A stretch of 64,000 nt of DNA from Nemertoderma westbladi (GCA_032718475.1 JAUCBJ010000678.1:67882-131881); one strand, 5' to 3'. Counted from the stretch's first letter, positions 1-64,000 are shown. The notes: generated by a model from the letters alone, not told the origin. Made by a program: numbers and translations.

Positions 1-63
1 AATATATACCGTTATTCGTGTTATCAGTATTTGCAACATCTGACATTGAAGAGGTGAGAGAAG

Positions 64-522
64 ATGAATACCGGCACTCAACAAAACCAACGCTTATCAC
101 AGGTCGGTATGGTTACCTCGAAACCGGCGCGACTGTCCACTCGAATACAACTTCAAAACACAAACGCCAACAATAAACTGAAAGCGAATCGAACGTCTTC
201 AGAAGAATCTGTCATTGGGACGAAGAAAAGGAAGCCGAAACCACGGGAATGGACCACAGCTAAGATTGAATGATCCCATTGTCAGAGTTGTTGGACCGAA
301 ATTGAAACACCAATTGCCGATGGGCTTGATCTCTCAAACCAAAACTTCCTCTGTGGGGTTTGCGCGGCAGTAAAGATTGAAAGTCTGGAAGCTGGCATCC
401 CTAGGTATTATTATTATAAAGAGCGTCAGCCTGCGTTTAATAAATATATTTTAATACAAAACAGGTCGAACGCAATGAGGCTTATAATGAAGACGAGTAC
501 TGCATTGATTATATTCCTATAA
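64..522 (+). pseudogene. Disabled copy of the 1596-2054 ORF
   Basis: Same sequence, but GAA TGC (E-C) is GAA TGA, giving a stop at 271-273. Confidence 0.7.
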
Positions 523-753
523 ACCACCTGGCTTTGCATATTGAACGTGCGTTTGGAAATAAGTTCGTGCTACCCTTCCGTGGGTGGTAGATGTCGCGGT
601 TATGTATTGGTGGGTGGGGGGGTGCAGATTAAAAGGGGTGAACACGTACTGTCCCCCTTTCTTTGATTAATTGGTGGTGTGGGTTAATCTCTCATAACCT
701 GATTTTGTGATACAGTCGCACAATTTTTATTTGTATCTCATAACTGGGCCTCG

Positions 754-930
754 TGCTGCGCGAAGGCCCCACGAACGTGTCGTTCTGTCGCGTTTTTTTT
801 CAGTATTTTATTTTAAACGTTAATAACTCGGCCAATCCTTGATGAAATCTACCCAAACTTGGTACACATGTTGTTTGGCAAAAGTTTGAAAATTTTCCAA
901 GTAGAATTTGCGTGGGGCCTTCGTGCAGCA
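754..930. mobile_element. Short non-autonomous element with 20-bp inverted repeats (DINE/HINE-like or MITE)
   Basis: tgctgcgcgaaggccccacg (754-773) and cgtggggccttcgtgcagca (911-930) are reverse complements with 1 mismatch. Confidence 0.5.
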
Positions 931-1595
931 TCAGTGTAACTGTTATTGCAGTTATAATAAATTTATTAATCCAAATTTAAAATGCGTTAAATTATTATTA
1001 CTGTAGGATAAATCAGCTGGGTTTCTGACAAATTTTGTAATACAAAGGGGCTGTCTGCATGTACCATGTGTACCGGTACGGTCAGGCTGTACTCAATCCC
1101 TGAATCGAGAATCCTGCAATCAGTCAATACTGCAATACTGGTCAGCCGGTACCATACACTGCAGACATGCCATATCATGTAATCTAATTAAACATGGCCC
1201 TGGCAACCCTTGCGGTGATTATAGTTTAGGCCTAATAGCCCAGTACCGGCACCGGTAATAATAATATAATAGTTTAGATAGTTACCGCTAATCATTCAGT
1301 CATTGGCACGGTACACCGTATTGCTGTACTGCCGTTGTAGTGCGCACCGTAGGTACCACCCTACTACCGGTACCGGCTGACCGGTGGCAACTAGCACTAC
1401 AGGACACTTGCACAACACTGCAGCAACAGCACTACCGGCGATACACAGGTTGGAATTTATGTAGAGTTTGCTCAACAGTACAGATATAAAATAGTTATCT
1501 AAATTATATATATTACTATTGACAAGTATTGAAATATATACCGTTATTCGTGTTATCAGTATTTGCAACATCTGACATTGAAGAGGTGAGAGAAG

Positions 1596-2054
1596 ATGAA
1601 TACCGGCACTCAACAAAACCAACGCTTATCACAGGTCGGTATGGTTACCTCAAAACCGGCGCGACTGTCCACTCGAATACAACTTCAAAACACAAACGCC
1701 AACAATAAACTGAAAGCGAATCGAACGTCTTCAGAAGAATCTGTCATTGGGACGAAGAAAAGGAAGCCGAAGCCACGGGAATGGACCACAGCTAAGATTG
1801 AATGCTCCCATTGTCAGAGTTCCTGGACCGAAATTGAAACACCAATTGCCGATGGGCTTGATCTCTCAAACCAAAACTTCCTCTGCGGGGTTTGCGTGGC
1901 AGTAAAGATTGAAAGTCTGGAAGCTGGCATCCCTAGGTATTATTATTATAAAGAGCGTCAGCCTGCGTTTAATAAATATATTTTAATACAAAACAGGTCG
2001 AACGCAAAGAGGCTTATAATGAAGACGAGTACTGCATTGATTATATTCCTATAA
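1596..2054 (+). mobile_element. LINE ORF1-like fragment with degenerate PHD-type zinc finger
   Basis: 152-aa ORF with a basic N-terminus and IECSHCQSSW...NFLCGVC, which resembles the C-terminal half of PHD fingers in CR1/L2-type ORF1 proteins. No ORF2 follows. Confidence 0.45.
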
Positions 2055-2479
2055 ACCACCTGGCTTTGCATATTGAACGTGCGTTTGGAAATAAGTTCGT
2101 GCTACCCTTCCGTGGGTGGTAGATGTCGCGGTTATGTATTGGTGGGTGGGGGGAGGGGGGGGGGGGGGAGTGCAGATTAAAAGGGGTGAACACGTACGTC
2201 CCCCTTTCTTTGATTAATTAGTGGTGTGGGTTAATCTCTCATAACCTGATTTTGTGATACAGTCGCACAATTTTAATTTGTATCTCATAACTGGGCCTCG
2301 TGCTGCGCGAAGGCCCCACGAACGTGTAGTTACTGTATGGTTTGGTATAATTTTTCTTGTGGTAGTTGGGTTGGGTTATGTAGCACTAAAATCGATTTGG
2401 TATTTCATTTTTTAATTTGCCTTAGTGCCGAGTTCTTAGTAGACTGCCGAATTGTGATCTTTATTTTGTATCTTCGCAG

Positions 2480-2815
2480 GTAATATTCCTCGTCATGTCC
2501 TTCCAATACCTTCTTCTGACCTACTCCCACACTGTTTGGCCAGTTTCCTTAGACGATTTAGTTTCGGGTTATCTCTCGGAGCCCTTCCTCACTACACTCA
2601 TGGGTCTCAATAGCTGCTCTATCGTGTGGGGAGCCGTCCTCATCTATTACCAACTCAAGGCTGTATCACGAGGTGGCGCGTCTGTTTATTACAATTTACG
2701 AACGCAAAAACAACATAAACAAGAAACAAGAAGTCGACAAATCCGGAATATTTTATACTTTCTTATTCGTGGTAGATTGCCCACACAGCCAATGGATGCT
2801 GCAGTACATACATAA
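2480..2815 (+). CDS. Probable terminal coding exon of a DHHC palmitoyltransferase (ZDHHC13/17, HIP14-like)
   Basis: Acceptor tcttcgcag|G at 2479/2480, in frame to TAA at 2813-2815. Peptide ...LMGLNSCSIVWGAVLIYYQLKAVSRGG...RNILYFL resembles, from memory, the last TM helix (LNS..W.AVL..Q...S..G) and RNIxxF tail of HIP14-type zDHHCs. The DHHC motif itself is not in the window. Confidence 0.55.
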   Translation, partial: VIFLVMSFQYLLLTYSHTVWPVSLDDLVSGYLSEPFLTTLMGLNSCSIVWGAVLIYYQLKAVSRGGASVYYNLRTQKQHKQETRSRQIRNILYFLIRGRLPTQPMDAAVHT

Positions 2816-3235
2816 ATCATTAGTGTCTTTGTTTTGTTTATATTTTATATTGTAAATCATTATACGACTACTATAAACTAAATTATAGATTAATTTATTG
2901 ATACCTTCGTAGTTCGAGGTTTCAGTGTAAGACATCATCTCCCGATCATCAACTTTACGATGCCATTTATACGTAAAGAATCAAGGCTACCTATAAGACA
3001 ATTATTTTTAACTAATAGCTACTAATAGTATTTTGGGTAGCATTGGTTTCCAATCAATATTAGTTGTGTATCTGTTTACTTTTATACTTATTTAATAATA
3101 TTATTATCACCCACCCACCACCTGTATACCCAGTATTTTTTAGAATGAAGCTCTATAAGACAACATAGTTCACGGCTTATTATAATTGTTTTTAGTGATT
3201 CTTATGATTCAACAATAATTACTTATTCACTTTAT

Positions 3236-5022
3236 TTCCCATTCGTTCTATTAGCGAGCGTTTCCATTGGTTCTGTTAGCGAGCGTTCCTATTGATTCTA
3301 TCAGCGAGCGTTCCCATTGGTTCTATTAGCAGGCGTTCCCATTGGTTCTATTAGCGAGCGTTCCCAATTGATTGTATTAGCGAGCGTTCCCATTGGTTCT
3401 ATAAACGAGCGTTCCCAATTGATTTTATTAGCGAGCGTTCCCATTGGTTCTATTAGCGAGCGTTCCTATTGGTTCTATTAGCGAGCGTTCCCATTGGTTC
3501 TATTAGCGAGCGTTCCCATTTGTTCTATTAGCGACCGTTCCCATTGGTTCTATTAGCGAGCGTTCCCATTGGTTATATTAGCGAGCGTTCCTATTGGTTC
3601 TATTAGCGAGCGTCCCAATTGATTTTATTAGCGAGCGTTCCCAATTGATTTTATTAGCAAGCGTTCCCATTGGTTCTATTAGCGAGCGTTTCCATTTGTT
3701 CTTTTAGCGAGCGTTCCCATTGGTTCTATTAGCGGGCGTTCCTATTGGTTATATTAGCGAGCGTTCCCATTGGTTCTATTATGGAGCGTTCCCATTTGTT
3801 CTATTAGCGAGCGTTCCCATTGGTTCTATTAGCGAGCGTTCCCAACTGGTTCTATTAGCGAGCGTTCCCAACTGACTCTATTAGCGGGTGTACCCATTGG
3901 TTCTATTACCGAGCGTTCCCAGTGGTTCTATTAGCGAATGTTCCCAATTGATTTTAATAGCGAGCGTTCCCATTGGTTCTATTAGCTAGCGTTCCCATTG
4001 GTTCTATTAGCTAGCGTTCCCATTGGTTCTATTAGCGAGCGTTCCCAATTGATTTTATTAGCGAGCGTTCCCATTGGTTCTATTGGCGAGCGTTCCCATT
4101 GGTTCTATTAGCGAGCGTTCCTATTGGTTCTATTAGCGAGCGTTCCCATTGGTTCTATTAGCAGGCGTTCCCATTGGTTCTGTTAGCGAGCGTTCCTATT
4201 GGTTCTATTAGCGATCGTTCCCATTGATTCTATTAGCGAGCGTTCCCATTGGTTCTATTAGCAGGCGTTCCCATTGGTTCTATTAGCGAGCGTTCCCAAT
4301 TGATTGTATTAGCGAGCGTTCCTATTGGTTCTATTAGCGAGCGTTCCCATTGGTTCTATTAGCAGGCGTTCCCCTTGGTTCTATTAGCAGGCGTTCCCAT
4401 TGGTTCTGTTAGCGAGCGTTCCTATTGGTTCTATTAGCGAGCGTTCCCATTGATTCTATTAGCGAGCGTTCCCATTGGTTCTATTAGCGAGCGTTCCCAA
4501 TTGATTGTATTAGCGAGCGTTCCCATTGGTTCTATAAACGAGCGTTCCCAATTGGTTCTATTAGCAGGCGTTCCTATTGGTTCTATTAACGAGCGTTCCA
4601 ATTGTTTCTATTAGCAGGCGTTCCTATTGGTTCTATTAGCAGGCGTTCCCATTGGTTCTATTAGCGAGCGTTCCCAATTGATTGTATTAGCGAGCGTTCC
4701 CATTGGTTCTATAAACGAGCGTTCCCAATTGGTTCTATTAGCGAGCGTTCCCATTGGTTCTATTAGCAGGCGTTCCCATTGGTTCTGTTAGCGAGCGTTC
4801 CTATTGGTTCTATTAGCGAGCGTTCCCATTGATTCTATTAGCGAGCGTTCCCATTGGTTCTATTAGCAGGCGTTCCCATTGGTTCTATTAGCGAGCGTTC
4901 CCAATTGATTGTATTAGCGAGCGTTCCCATTGGTTCTATTAACGAGCGTTCCAATTGTTTCTATTAGCAGGCGTTCCTATTGGTTCTATTAGCAAGCGTT
5001 CCCATTGGTTCTATTAGCGAGC
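3236..5022. repeat. 25-bp minisatellite (cccattggttctattagcgagcgtt), about 70 copies
   Basis: Tandem unit directly visible, with point variants and 26-bp cccaattgatt variants. Confidence 0.97.
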
Positions 5023-5114
5023 GGTTTGATTTGATCCCGCTAAATTCTTTCATGTTTACAGCTGAAGGACTAAACTAAACTGATAGGGGAGTATCCCTGG
5101 ACGCAATCAAAATT

Positions 5115-5340
5115 TATCCCTCTCCAGGGGAAAATCGACACAAAAAAAACAGTTGATTTTTGACAAAATATTATACTGTAAACTATTGGGAGAAACGAAA
5201 TTGCGACAACTATGGAGAATCGGGAAGCCTGGAAGGATCTCATTTCCACTGTCAGAGTTCGCTCGACCTAGTAGTAAACTATTGACTTTTGTTTTTTGTT
5301 TTGGCTAGAATAACGTATCACTGCAACATGCTCCTTGATG
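5115..5340 (+). repeat. Dispersed repeat family, also at about 6628-6740 and 39270-39450
   Basis: Shared diverged core tattgacttt.gttt.ttgttt.gg.tagaata in all three. The 5115 and 39270 copies also share ccctc.cca.ggga.aatcgac.caaa.aacagttga. Confidence 0.6.
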
Positions 5341-6855
5341 AGCAAAATTAACCTGGAACCCGAGGATTGGCGATAGTTTATTGTTTTGGTTAGTACATAG
5401 TGCGACTTTTAAACTATAACTCATTGCAAATGGTTTTGACCCCTTCCACCCCCACACCCACCCCCAATCTAATTATATTGAATAGTTTTAAACTCGTATT
5501 GAATTTTCAATTTGTAACTTATACGCCTTCCATGATTAAACGCCCCCCTCAAATAAACGCCTCCTCATTTGGCAATTCATAAACTTAACGCCCAGGCTCT
5601 TATTCGAAGAAATATGGTAAATTTTTCAGATTTATTTAACAAATATTCACCAAAATGATTGGCGTAGATGAATCTATTTGGAAAGGTTTTTGGGGACGAC
5701 AAATCTTATTGGCTGATTTATATAACTCCTTTATGTTAATTAGGCCCCCTCGCTATTGTACTCAACGAAAATGATAATTTATATTTGTTAATGACTGACG
5801 AATTCCCTTAAGCTCCTGAAACTGATATACAAGGGGTTCACAATTCGATAACCATTGCACACTACTAAGTTTGTCTACACTAATATGCAGAATACAGGTA
5901 CCCCACCTAATACTGTAGTACCTTTTTGTGTGACGTTGCTAAGGACAAATATATAGCAATTAGGCAGATTAACTAACCTCTGCGGGGCGATTTTTCCAAA
6001 TTTCCTAACATCCCTGTTGTTACCGACCTGCTACCTTCGTTACCACCCTGTTACTTTGGTTACCGGTACATTCTATATTAATTATTATTATTGCTTGTTA
6101 AATTGCGCAGTTCCCTGTTGCATTCCATTCCATGAATTCATTTCCTTATATTTCCCTGTTGTAGTCTGCTTAACTGCATAGCCTATGGAACAACAGAGTT
6201 TATTATTAGGAGTAAGTAAGTATTGAGTTGCTCAATCAATACTTATCTTTCTTCTAAACACAATTGAATGACAAGGCTTGCGCGGTTTATTATTTTATTA
6301 AACACCATACGTGTTGGTTCAAATGGAAATATTAATCACCAGCGACATTGTTAGTTATACCAAACATATTGCAACAGCAGTTGGTTGATTCTACACATCA
6401 GCGCGATGTTTACTGCGTTTAATTAGGCTATAAAAGTTACCATCATACTTTCTTATGGGTACTGTTCAACATTATTTGTTCTTAAATTTTAACATTACTT
6501 AACTCAGTATTGAGAGTGAGTTGTTATATCGCCAGATAGCGGGGACTTTCGATGCATTCAAAAGTAATACTGGGAAGAAAATCTACATAAATAGTAACCT
6601 ACAACTCGCAAAAAGTAAAACTCTCTGTTCTATTGACTTTCGTTTATTGTTTAGGTTAGAATAACGTGTCAATGTATCCTGCTCCTTTCCCAATTGATAT
6701 AATTTAACATTGCCAAGACGAAATATTCATTCGCTGAAATTCATTTTTGAGAGGCGGCGGTCATCCTCTGGCGCTAGACTGGGGGGGGGGGGGGAATTTT
6801 CGAAAATTCAAAATTTTCGGCCTGGATTGCTGCAGAGAATAATTTATGCAACATA

Positions 6856-8183
6856 CAGTCGGGGGGGGGGGGGGGGGGTGGGGGTTGTATGGGTCTATTT
6901 TTTTTAATGACTTTTTGCTTTTGATCTTTCAATATGAAATAAAAACATTATCTAACGTAACATTGTATTATTCTAGTTTCTGAATTTACTGTATAAGAAT
7001 CGACAGTAGATAACTATTCTATGGAAAGATATTTCAGTTTTTAAAAGTAATGAATCGTCTGGAAAAATGGGTCAAGTGTGGGGTTAAATGGGTCTATGTT
7101 GAATCTTTGGCAAAATTAGCTATATATTGTGGGATTTAAAGCGGGTTGAATGGGTCGTTGCAAAGCAGAACAAAATTTGCAAAAATTTGATATATAGATT
7201 GCATACATTTTAACTTATATTTTGTCAAAATGTAAGTTCAAAATATTAAATTTAATATTAAGAATGTTCTCCTAAATAAGAGTCATAATTATTTAAAAGT
7301 TCACGACAGAAACAATCAAGGTGCTAGCTCTTCTTCTCCGAAGGTGTTTATTTCAAAGCGAAACGTGCGTTGCACACGTTTAGTACCTCCTGCCGCAACT
7401 GGTATGTTTAACTTTCTCCTAATCTCCGAGAATGAATGACAACCATACTCCGGTGGATCCGTTAGTACAACCGTAACACCAACTTCAATCTTGTTGCAAG
7501 CTTTTACACGCGATGTGTATAATGTACAGTAATCTCCATGTTATCATTATTTACCTAACCTTAGAAACATAATTCTTTGACCTTCCACGACTTCCGGCCA
7601 CCTCGACTAACATCCAGTCCCCACCGTTAGACTTGAAGTTAATTCCGTCAGTGTATGTTGCTTATTAGTTCAAGTTCCCTCGAAAATCAATATCCATCGC
7701 TTACAGGGCCTATCGATCTACAGTGGCTTTAAATTCCCATCAGTTTTTTTTTATCATGATAGACCCATTTTACCCCACTCTAAAAAATTCAGATAGACCC
7801 ATTTTCCCCCGTTTTACAAATTAATCGTTTCTCCTCGTTTAAAGCGCTCCATGATACACTACTGAAACGATAGCTTGGTAAATGGGGAATCTCAACAATC
7901 CATTCTTCAACGTCCCACACTAACCAGAACACAGAAAATCGCTTAGTGTTGAGTGTTTGAGTGTTTTTATGGCGGGAAAATATATTTTTTTCACCAGCAA
8001 TAATTTACATGAAGTAAACTTCAAATGTTAACATATTATAGGTCAATAAAAAGGAAATTTATTAGACTACTAGAAACAATTAAATTATTGTGGTCATCGT
8101 AAGTATTTTTCGAAATATGACAGAAAATATCGAATAGACCCATTTAGCCCCACGACCCATTCAACCCCACCCCTCCCTACATG
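6856..8183. mobile_element. MITE with G-rich TIRs and TA target duplication (Tc1/mariner-type)
   Basis: Left TA|cagtc(g)n gtgggggttgtatgggtc; right gacccattcaaccccacccctccctacatg|TA. Internal atgggtc motifs at 7066-7157 are inverted at 7760-7810 and 8135-8170. Confidence 0.65.
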
Positions 8184-8296
8184 TATTTGGGCGCCTTTAG
8201 AATACAGAACGTAATCATCACACAATTTTCTATCTCTTCGCTTGCTTTTGCTGTAGGCCTACATTTAGTTAAAGATCTGCACAGATACTATATGAT

Positions 8297-11200
8297 TACT
8301 ACTACTGTCTGTATACTACTACTGTCTGTATACTACTACTATCTGTATACTACTACTGTCTGTATACTACTACTGTCTGTATACTACTACTGTATGTATA
8401 CTACTACTGTCTGTATACTACTACTGTCTGTATACTACTACTGTATGTATACTACTACTGTCTGTATACTACTACTGTATGTATACTACTACTGTCTGTA
8501 TACTACTACTGTCTGTATACTACTACTACTGTCTGTATACTACTACTGTATGTATACTACTACTGTATGTATACTACTACTGTCTGTATACTACTACTGT
8601 CTGTATACTACTACTGTATGTCTGTATACTACTACTGTCTGTATACTACTACTGTATGTATACTACTACTGTCTGTATACTACTACTGTCTGTATACTAC
8701 TACTGTATGTCTGTATACTACTACTGTCTGTATACTACTTCTGTATGTATACTACAACTGTCTGTATACTACTACTGTCTGTATACTACTACTGTATGTA
8801 TACTACTACTGTATGTATACTACTACTGTCTGTATACTACAACTGTATGTATACTACTACTGTATGTATACTACTCATGTCTGTATACTACAACTGTATG
8901 TATACTACTACTGTATGTATACTACTACTGTCTGTATACTACAACAGTGTGTATACTACTACTGTCTGTATACTACTACTGTATGTATACTACTACTGTC
9001 TGTATACTACTACTGTATGTATACTACTACTGTCTGTATACTACTACTGTATGTATACTACTACTGTGTGTATACTACTACTGTCTGTATACTACAACTG
9101 TATGTATACTACTACTGTATGTAATACTACTCATGTCTGTATACTACTACTGTCTGTATACTACTACTGTCTGTATACTACTACTGTCTGTATACTACTA
9201 CTGTATGTATACTACTACTGTATGTATACTACTACTGTATGTCTGTATACTACTACTGTATGTATACTACTACTGTATGTATACTACTACTGTATGTATA
9301 CTACTACTGTATGTCTGTATACTACTACTGTATGTATACTACTACTGTCTGTATACTACTACTGTATGTATACTACTACTGTATGTCTGTATACTACTAC
9401 TGTATGTATACTACTACTGTCAGTATACTACTACTGTATGTATACTACTACTGTATGTATACTACTACTGTATGTCTGTATACTACTACTGTATGTATAC
9501 TGCTACTGTATGTCTGTATACTACTACTGTATGTATACTACTACTGTATGTATACTACTACTGTATGTCTGTATACTACTACTGTATGTATACTACTACT
9601 GTCTGTATACTACTACTGTATGTATACTACTACTGTATGTCTGTATACTACTACTGTATGTATACTACTACTGTCAGTATACTACTACTGTATGTATACT
9701 ACTACTATATGTATACTACTACTGTATGTATACTACTACTGTATGTATACTACTACTGTATGTCTGTATACTACTACTGTATGTCTGTATACTACTACTG
9801 TATGTCTGTATACTACTACTGTATGTCTGTATACTACTACTGTATGTATACTACTACTGTATGTATACTACTACTGTATGTATACTACTACTGTATGTAT
9901 ACTACTCATCTCTGTATACTACTACTGTCTGTATACTACTACTGTCTGTATACTACTACTGTATGTATACTACTACAGTATGTATACTACTACTGTATGT
10001 ATACTACTACTGTATGTCTGTATACTACTACTGTCTGTATACTACTACTGTCGGTATACTACTACTGTATGTATACTACTACTACTGTCTGTATACTACT
10101 TCTGTATGTATACTACTACTGTATGTATACTACTACTATCTGTATACTACTACTGTATGTATACTACTACTGTCTTTATACTATAACTGTATGTATACTA
10201 CTACTGTATGTATACTACTACTGTCTGTATACAACTACTGTATGTATACTACTACTGTCTGTATACTACTACTGTATGTATACTACTACTGTCTGTATAC
10301 TACTACTGTCTGTATACTACTACTGTCTGTATACTTCTACTGTATGTATACTACTACTGTCTGTATACTACTACTATCTGTATACTACTACTGTCTGTAT
10401 ACTACTACTGTATGTATACTACTACTGTCTGTATACTACTACTGTATGTATACTACTACTGTATGTATACTACTACTGTCTGTATACTACTACTGTCTGT
10501 ATACTACTACTGTCTGTATACTACTACTATCTGTATACTACTACTGTCTGTATACTACTACTGTCTGTATACTACTACTGTCTGTATACTACTACTGTCT
10601 GTATACTACTACTGTCTGTATACTACTACTGTCTGTATACTACTACTGTATGTATACTACTACTGTATGTATACTACTACTGTATGTATACTACTACTGT
10701 ATGTATACTACTACTGTCTGTATACTACTACTATATGTATACTACTAAGGAAAGTATACTACTACTGTCTGTATACTACTACTGTCTGTATACTACTACT
10801 GTCTGTATACTACTACTGTCTGTATACTACTACTGTCTGTATACTACTACTGTCTGTATACTACTACTGTCTGTATACTACTACTGTATGTATACTACTA
10901 CTGTATGTATACTACTACTGTATGTATACTACTACTGTATGTATACTACTACTGTCTGTATACTACTACTGTATGTATACTACTACTGTATGTATACTAC
11001 TACTGTATGTATACTACTACTGTCTGTATACTACTACTGTATGTATACTACTACTGTATGTATACTACTACTGTATGTATACTACTACTGTATGTATACT
11101 ACTACTGTCTGTATACTACTACTGTCTGTATACTACTACTGTCTGTATACTACTACTGTATGTATACTACTACTGTATGTATACTACTACTGTATGTATA

Positions 11201-13686
11201 CTACTACTGTCTGTATACTACTACTGTATGTATACTACTACTGTATGTATACTACTACTGTATGTATACTACTACTGTATGTATACTACTACTGTCTGTA
11301 TACTACTACTGTCTGTATACTACTACTGTCTGTATACTACTACTGTCTGTATACTACTACTGTATGTATACTACTACTGTATGTATACTACTACTGTCTG
11401 TATACTACTACTGTATGTATACTACTACTGTATGTATACTACTACTGTCTGTATACTACTACTGTCTGTATACTACTACTGTCTGTATACTACTACTGTC
11501 TGTATACTACTACTGTATGTATACTACTACTGTATGTATACTACTACTGTATGTATACTACTACTGTATGTATACTACTACTGTCTGTATACTACTACTG
11601 TATGTATACTACTACTGTATGTATACTACTACTGTCTGTATACTACTACTGTCTGTATACTACTACTGTCTGTATACTACTACTGTCTGTATACTACTAC
11701 TGTATGTATACTACTACTGTATGTATACCACTACTGTATGTATACTACTACTGTATGTATACTACTACTGTATGTATACTACTACTGTATGTATACTACT
11801 ACTGTATATATACTACTACTGTCTGTATACTACTACTATATGTATACTACTAAGGAAAGTATACTACTACTGTCTGTATACTACTACTGTCTGTATACTA
11901 CTACTGTCTGTATACTACTACTGTCTGTATACTACTACTGTCTGTATACTACTACTGTATGTATACTACTACTGTATGTATACTACTACTGTATGTATAC
12001 TACTACTGTATGTATACTACTACTGTATGTATACTACTACTGTATGTATACTACTACTGTCTGTATACTACTACTGTATGTATACTACTACTGTATGTAT
12101 ACTACTACTGTATGTATACTACTACTGTCTGTATACTACTACTGTATGTATACTACTACTGTATGTATACTACTACTGTATGTATACTACTACTGTCTGT
12201 ATACTTCTACTGTATGTATACTACTACTGTATGTATACTACTACTGTCTGTATACTTCTACTGTATGTATACTACTACTGTCTGTATACTACTACTGTAT
12301 GTATACTACTACTGTCTGTATACTACTACTGTCTGTATACTACTACTGTATGTATACTACTACTGTCTGTATACTACTACTGTATGTATACTACTACTGT
12401 ATGTATACTACTACTGTATGTATACTACTACTGTATGTATACTACTACTGTCTGTATACTACTACTGTCTGTATACTACTACTGTCTGTATACTACTACT
12501 GTATGTATACTACTACTGTCTGTATACTACTACTGTATGTATACTACTACTGTATGTATACTACTACTGTCTGTATACTACTACTGTCTGTATACTACTA
12601 CTGTCTGTATACTACTACTGTCTGTATACTACTACTGTCTGTATACTACTACTGTATGTATACTACTACTGTCTGTATACTACTACTGTATGTATACTAC
12701 TACTGTATGTATACTACTACTGTCTGTTTACTACTACTGTCTGTATACTACTACTGTCTGTATACTACTACTGTCTGTATACTACTACTGTCTGTATACT
12801 ACTACTGTCTGTATACTACTACTGTATGTATACTACTACTGTCTGTATACTACTACTGTCTGTATACTACTACTGTATGTATACTACTACTGTATGTATA
12901 CTACTACTGTATGTATACTACTACTGTATGTATACTACTACTGTATGTATACTACTACTGTATGTATACTACTACTGTCTGTATACTACTACTGTCTGTA
13001 TACTACTACTGTCTGTATACTACTACTGTATGTATACTACTACTGTATGTATACTACTACTGTATGTATACTACTACTATCTGTATACTACTACTGTATG
13101 TATACTACTACTGTCTTTATACTATAACTGTATGTATACTACTACTGTATGTATACTACTACTGTCTGTATACAACTACTGTATGTATACTACTACTGTC
13201 TGTATACAACTACTGTATGTATACTACTACTGTCTGTATACTACTACTATATGTATACTACTAAGGAAAGTATACTACTACTGTCTGTATACTACTACTG
13301 TCTGTATACTACTACTGTCTGTATACTACTACTGTATATATACTACTACTGTCTGTATACTACTACTATATGTATACTACTAAGGAAAGTATACTACTAC
13401 TGTCTGTATACTACTACTGTCTGTATACTACTACTGTCTGTATACTACTACTGTCTGTATACTACTACTGTATATATACTACTACTGTCTGTATACTACT
13501 ACTGTCTGTATACTACTACTGTCTGTATACTACTACTGTATGTCTGTATACTACTACTGTATGTATACTACTACTGTATGTATACTACTACTGTCTGTAT
13601 ACTACTACTGTCTGTATACTACTACTGTCTGTATACTACTACTGTATATATACTACTACTGTCTGTATACTACTACTGTATGTCTG
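8297..13686. repeat. 17-bp satellite (tatactactactgt[c/a]tg), about 5.4 kb, roughly 310 copies
   Basis: Directly visible. The unit has no stop in any + frame, which explains the YTTTVCILLL ORFs. Confidence 0.98.
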
Positions 13687-13809
13687 ATATGAGAGACATT
13701 TGTTTCCTGTTTGTTATAAATTAATTCCTGATTAAGTATTTTTGTTATTTTCCATATTACATTTTACATAATACTAATAATTAGGTTGATTAAATATCAA
13801 TTCTGAGTA

Positions 13810-14076
13810 ATGGAATCAACTACCTCAAACGATGTCGCAGATGAATCGAAGGGAGGAGACGTTAATATCGAGGAAATCACACCCAAAGGCAATGTGGAGG
13901 CAGATTTAAATTTAAAAAAAATTCCCAGACCTGGTGAAACACTACCAGGACCAAACGGATGGCCGATTTTAGGGAACCTTCTAGATATGCCAAAGATCGC
14001 TGATAGTCTACCGGAATGGCTGGAAAAGTTAACGCATGAATTTGGATCTATTTTTCGATTGCAACTGGGAAGCAGG
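13810..14076 (+). CDS. Cytochrome P450 (clan 2-like), coding exon 1
   Basis: ATG 13810 with in-frame TGA at 13804-13806. Likely acceptor ttag at 13781-13784, implying an upstream 5'UTR intron. Proline hinge LPGPNGWPILGNL, then FGSIFRLQLGSR; donor agg|gtaaat, phase 0. Confidence 0.88.
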
Positions 14077-14307
14077 GTAAATTAATACACCTGTATAGGG
14101 ATACTACAATATTAATAATGAAGTACAAATGTATTATAATTATGGAACATTTGGATAGTTAAGGTGTCTTGATATTTTAAGATGGATGATTAGATACCCC
14201 CCTTGTGGGGCGAGCCACGAAGTTGGCGGAGCCATTAGATACCATAGATGATTAGATACCCCCCTACCTTTACTTTATTTGTAACGTATTTTTCTCGACC
14301 ATTTTAG

Positions 14308-14475
14308 ACGATGGTATTTTTTCATGGCAAAGAGGCTTTTCACGAAGCCTTCGTTGAAAAAGTCGACTATTTTCAGACTCGAATGAATTACAGTTTGTGG
14401 CACAAAATATCTGAAGGATCTGGTTTCACGGGAAGCATTTCTAAACACATCAGCATTCACAGAAAGATGACCGCC
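14308..14475 (+). CDS. Cytochrome P450, coding exon 2
   Basis: Acceptor ttttag|acg. TMVFFHGKEAFHEAFVEKVDYFQTR...IHRKMTA matches the VVLxGxxAIxEALV..F..R region. Donor gcc|gtaagt, phase 0. Confidence 0.85.
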
Positions 14476-14562
14476 GTAAGTTTAAAGCGTAGGCCTACAG
14501 AAACTGTAGGTAAAGTATGTAGTAGTAAAGTATGTAGGCCGACTAAAGGCTGTAGAAATTCC

Positions 14563-14725
14563 GCACTGTTGTGTCCCTAGGCAAGACACTTTAGACATTA
14601 GTGCCTACGCCAACCCAGCGGTATAACGGGAACCTGGCTTTGCTGGGGTAATGATAATAAAAGCGCTTTAAGTATGCTGAGCGTAAAAAAGCGCTATATA
14701 AATAACCAATATTATTATTATTATA
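14563..14725 (+). mobile_element. SINE fragment (CORE-like domain with L2-type tail)
   Basis: ttgtgtccctaggcaagacacttta...caacccagcggtataa resembles the SINE core. Tail aagcgcttt...aaaagcgctatataaat followed by (att)n. Confidence 0.55.
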
Positions 14726-15155
14726 TATTATATTATTTATTTATATTATTATATTATTTATTTATATTACTTATTTTTTTACATATAATACATACACGAT
14801 GTCGATCCTTCGCGCGGCCTTGTTACATTATATTAACTTATCGGCATTGTGGTCGTGGTGATATCCTCATAAAGCGGCAAAGTACCACTTTGCAGCGTTG
14901 CTGTCTACAGGAAGGAAAGGAAAGCTACAAGATAATCCCTAAAAGTAACTCAGTAACAATAAACTTCTAGACCAGGTCTTCAGTGTTATCCATAGTGATA
15001 GCCATTATGTATGCCTACAGTTGTTTGGTATACAATAGTTACAAATAATTAACTTAACTCGAATTCGAATTCGAAAACTAATTTCACGACTTTAAATTGT
15101 TATCCTACCATACAGCCGCAAACAATAAAATGTTACACATTATTTTGATCTATAG

Positions 15156-15433
15156 GAGTATCTAAAGGGATTGGAGAGTCAATTAATCTCACAAGTCATT
15201 CCGAATGAGATGGAAAAAGCTTCCAATTGGTTAGAAAGTCGTGCTGGTCAAGCGATAGACCCAGCAGACGCTCTCGACAGAGCCTTGTCCAACATTGCGA
15301 TCTTCAAAGCTTTCGGGAAAACGTACGAATACGACGATCCGGAATTCCTGAAGCGACGAGAAGTTATGTGGGAGTTTATAAACACTACAACACCAACCGC
15401 AGTGAAAACATACACCCTCAGTCGGCTAACAAT
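15156..15433 (+). CDS. Cytochrome P450, coding exon 3 (helices D-F)
   Basis: Acceptor tatag|gag. EYLKGLESQ...GQAIDPADALDRALSNIAIFKAFGKTYEYDDPEF matches the CYP2 pattern G.PFDP...AVSNII..I.FG.RFDY.DPEF. Donor aat|gtaagt, phase 2. Confidence 0.9.
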
Positions 15434-18400
15434 GTAAGTTGAGTAGTTTATAAACACTACAACACCAACCGCATTGAAAACATACACCCTCAGTCGGCTA
15501 ACAATGTAAGTTGAGTAGTTTATAAACACTACAACACCAACCGCAGTGAAAACATACACCCTCAGTCGGCTAACAATGTAAGTTGAGTAGTTTATAAACA
15601 CTACAACACCAACCGCATTGAAAACATACACCCTCAGTCGGCTAACAATGTAAGTTGAGTATTTTATAAACACTACAACACCAACCGAAGTGAAAACATA
15701 CACCCTCAGTCGGCTAACAATGTAAGTTGAGTAGTTTATAAACACTACAACACCAACCGCAGTGAAAACATACACCCTCAGTCGGCTAACAATGTAAGTT
15801 GAGTAGTTTATAAACACTACAACACCAACCGCATTGAAAACATACACCCTCAGTCGGCTAACAATGTAAGTTGAGTATTTTATAAACACTACAACACCAA
15901 CCGAAGTGAAAACATACAACCTCAGTCGGCTAACAATGTAAGTTGAGTAGTTTATAAACTATACAACACCAACCGCAGTGAAAACATACACCCTCAGTCG
16001 GCTAACAATGTAAGTTGAGTTTATAAACACTACAACACCAACCGCAGTGAAAACATACAACCTCAGTCGGCTAACAATGTAAGTTGAGTTTATAAACACT
16101 ACAACACCAACGGCAGTGAAAACATACACCCTCAGTCGGATAACAATGTAAGTTGAGATTATAAACACTACAACACCAACGGCAGTGAAAACATACACCC
16201 TCAGTCGGCTAACAATGTAAGTTGAGTTTATAAACACTACAACACCAACGGCAGTGAAAACATACACCCTCAGTCGGCTAACAATGTAAGTTGAGTTTAT
16301 AAACACTACAACACTAACCGCAGTGAAAACATACACCCTCAGTCGGCTAACAATGTAAGTTGAGTTTATAAACACTACAACACCAACGGCAGTGAAAACA
16401 TACACCCTCAGTCGGCTAACATTGTAAGTTGAGTTTATAAACACTACAACACCAACCGCAGTGAAAACATACACCCTCAGTCGGCTAACAATGTAAGTTG
16501 AGTTTATAAACACTACAACACCAACCGCAGTAAAAACATACAACCTCAGTCGGCTAACAATGTAAGTTGAGTTTATAAACACTACAACACCAACCGCAGT
16601 GAAAACATACAACCTCAGTCGGCTAACAATGTAAGTTGAGTAGTTTATAAACACTACAACACCAACCGCAGTGAAAACATACACCCTCAGTCGGCTAACA
16701 ATGTAAGTTGAGTTTATAAACACTACAACACCAACCGCAGTGAAAACATACACCCTCAGTCGGCTAACAATGTAAGTTGAGTTTATAAACACTACAACAC
16801 CAACCGCAGTGAAAACATACACCCTCAGTCGGCTAACAATGTAAGTTGAGTTTATAAACACTACAACACCAACCGCAGTGAAAACATACACCCTCAGTCG
16901 GCTAACAATGTAAGTTGAGTTTATAAACACTACAACACCAACCGCAGTGAAAACATACACCCTCAGTCGGCTAACAATGTAAGTTGAGTTTATAAACACT
17001 ACAACACCAACCGCAGTGAAAACATACACCCTCAGTCGGCTAACAATGTAAGTTGAGTTTATAAACACTACAACACCAACCGCAGTGAAAACATACACCC
17101 TCAGTCGGCTAACAATGTAAGTTGAGTTTATAAATACTACAACACCAACCGCAGTGAAAACATACACCCTCAGTCGGCTAACAATGTAAGTTGAGATTAT
17201 AAACACTTCAACACCAACCGCAGTGAATACATACACCCTCAGTCGGCTAACAATGTAAGTTGAGTTTATAAACACTACAACACTAACCGCAGTGAAAACA
17301 TACCCCCTCAGTCGGCTAACAATGTAAGTTGAGTTTATAAACACTACAACACCAAACGCAGTGAATACATACACCCTCAGTCGGCTAACATTGAAAGTTG
17401 AGTTTATAAACACTACAACACCAACCGCAGTGAAAACATACAACCTCAGTCGGCTAACAATGTAAGTTGAGTAGTTTATAAACACTACAACACCAACCGC
17501 AGTGAAAACATACACCCTCAGTCGGCTAACAATGTAAGTTGAGTTTATAAACACTACAACACCAACCGCAGTAAAAACATACACCCTCAGTCGGCTAACA
17601 ATGTAAGTTGAGTTTATAAACACTACAACACCAACCGCAGTGAAAACATACACCCTCAGTCGGCTAACAATGTAAGTTGAGTTTATAAACACTACAACAC
17701 CAACCGCAGTGAAAACATACACCCTCAGTCGGCTAACAATGTAAGTTGAGTTTATAAACACTACAACACCAACCGCAGTGAAAACATACACCCTCAGTCG
17801 GCTAACAATATAAGTTGAGTTTATAAACACTACAACACCAACCGCAGTGAAAACATACACCCTCAGTCGGCTAACAATGTAAGTTGAGTTTATAAACACT
17901 ACAACACCAACCGCAGTGAAAACATACACCCTCAGTCGGCTAACAATGTAAGTTGAGTTTATAAACACTACAACACCAACCGCAGTGAAAACATACACCC
18001 TCAGTCGGCTAACAATGTAAGTTGAGTTTATAAACACTACAACACCAACCGCAGTGAAAACATACACCCTCAGTCGGCTAACAATGTAAGTTGAGTTTAT
18101 AAACACTACAACACCAACCGCAGTGAAAACATACACCCTCAGTCGGCTAACAATATAAGTTGAGTTTATAAACACTACAACACCAACCGCAGTGAAAACA
18201 TACACCCTCAGTCGGCTAACAATGTAAGTTGAGTTTATAAACACTACAACACCAACCGCAGTGAAAACGTACACCCTCAGTCGGCTAACAATGTAAGTTG
18301 AGTTTATAAACACTACAACACCAACCGCAGTGAAAAAATACAACCTCAGTCGGCTAACAATGTAAGTTGAGTAGTTTATAAACACTACAACACCAACCGC

Positions 18401-21400
18401 AGTAAAAACATACAACCTCAGTCGGCTAACAATGTAAGTTGAGTTTATAAACACTACAACACCAACCGCAGTGAAAACATACAACCTCAGTCGGCTAACA
18501 ATGTAAGTAGAGTAGTTTATAAACACTACAACACCAACCGCAGTGAAAACATACACCCTCAGTCGGCTAACAATGTAAGTTGAGTTTATAAACACTACAA
18601 CACCAACCGCAGTGAAAACATACACCCTCAGTCGGCTAACAATGTAAGTTGAGTTTATAAACACTACAACACCAACCGCAGTGAAAACATACACCCTCAG
18701 TCGGCTAACAATGTAAGTTGAGTTTATAAACACTACAACACCAACCGCAGTGAAAACATACACCCTCAGTCGGCTAACAATGTAAGTTGAGTTTATAAAC
18801 ACTACAACACCAACCGCAGTGAAAACACACACCCTCAGTCGGCTAACAATATAAGTTGAGTTTATAAACACTACAACACCAACCGCAGTGAAAACATACA
18901 CCCTCAGTCGGATAACAATGTAAGTTGAGTTTATAAACACTACAACACCAACCGCAGTGAAAACATACAACCTCAGTCGGCTAACAATGTAATGTAAGTT
19001 GAGTTTATAAACACTACAACACCAACGGCAGTGAAAACATACACCCCCAGTCTGCTAACAATGTAAGTTGAGTTTATAAACACTACAACACCAACCGCAG
19101 TGAAAACATACACCCTCAGTCGGCTAACAATGTAAGTTGAGTAGTTTATAAACACTACAACACCAACCGCATTGAAAACATACACCCTCAGTCGGCTAAC
19201 AATGTAAGTTGAGTATTTTATAAACACTACAACACCAACCGAAGTGAAAACATACACCCTCAGTCGGCTAACAATGTAAGTTGAGTAGTTTATAAACACT
19301 ACAACACCAACCGCAGTGAAAACATACACCCTCAGTCGGCTAACAATGTAAGTTGAGTAGTTTATAAACACTACAACACCAACCGCATTGAAAACATACA
19401 CCCTCAGTCGGCTAACAATGTAAGTTGAGTATTTTATAAACACTACAACACCAACCGAAGTGAAAACATACAACCTCAGTCGGCTAACAATGTAAATTGA
19501 GTAGTTTATAAACTATACAACACCAACCGCAGTGAAAACATACACCCTCAGTCGGCTAACAATGTAAGTTGAGTTTATAAACACTACAACACCAACCGCA
19601 GTGAAAACATACAACCTCAGTCGGCTAACAATGTAAGTTGAGTTTATAAACACTACAACCACAACGGCAGTGAAAACATACACCCTCAGTCGGATAACAA
19701 TGTAAGTTGAGATTATAAACACTACAACACCAACGGCAGTGAAAACATACACCCTCAGTCGGCTAACAATGTAAGTTGAGTTTATAAACACTACAACACC
19801 AACGGCAGTGAAAACATACACCCTCAGTCGGCTAACAATGTAAGTTGAGTTTATAAACACTACAACACTAACCGCAGTGAAAACATACACCCTCAGTCGG
19901 CTAACAATGTAAGTTGAGTTTATAAACACTACAACACCAACGGCAGTGAAAACATACACCCTCAGTCGGCTAACATTGTAAGTTGAGTTTATAAACACTA
20001 CAACACCAACCGCAGTGAAAACATACACCCTCAGTCGGCTAACAATGTAAGTTGAGTTTATAAACACTACAACACCAACCGCAGTAAAAACATACAACCT
20101 CAGTCGGCTAACAATGTAAGTTGAGTTTATAAACACTACAACACCAACCGCAGTGAAAACATACAACCTCAGTCGGCTAACAATGTAAGTTGAGTAGTTT
20201 ATAAACACTACAACACCAACCGCAGTGAAAACATACACCCTCAGTCGGCTAACAATGTAAGTTGAGTTTATAAACACTACAACACCAACCGCAGTGAAAA
20301 CATACACCCTCAGTCGGCTAACAATGTAAGTTGAGTTTATAAACACTACAACACCAACCGCAGTGAAAACATACACCCTCAGTCGGCTAACAATGTAAGT
20401 TGAGTTTATAAACACTACAACACCAACCGCAGTGAAAACATACACCCTCAGTCGGCTAACAATGTAAGTTGAGTTTATAAACACTACAACACCAACCGCA
20501 GTGAAAACATACACCCTCAGTCGGCTAACAATGTAAGTTGAGTTTATAAACACTACAACACCAACCGCAGTGAAAACATACACCCTCAGTCGGCTAACAA
20601 TGTAAGTTGAGTTTATAAACACTACAACACCAACCGCAGTGAAAACATACACCCTCAGTCGGCTAACAATGTAAGTTGAGTTTATAAATACTACAACACC
20701 AACCGCAGTGAAAACATACACCCTCAGTCGGCTAACAATGTAAGTTGAGATTATAAACACTTCAACACCAACCGCAGTGAATACATACACCCTCAGTCGG
20801 CTAACAATGTAAGTTGAGTTTATAAACACTACAACACTAACCGCAGTGAAAACATACCCCCTCAGTCGGCTAACAATGTAAGTTGAGTTTATAAACACTA
20901 CAACATCAAACGCAGTGAATACATACACCCTCAGTCGGCTAACATTGAAAGTTGAGTTTATAAACACTACAACACCAACCGCAGTGAAAACATACAACCT
21001 CAGTCGGCTAACAATGTAAGTTGAGTAGTTTATAAACACTACAACACCAACCGCAGTGAAAACATACACCCTCAGTCGGCTAACAATGTAAGTTGAGTTT
21101 ATAAACACTACAACACCAACCGCAGTAAAAACATACACCCTCAGTCGGCTAACAATGTAAGTTGAGTTTATAAACACTACAACACCAACCGCAGTGAAAA
21201 CATACACCCTCAGTCGGCTAACAATGTAAGTTGAGTTTATAAACACTACAACACCAACCGCAGTGAAAACATACACCCTCAGTCGGCTAACAATGTAAGT
21301 TGAGTTTATAAACACTACAACACCAACCGCAGTGAAAACATACACCCTCAGTCGGCTAACAATATAAGTTGAGTTTATAAACACTACAACACCAACCGCA

Positions 21401-24400
21401 GTGAAAACATACACCCTCAGTCGGCTAACAATGTAAGTTGAGTTTATAAACACTACAACACCAACCGCAGTGAAAACATACACCCTCAGTCGGCTAACAA
21501 TGTAAGTTGAGTTTATAAACACTACAACACCAACCGCAGTGAAAACATACACCCTCAGTCGGCTAACAATGTAAGTTGAGTTTATAAACACTACAACACC
21601 AACCGCAGTGAAAACATACACCCTCAGTCGGCTAACAATGTAAGTTGAGTTTATAAACACTACAACACCAACCGCAGTGAAAACATACACCCTCAGTCGG
21701 CTAACAATATAAGTTGAGTTTATAAACACTACAACACCAACCGCAGTGAAAACATACACCCTCAGTCGGCTAACAATGTAAGTTGAGTTTATAAACACTA
21801 CAACACCAACCGCAGTGAAAACGTACACCCTCAGTCGGCTAACAATGTAAGTTGAGTTTATAAACACTACAACACCAACCGCAGTGAAAAAATACAACCT
21901 CAGTCGGCTAACAATGTAAGTTGAGTAGTTTATAAACACTACAACACCAACCGCAGTAAAAACATACAACCTCAGTCGGCTAACAATGTAAGTTGAGTTT
22001 ATAAACACTACAACACCAACCGCAGTGAAAACATACAACCTCAGTCGGCTAACAATGTAAGTAGAGTAGTTTATAAACACTACAACACCAACCGCAGTGA
22101 AAACATACACCCTCAGTCGGCTAACAATGTAAGTTGAGTTTATAAACACTACAACACCAACCGCAGTGAAAACATACACCCTCAGTCGGCTAACAATGTA
22201 AGTTGAGTTTATAAACACTACAACACCAACCGCAGTGAAAACATACACCCTCAGTCGGCTAACAATGTAAGTTGAGTTTATAAACACTACAACACCAACC
22301 GCAGTGAAAACATACACCCTCAGTCGGCTAACAATGTAAGTTGAGTTTATAAACACTACAACACCAACCGCAGTGAAAACACACACCCTCAGTCGGCTAA
22401 CAATATAAGTTGAGTTTATAAACACTACAACACCAACCGCAGTGAAAACATACACCCTCAGTCGGATAACAATGTAAGTTGAGTTTATAAACACTACAAC
22501 ACCAACCGCAGTGAAAACATACAACCTCAGTCGGCTAACAATGTAATGTAAGTTGAGTTTATAAACACTACAACACCAACGGCAGTGAAAACATACACCC
22601 CCAGTCTGCTAACAATGTAAGTTGAGTTTATAAACACTACAACACCAACCGCAGTGAAAACATACACCCTCAGTCGGCTAAAAATGTAAGTTGAGTTTAT
22701 AAACACTACAACACCAACGGCAGTGAAAACATACACCCCCAGTCTGCTAACAATGTAAGTTGAGTTTATAAACACGACAACACCAACCGCAGTGAAAACA
22801 TACACCCTCAGTCGGCTAAAAATGTAAGTTGAGTTTATAAACACTACAACACCAACCGCAGTGAAAACATACACCCTCAGTCGGCTAACAATGTAAGTTG
22901 AGTTTATAAACACTACAACACCAACCGCAGTGAAAACATACACCCTCAGTCGGCTAAAAATGTAAGTTGAGTTTATAAACACTACAACACCAACCGCAGT
23001 GAAAACATACACCCTCAGTCGGCTAACAATGTAAGTTGAGTTTATAAACACTACAACACCAACCGCAGTGAAAACATACCCCCTCAGTCGGCTAACAATG
23101 TAAGTTGAGTTTATAAACACTACAACACCAACGGCAGTGAAAACATACACCCTCAGTCGGCTAACAATGTAAGTTGAGTTTATAAACACTGCAACACCAA
23201 CCGCAGTGAAAACATACACCCTCAGTCGGCTAACAATGTAAGTTGAGTTTATAAACACTACAACACCAATCGCAGTAAAAACATACACCCTCAGTCGGCT
23301 AACAATGTAATGTAAGTTGAGTTTATAAACACTACAACACCAACGGCAGTGAAAACATACACCCTCAGTCGGCTAACAATGTAAGTTGAGTTTATAAACA
23401 CTACAACACCAATCGCAGTAAAAACATACACCCTCAGTCGGCTAACAATGTAATGTAAGTTGAGTTTATAAACACTACAACACCAACGGCAGTGAAAACA
23501 TACACCCTCAGTCGGCTAACAATGCAAGTTGCGTTTATAAACACTACAACACCAACGGCAGTGAAAACATACACCCTCAGTCGGCTAACAATGTAAGTTG
23601 AATTTATAAACACTACAACACCAACGGCAGTGAAAACATACCCCCTCAGTCGGCTAACAATGTAAGTTGAGTTTATAAACACTACAACACCAACCGCAGT
23701 GAAAACATACACCCTCAGTCGGCTAACAATGTAAGTTGAGTTTATAAACACTACAACACCAACGGCAGTGAAAACATACACCCTCAGTCGGCTAACAATG
23801 TAAGTTGAGTTTATAAACACTACAACACCAACCGCAGTGAAAACATTCACCCTCAGTCGGCTAACAATGTAAGTTGAGTTTATAAACACTACAACACCAA
23901 CCGCAGTGAAAACATACACCCTCAGTCGGCTAACAATGTAAGTTGAGTTTATAAATACTACAACACCAACCGCAGTGAAAACATACACCCTCAGTCGGCT
24001 AACAATGTAAGTTGAGATTATAAACACTACAAAACCAACCGCAGTGAATACATACACCCTCAGTCGGCTAACAATGTAAGTTGAGTTTGTAAACACTACA
24101 ACACCAACCGCAGTGAAAACATACACCCTCAGTCGGCTAACAATGTAAGTTGAGTTTATAAACACTACAACACCAACGGCAGTGAAAACATACCCCCTCA
24201 GTCGGCTAACAATGTAAGTTGAGTTTAAAAACACTACAACACCAACGGCAGTGAAAACATACACCCTCAGTCGGCTAACAATGAAGTTGAGTTTATAAAC
24301 ACTACAACACCAACGGCAGTGAAAACATACCCCCTCAGTCGGCTAACAATGTAAGTTGAGTTTATAAACACTACAACACCAACGGCAGTGAAAACATACA

Positions 24401-27400
24401 CCCTCAGTCGGCTAACAATGTAAGTTAAGATTATAAACACTACAACACCAACCGCAGTGAATACATACACCCTCAGTCGGCTAACAATGTAAGTTGAGTT
24501 TGTAAACACTACAACACCAACCGCAGTGAAAACATACACCCTCAGTCGGCTAACAATGTAAGTTGAGTTTATAAACACTACAACACCAAACGCAGTGAAT
24601 ACATACACCCTCAGTCGGCTAACATTGTAAGTTGAGTTTATAAACACTACAACACCAACCGCAGTGAAAACATACACCCTCAGTCGGCTAACAATGTAAT
24701 GTAAGTTGAGTTTATAAACACTACAACACCAACGGCAGTGAAAACATAAACCCTCAGTCGGCTAACAATGTAAGTTGAGTTTATAAACACTACAACACCA
24801 ACGGCATTGAAAACATACCCCCTCAGTCGGCTAACAATGTAAGTTGAGTTTATAAACACTACAACACCAAACGCAGTGAATACATACACCCTCAGTCGGC
24901 TAACATTGTAAGTTGAGTTTATAAACACTACAACACCAAACGCAGTGAATACATACACCCTCAGTCGGCTAACAATGTAAGTTGAGTTTATAAACACTAC
25001 AACACCAACCGCAGTGAAAACATACACCCTCAGTCGGCTAACAATGTAATGTAAGTTGAGTTTATAAACACTACAACACCAACGGCAGTGAAAACATAAA
25101 CCCTCAGTCGGCTAACAATGTAAGTTGAGTTTATAAACACTACAACACCAACGGCATTGAAAACATACCCCCTCAGTCGGCTAACAATGTAAGTTGAGTT
25201 TATAAACACTACAACACCAAACGCAGTGAATACATACACCCTCAGTCGGCTAACATTGTAAGTTGAGTTTATAAACACTACAACACCTACCGCAGTAAAA
25301 ACATACACCCTCAGTCGGCTAAAAATGTAAGTTGAGTTTATAAACACTACAACACCAACGGCATTGAAAACATACCCCCTCAGTCGGCTAACAATGTAAG
25401 TTGAGTTTATAAACACTACAACACCAAACGCAGTGAATACATACGCCCTCAGTCGGCTAACATTGTAAGTTGAGTTTATAAACACTACAACACCAACCGC
25501 AGTGAAAACATTCACCCTCAGTCGGCTAACAATGTAAGTTGAGTTTATAAACACTACAACACCAACCGCAGTGAAAACATACACCCTCAGTCGGCTAACA
25601 ATGTAAGTTGAGTTTATAAATACTACAACACCAACCGCAGTGAAAACATACACCCTCAGTCGGCTAACAATGTAAGTTGAGATTATAAACACTTCAACAC
25701 CAACCGCAGTGAATACATACACCCTCAGTCGGCTAACAATGTAAGTTGAGTTTGTAAACACTACAACACCAACCGCAGTGAAAACATACACCCTCAGTCG
25801 GCTAACAATGTAAGTTGAGTTTATAAACACTACAACACCAACGGCAGTGAAAACATACCCCCTCAGTCGGCTAACAATGTAAGTTGAGTTTATAAACACT
25901 ACAACACCAACCGCAGTGAAAACATACACCCTCAGTCGGCTAACAATGTAAGTTGAGTTTATAAATACTACAACACCAACCGCAGTGAAAACATACACCC
26001 TCAGTCGGCTAACAATGTAAGTTGAGATTATAAACACTTCAACACCAACCGCAGTGAATACATACACCCTCAGTCGGCTAACAATGTAAGTTGAGTTTAT
26101 AAACACTACAACACTAACCGCAGTGAAAACATACCCCCTCAGTCGGCTAACAATGTAAGTTGAGTTTATAAACACTACAACACCAAACGCAGTGAATACA
26201 TACACCCTCAGTCGGCTAACATTGTAAGTTGAGTTTATGAACACTACAACACCAACCGCAGTGAAAACATTCACCCTCAGTCGGCTAACAATGTAAGTTG
26301 AGTTTATAAACACTACAACACCAACCGCAGTGAAAACATACACCCTCAGTCGGCTAACAATGTAAGTTGAGTTTATAAATACTACAACACCAACCGCAGT
26401 GAAAACATACACCCTCAGTCGGCTAACAATGTAAGTTGAGATTATAAACACTTCAACACCAACCGCAGTGAATACATACACCCTCAGTCGGCTAACAATG
26501 TAAGTTGAGTTTGTAAACACTACAACACCAACCGCAGTGAAAACATACACCCTCAGTCGGCTAACAATGTAAGTTGAGTTTATAAACACTACAACACCAA
26601 CGGCAGTGAAAACATACCCCCTCAGTCGGCTAACAATGTAAGTTGAGTTTATAAACACTACAACACCAACGGCAGTGAAAACATACACCCTCAGTCGGCT
26701 AACAATGAAGTTGAGTTTATAAACACTACAACACCAACGGCAGTGAAAACATACCCCCTCAGTCGGCTAACAATGTAAGATGAGTTTATAAACACTACAA
26801 CACCAACGGCAGTGAAAACATACACCCTCAGTCGGCTAACAATGTAAGTTGAGATTATAAACACTACAACACCAACCGCAGTGAATACATACACCCTCAG
26901 TCGGCTAACAATGTAAGTTGAGTTTGTAAACACTACAACACCAACCGCAGTGAAAACATACACCCTCAGTCGGCTCAAAATGTAAGTTGAGTTTATAAAC
27001 ACTACAACACCAACGGCAGTGAAAACATACACCCTCAGTCGGCTAACATTGTAAGTTGAGTTTATAAACACTACAACACCAACCGCAGTGAAAACATACA
27101 CCCTCAGTCGGCTAACAATGTAAGTTGTGTTTATAAACACTACAACACCAACCGCAGTGAAAACATACACCCTCAGTCGGCTAACAATGTAAGTTGAGTT
27201 TGTAAACACTACAACACCAACCGCAGTGAAAACATACACCCTCAGTCGGCTAACAATGTAAGTTGAGTTTATAAACACTACAACACCAACGGCAGTGAAA
27301 ACATACTCCCTCAGTCGGCTAACAATGTAAGTTGAGTTTATAAACACTACAACACCAACGGCAGTGAAAACATACACCCTCAGTCGGCTAACAATGTAAT

Positions 27401-28712
27401 GTAAGTTGAGTTTATAAACACTACAACACCAACCGCAGTGAAAACATACACCCTCAGTCGGCTAACAATGTAAGTTGAGTTTATAAACACTACAACACCA
27501 ATCGCAGTAAAAACATACACCCTCAGTCGGCTAACAATGTAATGTAAGTTGAGTTTATAAACACTACAACACCAACGGCAGTGAAAACATACACCCTCAG
27601 TCGGCTAACAATATAAGTTGAGTTTATAAACACTACAACACCAACAGCAGTGAAAACATACACCCTCAATCGGCTAACAATGTAAGTTGAGTAGTTTATA
27701 AACACTACAACACCAACCGCAGTGAAAACATACACCCTCAGTCGGCTAACAATGTAAGTTGAGTTTATAAACACTACAACACCAATCGCAGTAAAAACAT
27801 ACACCCTCAGTCGGCTAACAATGTAATGTAAGTTGAGTTTATAAACACTACAACACCAACGGCAGTGAAAACATACACCCTCAGTCGGCTAACAATGTAA
27901 GTTGAGTTTATAAACACTACAACACCAATCGCAGTAAAAACATACACCCTCAGTCGGCTAACAATGTAATGTAAGTTGAGTTTATAAACACTACAACACC
28001 AACGGCAGTGAAAACATACACCCTCAGTCGGCTAACAATGTAAGTTGAGTTTATAAACACTACAACACAAACGGCAGTGAAAACATACACCCTCAGTCGG
28101 ATAACAATGTAAGTTGAGTTTATAAACACTACAACACCAACCGCAGTGAAAACATACACCCTCAGTCGGCTAACAATGTAATGTAAGTTGAGTTTATAAA
28201 CACTACAACACCAAACGCAGTGAAAACATACCCCCTCAGTCGGCTAACAACAATGTAATGTAAGTTGAGTTTATAAACACTACAACACCAACCGCAGTGA
28301 AAACATACACCCTCAGTCGGCTAACAATGTAATGTAAGTTGAGTTTATAAACACTACAACACCAACGACCGTTAAAACATACACCCTCAGTCGGCTAAAA
28401 ATGTAAGTTGAGTTTATGAACACTACAACACTAACCGCAGTGAAAACATACACCCTCAGTCGGCTAACAATGTAAGTTGAGATTATAAACACTACAACAC
28501 CAACCGCAGTAAAAACATACACCCTCAGTCGGCTAACAATGTAATGTAAGTTGAGTTTATAAACACTACAACACCAACGGCAGTTAAAACATACACCCTC
28601 AGTCGGCTAACAATGTAAGTTGAGTTTATAAACACTACAACACCAACCGCAGTAAAAACATACACCATCAGTCGGCTAACAATGTAATGTAAGTTGAGTT
28701 TATAAACACTAC
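15372..28712 (+). repeat. 69-bp minisatellite, about 190 copies; unit = last 62 nt of CYP exon 3 + gtaagtt donor
   Basis: Unit gagtttataaacactacaacaccaaccgcagtgaaaacatacaccctcagtcggctaacaatgtaagtt. The first copy lies inside the exon. 68-, 72- and 74-bp variants occur. Confidence 0.97.
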
Positions 28713-29251
28713 GGCTGGCATTATTGTACACTTTGGGCCACAGTTGTTACATTTATTTTGATAAGTTTAAATGTTTAAAGGTTCCATGATGCAAACACAT
28801 GAACATTGATAGCCAGTAGCTCCGAGAGATTCCCCGTACTTAGTTCCAATTTAAGCCTCATGCGAATTTAGTTGCAATGGAAACGAATTTAGTTACAATT
28901 TAGGCGAACTTAGTTACAATAAAAAGGGAAAGACGAAAACGAATTTGGTTCAAATGCAGGCGAACTTAGTTCCAATGGATGCGAACTTAGTTCCAATGGA
29001 TGCGAACTTAGTTCCAATGGATGCGAACTTAGTTCCAATGGATGCGAATTTAGTTACAATTTAGGCGAACTTAGTTACAATGGATGCGAATTTAGTTACA
29101 ATTTAGGCGAACTTAGTTACAATAAAAAGGGAAAGACGAAAACGAATTTAGTTCAAATGCAGGCGAACTTAGTTCCAATGGATGCGAACTTAGTTCCAAT
29201 GGATGCGAACTTAGTTCCAATGGATGCGAATTTAGTTCCAACTTTTCAGGT

Positions 29252-29633
29252 GTGGGGCGAGCCACGTATTTCGGTGTGGCACTGTTTAATGCCACTATTA
29301 GGTAATTGGGTAAATAATAATTGTAAATAAGTAACCCAAACAACGCCCAACCTGCTAACACAAATAACGCCGTAGAACGAAAACGTATTTGGTGTGAAAA
29401 TGGGCAAATGTGCATGACTTCAGTATATAATTCAGTCAGTCAGAATCAGTATACTCGTTATTAATATATATTTTAAAATGTGTAATTATACATTTAATTC
29501 ATTAATAATAATTCGTTTTTAAAAATTGACAGAATGGTTTTACAATTATTTACAATTATTGTTGACCCTGACCCACCCCAAATAGTGGCAATACGCAATA
29601 GGCTTCGCCTATTACGTGGCTATCTATCCCCAC
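29252..29633. mobile_element. Helentron/DINE-like non-autonomous insert in the foldback core
   Basis: gtggggcgagccacgta at the left end is imperfectly inverted by tacgtggct...ccccac at the right. Subterminal hairpin aataggc-ttc-gcctatt (29597-29613). The tggggcgagcca motif recurs near 14206 and 49167. Confidence 0.45.
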
Positions 29634-29642
29634 GATTGAAAC

Positions 29643-32600
29643 ATTGGAACTAAGTTCATTTTGGAACTTGGAACTTGGAATTTGGAACTAAGTTCATTTT
29701 GGCATCCATTGGAACTAAATTCGCTTATTGGAACTAAGTTCGCTTATTGGAACTAAGTTCGCATCCATTGGAACTAAATTCGCATCCATTGGAACTAAAT
29801 TCGTATCCATTGGAACTAAATTCGTATCCATTGGAAGTAAATTCGCTTATTGGAACTAAGTTCGCTTCCATTGGAATTATATTTGCATGCATTGGAACTA
29901 AGTTCGTATCCATTGGAACTAAATTCACATCCATTGGAACTAAGTTCGCTTCCATTGTAACTAAATTCGCTTCTATTGGAACTAAATTCGCATCCATTGG
30001 AACTAAATTCGCATCCATTGGAACTAAATTCGTATCCATTGGAACTAAATTCGTATCCATTGGAAGTAAATTCGCTTATTGGAACTAAGTTCGCTTCCAT
30101 TGGAATTATATTTGCATGCATTGGAACTAAGTTCGTATCCATTGGAAGTAAATTCGCTTATTGGAACTAAGTTCGCTTCCATTGGAATTATATTTGCATG
30201 CATTGGAACTAAGTTCGCATCCGTTGGAACTAAATTCGCATCCATTGGAACTAAGTTCGCTTCCATTGTAACTAAATTCGCTTCCATTGGAATTATATTC
30301 GCATGCATTGGAACTAAGTTCGCATCCGTTGGAACTAAATTCGTATGCATTGGAACTAAATTCACATGCATTGGAACTAAATTAGTTTTAGTCTTTCCCT
30401 TGTTATTGGAACTAAGTTCGCATCCATTGGGACTAAATTCGTTTTAGTCTTTCCCTTGTTATTGGAACTAAGTTCGTATCCATTGGAACTAAGTTCGTAT
30501 CCATTGGAACTAAATTTGCTTCAATTGGAACTAAATTCGCATGCATTGGAACTAAATTAGTTTTAGTCTTTCCCTTATTATTGGAACTAAGTTCGCATCC
30601 ATTGGGACTAAATTCGTTTTAGTCTTTCCCTTGTTATTGGAACTAAGTTCGTATCCATTGGAACTAAGTTCGTATCCATTGGAACTAAGTTCGCATCCAT
30701 TGGGACTAAATTCGTTTTAGTCTTTCCCTTGTTATTGGAACTAAGTTCGCTTCCATTGGAACTAGGTTCGCATCCATTGGAACTAAATTTGCTTCCATTG
30801 GAACTAAATTTGCTCCCATTGGAACTAAATTCGTTTTAGTCTTTCCCTTGTGATTGGAACTAAGTTCGTATCCATTGGAACTAAGTTCGTATCCATTGGA
30901 ACTAAATTTGCTTCAATTGGAACTAAATTCGCATGCATTGGAACTAAATTCGCATGCATTGTAACTAAATTCGCATGCATTGGAACTAATTTCGTTTTAG
31001 TCTTTCCCTTGTTATTGGAACTAAGTTAATATCCATTGGAACTAAATTTGCTCCCATTGGAACTAAATTCGTATGCATTGGAACTAAATTCGCATCCATT
31101 GGAACTAAATTCGTTTTAGTATTTCCCTTGTTATTGGAACTAAGTTAATATCCATTGGAACTAAATTTGCTCCCATTGGAACTAAATTCGTATGCATTGG
31201 AACTAAATTCACATGCATTGGAACTAAATTTGTTTTAGTCTTTCCCTTGTTATTGGAACTAAGTTCGTATCCATTGGAACTAAATTTGCTTCCATTGGAA
31301 CTAAATTCGCATGCATTGGAACTAAATTCGCATGCATTGGAACTAAATTCGCATGCATTGGAACTAAATTCGTTTTAGTCTTTCCCTTGTTATTGGAACT
31401 AAGTTAATATCCATTGGAACTAAATTTGCTCCCATTGGAACTAAATTCGTATGCATTGGAACTAAATTCGCATCCATTGGAACTAAATTCGTTTTAGTCT
31501 TTCCCTTGTTATTGGAACTAAGTTAATATCCATTGGAACTAAATTTGCTCCCATTGGAACTAAATTCGTATGCATTGGAACTAAATTCACATCCATTGGA
31601 ACTAAATTCGCATGCATTGGAACTAAATTCGCATGCATTGGAACTAAATTCGTTTTAGTCTTTCCCTTGTTATTGGAACTAAGTTCGTATCCATTGGAAC
31701 TAAGTTCGTATCCATTGGAACTAAATTTGCTTCCATTGGAACTAAATTCGCATGCATTGGAACTAATTTCGTTTTAGTCTTTCCCTTGTTATTGGAACTA
31801 AGTTCGTATCCATTGGAACTAAGTTCGTATCCATTGGAACTAAGTTCGTATCCATTGGAACTAAATTTGCTCCCATTGGAACTAAATTTGTTTTAGTCTT
31901 TCCCTTTTTATTGGAACTAAGTTCGTATCCATTGGAACTAAATTCGTTTTAGTCTTTCCCTTGTTATTGGAACTAAGTTCGTATCCATTGGAACTAAATT
32001 TGCTTCAATTGGAACTAAATTCGCATGCATTGGAACTAAATTCACATGCATTGGAACTAAATTCGTTTTAGTCTTTCCCTTGTTATTGGAACTAAGTTCG
32101 TATCCATTGGAACTAAATTCGTTTTAGTCTTTCCCTTGTTATTGGAACTAAGTTAATATCCATTGGAACTAAATTTGCTTCAATTGGAACTAAATTCGCA
32201 TGCATTGGAACTAAGTTCACATGCATTGGAACTAAATTCGTTTTAGTCTTTCCCTTGTTATTGGAACTAAGTTCGTATCCATTGGAACTAAGTTCGTATC
32301 CATTGGAACTAAATTTGCTCTCATTGGAACTAAATTTGTTTTAGTCTTTCCCTTGTTATTGGAACTAAGTTCGTATCCATTGGAACTAAATTCGTTTTAG
32401 TCTTTCCCTTGTTATTGGAACTAAGTTCGTATCCATTGGAACTAAGTTCGTATCCATTGGAACTAAGTTCGTATCCATTGGAACTAAATTTGCTTCAATT
32501 GGAACTAAATTCGCATGCATTGGAACTAAATTTGCTCCCATTGGAACTAAATTCGCATGCATTGGAACTAAATTTGCTCCCATTGGAACTAAATTCGCAT

Positions 32601-35600
32601 GCATTGGAACTAAATTCGTTCTAGTCTTTCCCTTGTTATTGGAACTAAGTTCGTATCCATTGGAACTAAATTCGTTTTAGTCTTTCCCTTGTTATTGGAA
32701 CTAAGTTCGTATCCATTGGAACTAAATTCGCATGCATTGGAACTAAATTCGCATGCATTGGAACTAATTTCGTTTTAGTCTTTCCCTTGTTATTGGAACT
32801 AAGTTAATATCCATTGGAACTAAATTTGCTCCCATTGGAACTAAATTCGCATGCATTGGAACTAAATTCGTTTTAGTCTTTCCCTTGTTATTGGAACTAA
32901 GTTCGTATCCATTGGAACTAAATTTGCTTCCATTGGAACTAAATTCGCATGCATTGGATCTAAATTCGTTTTATTATTTCACTTGTTATTTGAACTAAGT
33001 TCGTATCCATTGGAACTAAATTCGTTTTAGTCTTTCCCTTGTTATTGGAACTAAGTTCGTATCCATTGGAACTAAATTTGCTCCCATTGGAACTAAATTT
33101 GTTTTAGTCTTTCCCTTGTTATTGGAACTAAGTTCGTATCCATTGGAACTAAATTCGTTTTAGTCTTTCCCTTGTTATTGGAACTAAGTTTGTATCCATT
33201 GGAACTAAATTTGCTCCCATTGGAACTAAATTTGTTTTATTCTTTCCCTTGTTATTGGAACTAAGTTCGTATCCATTGGAACTAAATTCGTTTTAGTCTT
33301 TCCCTTGTTATTGGAACTAAGTTCGTATCCATTGGAACGAAATTCGTTTTAGTCTTTCCCTTGTTATTGGAACTAAATTCGTATCCATTGGAACTAAATT
33401 TGCTCCCATTGGAACTAAATTCGTTTTAGTCTTTCCCTTGTTATTGGAACTAAGTTCGTATCCATTGGAACTAAATTCGCTTCCATTGGAACTAAATTCG
33501 CTTCAATTGGAACTAAATTCGCTTCCATTGGAACTAAATTTGCTTCCATTGGAACTAAATTCGCATGCATTGGAACTAAATTCGCATGCATTGGAACTAA
33601 ATTCGCATGCATTGGAACTAAATTCGTTTTAGTCTTTCCCTTGTTATTGGAACTAAGTTAATATCCATTGGAACTAAATTTGCTCCCATTGGAACTAAAT
33701 TCGTATGCATTGGAACTAAATTCGCATCCATTGGAACTAAATTCGTTTTAGTCTTTCCCTTGTTATTGGAACTAAGTTAATATCCATTGGAACTAAATTT
33801 GCTCCCATTGGAACTAAATTCGTATGCATTGGAACTAAATTCACATCCATTGGAACTAAATTCGCATGCATTGGAACTAAATTCGCATACATTGGAACTA
33901 AATTCGTTTTAGTCTTTCCCTTGTTATTGGAACTAAGTTCGTATCCATTGGAACTAAGTTCGTATCCATTGGAACTAAATTTGCTTCCATTGGAACTAAA
34001 TTCACATGCATTGGAACTAAATTCGTTTTAGTCTTTCCCTTGTTATTGGAACTAAGTTCGCATCCATTGGAACTAAGTTCGCATCCATTGGAACTAAATT
34101 TGCTTCAATTGGAACTAAATTCGCATGCATTGGAACTAATTTCGTTTTAGTCTTTCCCTTGTTATTGGAACTAAGTTCGTATCCATTGGAACTAAATTTG
34201 CTCCCATTGGAACTAAATTTGTTTTAGTCTTTCCCTTGTTATTGGAACTAAGTTCGTATCCATTGGAACTAAATTCGTTTTAGTCTTTCCCTTGTTATTG
34301 GAACTAAGTTCGTATCCATTGGAACTAAATTTGCTTCAATTGGAACTAAATTCGCATCCATTGGAACTAAATTTGCTCCCATTGGAACTAAATTTGTTTT
34401 AGTCTTTCCCTTGTTATTGGAACTAAGTTCGTATCCATTGGAACTAAATTCGTTTTAGTCTTTCCCTTGTTATTGGAACTAAGTTCGTATCCATTGGAAC
34501 TAAATTTGCTTCAATTGGAACTAAATTCGCATGCATTGGAACTAAATTTGCTCCCATTGGAACTAAATTTGTTTTAGTCTTTCCCTTGTTATTGGAACTA
34601 AGTTCGTATCCATTGGAACTAAATTCGTTTTAGTCTTTCCCTTGTTATTGGAACTAAGTTAATATCCATTGGAACTAAATTTGCTTCAATTGGAACTAAA
34701 TTCGCATGCATTGGAACTAAATTCACATCCATTGGAACTAATTTCGTTTTAGTCTTTCCCTTGTTATTGGAACTAAGTTCGTATCCATTGGAACTAAGTT
34801 CGTATCCATTGGAACTAAATTTGCTCCCATTGGAACTAAATTTGTTTTAGTCTTTCCCTTGTTATTGGAACTAAGTTCGTATCCATTGGAACTAAATTCG
34901 TTTTAGTCTTTCCCTTGTTATTGGAACTAAGTTCGTATCCATTGGAACTAAGTTCGTATCCATTGGAACTAAATTTGCTTCAATTGGAACTAAATTCGCA
35001 TGCATTGGAACTAAATTTGCTCCCATTGGAACTATATTCGTTCTAGTCTTTCCCTTGTTATTGGAACTAAGTTCGTATCCATTGGAACTTAATTCGTTTT
35101 AGTCTTTCCCTTGTTATTGGAACTAAGTTCGTATCCATTGGAACTAAATTCGCATGCATTGGAACTAAATTCGCATGCATTGGAACTAATTTCGTTTTAG
35201 TCTTTCCCTTGTTATTGGAACTAAGTTAATATCCATTGGAACTAAATTTGCTCCCATTGGAACTAAATTCGCATGCATTGGAACTAAATTCGTTTTAGTC
35301 TTTCCCTTGTTATTGGAACTAAGTTCGTATCCATTGGAACTAAATTTGCTTCCATTGGAACTAAATTCGCATGCATTGGATCTAAATTCGTTTTATTATT
35401 TCACTTGTTATTTGAACTAAGTTCGTATCCATTGGAACTAAATTCGTTTTAGTCTTTCCCTTGTTATTGGAACTAAGTTCGTATCCATTGGAACTAAATT
35501 TGCTCCCATTGGAACTAAATTTGTTTTAGTCTTTCCCTTGTTATTGGAACTAAGTTCGTATCCATTGGAACTAAATTCGTTTTAGTCTTTCCCTTGTTAT

Positions 35601-38218
35601 TGGAACTAAGTTTGTATCCATTGGAACTAAATTTGCTCCCATTGGAACTAAATTTGTTTTAGTCTTTCCCTTGTTATTGGAACTAAGTTCGTATCCATTG
35701 GAACTAAATTCGTTTTAGTCTTTCCCTTGTTATTGAAACTAAGTTCGTATCCATTGGAACGAAATTCGTTTTAGTCTTTCCCTTGTTATTGGAACTAAAT
35801 TCGTATCCATTGGAACTAAATTTGCTCCCATTGGAACTAAATTCGTTTTAGTCTTTCCCTTGTTATTGGAACTAAGTTCGTATCCATTGGAACTAAATTC
35901 GCTTCCATTGGAACTAAATTCGCTTCAATTGGAACTAAATTCGCATGCATTGGAACTAAATTCGCTTCCATTGGAACTAAATTCGCATGCATTGGAACTA
36001 AATTCGCATGCATTGGAACTAAATTCGCATGCATTGGATCTAAATTCGTTTTATTCTTTCCCTTGTTATTGGAACTAAGTTCGTATCCATTGGAACTAAA
36101 TTCGTTTTAGTCTTTCCCTTGTTATTGGAACTAAGTTCGTATCCATTGGAACTAAATTCGTTTTAGTCTTTCCCTTGTTATTGGAACTAAATTCGTATCC
36201 ATTGGAACTAAATTTGCTCCCATTGGAACTAAATTCGTTTTAGTCTTTCCCTTGTTATTGGAACTAAGTTCGTATCCATTGGAACTAAATTCGTTTTAGT
36301 CTTTCCCTTGTTATTGGAACTAAGTTCGTATCCATTGGAACTAAATTCGTTTTAGTCTGTCCCTTGTTATTGGAACTAAATTCGTATCCATTGGATCTAA
36401 ATTTGCTCCCATTGGAACTAAATTTGTTTTAGTCTTTCCCTTGTTATTGGAACTAAGTTCGTATCCATTGGAACTAAATTCGCTTCCATTGGAACTAAAT
36501 TCGCATGCATTGGAACTAAATTCGCATGCATTGGAACTAAATTCGCATGCATTGGATCTAAATTCGTTTTATTCTTTCCCTTGTTATTGGAACTAAGTTC
36601 GTATCCATTGGAACTAAATTCGTTTTAGTCTTTCCCTTGTTATTGCAACTAAGTTCGTATCCATTGGAACTAAATTTGCTTCAATTGGAACTAAATTCGC
36701 ATGCATTGGAACTAAATTCGCATGCATTGGAACTAAATTCGTTTTAGTCTTTCCCTTGTTATTGGAACTAAGTTCGTATCCATTGGAACTAAATTTGCTT
36801 CCATTGGAACTAAATTCGTATGCATTGGAACTAAATTCGCATGCATTGGAACTAAATTCGTTTTCGTCTTTCCCTTGTTATTGGAACTAAGTTAATATCC
36901 ATTGGAACTAAATTTGCTTCAATTGGAACTAAATTCGCATGCATTGGAACTAAATTCGTTTTAGTCTTTCCCTTGTTATTGGAACTAAGTTCGCATCCAT
37001 TGGAACTAAGTTCATATCCATTGGAACTAAATTTGCTTCCATTGGAACTAAATTCACATGCATTGGAACTAAATTCGTTTTAGTCTTTCCCTTGTTAGTG
37101 GAACTAAGTTCGTATCCATTGGAACTAAATTTGCTTCCATTGGAACTAAATTCGCATGCATTGGAACTAAATTCGTTTTAGTCTTTCCCTTGTTATTGGA
37201 ACTAAGTTCGCATCCATTGGAACTAAGTTCATATCCATTGGAACTAAATTTGCTTCCATTGGAACTAAATTCACATGCATTGGAACTAAATTCGTTTTAG
37301 TCTTTCCCGTGTTATTGGAACTAAGTTCGCATCCATTAGAACTAAGTTCGTATCCATTGGAACTAAGTTCGCATCCATTGGGACTAAATTCGTTTTAGTC
37401 TTTCTCTTGTTATTGGAACTAAGTTCGTATCCATTGGAACTAAATTTGCTTCCATTGGAACTAAATTCGCATGCATTGGAACTAAATTCGCATGCATTGG
37501 AACTAAATTCGTTTTCGTCTTTCCCTTGTTATTAGAACTAAGTTCGTATCCATTGGAACTAAGTTCGCATCCATTGGGACTAAATTCGTTTTAGTCTTTC
37601 TCTTGTTATTGGAACTAAGTTCGCATCCATTAGAACTAAGTTCGTATCCATTGGAACTAAGTTCGCATCCATTGGGACTAAATTCATTTTAGTCTTTCTC
37701 TTGTTATTGGAACTAAGTTCGTATCCATTGGAACTAAATTTGCTTCCATTGGAACTAAATTCGCATGCATTGGAACTAAATTCGCATTCATTGGAACTAA
37801 ATTCATTTTCGTCTTTCCCTTGTTATTGGAACTAAGTTCGTATCCATTGGAACTAAGTTCGTATCCATTGGAACTAAGTTCGCATCCATTGGGACTAAAT
37901 TCGTTTTAGTCTTTCTCTTGTTATTGGAACTAAGTTCGTATCCATTGGAACTAAATTTGCTCCTATTGGAACTAAATTCGTTTTAGTCTTTCCCTTGTTA
38001 TTGGAACTAAGTTCGTATCCATTGGAACTAAGTTCGTATCCATTGGAACTAAATTTGCTTCCGTTGGAACTAAATTCGCATGCACTGGAACTAAATTCGC
38101 ATGCATTGGAACTAAGTTCGTTTTGATATTCTGGGATTGGAACTAAGTTCGCCTCGATTTGAACTAAGTTTGCTTTATAAAATTCATTTTGGAACTAAAT
38201 TCGTTTCGATTGGAACTT
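29643..38218. repeat. Composite satellite: 21-bp units (ccattggaactaaattcgcat) interspersed with a 35-bp unit (ggaactaaattcgttttagtctttcccttgttatt)
   Basis: Directly visible; blocks of one 35-mer plus a variable number of 21-mers. Confidence 0.96.
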
Positions 38219-39578
38219 AAGTTAGTGCTACCGCTCCGAGCTATTAGCTGCTGGCTCGTCGCCAATAGCTAATAGCCGGGGCCAATAAAATTAGCTATTG
38301 GCCGCAGCCAGTCCCAGTGGCTACGGTCCGTGAAGTTAGTAGCTATTTGCGAGAGGAAAGAAAATAGCCTTCAACCAAATCAGAGCCATGGCTACACGCT
38401 ACGTGCCATGCTATATATTTCACGTAGGCCTAAACTGTATCTGTTTCATCATTTTGTCTACACAACCTGTATTCGATACAATATTTAAATCAATAATATA
38501 CAGTTTGTAATAATAAACAAATAAGAAAGATACGCCCTGGCTAGTATCAAACCAAGACCACCGGAGAGATGTGAATGCAATTCAATGGATTTAACTACTA
38601 CACAAGGTTTTGTTATTCTACAAGGTTTTGTTATTCTACAAGTTTTTGTTATTTTACCAGTTTTTGTTATTCTGGTTTTGTTTTATTTATTTATTTAAAA
38701 AAAAATAATTCTAGAACATATGTATTTTGTTCTAGAACAACGGGTGTGGGGTCCGAAACTGGTACGTGCCACGTCCTCAATTAAAAATTAAAGTAAGCCG
38801 TGAAAACTTTATATGTGATGGGTGGACATTAACTGAAAGATACAAAACAAAGATTCGATGTGGAACCATTGCAGATAGCTGTGTTTTTCATGGGAACCGG
38901 GATGACATTGTCTCAAATAGCTACGAGCCGCGGCCAACAGCTAGTAGCCTGCCGATACTAGCTATTTTCAGTGGCTTTTTACCCGATTTTAGCTGTTGTT
39001 ATTTGATCTCCTTCTGTAATAATTATTATATTGTATATGTAATATTTTCAATAAATATGATCTGTTATATTACATTTATATCATATTTGTTGATGGTGTA
39101 ATTTAATCAGGGGCATTAAGTTGCCCAAAGTTGATGTTGTGTTGTATAAAGCGCTAGCTTATATGCGTTGAGAAGTAATAGATATAACAAATACTGTAGG
39201 TTAATTTTTTAAAGTCACTACATATTTGGCGTTTGCGCATATATGGGGGGACTTCCGGTGCAATAAAAATTCACCACCCTCCCCATGGGAGAATCGACGC
39301 AAATAACAGTTGAGTACTCACAAAAAGAACTGTAAGATGTTATATTGACTTTAGTTTATTGTTTTGGTTAGAATATATGCCACTGTAACCTGCACCTTTA
39401 CCTTAATTGATATTATTACATTGAGACGAGATATTAATTCACCGAGAAGGGATATTTGCGTCAAGTTTTCCCCTGATTCAGTTTGCGGTCATTTTACGCC
39501 AATAACTCCCAATTGATGTACCAGAGAGTAGGCCCTAGAGACACAGATATTATATAAACTGTACCATCCATCGCGCAG

Positions 39579-39729
39579 GTATATTCCGGGAACTGCTCCG
39601 TATCGCGCGGCTAAAGCTTCGGCGTTGCTGAATGAATGTATCCGAGAGGAGATGGAGAAAAGTAAAATCAAACACATCAAACACGAAAAACAGTGCAGTT
39701 TAATCGAAGCCTGGCTACAACGTGCCGAG
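39579..39729 (+). CDS. Cytochrome P450, coding exon 4 (F-G loop to helix H)
   Basis: Acceptor cgcag|G completes ATG with exon 3 (phase 2). YIPGTAPYRAAKASALLNECIREEMEKSK...CSLIEAWLQRAE fits the YLPG...DFIDAYL pattern. Donor gag|gtaact, phase 0. Confidence 0.85.
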
Positions 39730-40275
39730 GTAACTATAAAATCTAAATTATACTAAATAAAAGTGTAAATTACTTTACTATTAATTAAATATTAACACTA
39801 CAAGCTCTATACTCTGGTGCATTTCAAGGCTACTATTTTCTTTGGAAAATCCTATTATTAGCAAAAACCTAATAAAGGTAACGTCAAAAATGTCAAGCAT
39901 CTTTAGCGCATTTCTTAATCACTGTTTAAATTATCTTCATATCTACTGCATCTTATCTTATTATTATTATATTCTATTAGTTACTAGAAACGATACGAAG
40001 CAGCGTGAAACGAAATTGCCCAGATAGTCAACGCAGTACTCATATCCACTACAAGTAGGCCTACTGTACTCATCTCCACTTACAAGCTCGCTGCATTCGT
40101 ACTGTTTTGTCTGAAAATAATGATAACGATAATGATAACGGAATGGTTAGAGCGCCAGTCTTCCTAAATGGAGGTCACCAGTTCGTTCCCATCTGGACGT
40201 AAATGCCGACTTTTATAAGCTGTGACCTTATTAATATAATAAATAGTATTAATAAATGTTTATTGCGGTACGTAG

Positions 40276-40450
40276 GACAAAGAAGACGGAGACGCATTCC
40301 GGAATGATAAGGACCTGATGTACATGTTGCGGGATATTTGGCACGCTTCGTTCGCATCTACGTGGCATACGTTAATGTGGATGTTTCCGTTGCTAGCCAA
40401 TAACAGTGACGTACAAGATCAATGTCATTCGGTTTTGAACGACTTCTATG
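40276..40450 (+). CDS. Cytochrome P450, coding exon 5 (I and J helices, atypical)
   Basis: Acceptor cgtag|gac. DKEDGDAFRNDKDLMYMLRDIWHASFASTWHTLMWMFPLLANNSDVQDQCHSVLNDFYG aligns to the F.DENL...DLF.AGTETT.TTL.W...L...PDVQ pattern. Donor g|gttagt, phase 1. Confidence 0.85.
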
Positions 40451-41090
40451 GTTAGTAGGCCTAATCGGCCTAATTCACCTTCGTGATTCTCTATAAACAG
40501 TTATTTTCTAGCACATAACGTAAAATATTAGTTATACAGTAGTTTAGGCGAGGCTGAGGTTGAATAAATAGTTAGGTAACATAACAAAGTGTGCTACATG
40601 ATGAATATGCCTCGCTGAACGTATACAATGAATGGTTAAAGTTAAAGATATTCTAGAAAATAGTATATTTCTAAAACTATAATTTAATATGATTCTAAAA
40701 TTAAAAACTGACCGAAAAGTATCTGAAAAAAGCTAAACCAAACAAAATATTGTTTAATGCACTGGATTTGGCAAGTTAAAGACATTCTAATATCAAAAAC
40801 ACCACTGCAAACAACACCGTATCTTCGTGCTCCAATAGCCCAGTCACAATAAGGCTCAACCTCGGACCAATACCAACAGAAATTAAATTACGATTAATTT
40901 CTTGCACAAATTTGATGCTTATCGAAATCAGTTGGTGGGTAAAAAGCTAAAATTCAAATAGAATAATTAACTTTCTCCTTGCAAAATTGCTCCAATTTTC
41001 ATCATTTTTTAAAGAATTTATTTTCAAATCGAAAAGTAAGGAAGGAAGCAAATGTCGATTTCTTTCCCATTTTTTTCCCCAAAAAAATTG

Positions 41091-41935
41091 CAGGTGTCGA
41101 ACGATTTTGACATGATTTTTTCCCGGCCCTTTCCCGGTTTTTCCAGGTTCATTTGTGAATTTCACCGGTTTGATGACATAATCTATACCTATAAAAATCA
41201 AATTCTGTCTGTCTCTCTCTCTCTCTGTGTTCGAACTCCTCCAAAACAGGCAGAGGGGTTGCGCTGGAACTATAATATTATTGTATTAAAATATTATTGT
41301 AAATATTATATTATTGTATTCAATTTAATTGCATAATATAATTATATAATAATAATGTGCATTTACATTGAATTATAATTTTACCCCTCAAGTTAATATA
41401 TTTTATTAAATACTAAACTCAGAGTTGTTTTAGCTCTTCTATCTCATCGTTCAGCCTGTCTACTGTTTTAGAATAAAGTTTTCACATAAAGTTTTAGCAA
41501 CAATTCACAAAAGTTTATCTATAAAAAAAACCTTTTATCAATAAAAGGCTTGTTTAATCTATGAGCACAACCCTTTTTCCCAATACCTTTTACTTGTGGG
41601 TTTTATTTTATTGACATGTGTGTTGTTTAATAGTGACCTATTTAGTGGCTGACAATATATTATCTTTAGTATTTTTTAACATTTACTATTTTTAACGACT
41701 GCCTTCTTTGATATTACGGGTGGAATAAGGTTTTACCTTCTCCGGTTCTACCTTTTAATAAATAAATAGTAAATAAATAAAAAATAATAAATACAAAATT
41801 GGTAATTATTTTACTATAAAGAATGATGTTCAAAATTGGAAAAATTCCCGGTTACATGAAATTTTTCCAAGGCATTTTCCAGGGTTTTCCCGGTTTAATT
41901 TTTTCCCGGCCTTTTCCCGGTCGTTCGACACCCTG
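41091..41935. mobile_element. hAT-like MITE
   Basis: Left caggtgtcgaacga; right tcgttcgacaccctg (reverse complement cagggtgtcgaacga). Subterminal ttcccgg repeats at both ends. No clean TSD. Confidence 0.55.
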
Positions 41936-43507
41936 AATTTGTGTGGCCAATTTCGATTCGCTGATTATAAATATGGAAACTGCTGTTTTTGATCTCACAC
42001 CACACCCTGTATGGAGGTCATGATGAAAATAGTGAAAATAGTATAGAGCCGGAATAATGTCGGGCGAATAATACCAAATATATAATCAGACCAAGTACAA
42101 ATATAATGCTGGGCCGTCTGCCATACAGTGTGCCCTATGAGCTAAGACTGTAAGACCGGTAGTGATATCCTAACAGCAGGACTAGCTAACTACTGCTGTC
42201 TGTCTACTCGGTAGGTACAGTAGTATCCCGAGTCTGTATGTGTCCGTAGTCTGACTCATGGTGAGTCATCCCTACAGTGGTACATGCTAAAAAGTAGAAT
42301 GAGCTAGAATGATCTAGAATGAGCTAGAATGACCTAAGAATCACCTAGAATGAGCTATGAGGAGATGATAGAATGCTAATGCAATACCGACCTATACCGA
42401 GGTACAGTATAACAAGATACGAATCACCTAGAATTAGCTACAGTATAGGTACGTAATGAAGAACAATACCAACCTATAACGAGATAATACTGACCTATAC
42501 CGGGCTATAACAAGATAATATCAATCTATACCAACCAAAATATGAGATAATACATGGGTGTATCGACCTATACTGAGCAGTAGTAGGGTCTTGGTGCTCT
42601 CGGTGACAGTTGGACCTCACTGACTGGCGCCAGACTGTCTGGGCGACACCTAATTAGGCTAATTAGACCCTAATTGACAGGTGTAATCAATTAATTAGTA
42701 CAATTAAACCCTAATAGGTGTCTTACGACTCCTAATTAGGGTTTAATTGATTATCCTAATTAATCAATCCGATACGCAATGGTGTCAGTGCTGTCTAACT
42801 GTCACAAAGCCGGCGCAAGAGGGTGTCATAAGTGACACCGCAGCTCTTTTATTTATTAATACTATTTATTTGTACCTAATTTTAATTAATTATTTGTATT
42901 TAATTTTGATGTTTTTAATTGTAATTATTTTTACTTTATTTATTTGTACTTAATTTTAGATTTACCAATAATTAGTTTTATATATTGGTTTCTAAATGAC
43001 CTCATTGACTTTCATCTCGTTATCCTTAGCCATAGGGTATACAGCTCCCTTACTGGTAACTAATTACTCTTATCTACTGTATATCCAGACAGCTTTATCG
43101 TTGATCTTTGACCCCCAATTAGCTTTAACCAAGCCAGAGCTTATTAATAATAGCTGTATCCAAGCCCCCCGCCCCCTCTCGTGACACCTCTGATTACTAA
43201 TTACTCTTACCTATATCCAGCCGTCTGCAGTTCCATAGTCTTCCGCCAGAGGGCGTATTATCTGAAAATTAACATCTTCTCTAACTTTGTTATTTTCATT
43301 CCGAATAGGTTTAAACTCGGTAGGCATCTACTACGGCATAGGCCATATCTTTTGCGGAGTCATAGAGTAGTCTGAAGTTCCCCAGTCTGCCGCTAGAGGG
43401 CGAAATGTCTCAAAGTGAAAACCATATAGTAGCCACGAATTGGTTACTAGGCAATAATACTGCATTTTGCAAAGTTAGGCCTATTGCTGACCGAACGAAA
43501 ACTGCCC

Positions 43508-43581
43508 TGGTTCATGTAGGGATCGAACCCATGACATACGGGAGATGTGAATTCAACGCAACCACTACACCAAGGTGGAAC
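43508..43581 (-). ncRNA. tRNA-derived Pol III unit (left-arm copy)
   Basis: Reverse complement of the 47631-47704 unit with A-box and B-box; differs by about one substitution. Confidence 0.45.
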
Positions 43582-43641
43582 AGTAACCTTTGAATTTGTT
43601 CGTTGCCGTTCGAATTTGTAAGACTCTCATTTAAGAAATGA

Positions 43642-44052
43642 CACAGACCATGCCTCACTGAGGCACTGAGGCACTGAGGCATAGACTATGCCTTACTGAG
43701 GCATAGACTATGCCTCACTGAGGCACTGAGGCATAGACTATGCCTCACTGAGGCACTGAGTGAGGCATAGTCTATGCCTCACTGAGGCACTGAGTGAGGC
43801 ATAGTCTATGCCTCAGTGAGTCATAGTCTATGCCTCACTGAGGCATAGACTATGCCTCACTGAGGCACAGACTATGCCTCAGTGAGGCATAGTCTATGCC
43901 TCAGTGCCTCACTGAGGCACAGACTATGCCTCACTGAGGCATAGACTATGCCCCACTGAGGCATAGACTATGCCTCACTGAGGCACTGAGGCATAGACTA
44001 TGACTCATTGAGGCATAGACTATGCCTCACTGAGGCATAGTCTATGCCTCAC
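43642..44052. repeat. Array of 21-bp palindromes tgaggcatag[a/t]ctatgcctca (22-bp unit), left arm
   Basis: Directly visible; mixed loop orientation (gac and gtc). Confidence 0.93.
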
Positions 44053-44897
44053 TTCAATATACGAGCACAAAGGAGTTTACAAGCATAGGTTCAAATCCAA
44101 CTAAAGCTCTATATTTCGCATTGAAGTGGAATACTTTAGATGCTGGGGGGGAATCTGGTTTGCGAGGGATATTTGAATGGTGAGTGTAACTATCCTTGAG
44201 AGTTAGTGTAACGTTATCTCACTTTACCACTGTACTCACATCTGCTCTCTCATTGGCTGCTCGATGCCTCAGATTAAGGGTATAAGGCCTTCAAGCTGAT
44301 CATTTGCTTAGTTTTCTAATTAGAAGGTCGTGAGTTCGAACCCTAGAAGAGCAATATTCTTTTTCCTAGCTCTTGGCTGACTCTAGTGTACACTAGCTTT
44401 GACTCTCCCAGCTATAGTGGTAGTATGCAACCTTGGGAGTTAATGTGCGGTCTTATGAGTAAAGGCCAAGAGATTAGACTTCAGGTTGCCTCCATTGATT
44501 CACTCTTCTTAACTTTATAAAATAACTCAACCCTTATTTAAAGTTTTAAAAATTATGACTTCGTCGACCAATTTTCCAAAGTATATTATAAAAACATATA
44601 ATTTCTTGAATAAATAGACCTAATAGTAATAAATATTGTGGGGTAAATACATTTATAATACTAATATAATTATTATGGATAAATAGTCCTAATACTAATA
44701 GAATTGTTATGGATAAATAGTCCTAATACTAATATAATTGGTATGGATAAATAGCCCTAATACTATTATAAAAGGAACTCAAACAAACAAATGTCAAATT
44801 TTCATCATTCTCTTCTAAATGTTTAATAAATTCTGTAATTTAATTTTACTTCCTAGAACTTGGGTCAATGTTGCCTCATTATTTTCTTAATTTTCCT

Positions 44898-45457
44898 TCA
44901 AATGTTTAATAATTTTCCGCAATTGATCTTATTTCCAAGTAATTGTCTCTTTATTTCCTCATTATCATCATTTTCATCCTCTTCTCCACTTCCCTGATCT
45001 TCACTTTCTTCACCCTCTTTCTGACCTTCACTTTCTCCATCCTCTTCCCCACCTTCACTTTCTTCATCCTCTTCCTGATCTTCACTTTCTTCGTTCTCAA
45101 CCTCACTATCTTCAACTTCATCCTGATCCTCACTATTTTCATTCTCCATCTCATCGTCCTCTTCTTCTCCATCTTTCTCACTCAAATTTTCCTCATTTTC
45201 TAGGGGTAACTGTTTTTGTATCCCTTTCAAAATATTCATAACTTTATGAAATTTTTTTTCCATTGTCTGTTTTATATTTAATATATCACGCTCATCTCTC
45301 TTTTTCTTTTCATCTTCACTAAAAATATCTTCGGATTTTTTAAATTTTTTGGTAACGGAGCCATTAGTTTTTCCTTTCTATGTGTTTCCATATGACGAGA
45401 TAAATTGTCTTGTCTCATTTCTTTATTACAAACCAAACAACTTTCATGTCTATGCAT
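44898..45457 (-). pseudogene. Frameshifted gene: single C2H2 zinc finger followed by a long acidic tract
   Basis: Hand translation from ATG 45457: MHRHESCLVCNKEMRQDNLSRHMETHRK. One frameshift near 45370 joins KTNGSVTKK...QTMEKKFHK and the E/D-rich ORF 44898-45263. Confidence 0.6.
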
Positions 45458-45918
45458 TATATAGCAATTTCAATTGATAATATTGAATTTTAGCTAAATG
45501 ATTTTACAAAATTTTAAATAAATAAAACTTTTAAGAAAATAAATGAAACTTTTTAAAATAAAACTTAGAGAATGACTGGGAATGCGTTGAACGGGGGCTA
45601 TTATAGAGGAAGGCTAGAATGGATTATCCAATCAGAGTGCGAGGGTGAGTTAGGCAGCCAATCAGGACGCGAGGGAGGAAAGTTAGACAGCCAATGAGAG
45701 AGAGCAGATGCGAGTACAGTGATAAAGCGCCCGCCCCTCCATGGTGAGATAACGTCACACTAACTCTCAAGGATAGTTATACTCAGCATTCAAATATCCC
45801 TCGCAAACCAGATTCCCCCCCCCCCCCCCAGCATCTAAAGTATTCCACTTCAATGCAAAAATAGCTTTAGTTGGATTTGAACCTATGCTTGTAAACTATT
45901 TTGTACTCGTATATTGAA

Positions 45919-47570
45919 GTGAGGCATAGACTATGCCTTACTGATGCATAGTCTATGCCTCACTGAGGCATAGTCTATGCCTCAGTGCCTCAGTGAGGCA
46001 TAGTCTATGCCTCAGTGAGGCATAGTCTATGCTCAGTGAGTCATAGTCTATGCCTCAGTGAGTCATAGTCTATGCCTCAGTGCGTGAGGCATAGTCTATG
46101 CCTCAGTGCCTCAGTGAGGCATAGTCTGTGCCTCAGTGAGGCATAGTCTATGCCTCAGTGCCCAGTGAGGCATAGTCTATGCCTCAGTGAGGCATAGTCT
46201 ATGCCTCAGTGAGTCATAGTCTATGCCTCACGTGAGGCATAGTCTATGCCTCAGTGAGGCATAGTCTATGCCTCAGTGCCTCAGTGAGGCATAGTCTATG
46301 CCTCAGTGCCTCAGTGAGGCATAGTCTATGCCTCAGTGCCTCAGTGAGGCATAGTCTATGCCTCAGTGAGTCATAGTCTATGCCTCAGTGAGTCATAGTC
46401 TATGCCTCAGTGCCTCAGTGAGGCATAGTCTATGCCTCAGTGAGGCATAGTCTATGCCTCAGTGCCTCAGTGAGGCATAGTCTATGCCTCAGTGCCTCAG
46501 TGAGGCATAGTCTATGCCTCAGTAAGGCATAGTCTATGCCTCAGTAAGGCATAGTCTATGCCTCATTGCCTCAGTGAGGCATAGTCTATGCCTCAGTGAG
46601 GCATAGTCTGTGCCTCAGTGAGGCATAGTCTGTGCCTCAGTGAGGCATAGTCTGTGCCTCAGTGAGCATAGTCTATGCCTCAGTGAGGCATAGTCTGTGC
46701 CTCAGTGAGGCATAGTCTGTGCCTCAGTGCCTCAGTGAGGCATAGTCTGTGCCTCAGGGAGGCATAGTCTATTCCTCAGTGAGTAATAGTATATGCCTCA
46801 GTGCCTCAGTGAGGCATAGTCTATGCCTCAGTGCCTCAGTGAGGTATAGTCTATGCCTCAGTGAGGCATAGTCTATGCCTCAGTGAGGCATAGTCTATGC
46901 CTCAGTGAGTCATAGTCTATGCCTCAGTGCCTCAGTGAGGCATAGTCTATGCCTCAGTGCCTCAGTGAGGCATAGTCTATGCCTCAGTGAGTCATAGTCT
47001 ATGCCTCAGTGAGGCATAGTCTATGCCTCAGTGAGGCATAGTCTATGCCTCAGTAAGGCATAGTCTATGCCTCAGTGCCTCAGTGAGGCATAGTCTATGC
47101 CTCAGTGAAGGCATAGTCTATGTCTCAGTGAGCATAGTCTATGCCTCAGTGAGGCATAGTCTATGCCTCAGTGCCTCAGTGAGGCATAGTCTATGCCTCA
47201 GTGAGTCATAGTCTATGCCTCAGTGAGGCATAGTCTATGCCTCAGTGAGTCATAGTCTATGCCTCAGTGCCTCAGTGAGGCATAGTCTATGCCTCAGTGA
47301 GTCATAGTATATGCCTCAGTGCCTCAGTGAGGCATAGTCTATGCCTCAGGCCTGAGTGCATAGTCTATGCCTCAGTGAGCATAGTCTTGCCTCAGTGAGG
47401 CATAGTCTATGCCTCAGTGAGTCATAGTCTATGCCTCAGTGCCTCAGTGAGGCATAGTCTATGCCTCAGTGAAGGCATAGTCTATGCCTCAGTGCCTCAG
47501 TGAGGCATAGTCTATGCCTCAGTGAGGCATAGTCTATGCCTCAGTGTACCTCAGTGAGGCATAGTCTGTG
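45919..47570. repeat. Expanded array of the same 21-bp palindrome, right arm, about 1.65 kb
   Basis: gtgaggcatagtctatgcctca units with interspersed gtgcctca 8-mers. Confidence 0.95.
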
Positions 47571-47630
47571 TCATTTCTTAAATGAGAGTCTTACAAATTC
47601 GAACGGCAACGAACAAATTCGAAGGTTACT

Positions 47631-47704
47631 GTTCCACCTTGGTGTAGTGGTTGCGTTGAATTCACATCTCCCGTATGTCATGGGTTCGATCCCTGCATGA
47701 ACCA
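47631..47704 (+). ncRNA. tRNA-derived (Val-like) Pol III unit (right-arm copy)
   Basis: 74 nt, gttcc...gaacca. A-box tggtgtagtgg, T-arm gggttcgatccc, ttcacat loop (CAC). Acceptor and anticodon stems are imperfect, so it is not called a functional tRNA. Confidence 0.5.
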
Positions 47705-50115
47705 GGGCAGTTTTCGTTCGGTCAGCAATAGGCCTAACTTTGCAAAATGCAGTATTATTGCCTAGTAACCAATTCATGGCTACTATATGGTTTTCACTTT
47801 GAGACATTTCGCCCTCTAGCGGCAGACTGAGGAACTTCAGACTACTCTGTGACTCTGCAAAAGATATAGCCCATATTGTAATAGATACCGACTGGGGGGT
47901 CAAAATTAAGTAATAATATATCTAAATAAGTCTCAAACATCTTGCCTCATGGCTCGCCCCTTAGAACTCTTAAGCAATATAACTTCATAGTTTTGCGGAT
48001 TGTAAATAACAAAGCTAGAGAAGATGTTAATTTTCAAATAATACGCCCTCTAGCGGCAGACAGGGGAACTTCAGACTACTCTATGACTCCGCAAAAGATA
48101 TGGCCTATGCCGTAGTAGATGCCTACCGAGTTTAAACCTATTCGGAATGAAAATAACAAAGTTAGAGAAGATGTTAATTTTCAGATAATACGCCCTCTAG
48201 CGGCAGACTATGGAACTGCAGACGGCTGGATATAGGTAAGAGTAATTAGTAATCAGAGGTGTCACGAGAGGGGGGCGGGGCGCTTGGATACAACTATTAT
48301 TAATAAGCTGTTGCTTGGTTAAAGCTAATTGGGGGTCAAAGGTCAACGATAAAGCTGTCTGGATATAGATAAGAGTAATTAGTTACCAGTAAGGGAGCTG
48401 TATACCCTATGGCTAAGTATAACGAGATGAAAGTCAATGAGGTCATTTAGAAACCAATATATAAAACTAATTATTGGTAAATCTAAAATTAAGTACAAAT
48501 AAATAAAGTAAAAATAAATACAATTAAATAAATTAAAATTAAATACAAATAATTAATTAAAATTAGGTACAAATAAATAAGTATTAATAAATAAAAGAGC
48601 TGCGGTGTCACTTATGACACCCTCTTGGGCCTCTAGGCGACAGTTAGACAACACTGACACCATTGCGTATCGGATTGATTAATTAGGATAATCAATTAAA
48701 CCCTAATTAGGAGTCGTAAGACACCTATTAGGGTTTAATTGTACTAATTAATTGATGACACCTGTCAATTAGGGTCTAATTAGCCTAATTAGGAGGTGTC
48801 ACCCAGACAGTCTGGCGCCAGTCAGTGAGGTCCAACTGTCACCGAGAGCACCAAGACCCTACTACTGCTCAGTATAGGGCGATACACCTATGTATTATCT
48901 CATATTTTGGTTGGTATAGATTGATATTATCTTGTTATAGCCCGGTATAGGTCAGTATTATCTCGTTATAGGTTGGTATTGTTCTTCATTACGTCCCCAT
49001 ACTGTAGTTCATTCTAGGTAATTCGTACCCTGTTATAGCTCGGTATAGGTCGGTATTGCATTCTATCATCTCGTCTTAGCTCATTCTAGGTGATTATTAG
49101 GTCATTCTAGCTCATTCTACTTGTTAGCATGTACCCGTACAGTACCGTCCCTGAGTATCGCTGGTATGGGGCGAGCCATGCAGTGTCGCGAGTTCGTATC
49201 ATACCCCAGTAATTAAATTTATATGTGAACACTTACCGACATCCGATAGGGAAAAGGAAGCAAAAAAGGAATCCCATTACTAGAGAAAAAGAAGGGGAAA
49301 AGAAACCAGAATTTAAATGCTGATAAGCTGATATGGCTTTCCCCTTTCTTATACTGTAGCCATAGCAGGTCTATTAATTCTTCAATATTTTTTTAAAATG
49401 TGTGTGGGGTTATTTCTAGGACGATAAAAAAGGCAAAATGCAATTAGCATACTGACTACATTCATTGGCATGAGCCACAGGGATGTACTGCATGCCATTA
49501 GCAATGGCTATTGATGGAGCCAACATACAAAGGTGTGGTGCGACTGTGCGAAGTATTTTCAATCAATTTTAATTAGTAAGCCTAAAAGTACAGGTACAAT
49601 GTTATGAGTACTGCTAATGTTCTGCTGCGCCGTTGCAGCATTACATGTCTGTATGTAGGATGAATGTCTACATTCTGAAGTTCTGAGGACCAAACAATTT
49701 CCTAATAAGCCTGGTTGATAGTGATAATGATAAAAGTGAAAAAAAGGATAAATCTGAGAAAAAATGGGAAAGGGAAACCTTTGGTAGTGCTGCACTTAAT
49801 TCTTTAGAAATAAATCATTTCTTTTACTTAAACTATTTCCATTGTCAAATAAAATTAAACTCCCAAGTTGTACTCTAGCTTTTGAAAAGATTACATTTCT
49901 CCTCTATATGCCAGACCTCGCTGGCGTTCGCATTTAAAAAGTCCCGCACTGCAATCTTATACTTATAAAGTGCCAGATTATAAATCTTGTAGTAAATGGA
50001 TAATAGATATTAAGGTAATTGTAATAAATCAATTGGTCAAACGATATATAAAGTAAAGGAACAATACAATATAAATAAAAAAAAGTACGTTAGTTGATTA
50101 TATTTAGTTGTTCTG

Positions 50116-53100
50116 CTAAGATAGTTTAAAGAGTTGATTCGATTTACTGGGAGTACGATTTGCACTGGTGGCGCAATGTAAATCTATAGAATGTTGGCGT
50201 TGAACGAAGTCAGCAACTGCCTCAATAGATTGTTCAACGTAGCCAGAACCAGAAGGAGTGGAAACATTGGGATTGAGTATAAAGTTGGTTCCGCCAGGAT
50301 GTATTTCAGTATTACACTGCGACACATATTCTAAAGTATGTGAGAGAGGTAAGGTTTGCAGATAAGGTTGAGTTTGAGGCTGCGGTGTTTGAATCAGATA
50401 AAAAGGTGATGAGGATTGATCCTTGGGGAGCATTGCTTGAAGTTGATCATGGTGCATTTGGGACTGCAATACAAGTGGGTGTGGTTGGGGCTGCTGTAAG
50501 GCATGGCGTTGTTGCAATGCCTGAAGTTGCACCAAAGCTGTGTGTATGTTAATTCCCAGACCGTTAAGAGTGGCCGCCGATAGGTGGGTTGTCAGATCAG
50601 ATCCCAGAGGCAGGGCACCGCCACTCAGTACTGGTACGGTTCCAACACCCACAGGTGCAGCGCCGGTCGATGAAACACAAGATGTGCCAACACTAACCGC
50701 ATGCGTACTAACTACTGCACCCAAATTCATTATCCCACCACCCCCATCAGTTCCATTCATTGCACCACAACCAGCAGTATCCTGAAAGATTAGCTGCACC
50801 AACTCCAGCGGTAGATTCAGTTGCAACCCTCCGGTGGTGTCATCCACAGTCTGCACCGCCGGTGGGGGTGCTGGTGCTTCTGAGATCCTTGGTATCACCG
50901 TGTTGGAACGATCAATGTTGCTGAGCTCCTCCATGGCCCGTGTTAATACGTCCTCGGCGCTGTCATCTTCACTATCATTGACAGTATCGTCGTCAATAAG
51001 CTCATCGAGCCCGACCGAGGGCTTTCCTTGCTCGGTTGGTTTGGGGTCTACTGTGGAAACGAGGACCGGCCCCGAGTCACCTAGGAGCACGGCCACATCG
51101 CCGATATCGCCAGTGTCTGTCGTCGCCCGTTCAATCTCGTCGGAGTAGCACTCACGAGCACGACCGCCTTCTAGTTTATGGAGATTCCGCAAATGGAAGT
51201 GAATCTTGGATTTACTGGTGTACTGCCGGGTGCAGAGAAGGCAGCGGTAGACCGGGGTCGTATTGTGCGGGATAGCCAATCGCGAGTCAGCTTGTGTGAC
51301 ATCATTGGGGACATCATCAGGGACGGCATGAACGCGTTTGTAATGATTAGTACGGGATAGGGCCTTCCTGAAGGTGCGATTACATTGATCGCAGTCGTAG
51401 AATTTAGTGGGACGGACTACCGGTAAGGATAGCTCGGGAACGGTGGATGGCGGTACTTCGGGATGGATTCGGACGATGTGGTTCACTAGCATACCGCGGC
51501 GACGGAAACCCACACCGCAGTCGCCACATTTAAACACAAACTTGGACAGGTCGGTTGGCGGATGCAGCGGTTGGAATCGCTCGCGTACCGGCCGCTGGAT
51601 CGCGTTGGGCCCGTGCATCCGCGCCGTGTGCGTATTCAGTTTGTCCCGTCGGGCGAACCGACGGCCACAAGTCGCGCACAGGAAGTCCTTGACCCCGGAG
51701 TGGACAAGCGAGTGGAGTTTAAGTCGTTCGGCCCGGCCGAACGCCTTGGGGCAACGCGCGCAACGGAACAGCTCGCCGGCCCAGTGAGAGAGACGGCAGT
51801 GGTTGAGTAGCTCGTCGTAGTTCGCGAGATCCGGCGAGCCCTCGGGACAACGGGGACAGTCGTAGCGGCCTGCGACTCCCGCATGGATCGTCACGTGTTC
51901 ACTCAGCGCGATATCGTCTCGAAACCGCGCCTCGCACAGCATACAAGCCGACCCGCAGTCTCGCAGCTCGGAATCATCAGTGTGCGCGGTTTCCCAATGC
52001 TGTTGGAACTCAACTCCTATGAGGAACTGTCTCAGACAGATGGAACATTCAGTGGTAATCAAACTGGGGCTACGCAGACTCCCAGCGGCCGCATTCTTCT
52101 TGCGCCTCTTTGGGGCAGCCCTTTCTTGCCCCCCTTCTACCACCTCTCCTTCTCCCCCTGGTAGCGGTACCTCTTCTTCTTGCTCCCTATAACTTTTGCC
52201 CCCGGCTTTCTGCCTGCGCGTCTGCACTATCGCGAGCCCGTTGCTTCGCAAATACTCCATGCGCTCCCACAGATGTCTCCTTCGATGACTCTGTCTCTCG
52301 GCGATAGTGAGGCCACCGGCGCCGCATTTCCGACAGGAAACCAACGCGATCGGGTAAATCGCGCGCTTCCGAGGGCGATGTACTCTGTCCCCATCCTTCA
52401 ATTTGGTAACAGGAACTAAATCCGATGAATCTGGACTGCCTTTACAACCCTCGAGATTTTTTGTATCTACAAAATATGTTTCTTCTATTGTTGGTTCGAC
52501 GTGGGGCAGTGGTAACAGGTCAGTCAATGGTTCCACTGAGTCAGTCACTGGTTCCACCGAGTCTGTCACTACTGGTAACGTTGGGTCAGTCACTGGTTCC
52601 ACCGCGTCTGTCACTACTGGTAAAATCGGGTCAGTCAATAGCACCGGGAGGGGCATGGCGTTCATAAATGCAGCGAAATGAGGGGAGTACCAAACCCTAA
52701 ACTCGCTATTTTTAGACACAGTTTTAATTGTAGAAAAATAAATAGCATCTTTGTATTGAAAAGCGTTAAGATTTTGTTCTGTGCAGTCGCGTGCAGGACG
52801 AACATACATCATCCAGTTTGATGAGTTCTCGTCAGTTGTGTTTATCCAGACGTGGCCTTGACGGGTGCTGAGTTTCCATTTTAAGGTCTGGTCTGATGGA
52901 ATATCCGACTCGTGTGAGCAATGGATTCCCTCGAGAGGGCCGAACATAGTCCTTGGACTGAATGTCCGTCTCGTGGACACACCACCGGAGCGGAGGACAG
53001 CTAGTTTGGTTGGTATGCTAGCGAGGGCGCGTGGGAGTACAGCGCGGTCGGGAACTAATGCCATCCCTCCGTGGATTGGGCAGTCTCCGTTGTGGGAAGT

Positions 53101-53142
53101 TCCGCAGTCGTGGCACCACAATAGGTCCGTCTGATATTCCAT
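50116..53142 (-). CDS. PRDM10: PR/SET domain zinc finger protein 10 homolog, intronless, 1008 aa
   Basis: Zinc knuckle WCHDC...CPIHG; PR domain FGPLEG...SNWMMYVRPA...EQNL...VWY. C2H2 fingers KDFLCATCGRRFARRDKL and FKCGDCGVGFRRRGMLVNH closely match PRDM10 as I recall it (KDFLCSTCGKQFKRKDKL, GFRRRGMLVNH). Q-rich C-terminus. Confidence 0.9.
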   Translation of the reverse strand: MEYQTDLLWCHDCGTSHNGDCPIHGGMALVPDRAVLPRALASIPTKLAVLRSGGVSTRRTFSPRTMFGPLEGIHCSHESDIPSDQTLKWKLSTRQGHVWINTTDENSSNWMMYVRPARDCTEQNLNAFQYKDAIYFSTIKTVSKNSEFRVWYSPHFAAFMNAMPLPVLLTDPILPVVTDAVEPVTDPTLPVVTDSVEPVTDSVEPLTDLLPLPHVEPTIEETYFVDTKNLEGCKGSPDSSDLVPVTKLKDGDRVHRPRKRAIYPIALVSCRKCGAGGLTIAERQSHRRRHLWERMEYLRSNGLAIVQTRRQKAGGKSYREQEEEVPLPGGEGEVVEGGQERAAPKRRKKNAAAGSLRSPSLITTECSICLRQFLIGVEFQQHWETAHTDDSELRDCGSACMLCEARFRDDIALSEHVTIHAGVAGRYDCPRCPEGSPDLANYDELLNHCRLSHWAGELFRCARCPKAFGRAERLKLHSLVHSGVKDFLCATCGRRFARRDKLNTHTARMHGPNAIQRPVRERFQPLHPPTDLSKFVFKCGDCGVGFRRRGMLVNHIVRIHPEVPPSTVPELSLPVVRPTKFYDCDQCNRTFRKALSRTNHYKRVHAVPDDVPNDVTQADSRLAIPHNTTPVYRCLLCTRQYTSKSKIHFHLRNLHKLEGGRARECYSDEIERATTDTGDIGDVAVLLGDSGPVLVSTVDPKPTEQGKPSVGLDELIDDDTVNDSEDDSAEDVLTRAMEELSNIDRSNTVIPRISEAPAPPPAVQTVDDTTGGLQLNLPLELVQLIFQDTAGCGAMNGTDGGGGIMNLGAVVSTHAVSVGTSCVSSTGAAPVGVGTVPVLSGGALPLGSDLTTHLSAATLNGLGINIHTALVQLQALQQRHALQQPQPHPLVLQSQMHHDQLQAMLPKDQSSSPFYLIQTPQPQTQPYLQTLPLSHTLEYVSQCNTEIHPGGTNFILNPNVSTPSGSGYVEQSIEAVADFVQRQHSIDLHCATSANRTPSKSNQLFKLS

Positions 53143-53539
53143 TTTGAGGAAATAAATGCTGAACTCTCTGACAGCCTACCAGTCAGCCGGTCCAGCAGTC
53201 TGCTCTCTGTTGGTGCTGGTGGGTTGCCTATCTGCCTTCTGCCTACTGGCTACTGCGACTGGCCTATATGATATCTGGCCAGGCCAGGATACGACTGATA
53301 CCGGTATCTGGGTATATCACATCATAGTACTGTAGTACCGGACCGGTACTGCGGTATCAGTTAATCAGTACGGTATATTATTGTCAATATGAATTCGCAA
53401 TACAGCAATAAATACATCGGTAGCTTACATACCGCAGTCAGGCAGTAGGCCTACCGGAAAAATGCTGAAAATATGACATGATGTGATATGCCAGTGGGGT
53501 ATTATGCTACAGGCAAACCAATGGGTGTTGACATTCACA

Positions 53540-54290
53540 GCAGCATAAGAATCAACGGCTACAATATTATGCGGGGTCGACACATGACCTTTCTTGGGGT
53601 AAAAATCTTTGGCTCAGAAAATGATATTGTTTGCGATATTCGTCAAGAACTGTTACTCCTCTCAAGTTTATTCTATAGGAAGGGTTGGACAACAAGGTGG
53701 TATAGCATAACCATAGCTACACTGTGGAGGTCTGTGGCTGAGCCTCGGCTACTGTTCTTTACCCGCCTTGCTGCCTTGTAATGGGCTCGATTTCTAGTTC
53801 TGAACGGGAGTCCATTGATGCCTTGCATCGGCGTGTCCTCAGAAACTTATTGCATGTCGGCAGCTATGTTAGTAACTCCGCAATCTATGACCTTATGGGG
53901 GTGCGACCATTGTCACTGGAATCCGTTCGGGCCTATGTGGGATTACTCTTTAGAATAAAGAACTGTCCTAAGAACACAAGACTTTAATCGGCCTTGAGAG
54001 TAGCTTTGTGTTTAATTGACAATGTATTATGGTATGACAATTGTATAGTGGCATTGGTAGTACACTCCGGGTCTGCGGTACCATGTTACCCACAACTTAA
54101 TCTTTATTGAACTTTAGTTATCATTTTAAATCTCTCATGTCTCGACTGGAAATGGGGACACCACTCATAGAGGATATCTTAAATATTGAATTTATCAGAA
54201 CGATTTATGACCTTGTTGGTATCACTTTCTCTGGAAAACATGACAGGATTTTACGATATTTTAATCGAGTCTAATTTTATTTCAATTTAA
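53540..54290 (+). mobile_element. Decayed non-LTR retrotransposon ORF2 C-terminal fragment
   Basis: Frameshifted peptides TFLGVKI...LWRSVAEPRLLF and IDALHRRVLRNLL...SNSAIYDLMGVRPL resemble the post-RT thumb region of LINEs. Confidence 0.5.
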
Positions 54291-54307
54291 TTTTTAATAG
54301 CCCTTCT

Positions 54308-54441
54308 GTACGGTGGCTGAATTGTGCCACTTAATACTTTTTTTTTATTTTTTTTTTGAAGCGACTTTTTGGTCGACCAAAAAGTCGCTTCAAAAAAAAA
54401 ATAAAAAAAAAGTATTAAGTGGCACAATTCAGCCACCGTAC
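54308..54441. mobile_element. Perfect 134-bp spacerless palindrome; TA-flanked MITE (54311-54438)
   Basis: Dyad at ggtc|gacc (54374/54375). T9-A-T10 is mirrored exactly by A10-T-A9. TA|cggtggc...gccaccg|TA. Confidence 0.9.
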
Positions 54442-55219
54442 TTCTGGAATATTGTCATGGATTATTTTTTTTTTATAAGACACCCTATTTCTACTTGTTA
54501 AATTGCACTATTGCTTCACTACAAATGGTTACACAACTTTCAAATATGTAATATTTAACAACTGTTTATTGCGCTTATTCCATTTTTATGGGTTGCTGTT
54601 GGTACTGTAACATTTAATTTAAGTGTGTATTTTGAATCGTAACCCTATAATGACTGTCAGTTTTTATTGTGCTGTGCACTTTTTACTACATTAATATCAA
54701 TTTTATTTGATTAAAGACAATGAAATGAAATGATGTATGCCTGTAGTTACCGTACTATAAACATACATACTAGGCTATACTAAAAACTACGGAAGGCCAT
54801 AACGGCCATGTCGCGTGCAAACTTCCATGTCGCGCGCGCAAACTTTATGCCATTTCCGTGTAGAAACATTTGCGCGTGCGACATGGAAGTATGCGCGCGC
54901 GACATGGTAGTTCGCGCACGCGACATGGAAGTTTGCGCGCGGACATGGAAGTTTGCGCGCGGACATGGAAGTTTGCGCGCGCGACATGGCAGTTCGCGCG
55001 CGCGACATGGAAGTTTGCGCGCGCGACATGGGAAAGCCCATAACGGCCATGTCGCGCGCAAACTTAATGTAATTTTTTGAATTTTGTCTGGGCGGGAAAT
55101 TTGAATTTATGTGACCTACTGTTTGACTGTTCAGCTGTAAGTAATGCAGGAGGAATACAGTTTAGCAGATTGAGTATGTGACAGTCTAGCAGTAGGTTAG
55201 CAGTGCTGCAGTGTAAGGT

Positions 55220-55909
55220 GGTACGTACTAAAAGGTAGAACGATCTATAACGGGCTATAACGATCTATAACGATCTATAACGGGCTATAACTTCCTATAA
55301 ACAAGCAAACAAGCTATAACCACCTATGACCTATAACGCGCTATAATATGAAAATTTACATTAAAAAAACGCCCCTTGGGTGTGTTTAACTTTTGGTTTA
55401 ACACGGTGGTCTGAAAAATACCGCAGGTTAAAAATTAGGGCAGGCCTATCTGCCCAAGCCTAATTGATACTGGTGGTAAGTTTTTTTTATTGGCCTATAT
55501 CTGTATATTGCTCACTATATTCCTGTATTCTATATCGACCAGAAGCTGACAGCGGATAGCAGGATGGAGGATAGACAGAGAGATGGGAGACCTCTCCACT
55601 ACTGCTGCACTGTCTGATAGTCAGATAATGCAGTAGTGGCATGCTGACTAATACAGTAATGACTGACTTCGTGATACCACAAAGATGAAAAGCATTATGG
55701 CGACTAAAAAACCAAATTGCCTAATTAAATTACTGACTAGGAAAATAAATCCATTGTAAAATAGGTTTTTTTATTGTAAATTTTCAGATTATAGCTCGTT
55801 ATAGGTGGTTATAGCTTGTTATAGGAAGTTATAGCCCGTTATAGATCGTTATAGCCCGTTATAGATCGTTATAGCACGTTATAGATCGTTCTACCTTTTA
55901 GTACGTTCC
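55220..55909. mobile_element. Foldback/MuDR-type MITE with 9-bp TSD
   Basis: TIR ggtacgtactaaaaggtagaacgatctataac with 10-bp subrepeats. Perfect TSD gtgtaaggt at 55211-55219 and 55910-55918. Confidence 0.9.
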
Positions 55910-56022
55910 GTGTAAGGTAGGTAATTGTTGTAGTTCTACAGTCAGTGTGAGAGTAGCAGAGAGCCTATACGGCTATAGCAGGCCTATTCCTGTTCAGGGG
56001 TTCACATTACAGTCAAACAGTA

Positions 56023-57245
56023 GGGTCAGTGAGGGAGACTTGACTTTAGGGGAGACTTGATTTTTTTTAATAACTCAAAAACTATTGTAAATTATTTAAC
56101 AATACCACACAAAAATGTGTAAAATACATGTTGGCTACACCCGCGCAACAATGTTTTATTACCTTTTGGTTATTTTTTGTTTTATTGTCAATAAACGTTT
56201 TCTGGGTTCAAAAGTAAATTTTTGCCCTTGTCAACGAATGAAATATCGCATCCTTATTTTACTGTATGTTAATTGTAATTCACATCATGTGTTGACTAAT
56301 TATTGCACTATCCTGCCATATATTGTTTTCCAGTTTTGGTTCAGCCGTTTTGAAATTATATCAATTAATATAAAAAAAGCCCATGTGGGGAGACATGACG
56401 CCCGAGTGTGAGGGAGACTTGAAGCCTTCAATGCTGACGTCTACCTAGAGATACACCCGCATAGAGAACCATTACACCAGAGCTCTCCAACTAGTTGATC
56501 GGCACTTACACAGACCAAGCTATCAATGGAATGTGAATACAATGGAGTGGCCAGAGAGAGAGAGAGAGAGAGAGGCCTTGATAAACCCAGCCAAGCCAAC
56601 CAACTTTTCCTTCCCTCTTTGCAATGTAGTTAGTAGCCCGCCAACTGGGTGATTGACAGGTTAAACAAGATGCCACTTCGTCAGAAAGCGGCACACATCA
56701 ATAGAATTACAGGAAAACAATTAATATATGCCTGGATTGAAAATTATACAAGATATTCATTAATAAAAAGTACCTTCCCGCGTTAAATTTTAATGCGATT
56801 TTAATGAACTATTATTTATTCAGTTCTTGTTGGGAGAACCATGTGAACGACCACCTAAATTTGTATAAAATTTTGGATAATAATTTAACAATTTAACAAT
56901 CGCATTTTTTGAATTTTTTTTGCTCTACTAGAAAATAGACATGTTGAACATGTAATTATTACACTTCTTCTGCATTTTTGAACGAATTTACAAGTATGCG
57001 GGGTGGGGTTCAAGTCTCCCACCCTAGGTGTCAAGTCTCCCCCCATTGAGGGAGACTTGACGCTTTTTCGAAAATACGAATAAGGTTTAATTAAAAAAAG
57101 TTTAAGAGTTGAAATTCTCAAACTCTCACATAATGATAGCAATCATAAATGTAATGTGAAAAAGTTAAAACGGCATTGAAAAATTTATTTATCTGTTCTT
57201 TAGAGCAATTATAACTTTTGGGGTTCAAGTCTCCCTCACTCACCC
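56023..57245. mobile_element. TA-flanked MITE inserted in the right TIR of the 54788-57476 element
   Basis: TA|gggtcagtgagggagacttga ... tcaagtctccctcactcaccc|TA. Internal gggagacttga repeats. Removing it restores acagtcaaacagtaggacatg. Confidence 0.85.
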
Positions 57246-57710
57246 TAGGACATGTAAATTCAAATTTCCCGCCCAGAAAAAATTCATAATGGAAATGACA
57301 TGAGGTTTGCGCGCGACATGGCCGTTATGTCCTTGCCCATGTCGCGCGCGCAAACTTCCATGTGGGGCGCGCAAACTTTCATGTCGCGCGCGCAAATGTT
57401 TCTACACCGAAATGGCATAAAGTTTGCGTGCTGACATGGAAGTTTGCGCGCGACATGGCCGATATGGGCTTCCGTAAAAAAACAGACGAAACCTAACTAT
57501 TGTACAGTGACTACAACTGTAAATAAGATTATGACAGTATGACGTGAGTGTATATATGATTTGACATGAGTTACTGGGTGCTGGGCCTGGGGGTGTCGAT
57601 TCTCTCACACATAAATACGATTATGTGTGTGTGATTATCGACTTTACCGAGATAATCATCTGGAATCTTCATTTAACCCGAATCAAATTTACTTCCAAAG
57701 TTGCTCAATA

Positions 57711-58169
57711 CAATGGCGAATCCAATCCAGTTGCCCCCCCCCCCCCCCCCCCCCCCTCCCCCTAAGCGGAAACAATGTGCGAGTGAAATGAGAGGTTTAT
57801 GAGAGTGGGATAATTAATGATTGTATGCAAACTGTTTTTATTTGGAAGAGCATATAAATATTATACAATATATATGTCATACAAACATGTAATTAATGTA
57901 GGCCTATATGTAATTATCGTTTAATGAATAAATTAGATAGTGGGTTGTCTTAACGATATTTTTATTTTTCTAAAATTGTAATGAATTTCAAATTTATTCA
58001 CTTTCATAAACTTTTTGAGTCAGAGTTACTATTTTCGCTCTGCCAAACACTTACACTTTCTGAGAGAGGTTCGAAGACCAATTTTGCTGTAATATTCTTA
58101 CTTTCAATTCTTACTTAAGATTCAATATTCTACAATTCTGCTGTAAGAAATATTCTGGATCCGCGCCTG
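57711..58169. mobile_element. hAT-type MITE
   Basis: caatggcgaatcca vs ctggatccgcgcctg. 8-bp TSD gctcaata/gctcagta with 1 mismatch. Confidence 0.65.
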
Positions 58170-58244
58170 GCTCAGTATAACTGAGAAATATTTATTTGTA
58201 GGGATTTTCGCAATTAGGGGAGTGATCTCAGGATCTCAGCTTAA

Positions 58245-58410
58245 GGGGAGTGTTCTCAGCCTAGGCTGAGATAACTGGGGAGTGTTCTCAGCTTAGGCTG
58301 AGATAACTGGGGAGTGTTCTCAGCTTAGGCTGAGATAACTGGGGAGTGTTCTCAGCTTAGGCTGAGCCTGAGATAACTGGGGAGTCATTTCAAAGGGGAG
58401 TTATCTCAGC
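58245..58410. repeat. 32-bp tandem repeat with internal hairpin (ggggagtgttctcagcttaggctgagataact), about 5 copies
   Basis: Directly visible; tctcagc...gctgaga stem in each unit. Confidence 0.8.
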
Positions 58411-58645
58411 CTTGAGCCTTGTACACCGGTACTGTAGCTGATAAAATATAAAACGACGATTTGGTCTACATCGGAATGTACATCAGTAGGTGTTATACTG
58501 TATGATGTTAGAGTGATAATGTAGATATGTTAGATATTCTACAGTATTTAATGTTTACAACAAAAGAAAATGAGCTCGATAAATTGTTCCTTTTGTATTC
58601 TAGTCGAACTGTTCGTTCGCAATTCTACTGAAATTTTATTCACAG

Positions 58646-58806
58646 GGGATAAAACTCCAAGTTACGACGATGTAAAGAAACTTCCATATATAGAAGCAGC
58701 AACGAGAGAAATCATTCGAGCTGGAAGGGCAATAAGGTCAACATTCTTCTACCAGACACCCAGTGATACTAAGGAAACTACCCTCCTTGGTTATACAATC
58801 CCCAAG
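58646..58806 (+). CDS. Cytochrome P450, coding exon 6 (K helix ExxR, beta1-4)
   Basis: Acceptor cacag|GG matches phase 1 of exon 5. GDKTPSYDDVKKLPYIEAATREIIR...TTLLGYTIPK. Donor aag|gtacag. Confidence 0.9.
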
Positions 58807-60756
58807 GTACAGTACTGTATGGCACTACGGCGCTGTGTAACAAAATATATAGAGTACGGCACTGTAGAAACATAATGTACTGTACTGAAGAAAGATGATA
58901 GGCCATTAATTTACATAAAATTACTCCATTTTAATAATTATAGAATTTGCATACCCGTAATAATGACTCGATATAAAAATGTTAAATTCTGTATGTACAA
59001 TAATAATAATAAAATCGGACATATGTTTCTACAGCATAGGCCCCTGTTGTACATTAATTAAATTATTATTATATTTAAATATTGTGAATTATAAAATACA
59101 ATGTAGACCCCCTATACACCATGTCCTGTAATATACTTTAGTTATAGTTATTCTTGTACATGTAACACTTAATTCCTCCTGGGTGGGTGAGTTGGAATTT
59201 GTAAAAGCCTTTGCTGAATTGCCCCGTTATTTTTATTATCTTTTACATTAAAATACTCTGTAGTTGATTTAATAAGTGTAAGAGACCGTATTATTGCTGT
59301 ATCGGTGTTTTTAGAGGATCTAAGACCGATTTCCTCCGTATGTGTACTGTGAAAGGCATATTTTATGATTCTATGGCAATTCGTGACGCAAAGGGATGAT
59401 AGCTACTCTTGAACAGTAGTTACTATGACTACGGTTAACAGCTGACATTCATACGTGTTGATTTCCTTTGTTCTACGGCGTCTCTCAGTTCAGTCAGCCA
59501 ATTAGAGCGTTTTGTGGCTCCTTGTACAGAAAATTTCCGAGAAATGACGCAATGCCTATGTGCAGTGTTTACATTCAGTCTTGAGCCAAAGAAAGAACGG
59601 CTTGGAAGTATTTTGTGCTATACTGTCTTTTAGTCTTACACTAGTAGGTTTAATTATAAAGGGCATATATCCTTTAACGCATCTAATGACTACTGATAAC
59701 TTATCATACATCCTGACTGCTGAAACATTGCAAACTCATAACAATCAGTGTTCAGTTGTTGTGTTATACTGCTATTTACTGTCATTTCTTCATAATATGG
59801 TTGATGAATTATTATATTTGGAATAACGATAAACAACCCCGAAACCCAATGTTCTTGATATACCGAAGGTAAGAGAGAAGGGTTACAGATAAACGATTGT
59901 GACTTATGTTAAAGTGGTTTGAAGTGAATCCAATGTTATTTGATAGACCCTACATGAGTCAGCCTGTGTTCCTTTTATATGTGACTAAAATCAGTGAAGA
60001 TTGGCAGATTAGTGTGCAGTATTGTGCAGCATTGTGTATGAGTGAGTCTGTTAAAGAAGCATTCCTAAAGAATGCGCCATATATGTGAATTATAATTAAG
60101 CCATATCGTTGTGAGTAGTTTAAGTCATAACTCTGTTTATATAGATAAAGCGCCACGTCCTAAAGGAACTGTTAATATTCCCGAAGGTGAATAATATTGT
60201 CAGAGATTATATAATACTGTCAGTCGAATAATACATTAGGCTTACATAGCAATAAAATTAAACCGTCGAACCCAATCTCCCGGGAATATCCAGCGGGTGA
60301 ATGGTCGCGCACGGATTGGTTTCGACTAGTGTAGTGAATCAAATACTTGTCATAGACTAAAAAGCAGATTTAATATCTAGAAGACATCTTAATTTGGTGG
60401 GTTAAACTGCCAAAGGTCTGAAAGCGCGAACATTAAAGGATATAGCTTCTTTGTTGCAGTAAGCAATAAAGTTAAAAGTACCGGTCAACCGGTACATCTG
60501 TAGGTCAGTAGGCCCAACTGCCAGAACCGGTACCAGTAGGCCTGACTACCTAACCACCCGGACCGGTACCTACAGCAGTACAGGTACAGCAGTATTATTC
60601 GATTTTGATAGTTGTATACTGGTAGGTCTTAGTACTTAATCAGGGAACGGCCGCCCTGATTTTTTATTGAGATTTTACTTATTTCTGTCAAGTTTTATTT
60701 GTTTGTAGGCCAGTATTGAACAGAAGGCGTGTAAACCTGATCAGATTGTACAGACA

Positions 60757-61320
60757 ATTTGTAGGCTGAGCTGTTGTCTGATTGCTGTTAAGTCCGAACG
60801 AATTGCAGTGTGTGTAGAGCACTTGTCCGATTAAGTACGGTTAGGAAGTAGGGGCAGCCAATGCGGTAAGGTAATCCCCCAGCTAAAGAATAAGTCGCAC
60901 TACTGGGTTAGAGCGCATACTCCCTAATCATTTCGGAGTCTGCATGTCCTGTAATTTATTTAGGCTTGAGAGTAGTCTGCCATCGTTTAGTCTCTACTTT
61001 GTTTGTGTAAGTCTGTACGGGTAGCGTATAATTTTATTTAGATAATTTGTAGGCTGGATAGTTGTCTGGCTGTTATTAGGTCTGAACGGATTGCTGCGTG
61101 TGTAGATCATCTGTCCGATTAAGTACGATTAGGCAGTAGGGGCAGCGAAGCTGTAAGGTAAACCCCCGACTAAAGAATAAGTCGCACTACTGGGTTAGAG
61201 CGCATACTCCCTAATCATTTCGGAGTCTGCATATAACGTAGTTTGTTTAGGCTTAATAGTAGTCTGTCAGTGTTCGGTCTGTATTTTGTTTGAGTAGTTT
61301 GTACGCGTAGCGTAATATTT
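60757..61320 (+). repeat. Tandem duplication of about 287 bp
   Basis: tactgggttagagcgcatactccctaatcatttcggagtctgcat at 60901 and 61188; flanks more diverged. Confidence 0.85.
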
Positions 61321-62642
61321 ATTATTCAGAGTTTATGCGATTATTCGCAACATTCAAGTCCCTAAGTTTGTTCCTACAGTAATTGTGTTTGTTATACATA
61401 CCGTTATAGTTAAATTAACCTCGGTACTACACGGGCTGCTCGGCGTAGGTAAAGACTGGTGATTTTGTGCATCGGTCACTCCAGCAGATGCCGTGGTTCT
61501 TTTAGCTGTTCAAGTATATTTAATTACTGATTATCTGTTATACAAGTACTCGTACCTAATTTAGGGTTTAGTGTACGGTACTTTCCGAAGTAATTATTGT
61601 AGGCATTATATTTGTGTTGTAAAGTGGTTGATAGGCACATTCGATTAGCTCTATTAACTTCTAGGTAGGAACACTCCGTGATACATAACGTAGAACCTAT
61701 AGCGATACGGCTATAGGTCGTCAGGCGGTGGTATTTTCCTATCTAGACAACGCAGTGTATTTACTACTACTTATTATTTCAAATACCGTAGTACCCTGTC
61801 CGCTGTAATAATCAGTTTTCTAACCCTTTGTTAGGCTGGTTTGTAGACTTCTTGTAAAATTACCCTAAAAATTCGTATTTGTGTTTTTGTAAAATTTTGT
61901 GTTTATTTAGAGATTGTAATCTCAACCCGAATTGTACGTAATTTGTAGTATTAAGTAACTTAGGTAAATTAGTATTATTTGTTTTAGTGTCTCATAAGTA
62001 ACACTTCATTGAAAGCGCACCGCTTTGTGTAGTGATTACCCCCAGAAATAATAACATTTATTTCAAACATTGACAAAACCCATTAAAACGGGTATATATA
62101 TATTATAAATCAAATCTAACGATTTATAAATAGTAGGCCTACCATATAACAATTAGGTCTCAATATCAGTTGGACTACTGCTCAAATAACGGTAATAAAG
62201 TAAGTAAGTAACCAAGTAACCCTAAAATACAGAAATTCAATTATTTATAATAATTGATATACCGGTATTTACGATAGGCCTATTATCTTTATTTCTATAA
62301 ATTTAGGCTGAAATTATACCGGTACTTGTAATTAATTCTAGTCCAGAATTATATATACTATAAATTGTAAGCTGTATACCGGTATTCCGATAGGCCTATT
62401 ATATATTTATATATATTTGTGCTAAAATTATACCGGTATTCTGTGATAAACCTAGTCTGTAATAATACTTATATAGTTATATATACTATAAGTATACCGG
62501 TATTCTAATATATTATATATATATCACGCTACACTGAGTAGCAGTAACGGTAATTAATTACTAGGCTAGCAGTTCATACTGAGTTACTAGACTTGCTTAG
62601 ACTGTAATATAGCAGTAGGCATTCAACTGTACATACCTAGTC

Positions 62643-64000
62643 ATGTCTGATACTAAGCAGAACCTGTCAGACAGTTTATTAGATGTAACTATCTGCGACT
62701 CAGATAGAGACGTACAACTGTCTGGTCGTAAATCCAGTTCACCTCCCACTGTGAGGAAGGTCATCCCTCCAGTAGTAATAACAGAACCTAGGCTGGTCCA
62801 ACATCGTAGGTCTATCATAGGCACCCGAGCTCAGGTCAAGCGGGACCAACAAGCGGCGGAACAGCAACAACCCGCTAGTCAAGAACTTATTCCTCAGCGG
62901 CCCAGCAGCTCCAGTAGTGAGGATACTGTAGAGCTGACACCCGAGAGCGGAGCAGAGATGACGGATGCGGTTTATACGGATCCCCTTCTCATCCTTCCTG
63001 CAGCCGTGCTCGCTGGGTTATTGATCGCGGTGGAAGAACACCAGATCGATTGGGCGAGGAGTCAACGGATTAACTAGAGATAGTTATGCGGGGTACACTA
63101 GTGAAGAACTGAAGTCCATTGTCGAGTCGCAATGGAACTTCCCCGGACCCGGACTCCCGTTTGATTTATCAGAAGCTGCCTGGGAAGACATACACCGGAT
63201 GGGAGTAGCCAAGGAAACCATCGATCCAGCTGTGTGGAAGAGGTCCGCAGCCGGATACGCACAGGGATTCTTCAGCTCTATGGAGCGAATAGAAAAGCAA
63301 CTTTTTCAACAACCTCAAGGACCTCAAGAGCAGGGATCGCTGCTTTATCAAGTTAGAGAAAGAGTTCTGCGGATTAGGCTAATCTTATCCGCCTTTGAGG
63401 AGGCTTCTAAAAGAAGGCAAGACACGTCGTTGCAAGTTGCCGTAAAGACTTGGTTTCAACGGGTGAGTCGCCAGGTTCAAGGAGCAGCTCAGTGGAAGGC
63501 TCAGTTGGAGGAGCGCTCAACCCATGGAGAATCAACAGACGCTACTTTTTCCCAAGTGGAAAGTGAAGCGACGGCAGAGAAACCGCATAAGAAGGATGCC
63601 ATTGATATCTATCTGTCAGACTATCAGCGTTTTGTGGGAGATGAAGAGTTGAGGAGAAGGCTAGAGGGACTTAGCCCTAATAGCGAAGGAGCCAAACTTG
63701 TGTTAGATGCGATTGATGTGGATAGGTTAGCGGCGAACCAAGCTAAATTCGATGAACAACTCCGCATCGCTAGAGAAAGGGAAGAACAAGTAAGGAAAAA
63801 GCGTATAGAAGACAGAAAGATAGCAGCAGTGGCAGAGGCAGAAAGAAAAGCGGCAGCGGCAGAGGCAAAAGCGGCAGCGGCAGCGGCAAAAGCGGCAGCA
63901 GTGGCGGAAGCAGAACGAACAGCGGCAAAAGCGGCAGCAGTGGCGGAAGCAGAACGAACAGCGGCAAAAGCGGCAGCAGTGGCGGAAGCAGAACGAACAG
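62643..64000 (+). CDS. Gag/ORF1-like protein, one frameshift near 63030-63075, running off the window
   Basis: ORF 62643-63077, then a second frame open from about 63061 (VNGLTRDSYAGY...) to the window end. Coiled-coil-like segment and 13-aa repeats AAKAAAVAEAERT (39-bp unit). Confidence 0.5.

What the first reader, a model, noticed from the sequence alone, without database searches (positions are those of the whole stretch)
15372..28712. A P450 exon tip and its splice donor amplified about 190 times: decoy-donor array or cassette library for a substrate-recognition region
Seen: the 69-bp unit is exactly the last 62 coding nt of exon 3 (EFINTTTPTAVKTYTLSRLTM) plus GTAAGTT, so 13.3 kb of intron carries about 190 near-consensus 5' splice sites. 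Using any but the first includes the in-frame TAA in ATGTAA. Copies carry missense variants (TALK, TEVK, YNL, YPL, PNAVNT, PIAV, TFT, RIT, EII, TST). Established: this position, the end of helix F and the F-G loop, is around SRS-2 of P450s. Inference: the array could tune expression through unproductive splicing and NMD. Alternatively, unequal crossover or conversion could move variant units into the first, coding position and diversify specificity. It also resembles the tandem-duplication route of intron gain.
Basis: partly seen in the sequence, partly recalled or inferred. Interest (0 to 1): 0.82.

Follow-up and report, generated by a model that had tools for sequence, protein, structure and literature searches.

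The report
Giant splice-donor repeat in P450 intron
The last 62 coding bases of one exon of an animal cytochrome P450 gene, plus its splice signal, are repeated 191 times into the next intron; the copies show no sign of selection, so this is likely a tolerated, oversized example of a repeat type already known from human and lancelet genes, not a built-in library of enzyme variants.

Summary
15372-28712 is 191 head-to-tail units plus 17 nt; unit 1 is the last 62 nt of exon 3 plus intron +1..+7 of a divergent clan-2-like P450, at the end of helix F and the F-G region. 177 of 191 units keep GTAAGT, and any later donor brings in a stop. Public runs of two studies hold the unit at far higher depth than the flank.

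Substitutions are neutral (12 synonymous of 48; 49 of 180 possible). Donors decay like the rest of the unit. The stop follows from any phase-2 GTAA donor. The acceptor lies 10.9 kb past the array, so the array did not make the intron. 54% of the window is tandem repeat.

The kind is in print: human F7, CBS, IFI6, LMNB2, PDGF junction minisatellites and amphioxus 'mirages', where mostly the first donor is used. Unreviewed scan notes report many larger arrays in other genes of this genome. No RNA holder was listed, so splicing and first-unit variation are untested. Residual novelty: 101 of 191 units encode another peptide, so exchange into unit 1 could make this site hypermutable.

The parts
15372..28712 (+). 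69-bp junction-spanning satellite, 191 units + 17 nt
15372..15440 (+). Unit 1: last 62 coding nt of exon 3 (P450 residues 218-238, end of helix F and F-G region) plus intron +1..+7; equals the modal unit (45 of 191)
15434..15440 (+). Authentic (first) 5' splice site, phase 2; its +2..+4 is the in-frame TAA met if any later donor is used
   Evidence: use in RNA not tested
15585..22623 (+). Higher-order duplication: 15585-19069 and 19139-22623, 3,485 nt each, lag 51 units, 4 differences
28696..28712 (+). 17-nt partial last unit; the junction to unique DNA is also seen in run X1 with one base different
13810..14076 (+). P450 exon 1 (predicted); no hydrophobic N-terminal anchor
14308..14475 (+). 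P450 exon 2 (predicted)
15156..15433 (+). P450 exon 3 (predicted), Pfam p450 E 1.4e-5, nearest solved chains CYP2D6/2A
15434..39578 (+). Intron 3, 24,145 nt, of which 22,281 nt are tandem repeat (69-bp array plus unrelated 21-bp arrays)
39579..39729 (+). P450 exon 4 (predicted); acceptor for the first donor; no Pfam hit on its own
40276..40450 (+). P450 exon 5 (predicted), I helix with an atypical motif
58646..58806 (+). P450 exon 6 (predicted), K-helix ExxR; later exons with the heme cysteine not found in the window

Best explanation
The array is a 191-copy tandem repeat of a P450 exon end plus its splice donor, likely a neutral by-product of runaway repeat expansion that is likely tolerated because splicing would keep using the first donor. 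Step 1 (inferred): a 69-bp duplication across the exon 3 / intron 3 junction arose in a genome prone to minisatellite growth. Step 2 (structure shown, mechanism inferred): slippage and unequal exchange expanded it, leaving shared variants, a 51-unit higher-order duplication and a gradient of divergence away from the exon. Step 3 (shown): unit 1 stays in place, so the exon and reading frame are intact and all extra copies are intronic. Step 4 (inferred from F7, LMNB2, PDGF and amphioxus data): exon definition or 5'-to-3' scanning picks the first donor; small leak to donors 2-3 would give stop-containing mRNA that nonsense-mediated decay would likely remove. Arrays with this geometry survive because arrays wholly inside exons would break genes.
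For: Neutral substitution pattern and neutral donor decay. Stops in the 'cassettes'. 34,259 of 64,000 nt of the window are tandem repeat, 41% even without this array; at least four other unrelated arrays lie around or inside the same gene. Only 1 of 12 exon borders of the gene is repeated. Intact 400-codon frame through the first donor, with the helix E-F to exon-4 span 38 residues against 36-38 in five homologous domains. Print precedent: only the first donor is used in F7, LMNB2 and PDGF, first plus two more in IFI6 and CBS (PMC1557585); amphioxus mirages do not disturb splicing (PMC3087553; PMC3902484). Unreviewed scan notes list like arrays in housekeeping genes of this genome (leads only).
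Against: No RNA holder was listed, so donor use is untested here. The published arrays have 2-25 copies, and rules from them may not hold at 191. The neutrality test counts 48 distinct changes and has modest power. Unit 1 equals the modal unit and the left of the array is closer to it (0.95 against 1.69 changes per unit; 36 of 105 against 9 of 86 identical), which fits expansion from the exon but also continuing exchange with it. One scan note (GALNS) reports splicing from a variant copy inside such an array (unchecked).
Confidence: 0.74

Rival explanations
1. By-product hypermutability. The array has no function, but unequal crossover or conversion with a breakpoint inside unit 1 copies array variants into the coding exon, so residues 218-238 change faster than the rest of the enzyme.
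For: 101 of 191 units encode a different 20-residue peptide (41 peptides). Unit 1 is the modal unit and the adjacent units resemble it most. The unit region is 12% identical to homologues against 24% for the rest, while homologue pairs give 22% against 33%. Run X5, another sample, holds only one 99-nt contig with three differences; the two listed match a variant present 3 times in the window that changes two residues, a weak hint that arrays turn over to other units.
Against: The F-G region is variable in the homologues too, and the identity difference rests on 19-21 columns. The amphioxus paper reports that cluster boundaries are excluded from homogenisation. No run showed unit 1 joined to exon 3, so no allele of unit 1 was seen. 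X5 is of uncertain kind and depth.
Confidence: 0.13
2. Expression modifier. Later donors compete, their products are degraded, and array length or proximal donor state sets P450 mRNA level.
For: 177 of 191 donors intact; every later donor includes the stop. IFI6 and CBS use two extra donors. A reference title in PMC2630376 links the CBS VNTR to reduced activity (title only seen).
Against: Donors are not conserved above background. The stop needs no selection. In F7 the first donor wins over identical or stronger later ones, so copies beyond the first few would add little.
Confidence: 0.08
3. Selected cassette library for substrate-recognition variants.
For: The unit does cover the end of helix F and the F-G region, and variants exist.
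Against: No excess of missense; stops in 19 and 2 copies; mean pairwise divergence only 3.5%. Like arrays are noted in genes with no need for variation (unchecked).
Confidence: 0.02
4. The gene is decaying or the array length is partly an assembly error, so the array has no bearing on any enzyme.
For: No N-terminal anchor and an atypical I helix; heme-cysteine exons not found in the window. The 51-unit block repeats with 4 differences in 3,485 nt, as two joined haplotypes might. Depth ratios range 30-175.
Against: Six exons with canonical GT-AG, matching phases and no stop in 400 codons at 22-25% identity to relatives. The window ends 5.2 kb after exon 6 and two introns already exceed 18 kb. 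Dropping one block leaves about 140 units and changes no conclusion.
Confidence: 0.03

Closest known systems
Human junction-spanning minisatellites: F7 IVS7 (37 bp, 5-9 copies), IFI6/6-16 intron 2 (25 pseudo-sites), CBS IVS13 (31 bp), LMNB2 (100 bp, 10-15), PDGF intron 4 (81 bp, 16-18). PMC1557585: abstract, introduction, discussion read; PMC2630376: passages read
   Same: First monomer spans the exon end and donor, so identical donors repeat into the intron. The CBS unit, c.1444_1467+7, is also mostly exonic and also stops at intron +7.
   Different: 191 copies and 13.3 kb, about 8 to 40 times more copies; 62 of 69 nt exonic; a higher-order duplication; splicing untested here.
Amphioxus 'mirage' minisatellites (Adh3, globins BflGb6 and BflGb9, troponin C, PGBD5). 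PMC3087553: passages and section 16 read; PMC3902484: passages read; the original Adh3 paper not seen
   Same: Invertebrate tandem copies of an exon-intron border, with turnover and concerted evolution; BflGb9 repeats an exon 3' border as here; intron gain already proposed as a possible outcome.
   Different: The amphioxus arrays counted in these passages have 2-7 copies; here satellite scale. There cluster ends are excluded from homogenisation, here unit 1 is the modal unit.
Intron gain by intragenic tandem duplication (Rogers model, as cited in PMC3087553)
   Same: A duplication carries splice signals; one AG in the unit resumes in phase 2 and could in principle yield an in-frame 12-nt microexon.
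   Different: The intron already existed: the working acceptor is 10.9 kb beyond the array in unrelated sequence.
Clan-2 P450s (CYP2B4, CYP2D6, CYP2A) for the host gene
   Same: Proline-rich N-terminal motif, helix E-F motif, K-helix ExxR, colinear alignment over residues 46-400 (E 8e-47 against a five-domain profile).
   Different: 22-25% identity, no membrane anchor, I-helix motif altered; no relative closer than 38% over exon 3 found.

Membership tests
Junction-spanning minisatellite ('mirage', F7 type) | First monomer spans an exon-intron boundary | tested here: met
Junction-spanning minisatellite ('mirage', F7 type) | Splice signal reiterated head to tail in the intron | tested here: met
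   177 of 191 units keep GTAAGT
Junction-spanning minisatellite ('mirage', F7 type) | Tandem-repeat turnover (shared variants, block duplications) | tested here: met
   68 variants, lag-51 block
Junction-spanning minisatellite ('mirage', F7 type) | Length or content differs between alleles | tested here: inconclusive
   One-base difference at the right junction in X1, a different unit in X5, depth ratios 30-175; contig depth is no copy number
Junction-spanning minisatellite ('mirage', F7 type) | mRNA is spliced mainly at the authentic donor (usual property, not part of the structural definition) | not testable with these tools
   no RNA holder listed
Gene-conversion cassette library (features recalled, no call) | Silent cassettes enriched for amino-acid changes and kept free of stops | tested here: not met
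   12 synonymous of 48, p = 0.87; 19 copies with an in-frame TAG, 2 with Tyr-to-stop
Gene-conversion cassette library (features recalled, no call) | Expressed site varies between cells or individuals | tested here: inconclusive
   no contig joined exon 3 to unit 1 in 4 of 4 runs laid
Intron gain by tandem duplication | Donor and working acceptor both come from the duplicated unit | tested here: not met
   acceptor at 39579 is outside the array; unit has no copy elsewhere in the window
Cytochrome P450 superfamily (host gene) | P450 profile match and K-helix ExxR | tested here: met
   Pfam p450 on 4 of 6 exons singly; joined model E 8e-47
Cytochrome P450 superfamily (host gene) | Heme-binding cysteine motif | not testable with these tools
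   not found in the window; no genome held

The most novel reading that the evidence does not exclude
A functionless intronic satellite acts as a local mutator of its own exon. Because the coding exon tip is unit 1 of an array in which 101 of 191 units encode another peptide, recombination that turns the array over also rewrites the helix F / F-G residues of this P450. In a genome with many such arrays, molecular drive would then speed amino-acid change specifically at exon ends.
Probability: 0.13. Interest if true: 0.6.

Novelty: new member of a known kind. Interest (0 to 1): 0.27.

Why it matters
As one locus it matters little: the kind is described and the copies look neutral. It is a usable natural test of 5' splice-site choice at a scale beyond the published cases (191 near-identical donors in a 24-kb intron, each later one marked by a stop). 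It is also a clean place to ask whether satellite turnover leaks into coding sequence. The wider point, that this animal seems to grow such arrays in many genes, rests on unreviewed notes and needs a genome-wide count.

Tried and rejected
No whole genome is held, so paralogues, the end of the gene and a genome-wide count could not be searched. No RNA holder listed; this blank is not evidence. In one search exon 3 (14998-15371) had no cover in any of 4 runs, though X1-X3 hold 0.90-0.92 of the words of 13800-15440; a filter leaves records out, so alleles of unit 1 were not seen. Word-indexed protein searches found nothing: exon 3 against longer proteins (0 of 211 candidates) and near lengths (0 of 1); the PRDM N-terminal region (0 of 252). 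The full HMMER scan with exon 3 gave 7 hits at 25-38% identity; P0001 and P0002 are repetitive non-P450 sequences and were dropped, P0005 and P0007 were not used, and five domains from P0003, P0004, P0006 were aligned. A 24-nt exon/unit-1 junction pattern had 0 matches in metagenome contigs. Scan notes by sequence, by P450 words and near this place gave nothing. Paper searches gave 0 papers; two searches gave listings only, none read. Rejected: exonisation of a foreign satellite (the span matches homologues in length and the unit has no other copy in the window); cassette exons spliced from the array (of 4 AGs in the unit only one is in phase, and it is not the first AG after the branch-point-like motif). 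One search stopped on a script error after its first results; one search completed it. The organism was not identified; 'acoel' comes from one unreviewed note.

Full report
Observation. Tandem Repeats Finder reports one array at 15372-28712 with period 69, 191.2 copies and 94% matches. Alignment-based segmentation gives 191 full units and a 17-nt remainder, 68 distinct sequences, 45 of 191 identical to the first. Length variants come from a 3-nt insertion near the unit start (23 copies), a duplication around the donor (15 copies) and a 1-nt loss (2 copies). The first unit is the last 62 nt of an exon plus intron +1..+7. 179 of 191 units keep GT and 177 keep GTAAGT.

Host gene. Six predicted exons (13810-14076, 14308-14475, 15156-15433, 39579-39729, 40276-40450, 58646-58806) have GT-AG introns with matching phases and give 400 codons without a stop. 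Four of six exons hit Pfam p450 singly; exon 3 is nearest to CYP2D6 and CYP2A chains. The joined model scores E 8e-47 against a profile of five clan-2-like domains, at 22-25% identity. With the first donor, the span from the helix E-F motif to the exon-4 proline is 38 residues against 36-38 in homologues, so the exon tip is native P450 sequence. Counting on the CYP2B4 chain printed from Tyr190 as numbered in PMC4241269 (passages), unit 1 covers about residues 204-225; that paper places 202 and 209 in helix F and calls the F-G region SRS 2. PMC4821567 (passages) says part of helix F acts as a substrate-recognition site in CYP2D6. The enzyme is odd: no hydrophobic N-terminus (best 19-residue hydropathy -0.41 against 2.15-2.65 in three homologues) and an altered I-helix motif. 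The heme-cysteine exons are not in the window.

Is the array real? Three runs from two studies hold 0.90-0.92 of the words of exons 1-3 and their introns. Laid on 14800-15445, they show the unit at about 175, 77 and 30 times the depth of a flanking contig. The tool warns that this is no copy number, X1 and X3 are one sample yet differ sixfold, and one of the samples may be the source of the assembly. X1 and X3 show unit-to-unit junctions of the 72-nt variant. X1 shows the right end of the array running into the same unique DNA with one base different. X5, another sample, holds a single 99-nt contig (69 + 30, the size of a closed tandem loop at 31-letter words; my inference) with three differences, two listed, which match a variant found 3 times in the window. 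X5's kind is only guessed and its exon 3 had no cover, so this is a weak hint. The array exists; its exact length is unverified. Units 4-53 and 55-104 form a 3,485-nt duplication with 4 differences: a recent unequal exchange or two joined haplotypes.

Are the copies selected? No sign of it. Of 48 distinct substitutions in the 20 whole codons, 35 are missense, 12 synonymous and 1 nonsense, against 127, 49 and 4 possible (binomial p = 0.87). Donor positions +1..+6 show 5 of 18 possible changes against 49 of 186 in the exonic part (Fisher p = 1.0); copy-weighted divergence is 1.2% against 1.9%. 19 copies, unit 2 among them, carry an in-frame TAG near the start and 2 carry a Tyr-to-stop change. 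Mean pairwise divergence is 3.5%. The stop met on use of any later donor is +2..+4 of the first donor, which any phase-2 intron starting GTAA supplies. That such mRNA would be degraded follows from general knowledge of nonsense-mediated decay, with at least three exon junctions downstream. The test has modest power, but nothing points to a maintained library or maintained decoys.

Context. 34,259 of 64,000 nt are tandem repeat, 41% without this array; intron 3 is 92% tandem repeat. Unrelated 25-, 17-, 21- and 22-bp arrays of 1.5-8.4 kb lie upstream of the gene and in introns 3 and 5. Only 1 of 12 exon borders of the gene is repeated. A random 69-bp seed in this window's non-repeat DNA would span a donor about 1.1% of the time (crude), so a repeat-prone genome should hold many such cases, and this geometry leaves the gene intact. 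Scan notes on the same genome list donor arrays in GALNS, a nuclear receptor, a glutamate receptor, tensin, lysyl-tRNA synthetase, CstF-77 and a zinc transporter (about 400-2,100 copies) and acceptor arrays in mitoguardin, aconitase, beta-catenin, dynein, DHX9 and TFG (8 shown each of 72 and 61 fitting notes among 79). They are unreviewed AI notes that I did not test. They would make a P450-specific role unlikely, and this array one of the smaller ones.

Known kind. PMC1557585 (abstract, introduction, discussion) describes minisatellites whose first monomer spans an exon-intron boundary in human F7, IFI6, CBS, LMNB2 and PDGF. [quoted passage not shown] PMC2630376 (passages) writes the CBS unit as c.1444_1467+7, 16-21 copies. 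PMC3087553 (passages and section 16) and PMC3902484 (passages) describe amphioxus 'mirages', their length instability, normal splicing and a model for intron gain. Their supplements were not opened. I found no paper on arrays of over 100 copies in searches of an open-access library; that is weak evidence of absence.

Intron gain. The array did not create intron 3: the acceptor lies 10.9 kb past the array in unrelated DNA. One AG in the unit resumes in phase 2 with 8 of 13 upstream pyrimidines (real acceptors 7-10) and could give an in-frame 12-nt microexon; three other AGs are out of phase. Untested and unlikely.

What stays open. Donor use is untested because no RNA holder was listed. 101 of 191 units encode another peptide, unit 1 is the modal unit, and divergence rises away from the exon (rho 0.31 after dropping one duplicated block; units are not independent). 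That fits expansion from the exon, and also continuing exchange with it. The unit region is 12% identical to homologues against 24% elsewhere, but homologue pairs drop too (22% against 33%). If exchanges break inside unit 1 they would alter the F-G region; no allele of unit 1 was seen to test this.

Verdict. A real, large, new member of a known kind, most likely neutral and tolerated (0.74). Mutator by-product 0.13, expression modifier 0.08, decaying gene or partly wrong length 0.03, selected library 0.02. Interest 0.27.

Noticed in passing
window 13810-58806 (+): The host P450 lacks a hydrophobic N-terminal anchor and has an altered I-helix motif without the usual glycine and acid residue; no relative closer than 38% over exon 3 was found. 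It may be a soluble or non-monooxygenase P450.
   Followed up: partly
window 50119-53175 (-): A single 1,019-codon open frame with PR/SET domain, zinc knuckle and C2H2 fingers (PRDM family), without introns, nested antisense in P450 intron 5; homologue search found nothing.
   Followed up: partly
window 42408-49037: Foldback-like palindrome: long inverted arms 95-99% complementary, containing 22-bp arrays (43656-44053, 45920-47546), around a centre with an acidic 159-codon frame.
   Followed up: partly
window 28860-29241 and 29704-38121: Two 21-bp arrays in opposite orientation, with higher-order periods of 56-217 bp, start 150 nt after the 69-bp array; their arrival may have trimmed its end and the original intron start.
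   Followed up: no
window 8297-13683 and 3236-5023: A 17-bp array of about 313 copies ends 126 nt before the predicted start codon; a 25-bp array of 71 copies lies further upstream.
   Followed up: no
window 15372-28712: The substitution spectrum is rich in transversions: C>A 13 and A>T 8 of 55 distinct changes, transitions 19 of 55.
   Followed up: no
window 14844-14997: Short dispersed repeat pieces in intron 2 with summed contig depth up to about 18,000 in the runs laid.
   Followed up: no
window 60751-64000: A 287-bp two-copy repeat followed by a long open frame running off the window end with an alanine-rich repeat and no Pfam hit; possibly a retroelement.
   Followed up: no
window 1-520 and 1520-2050: Near-identical direct repeat about 1.53 kb apart, seen as matching translations.
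   Followed up: no
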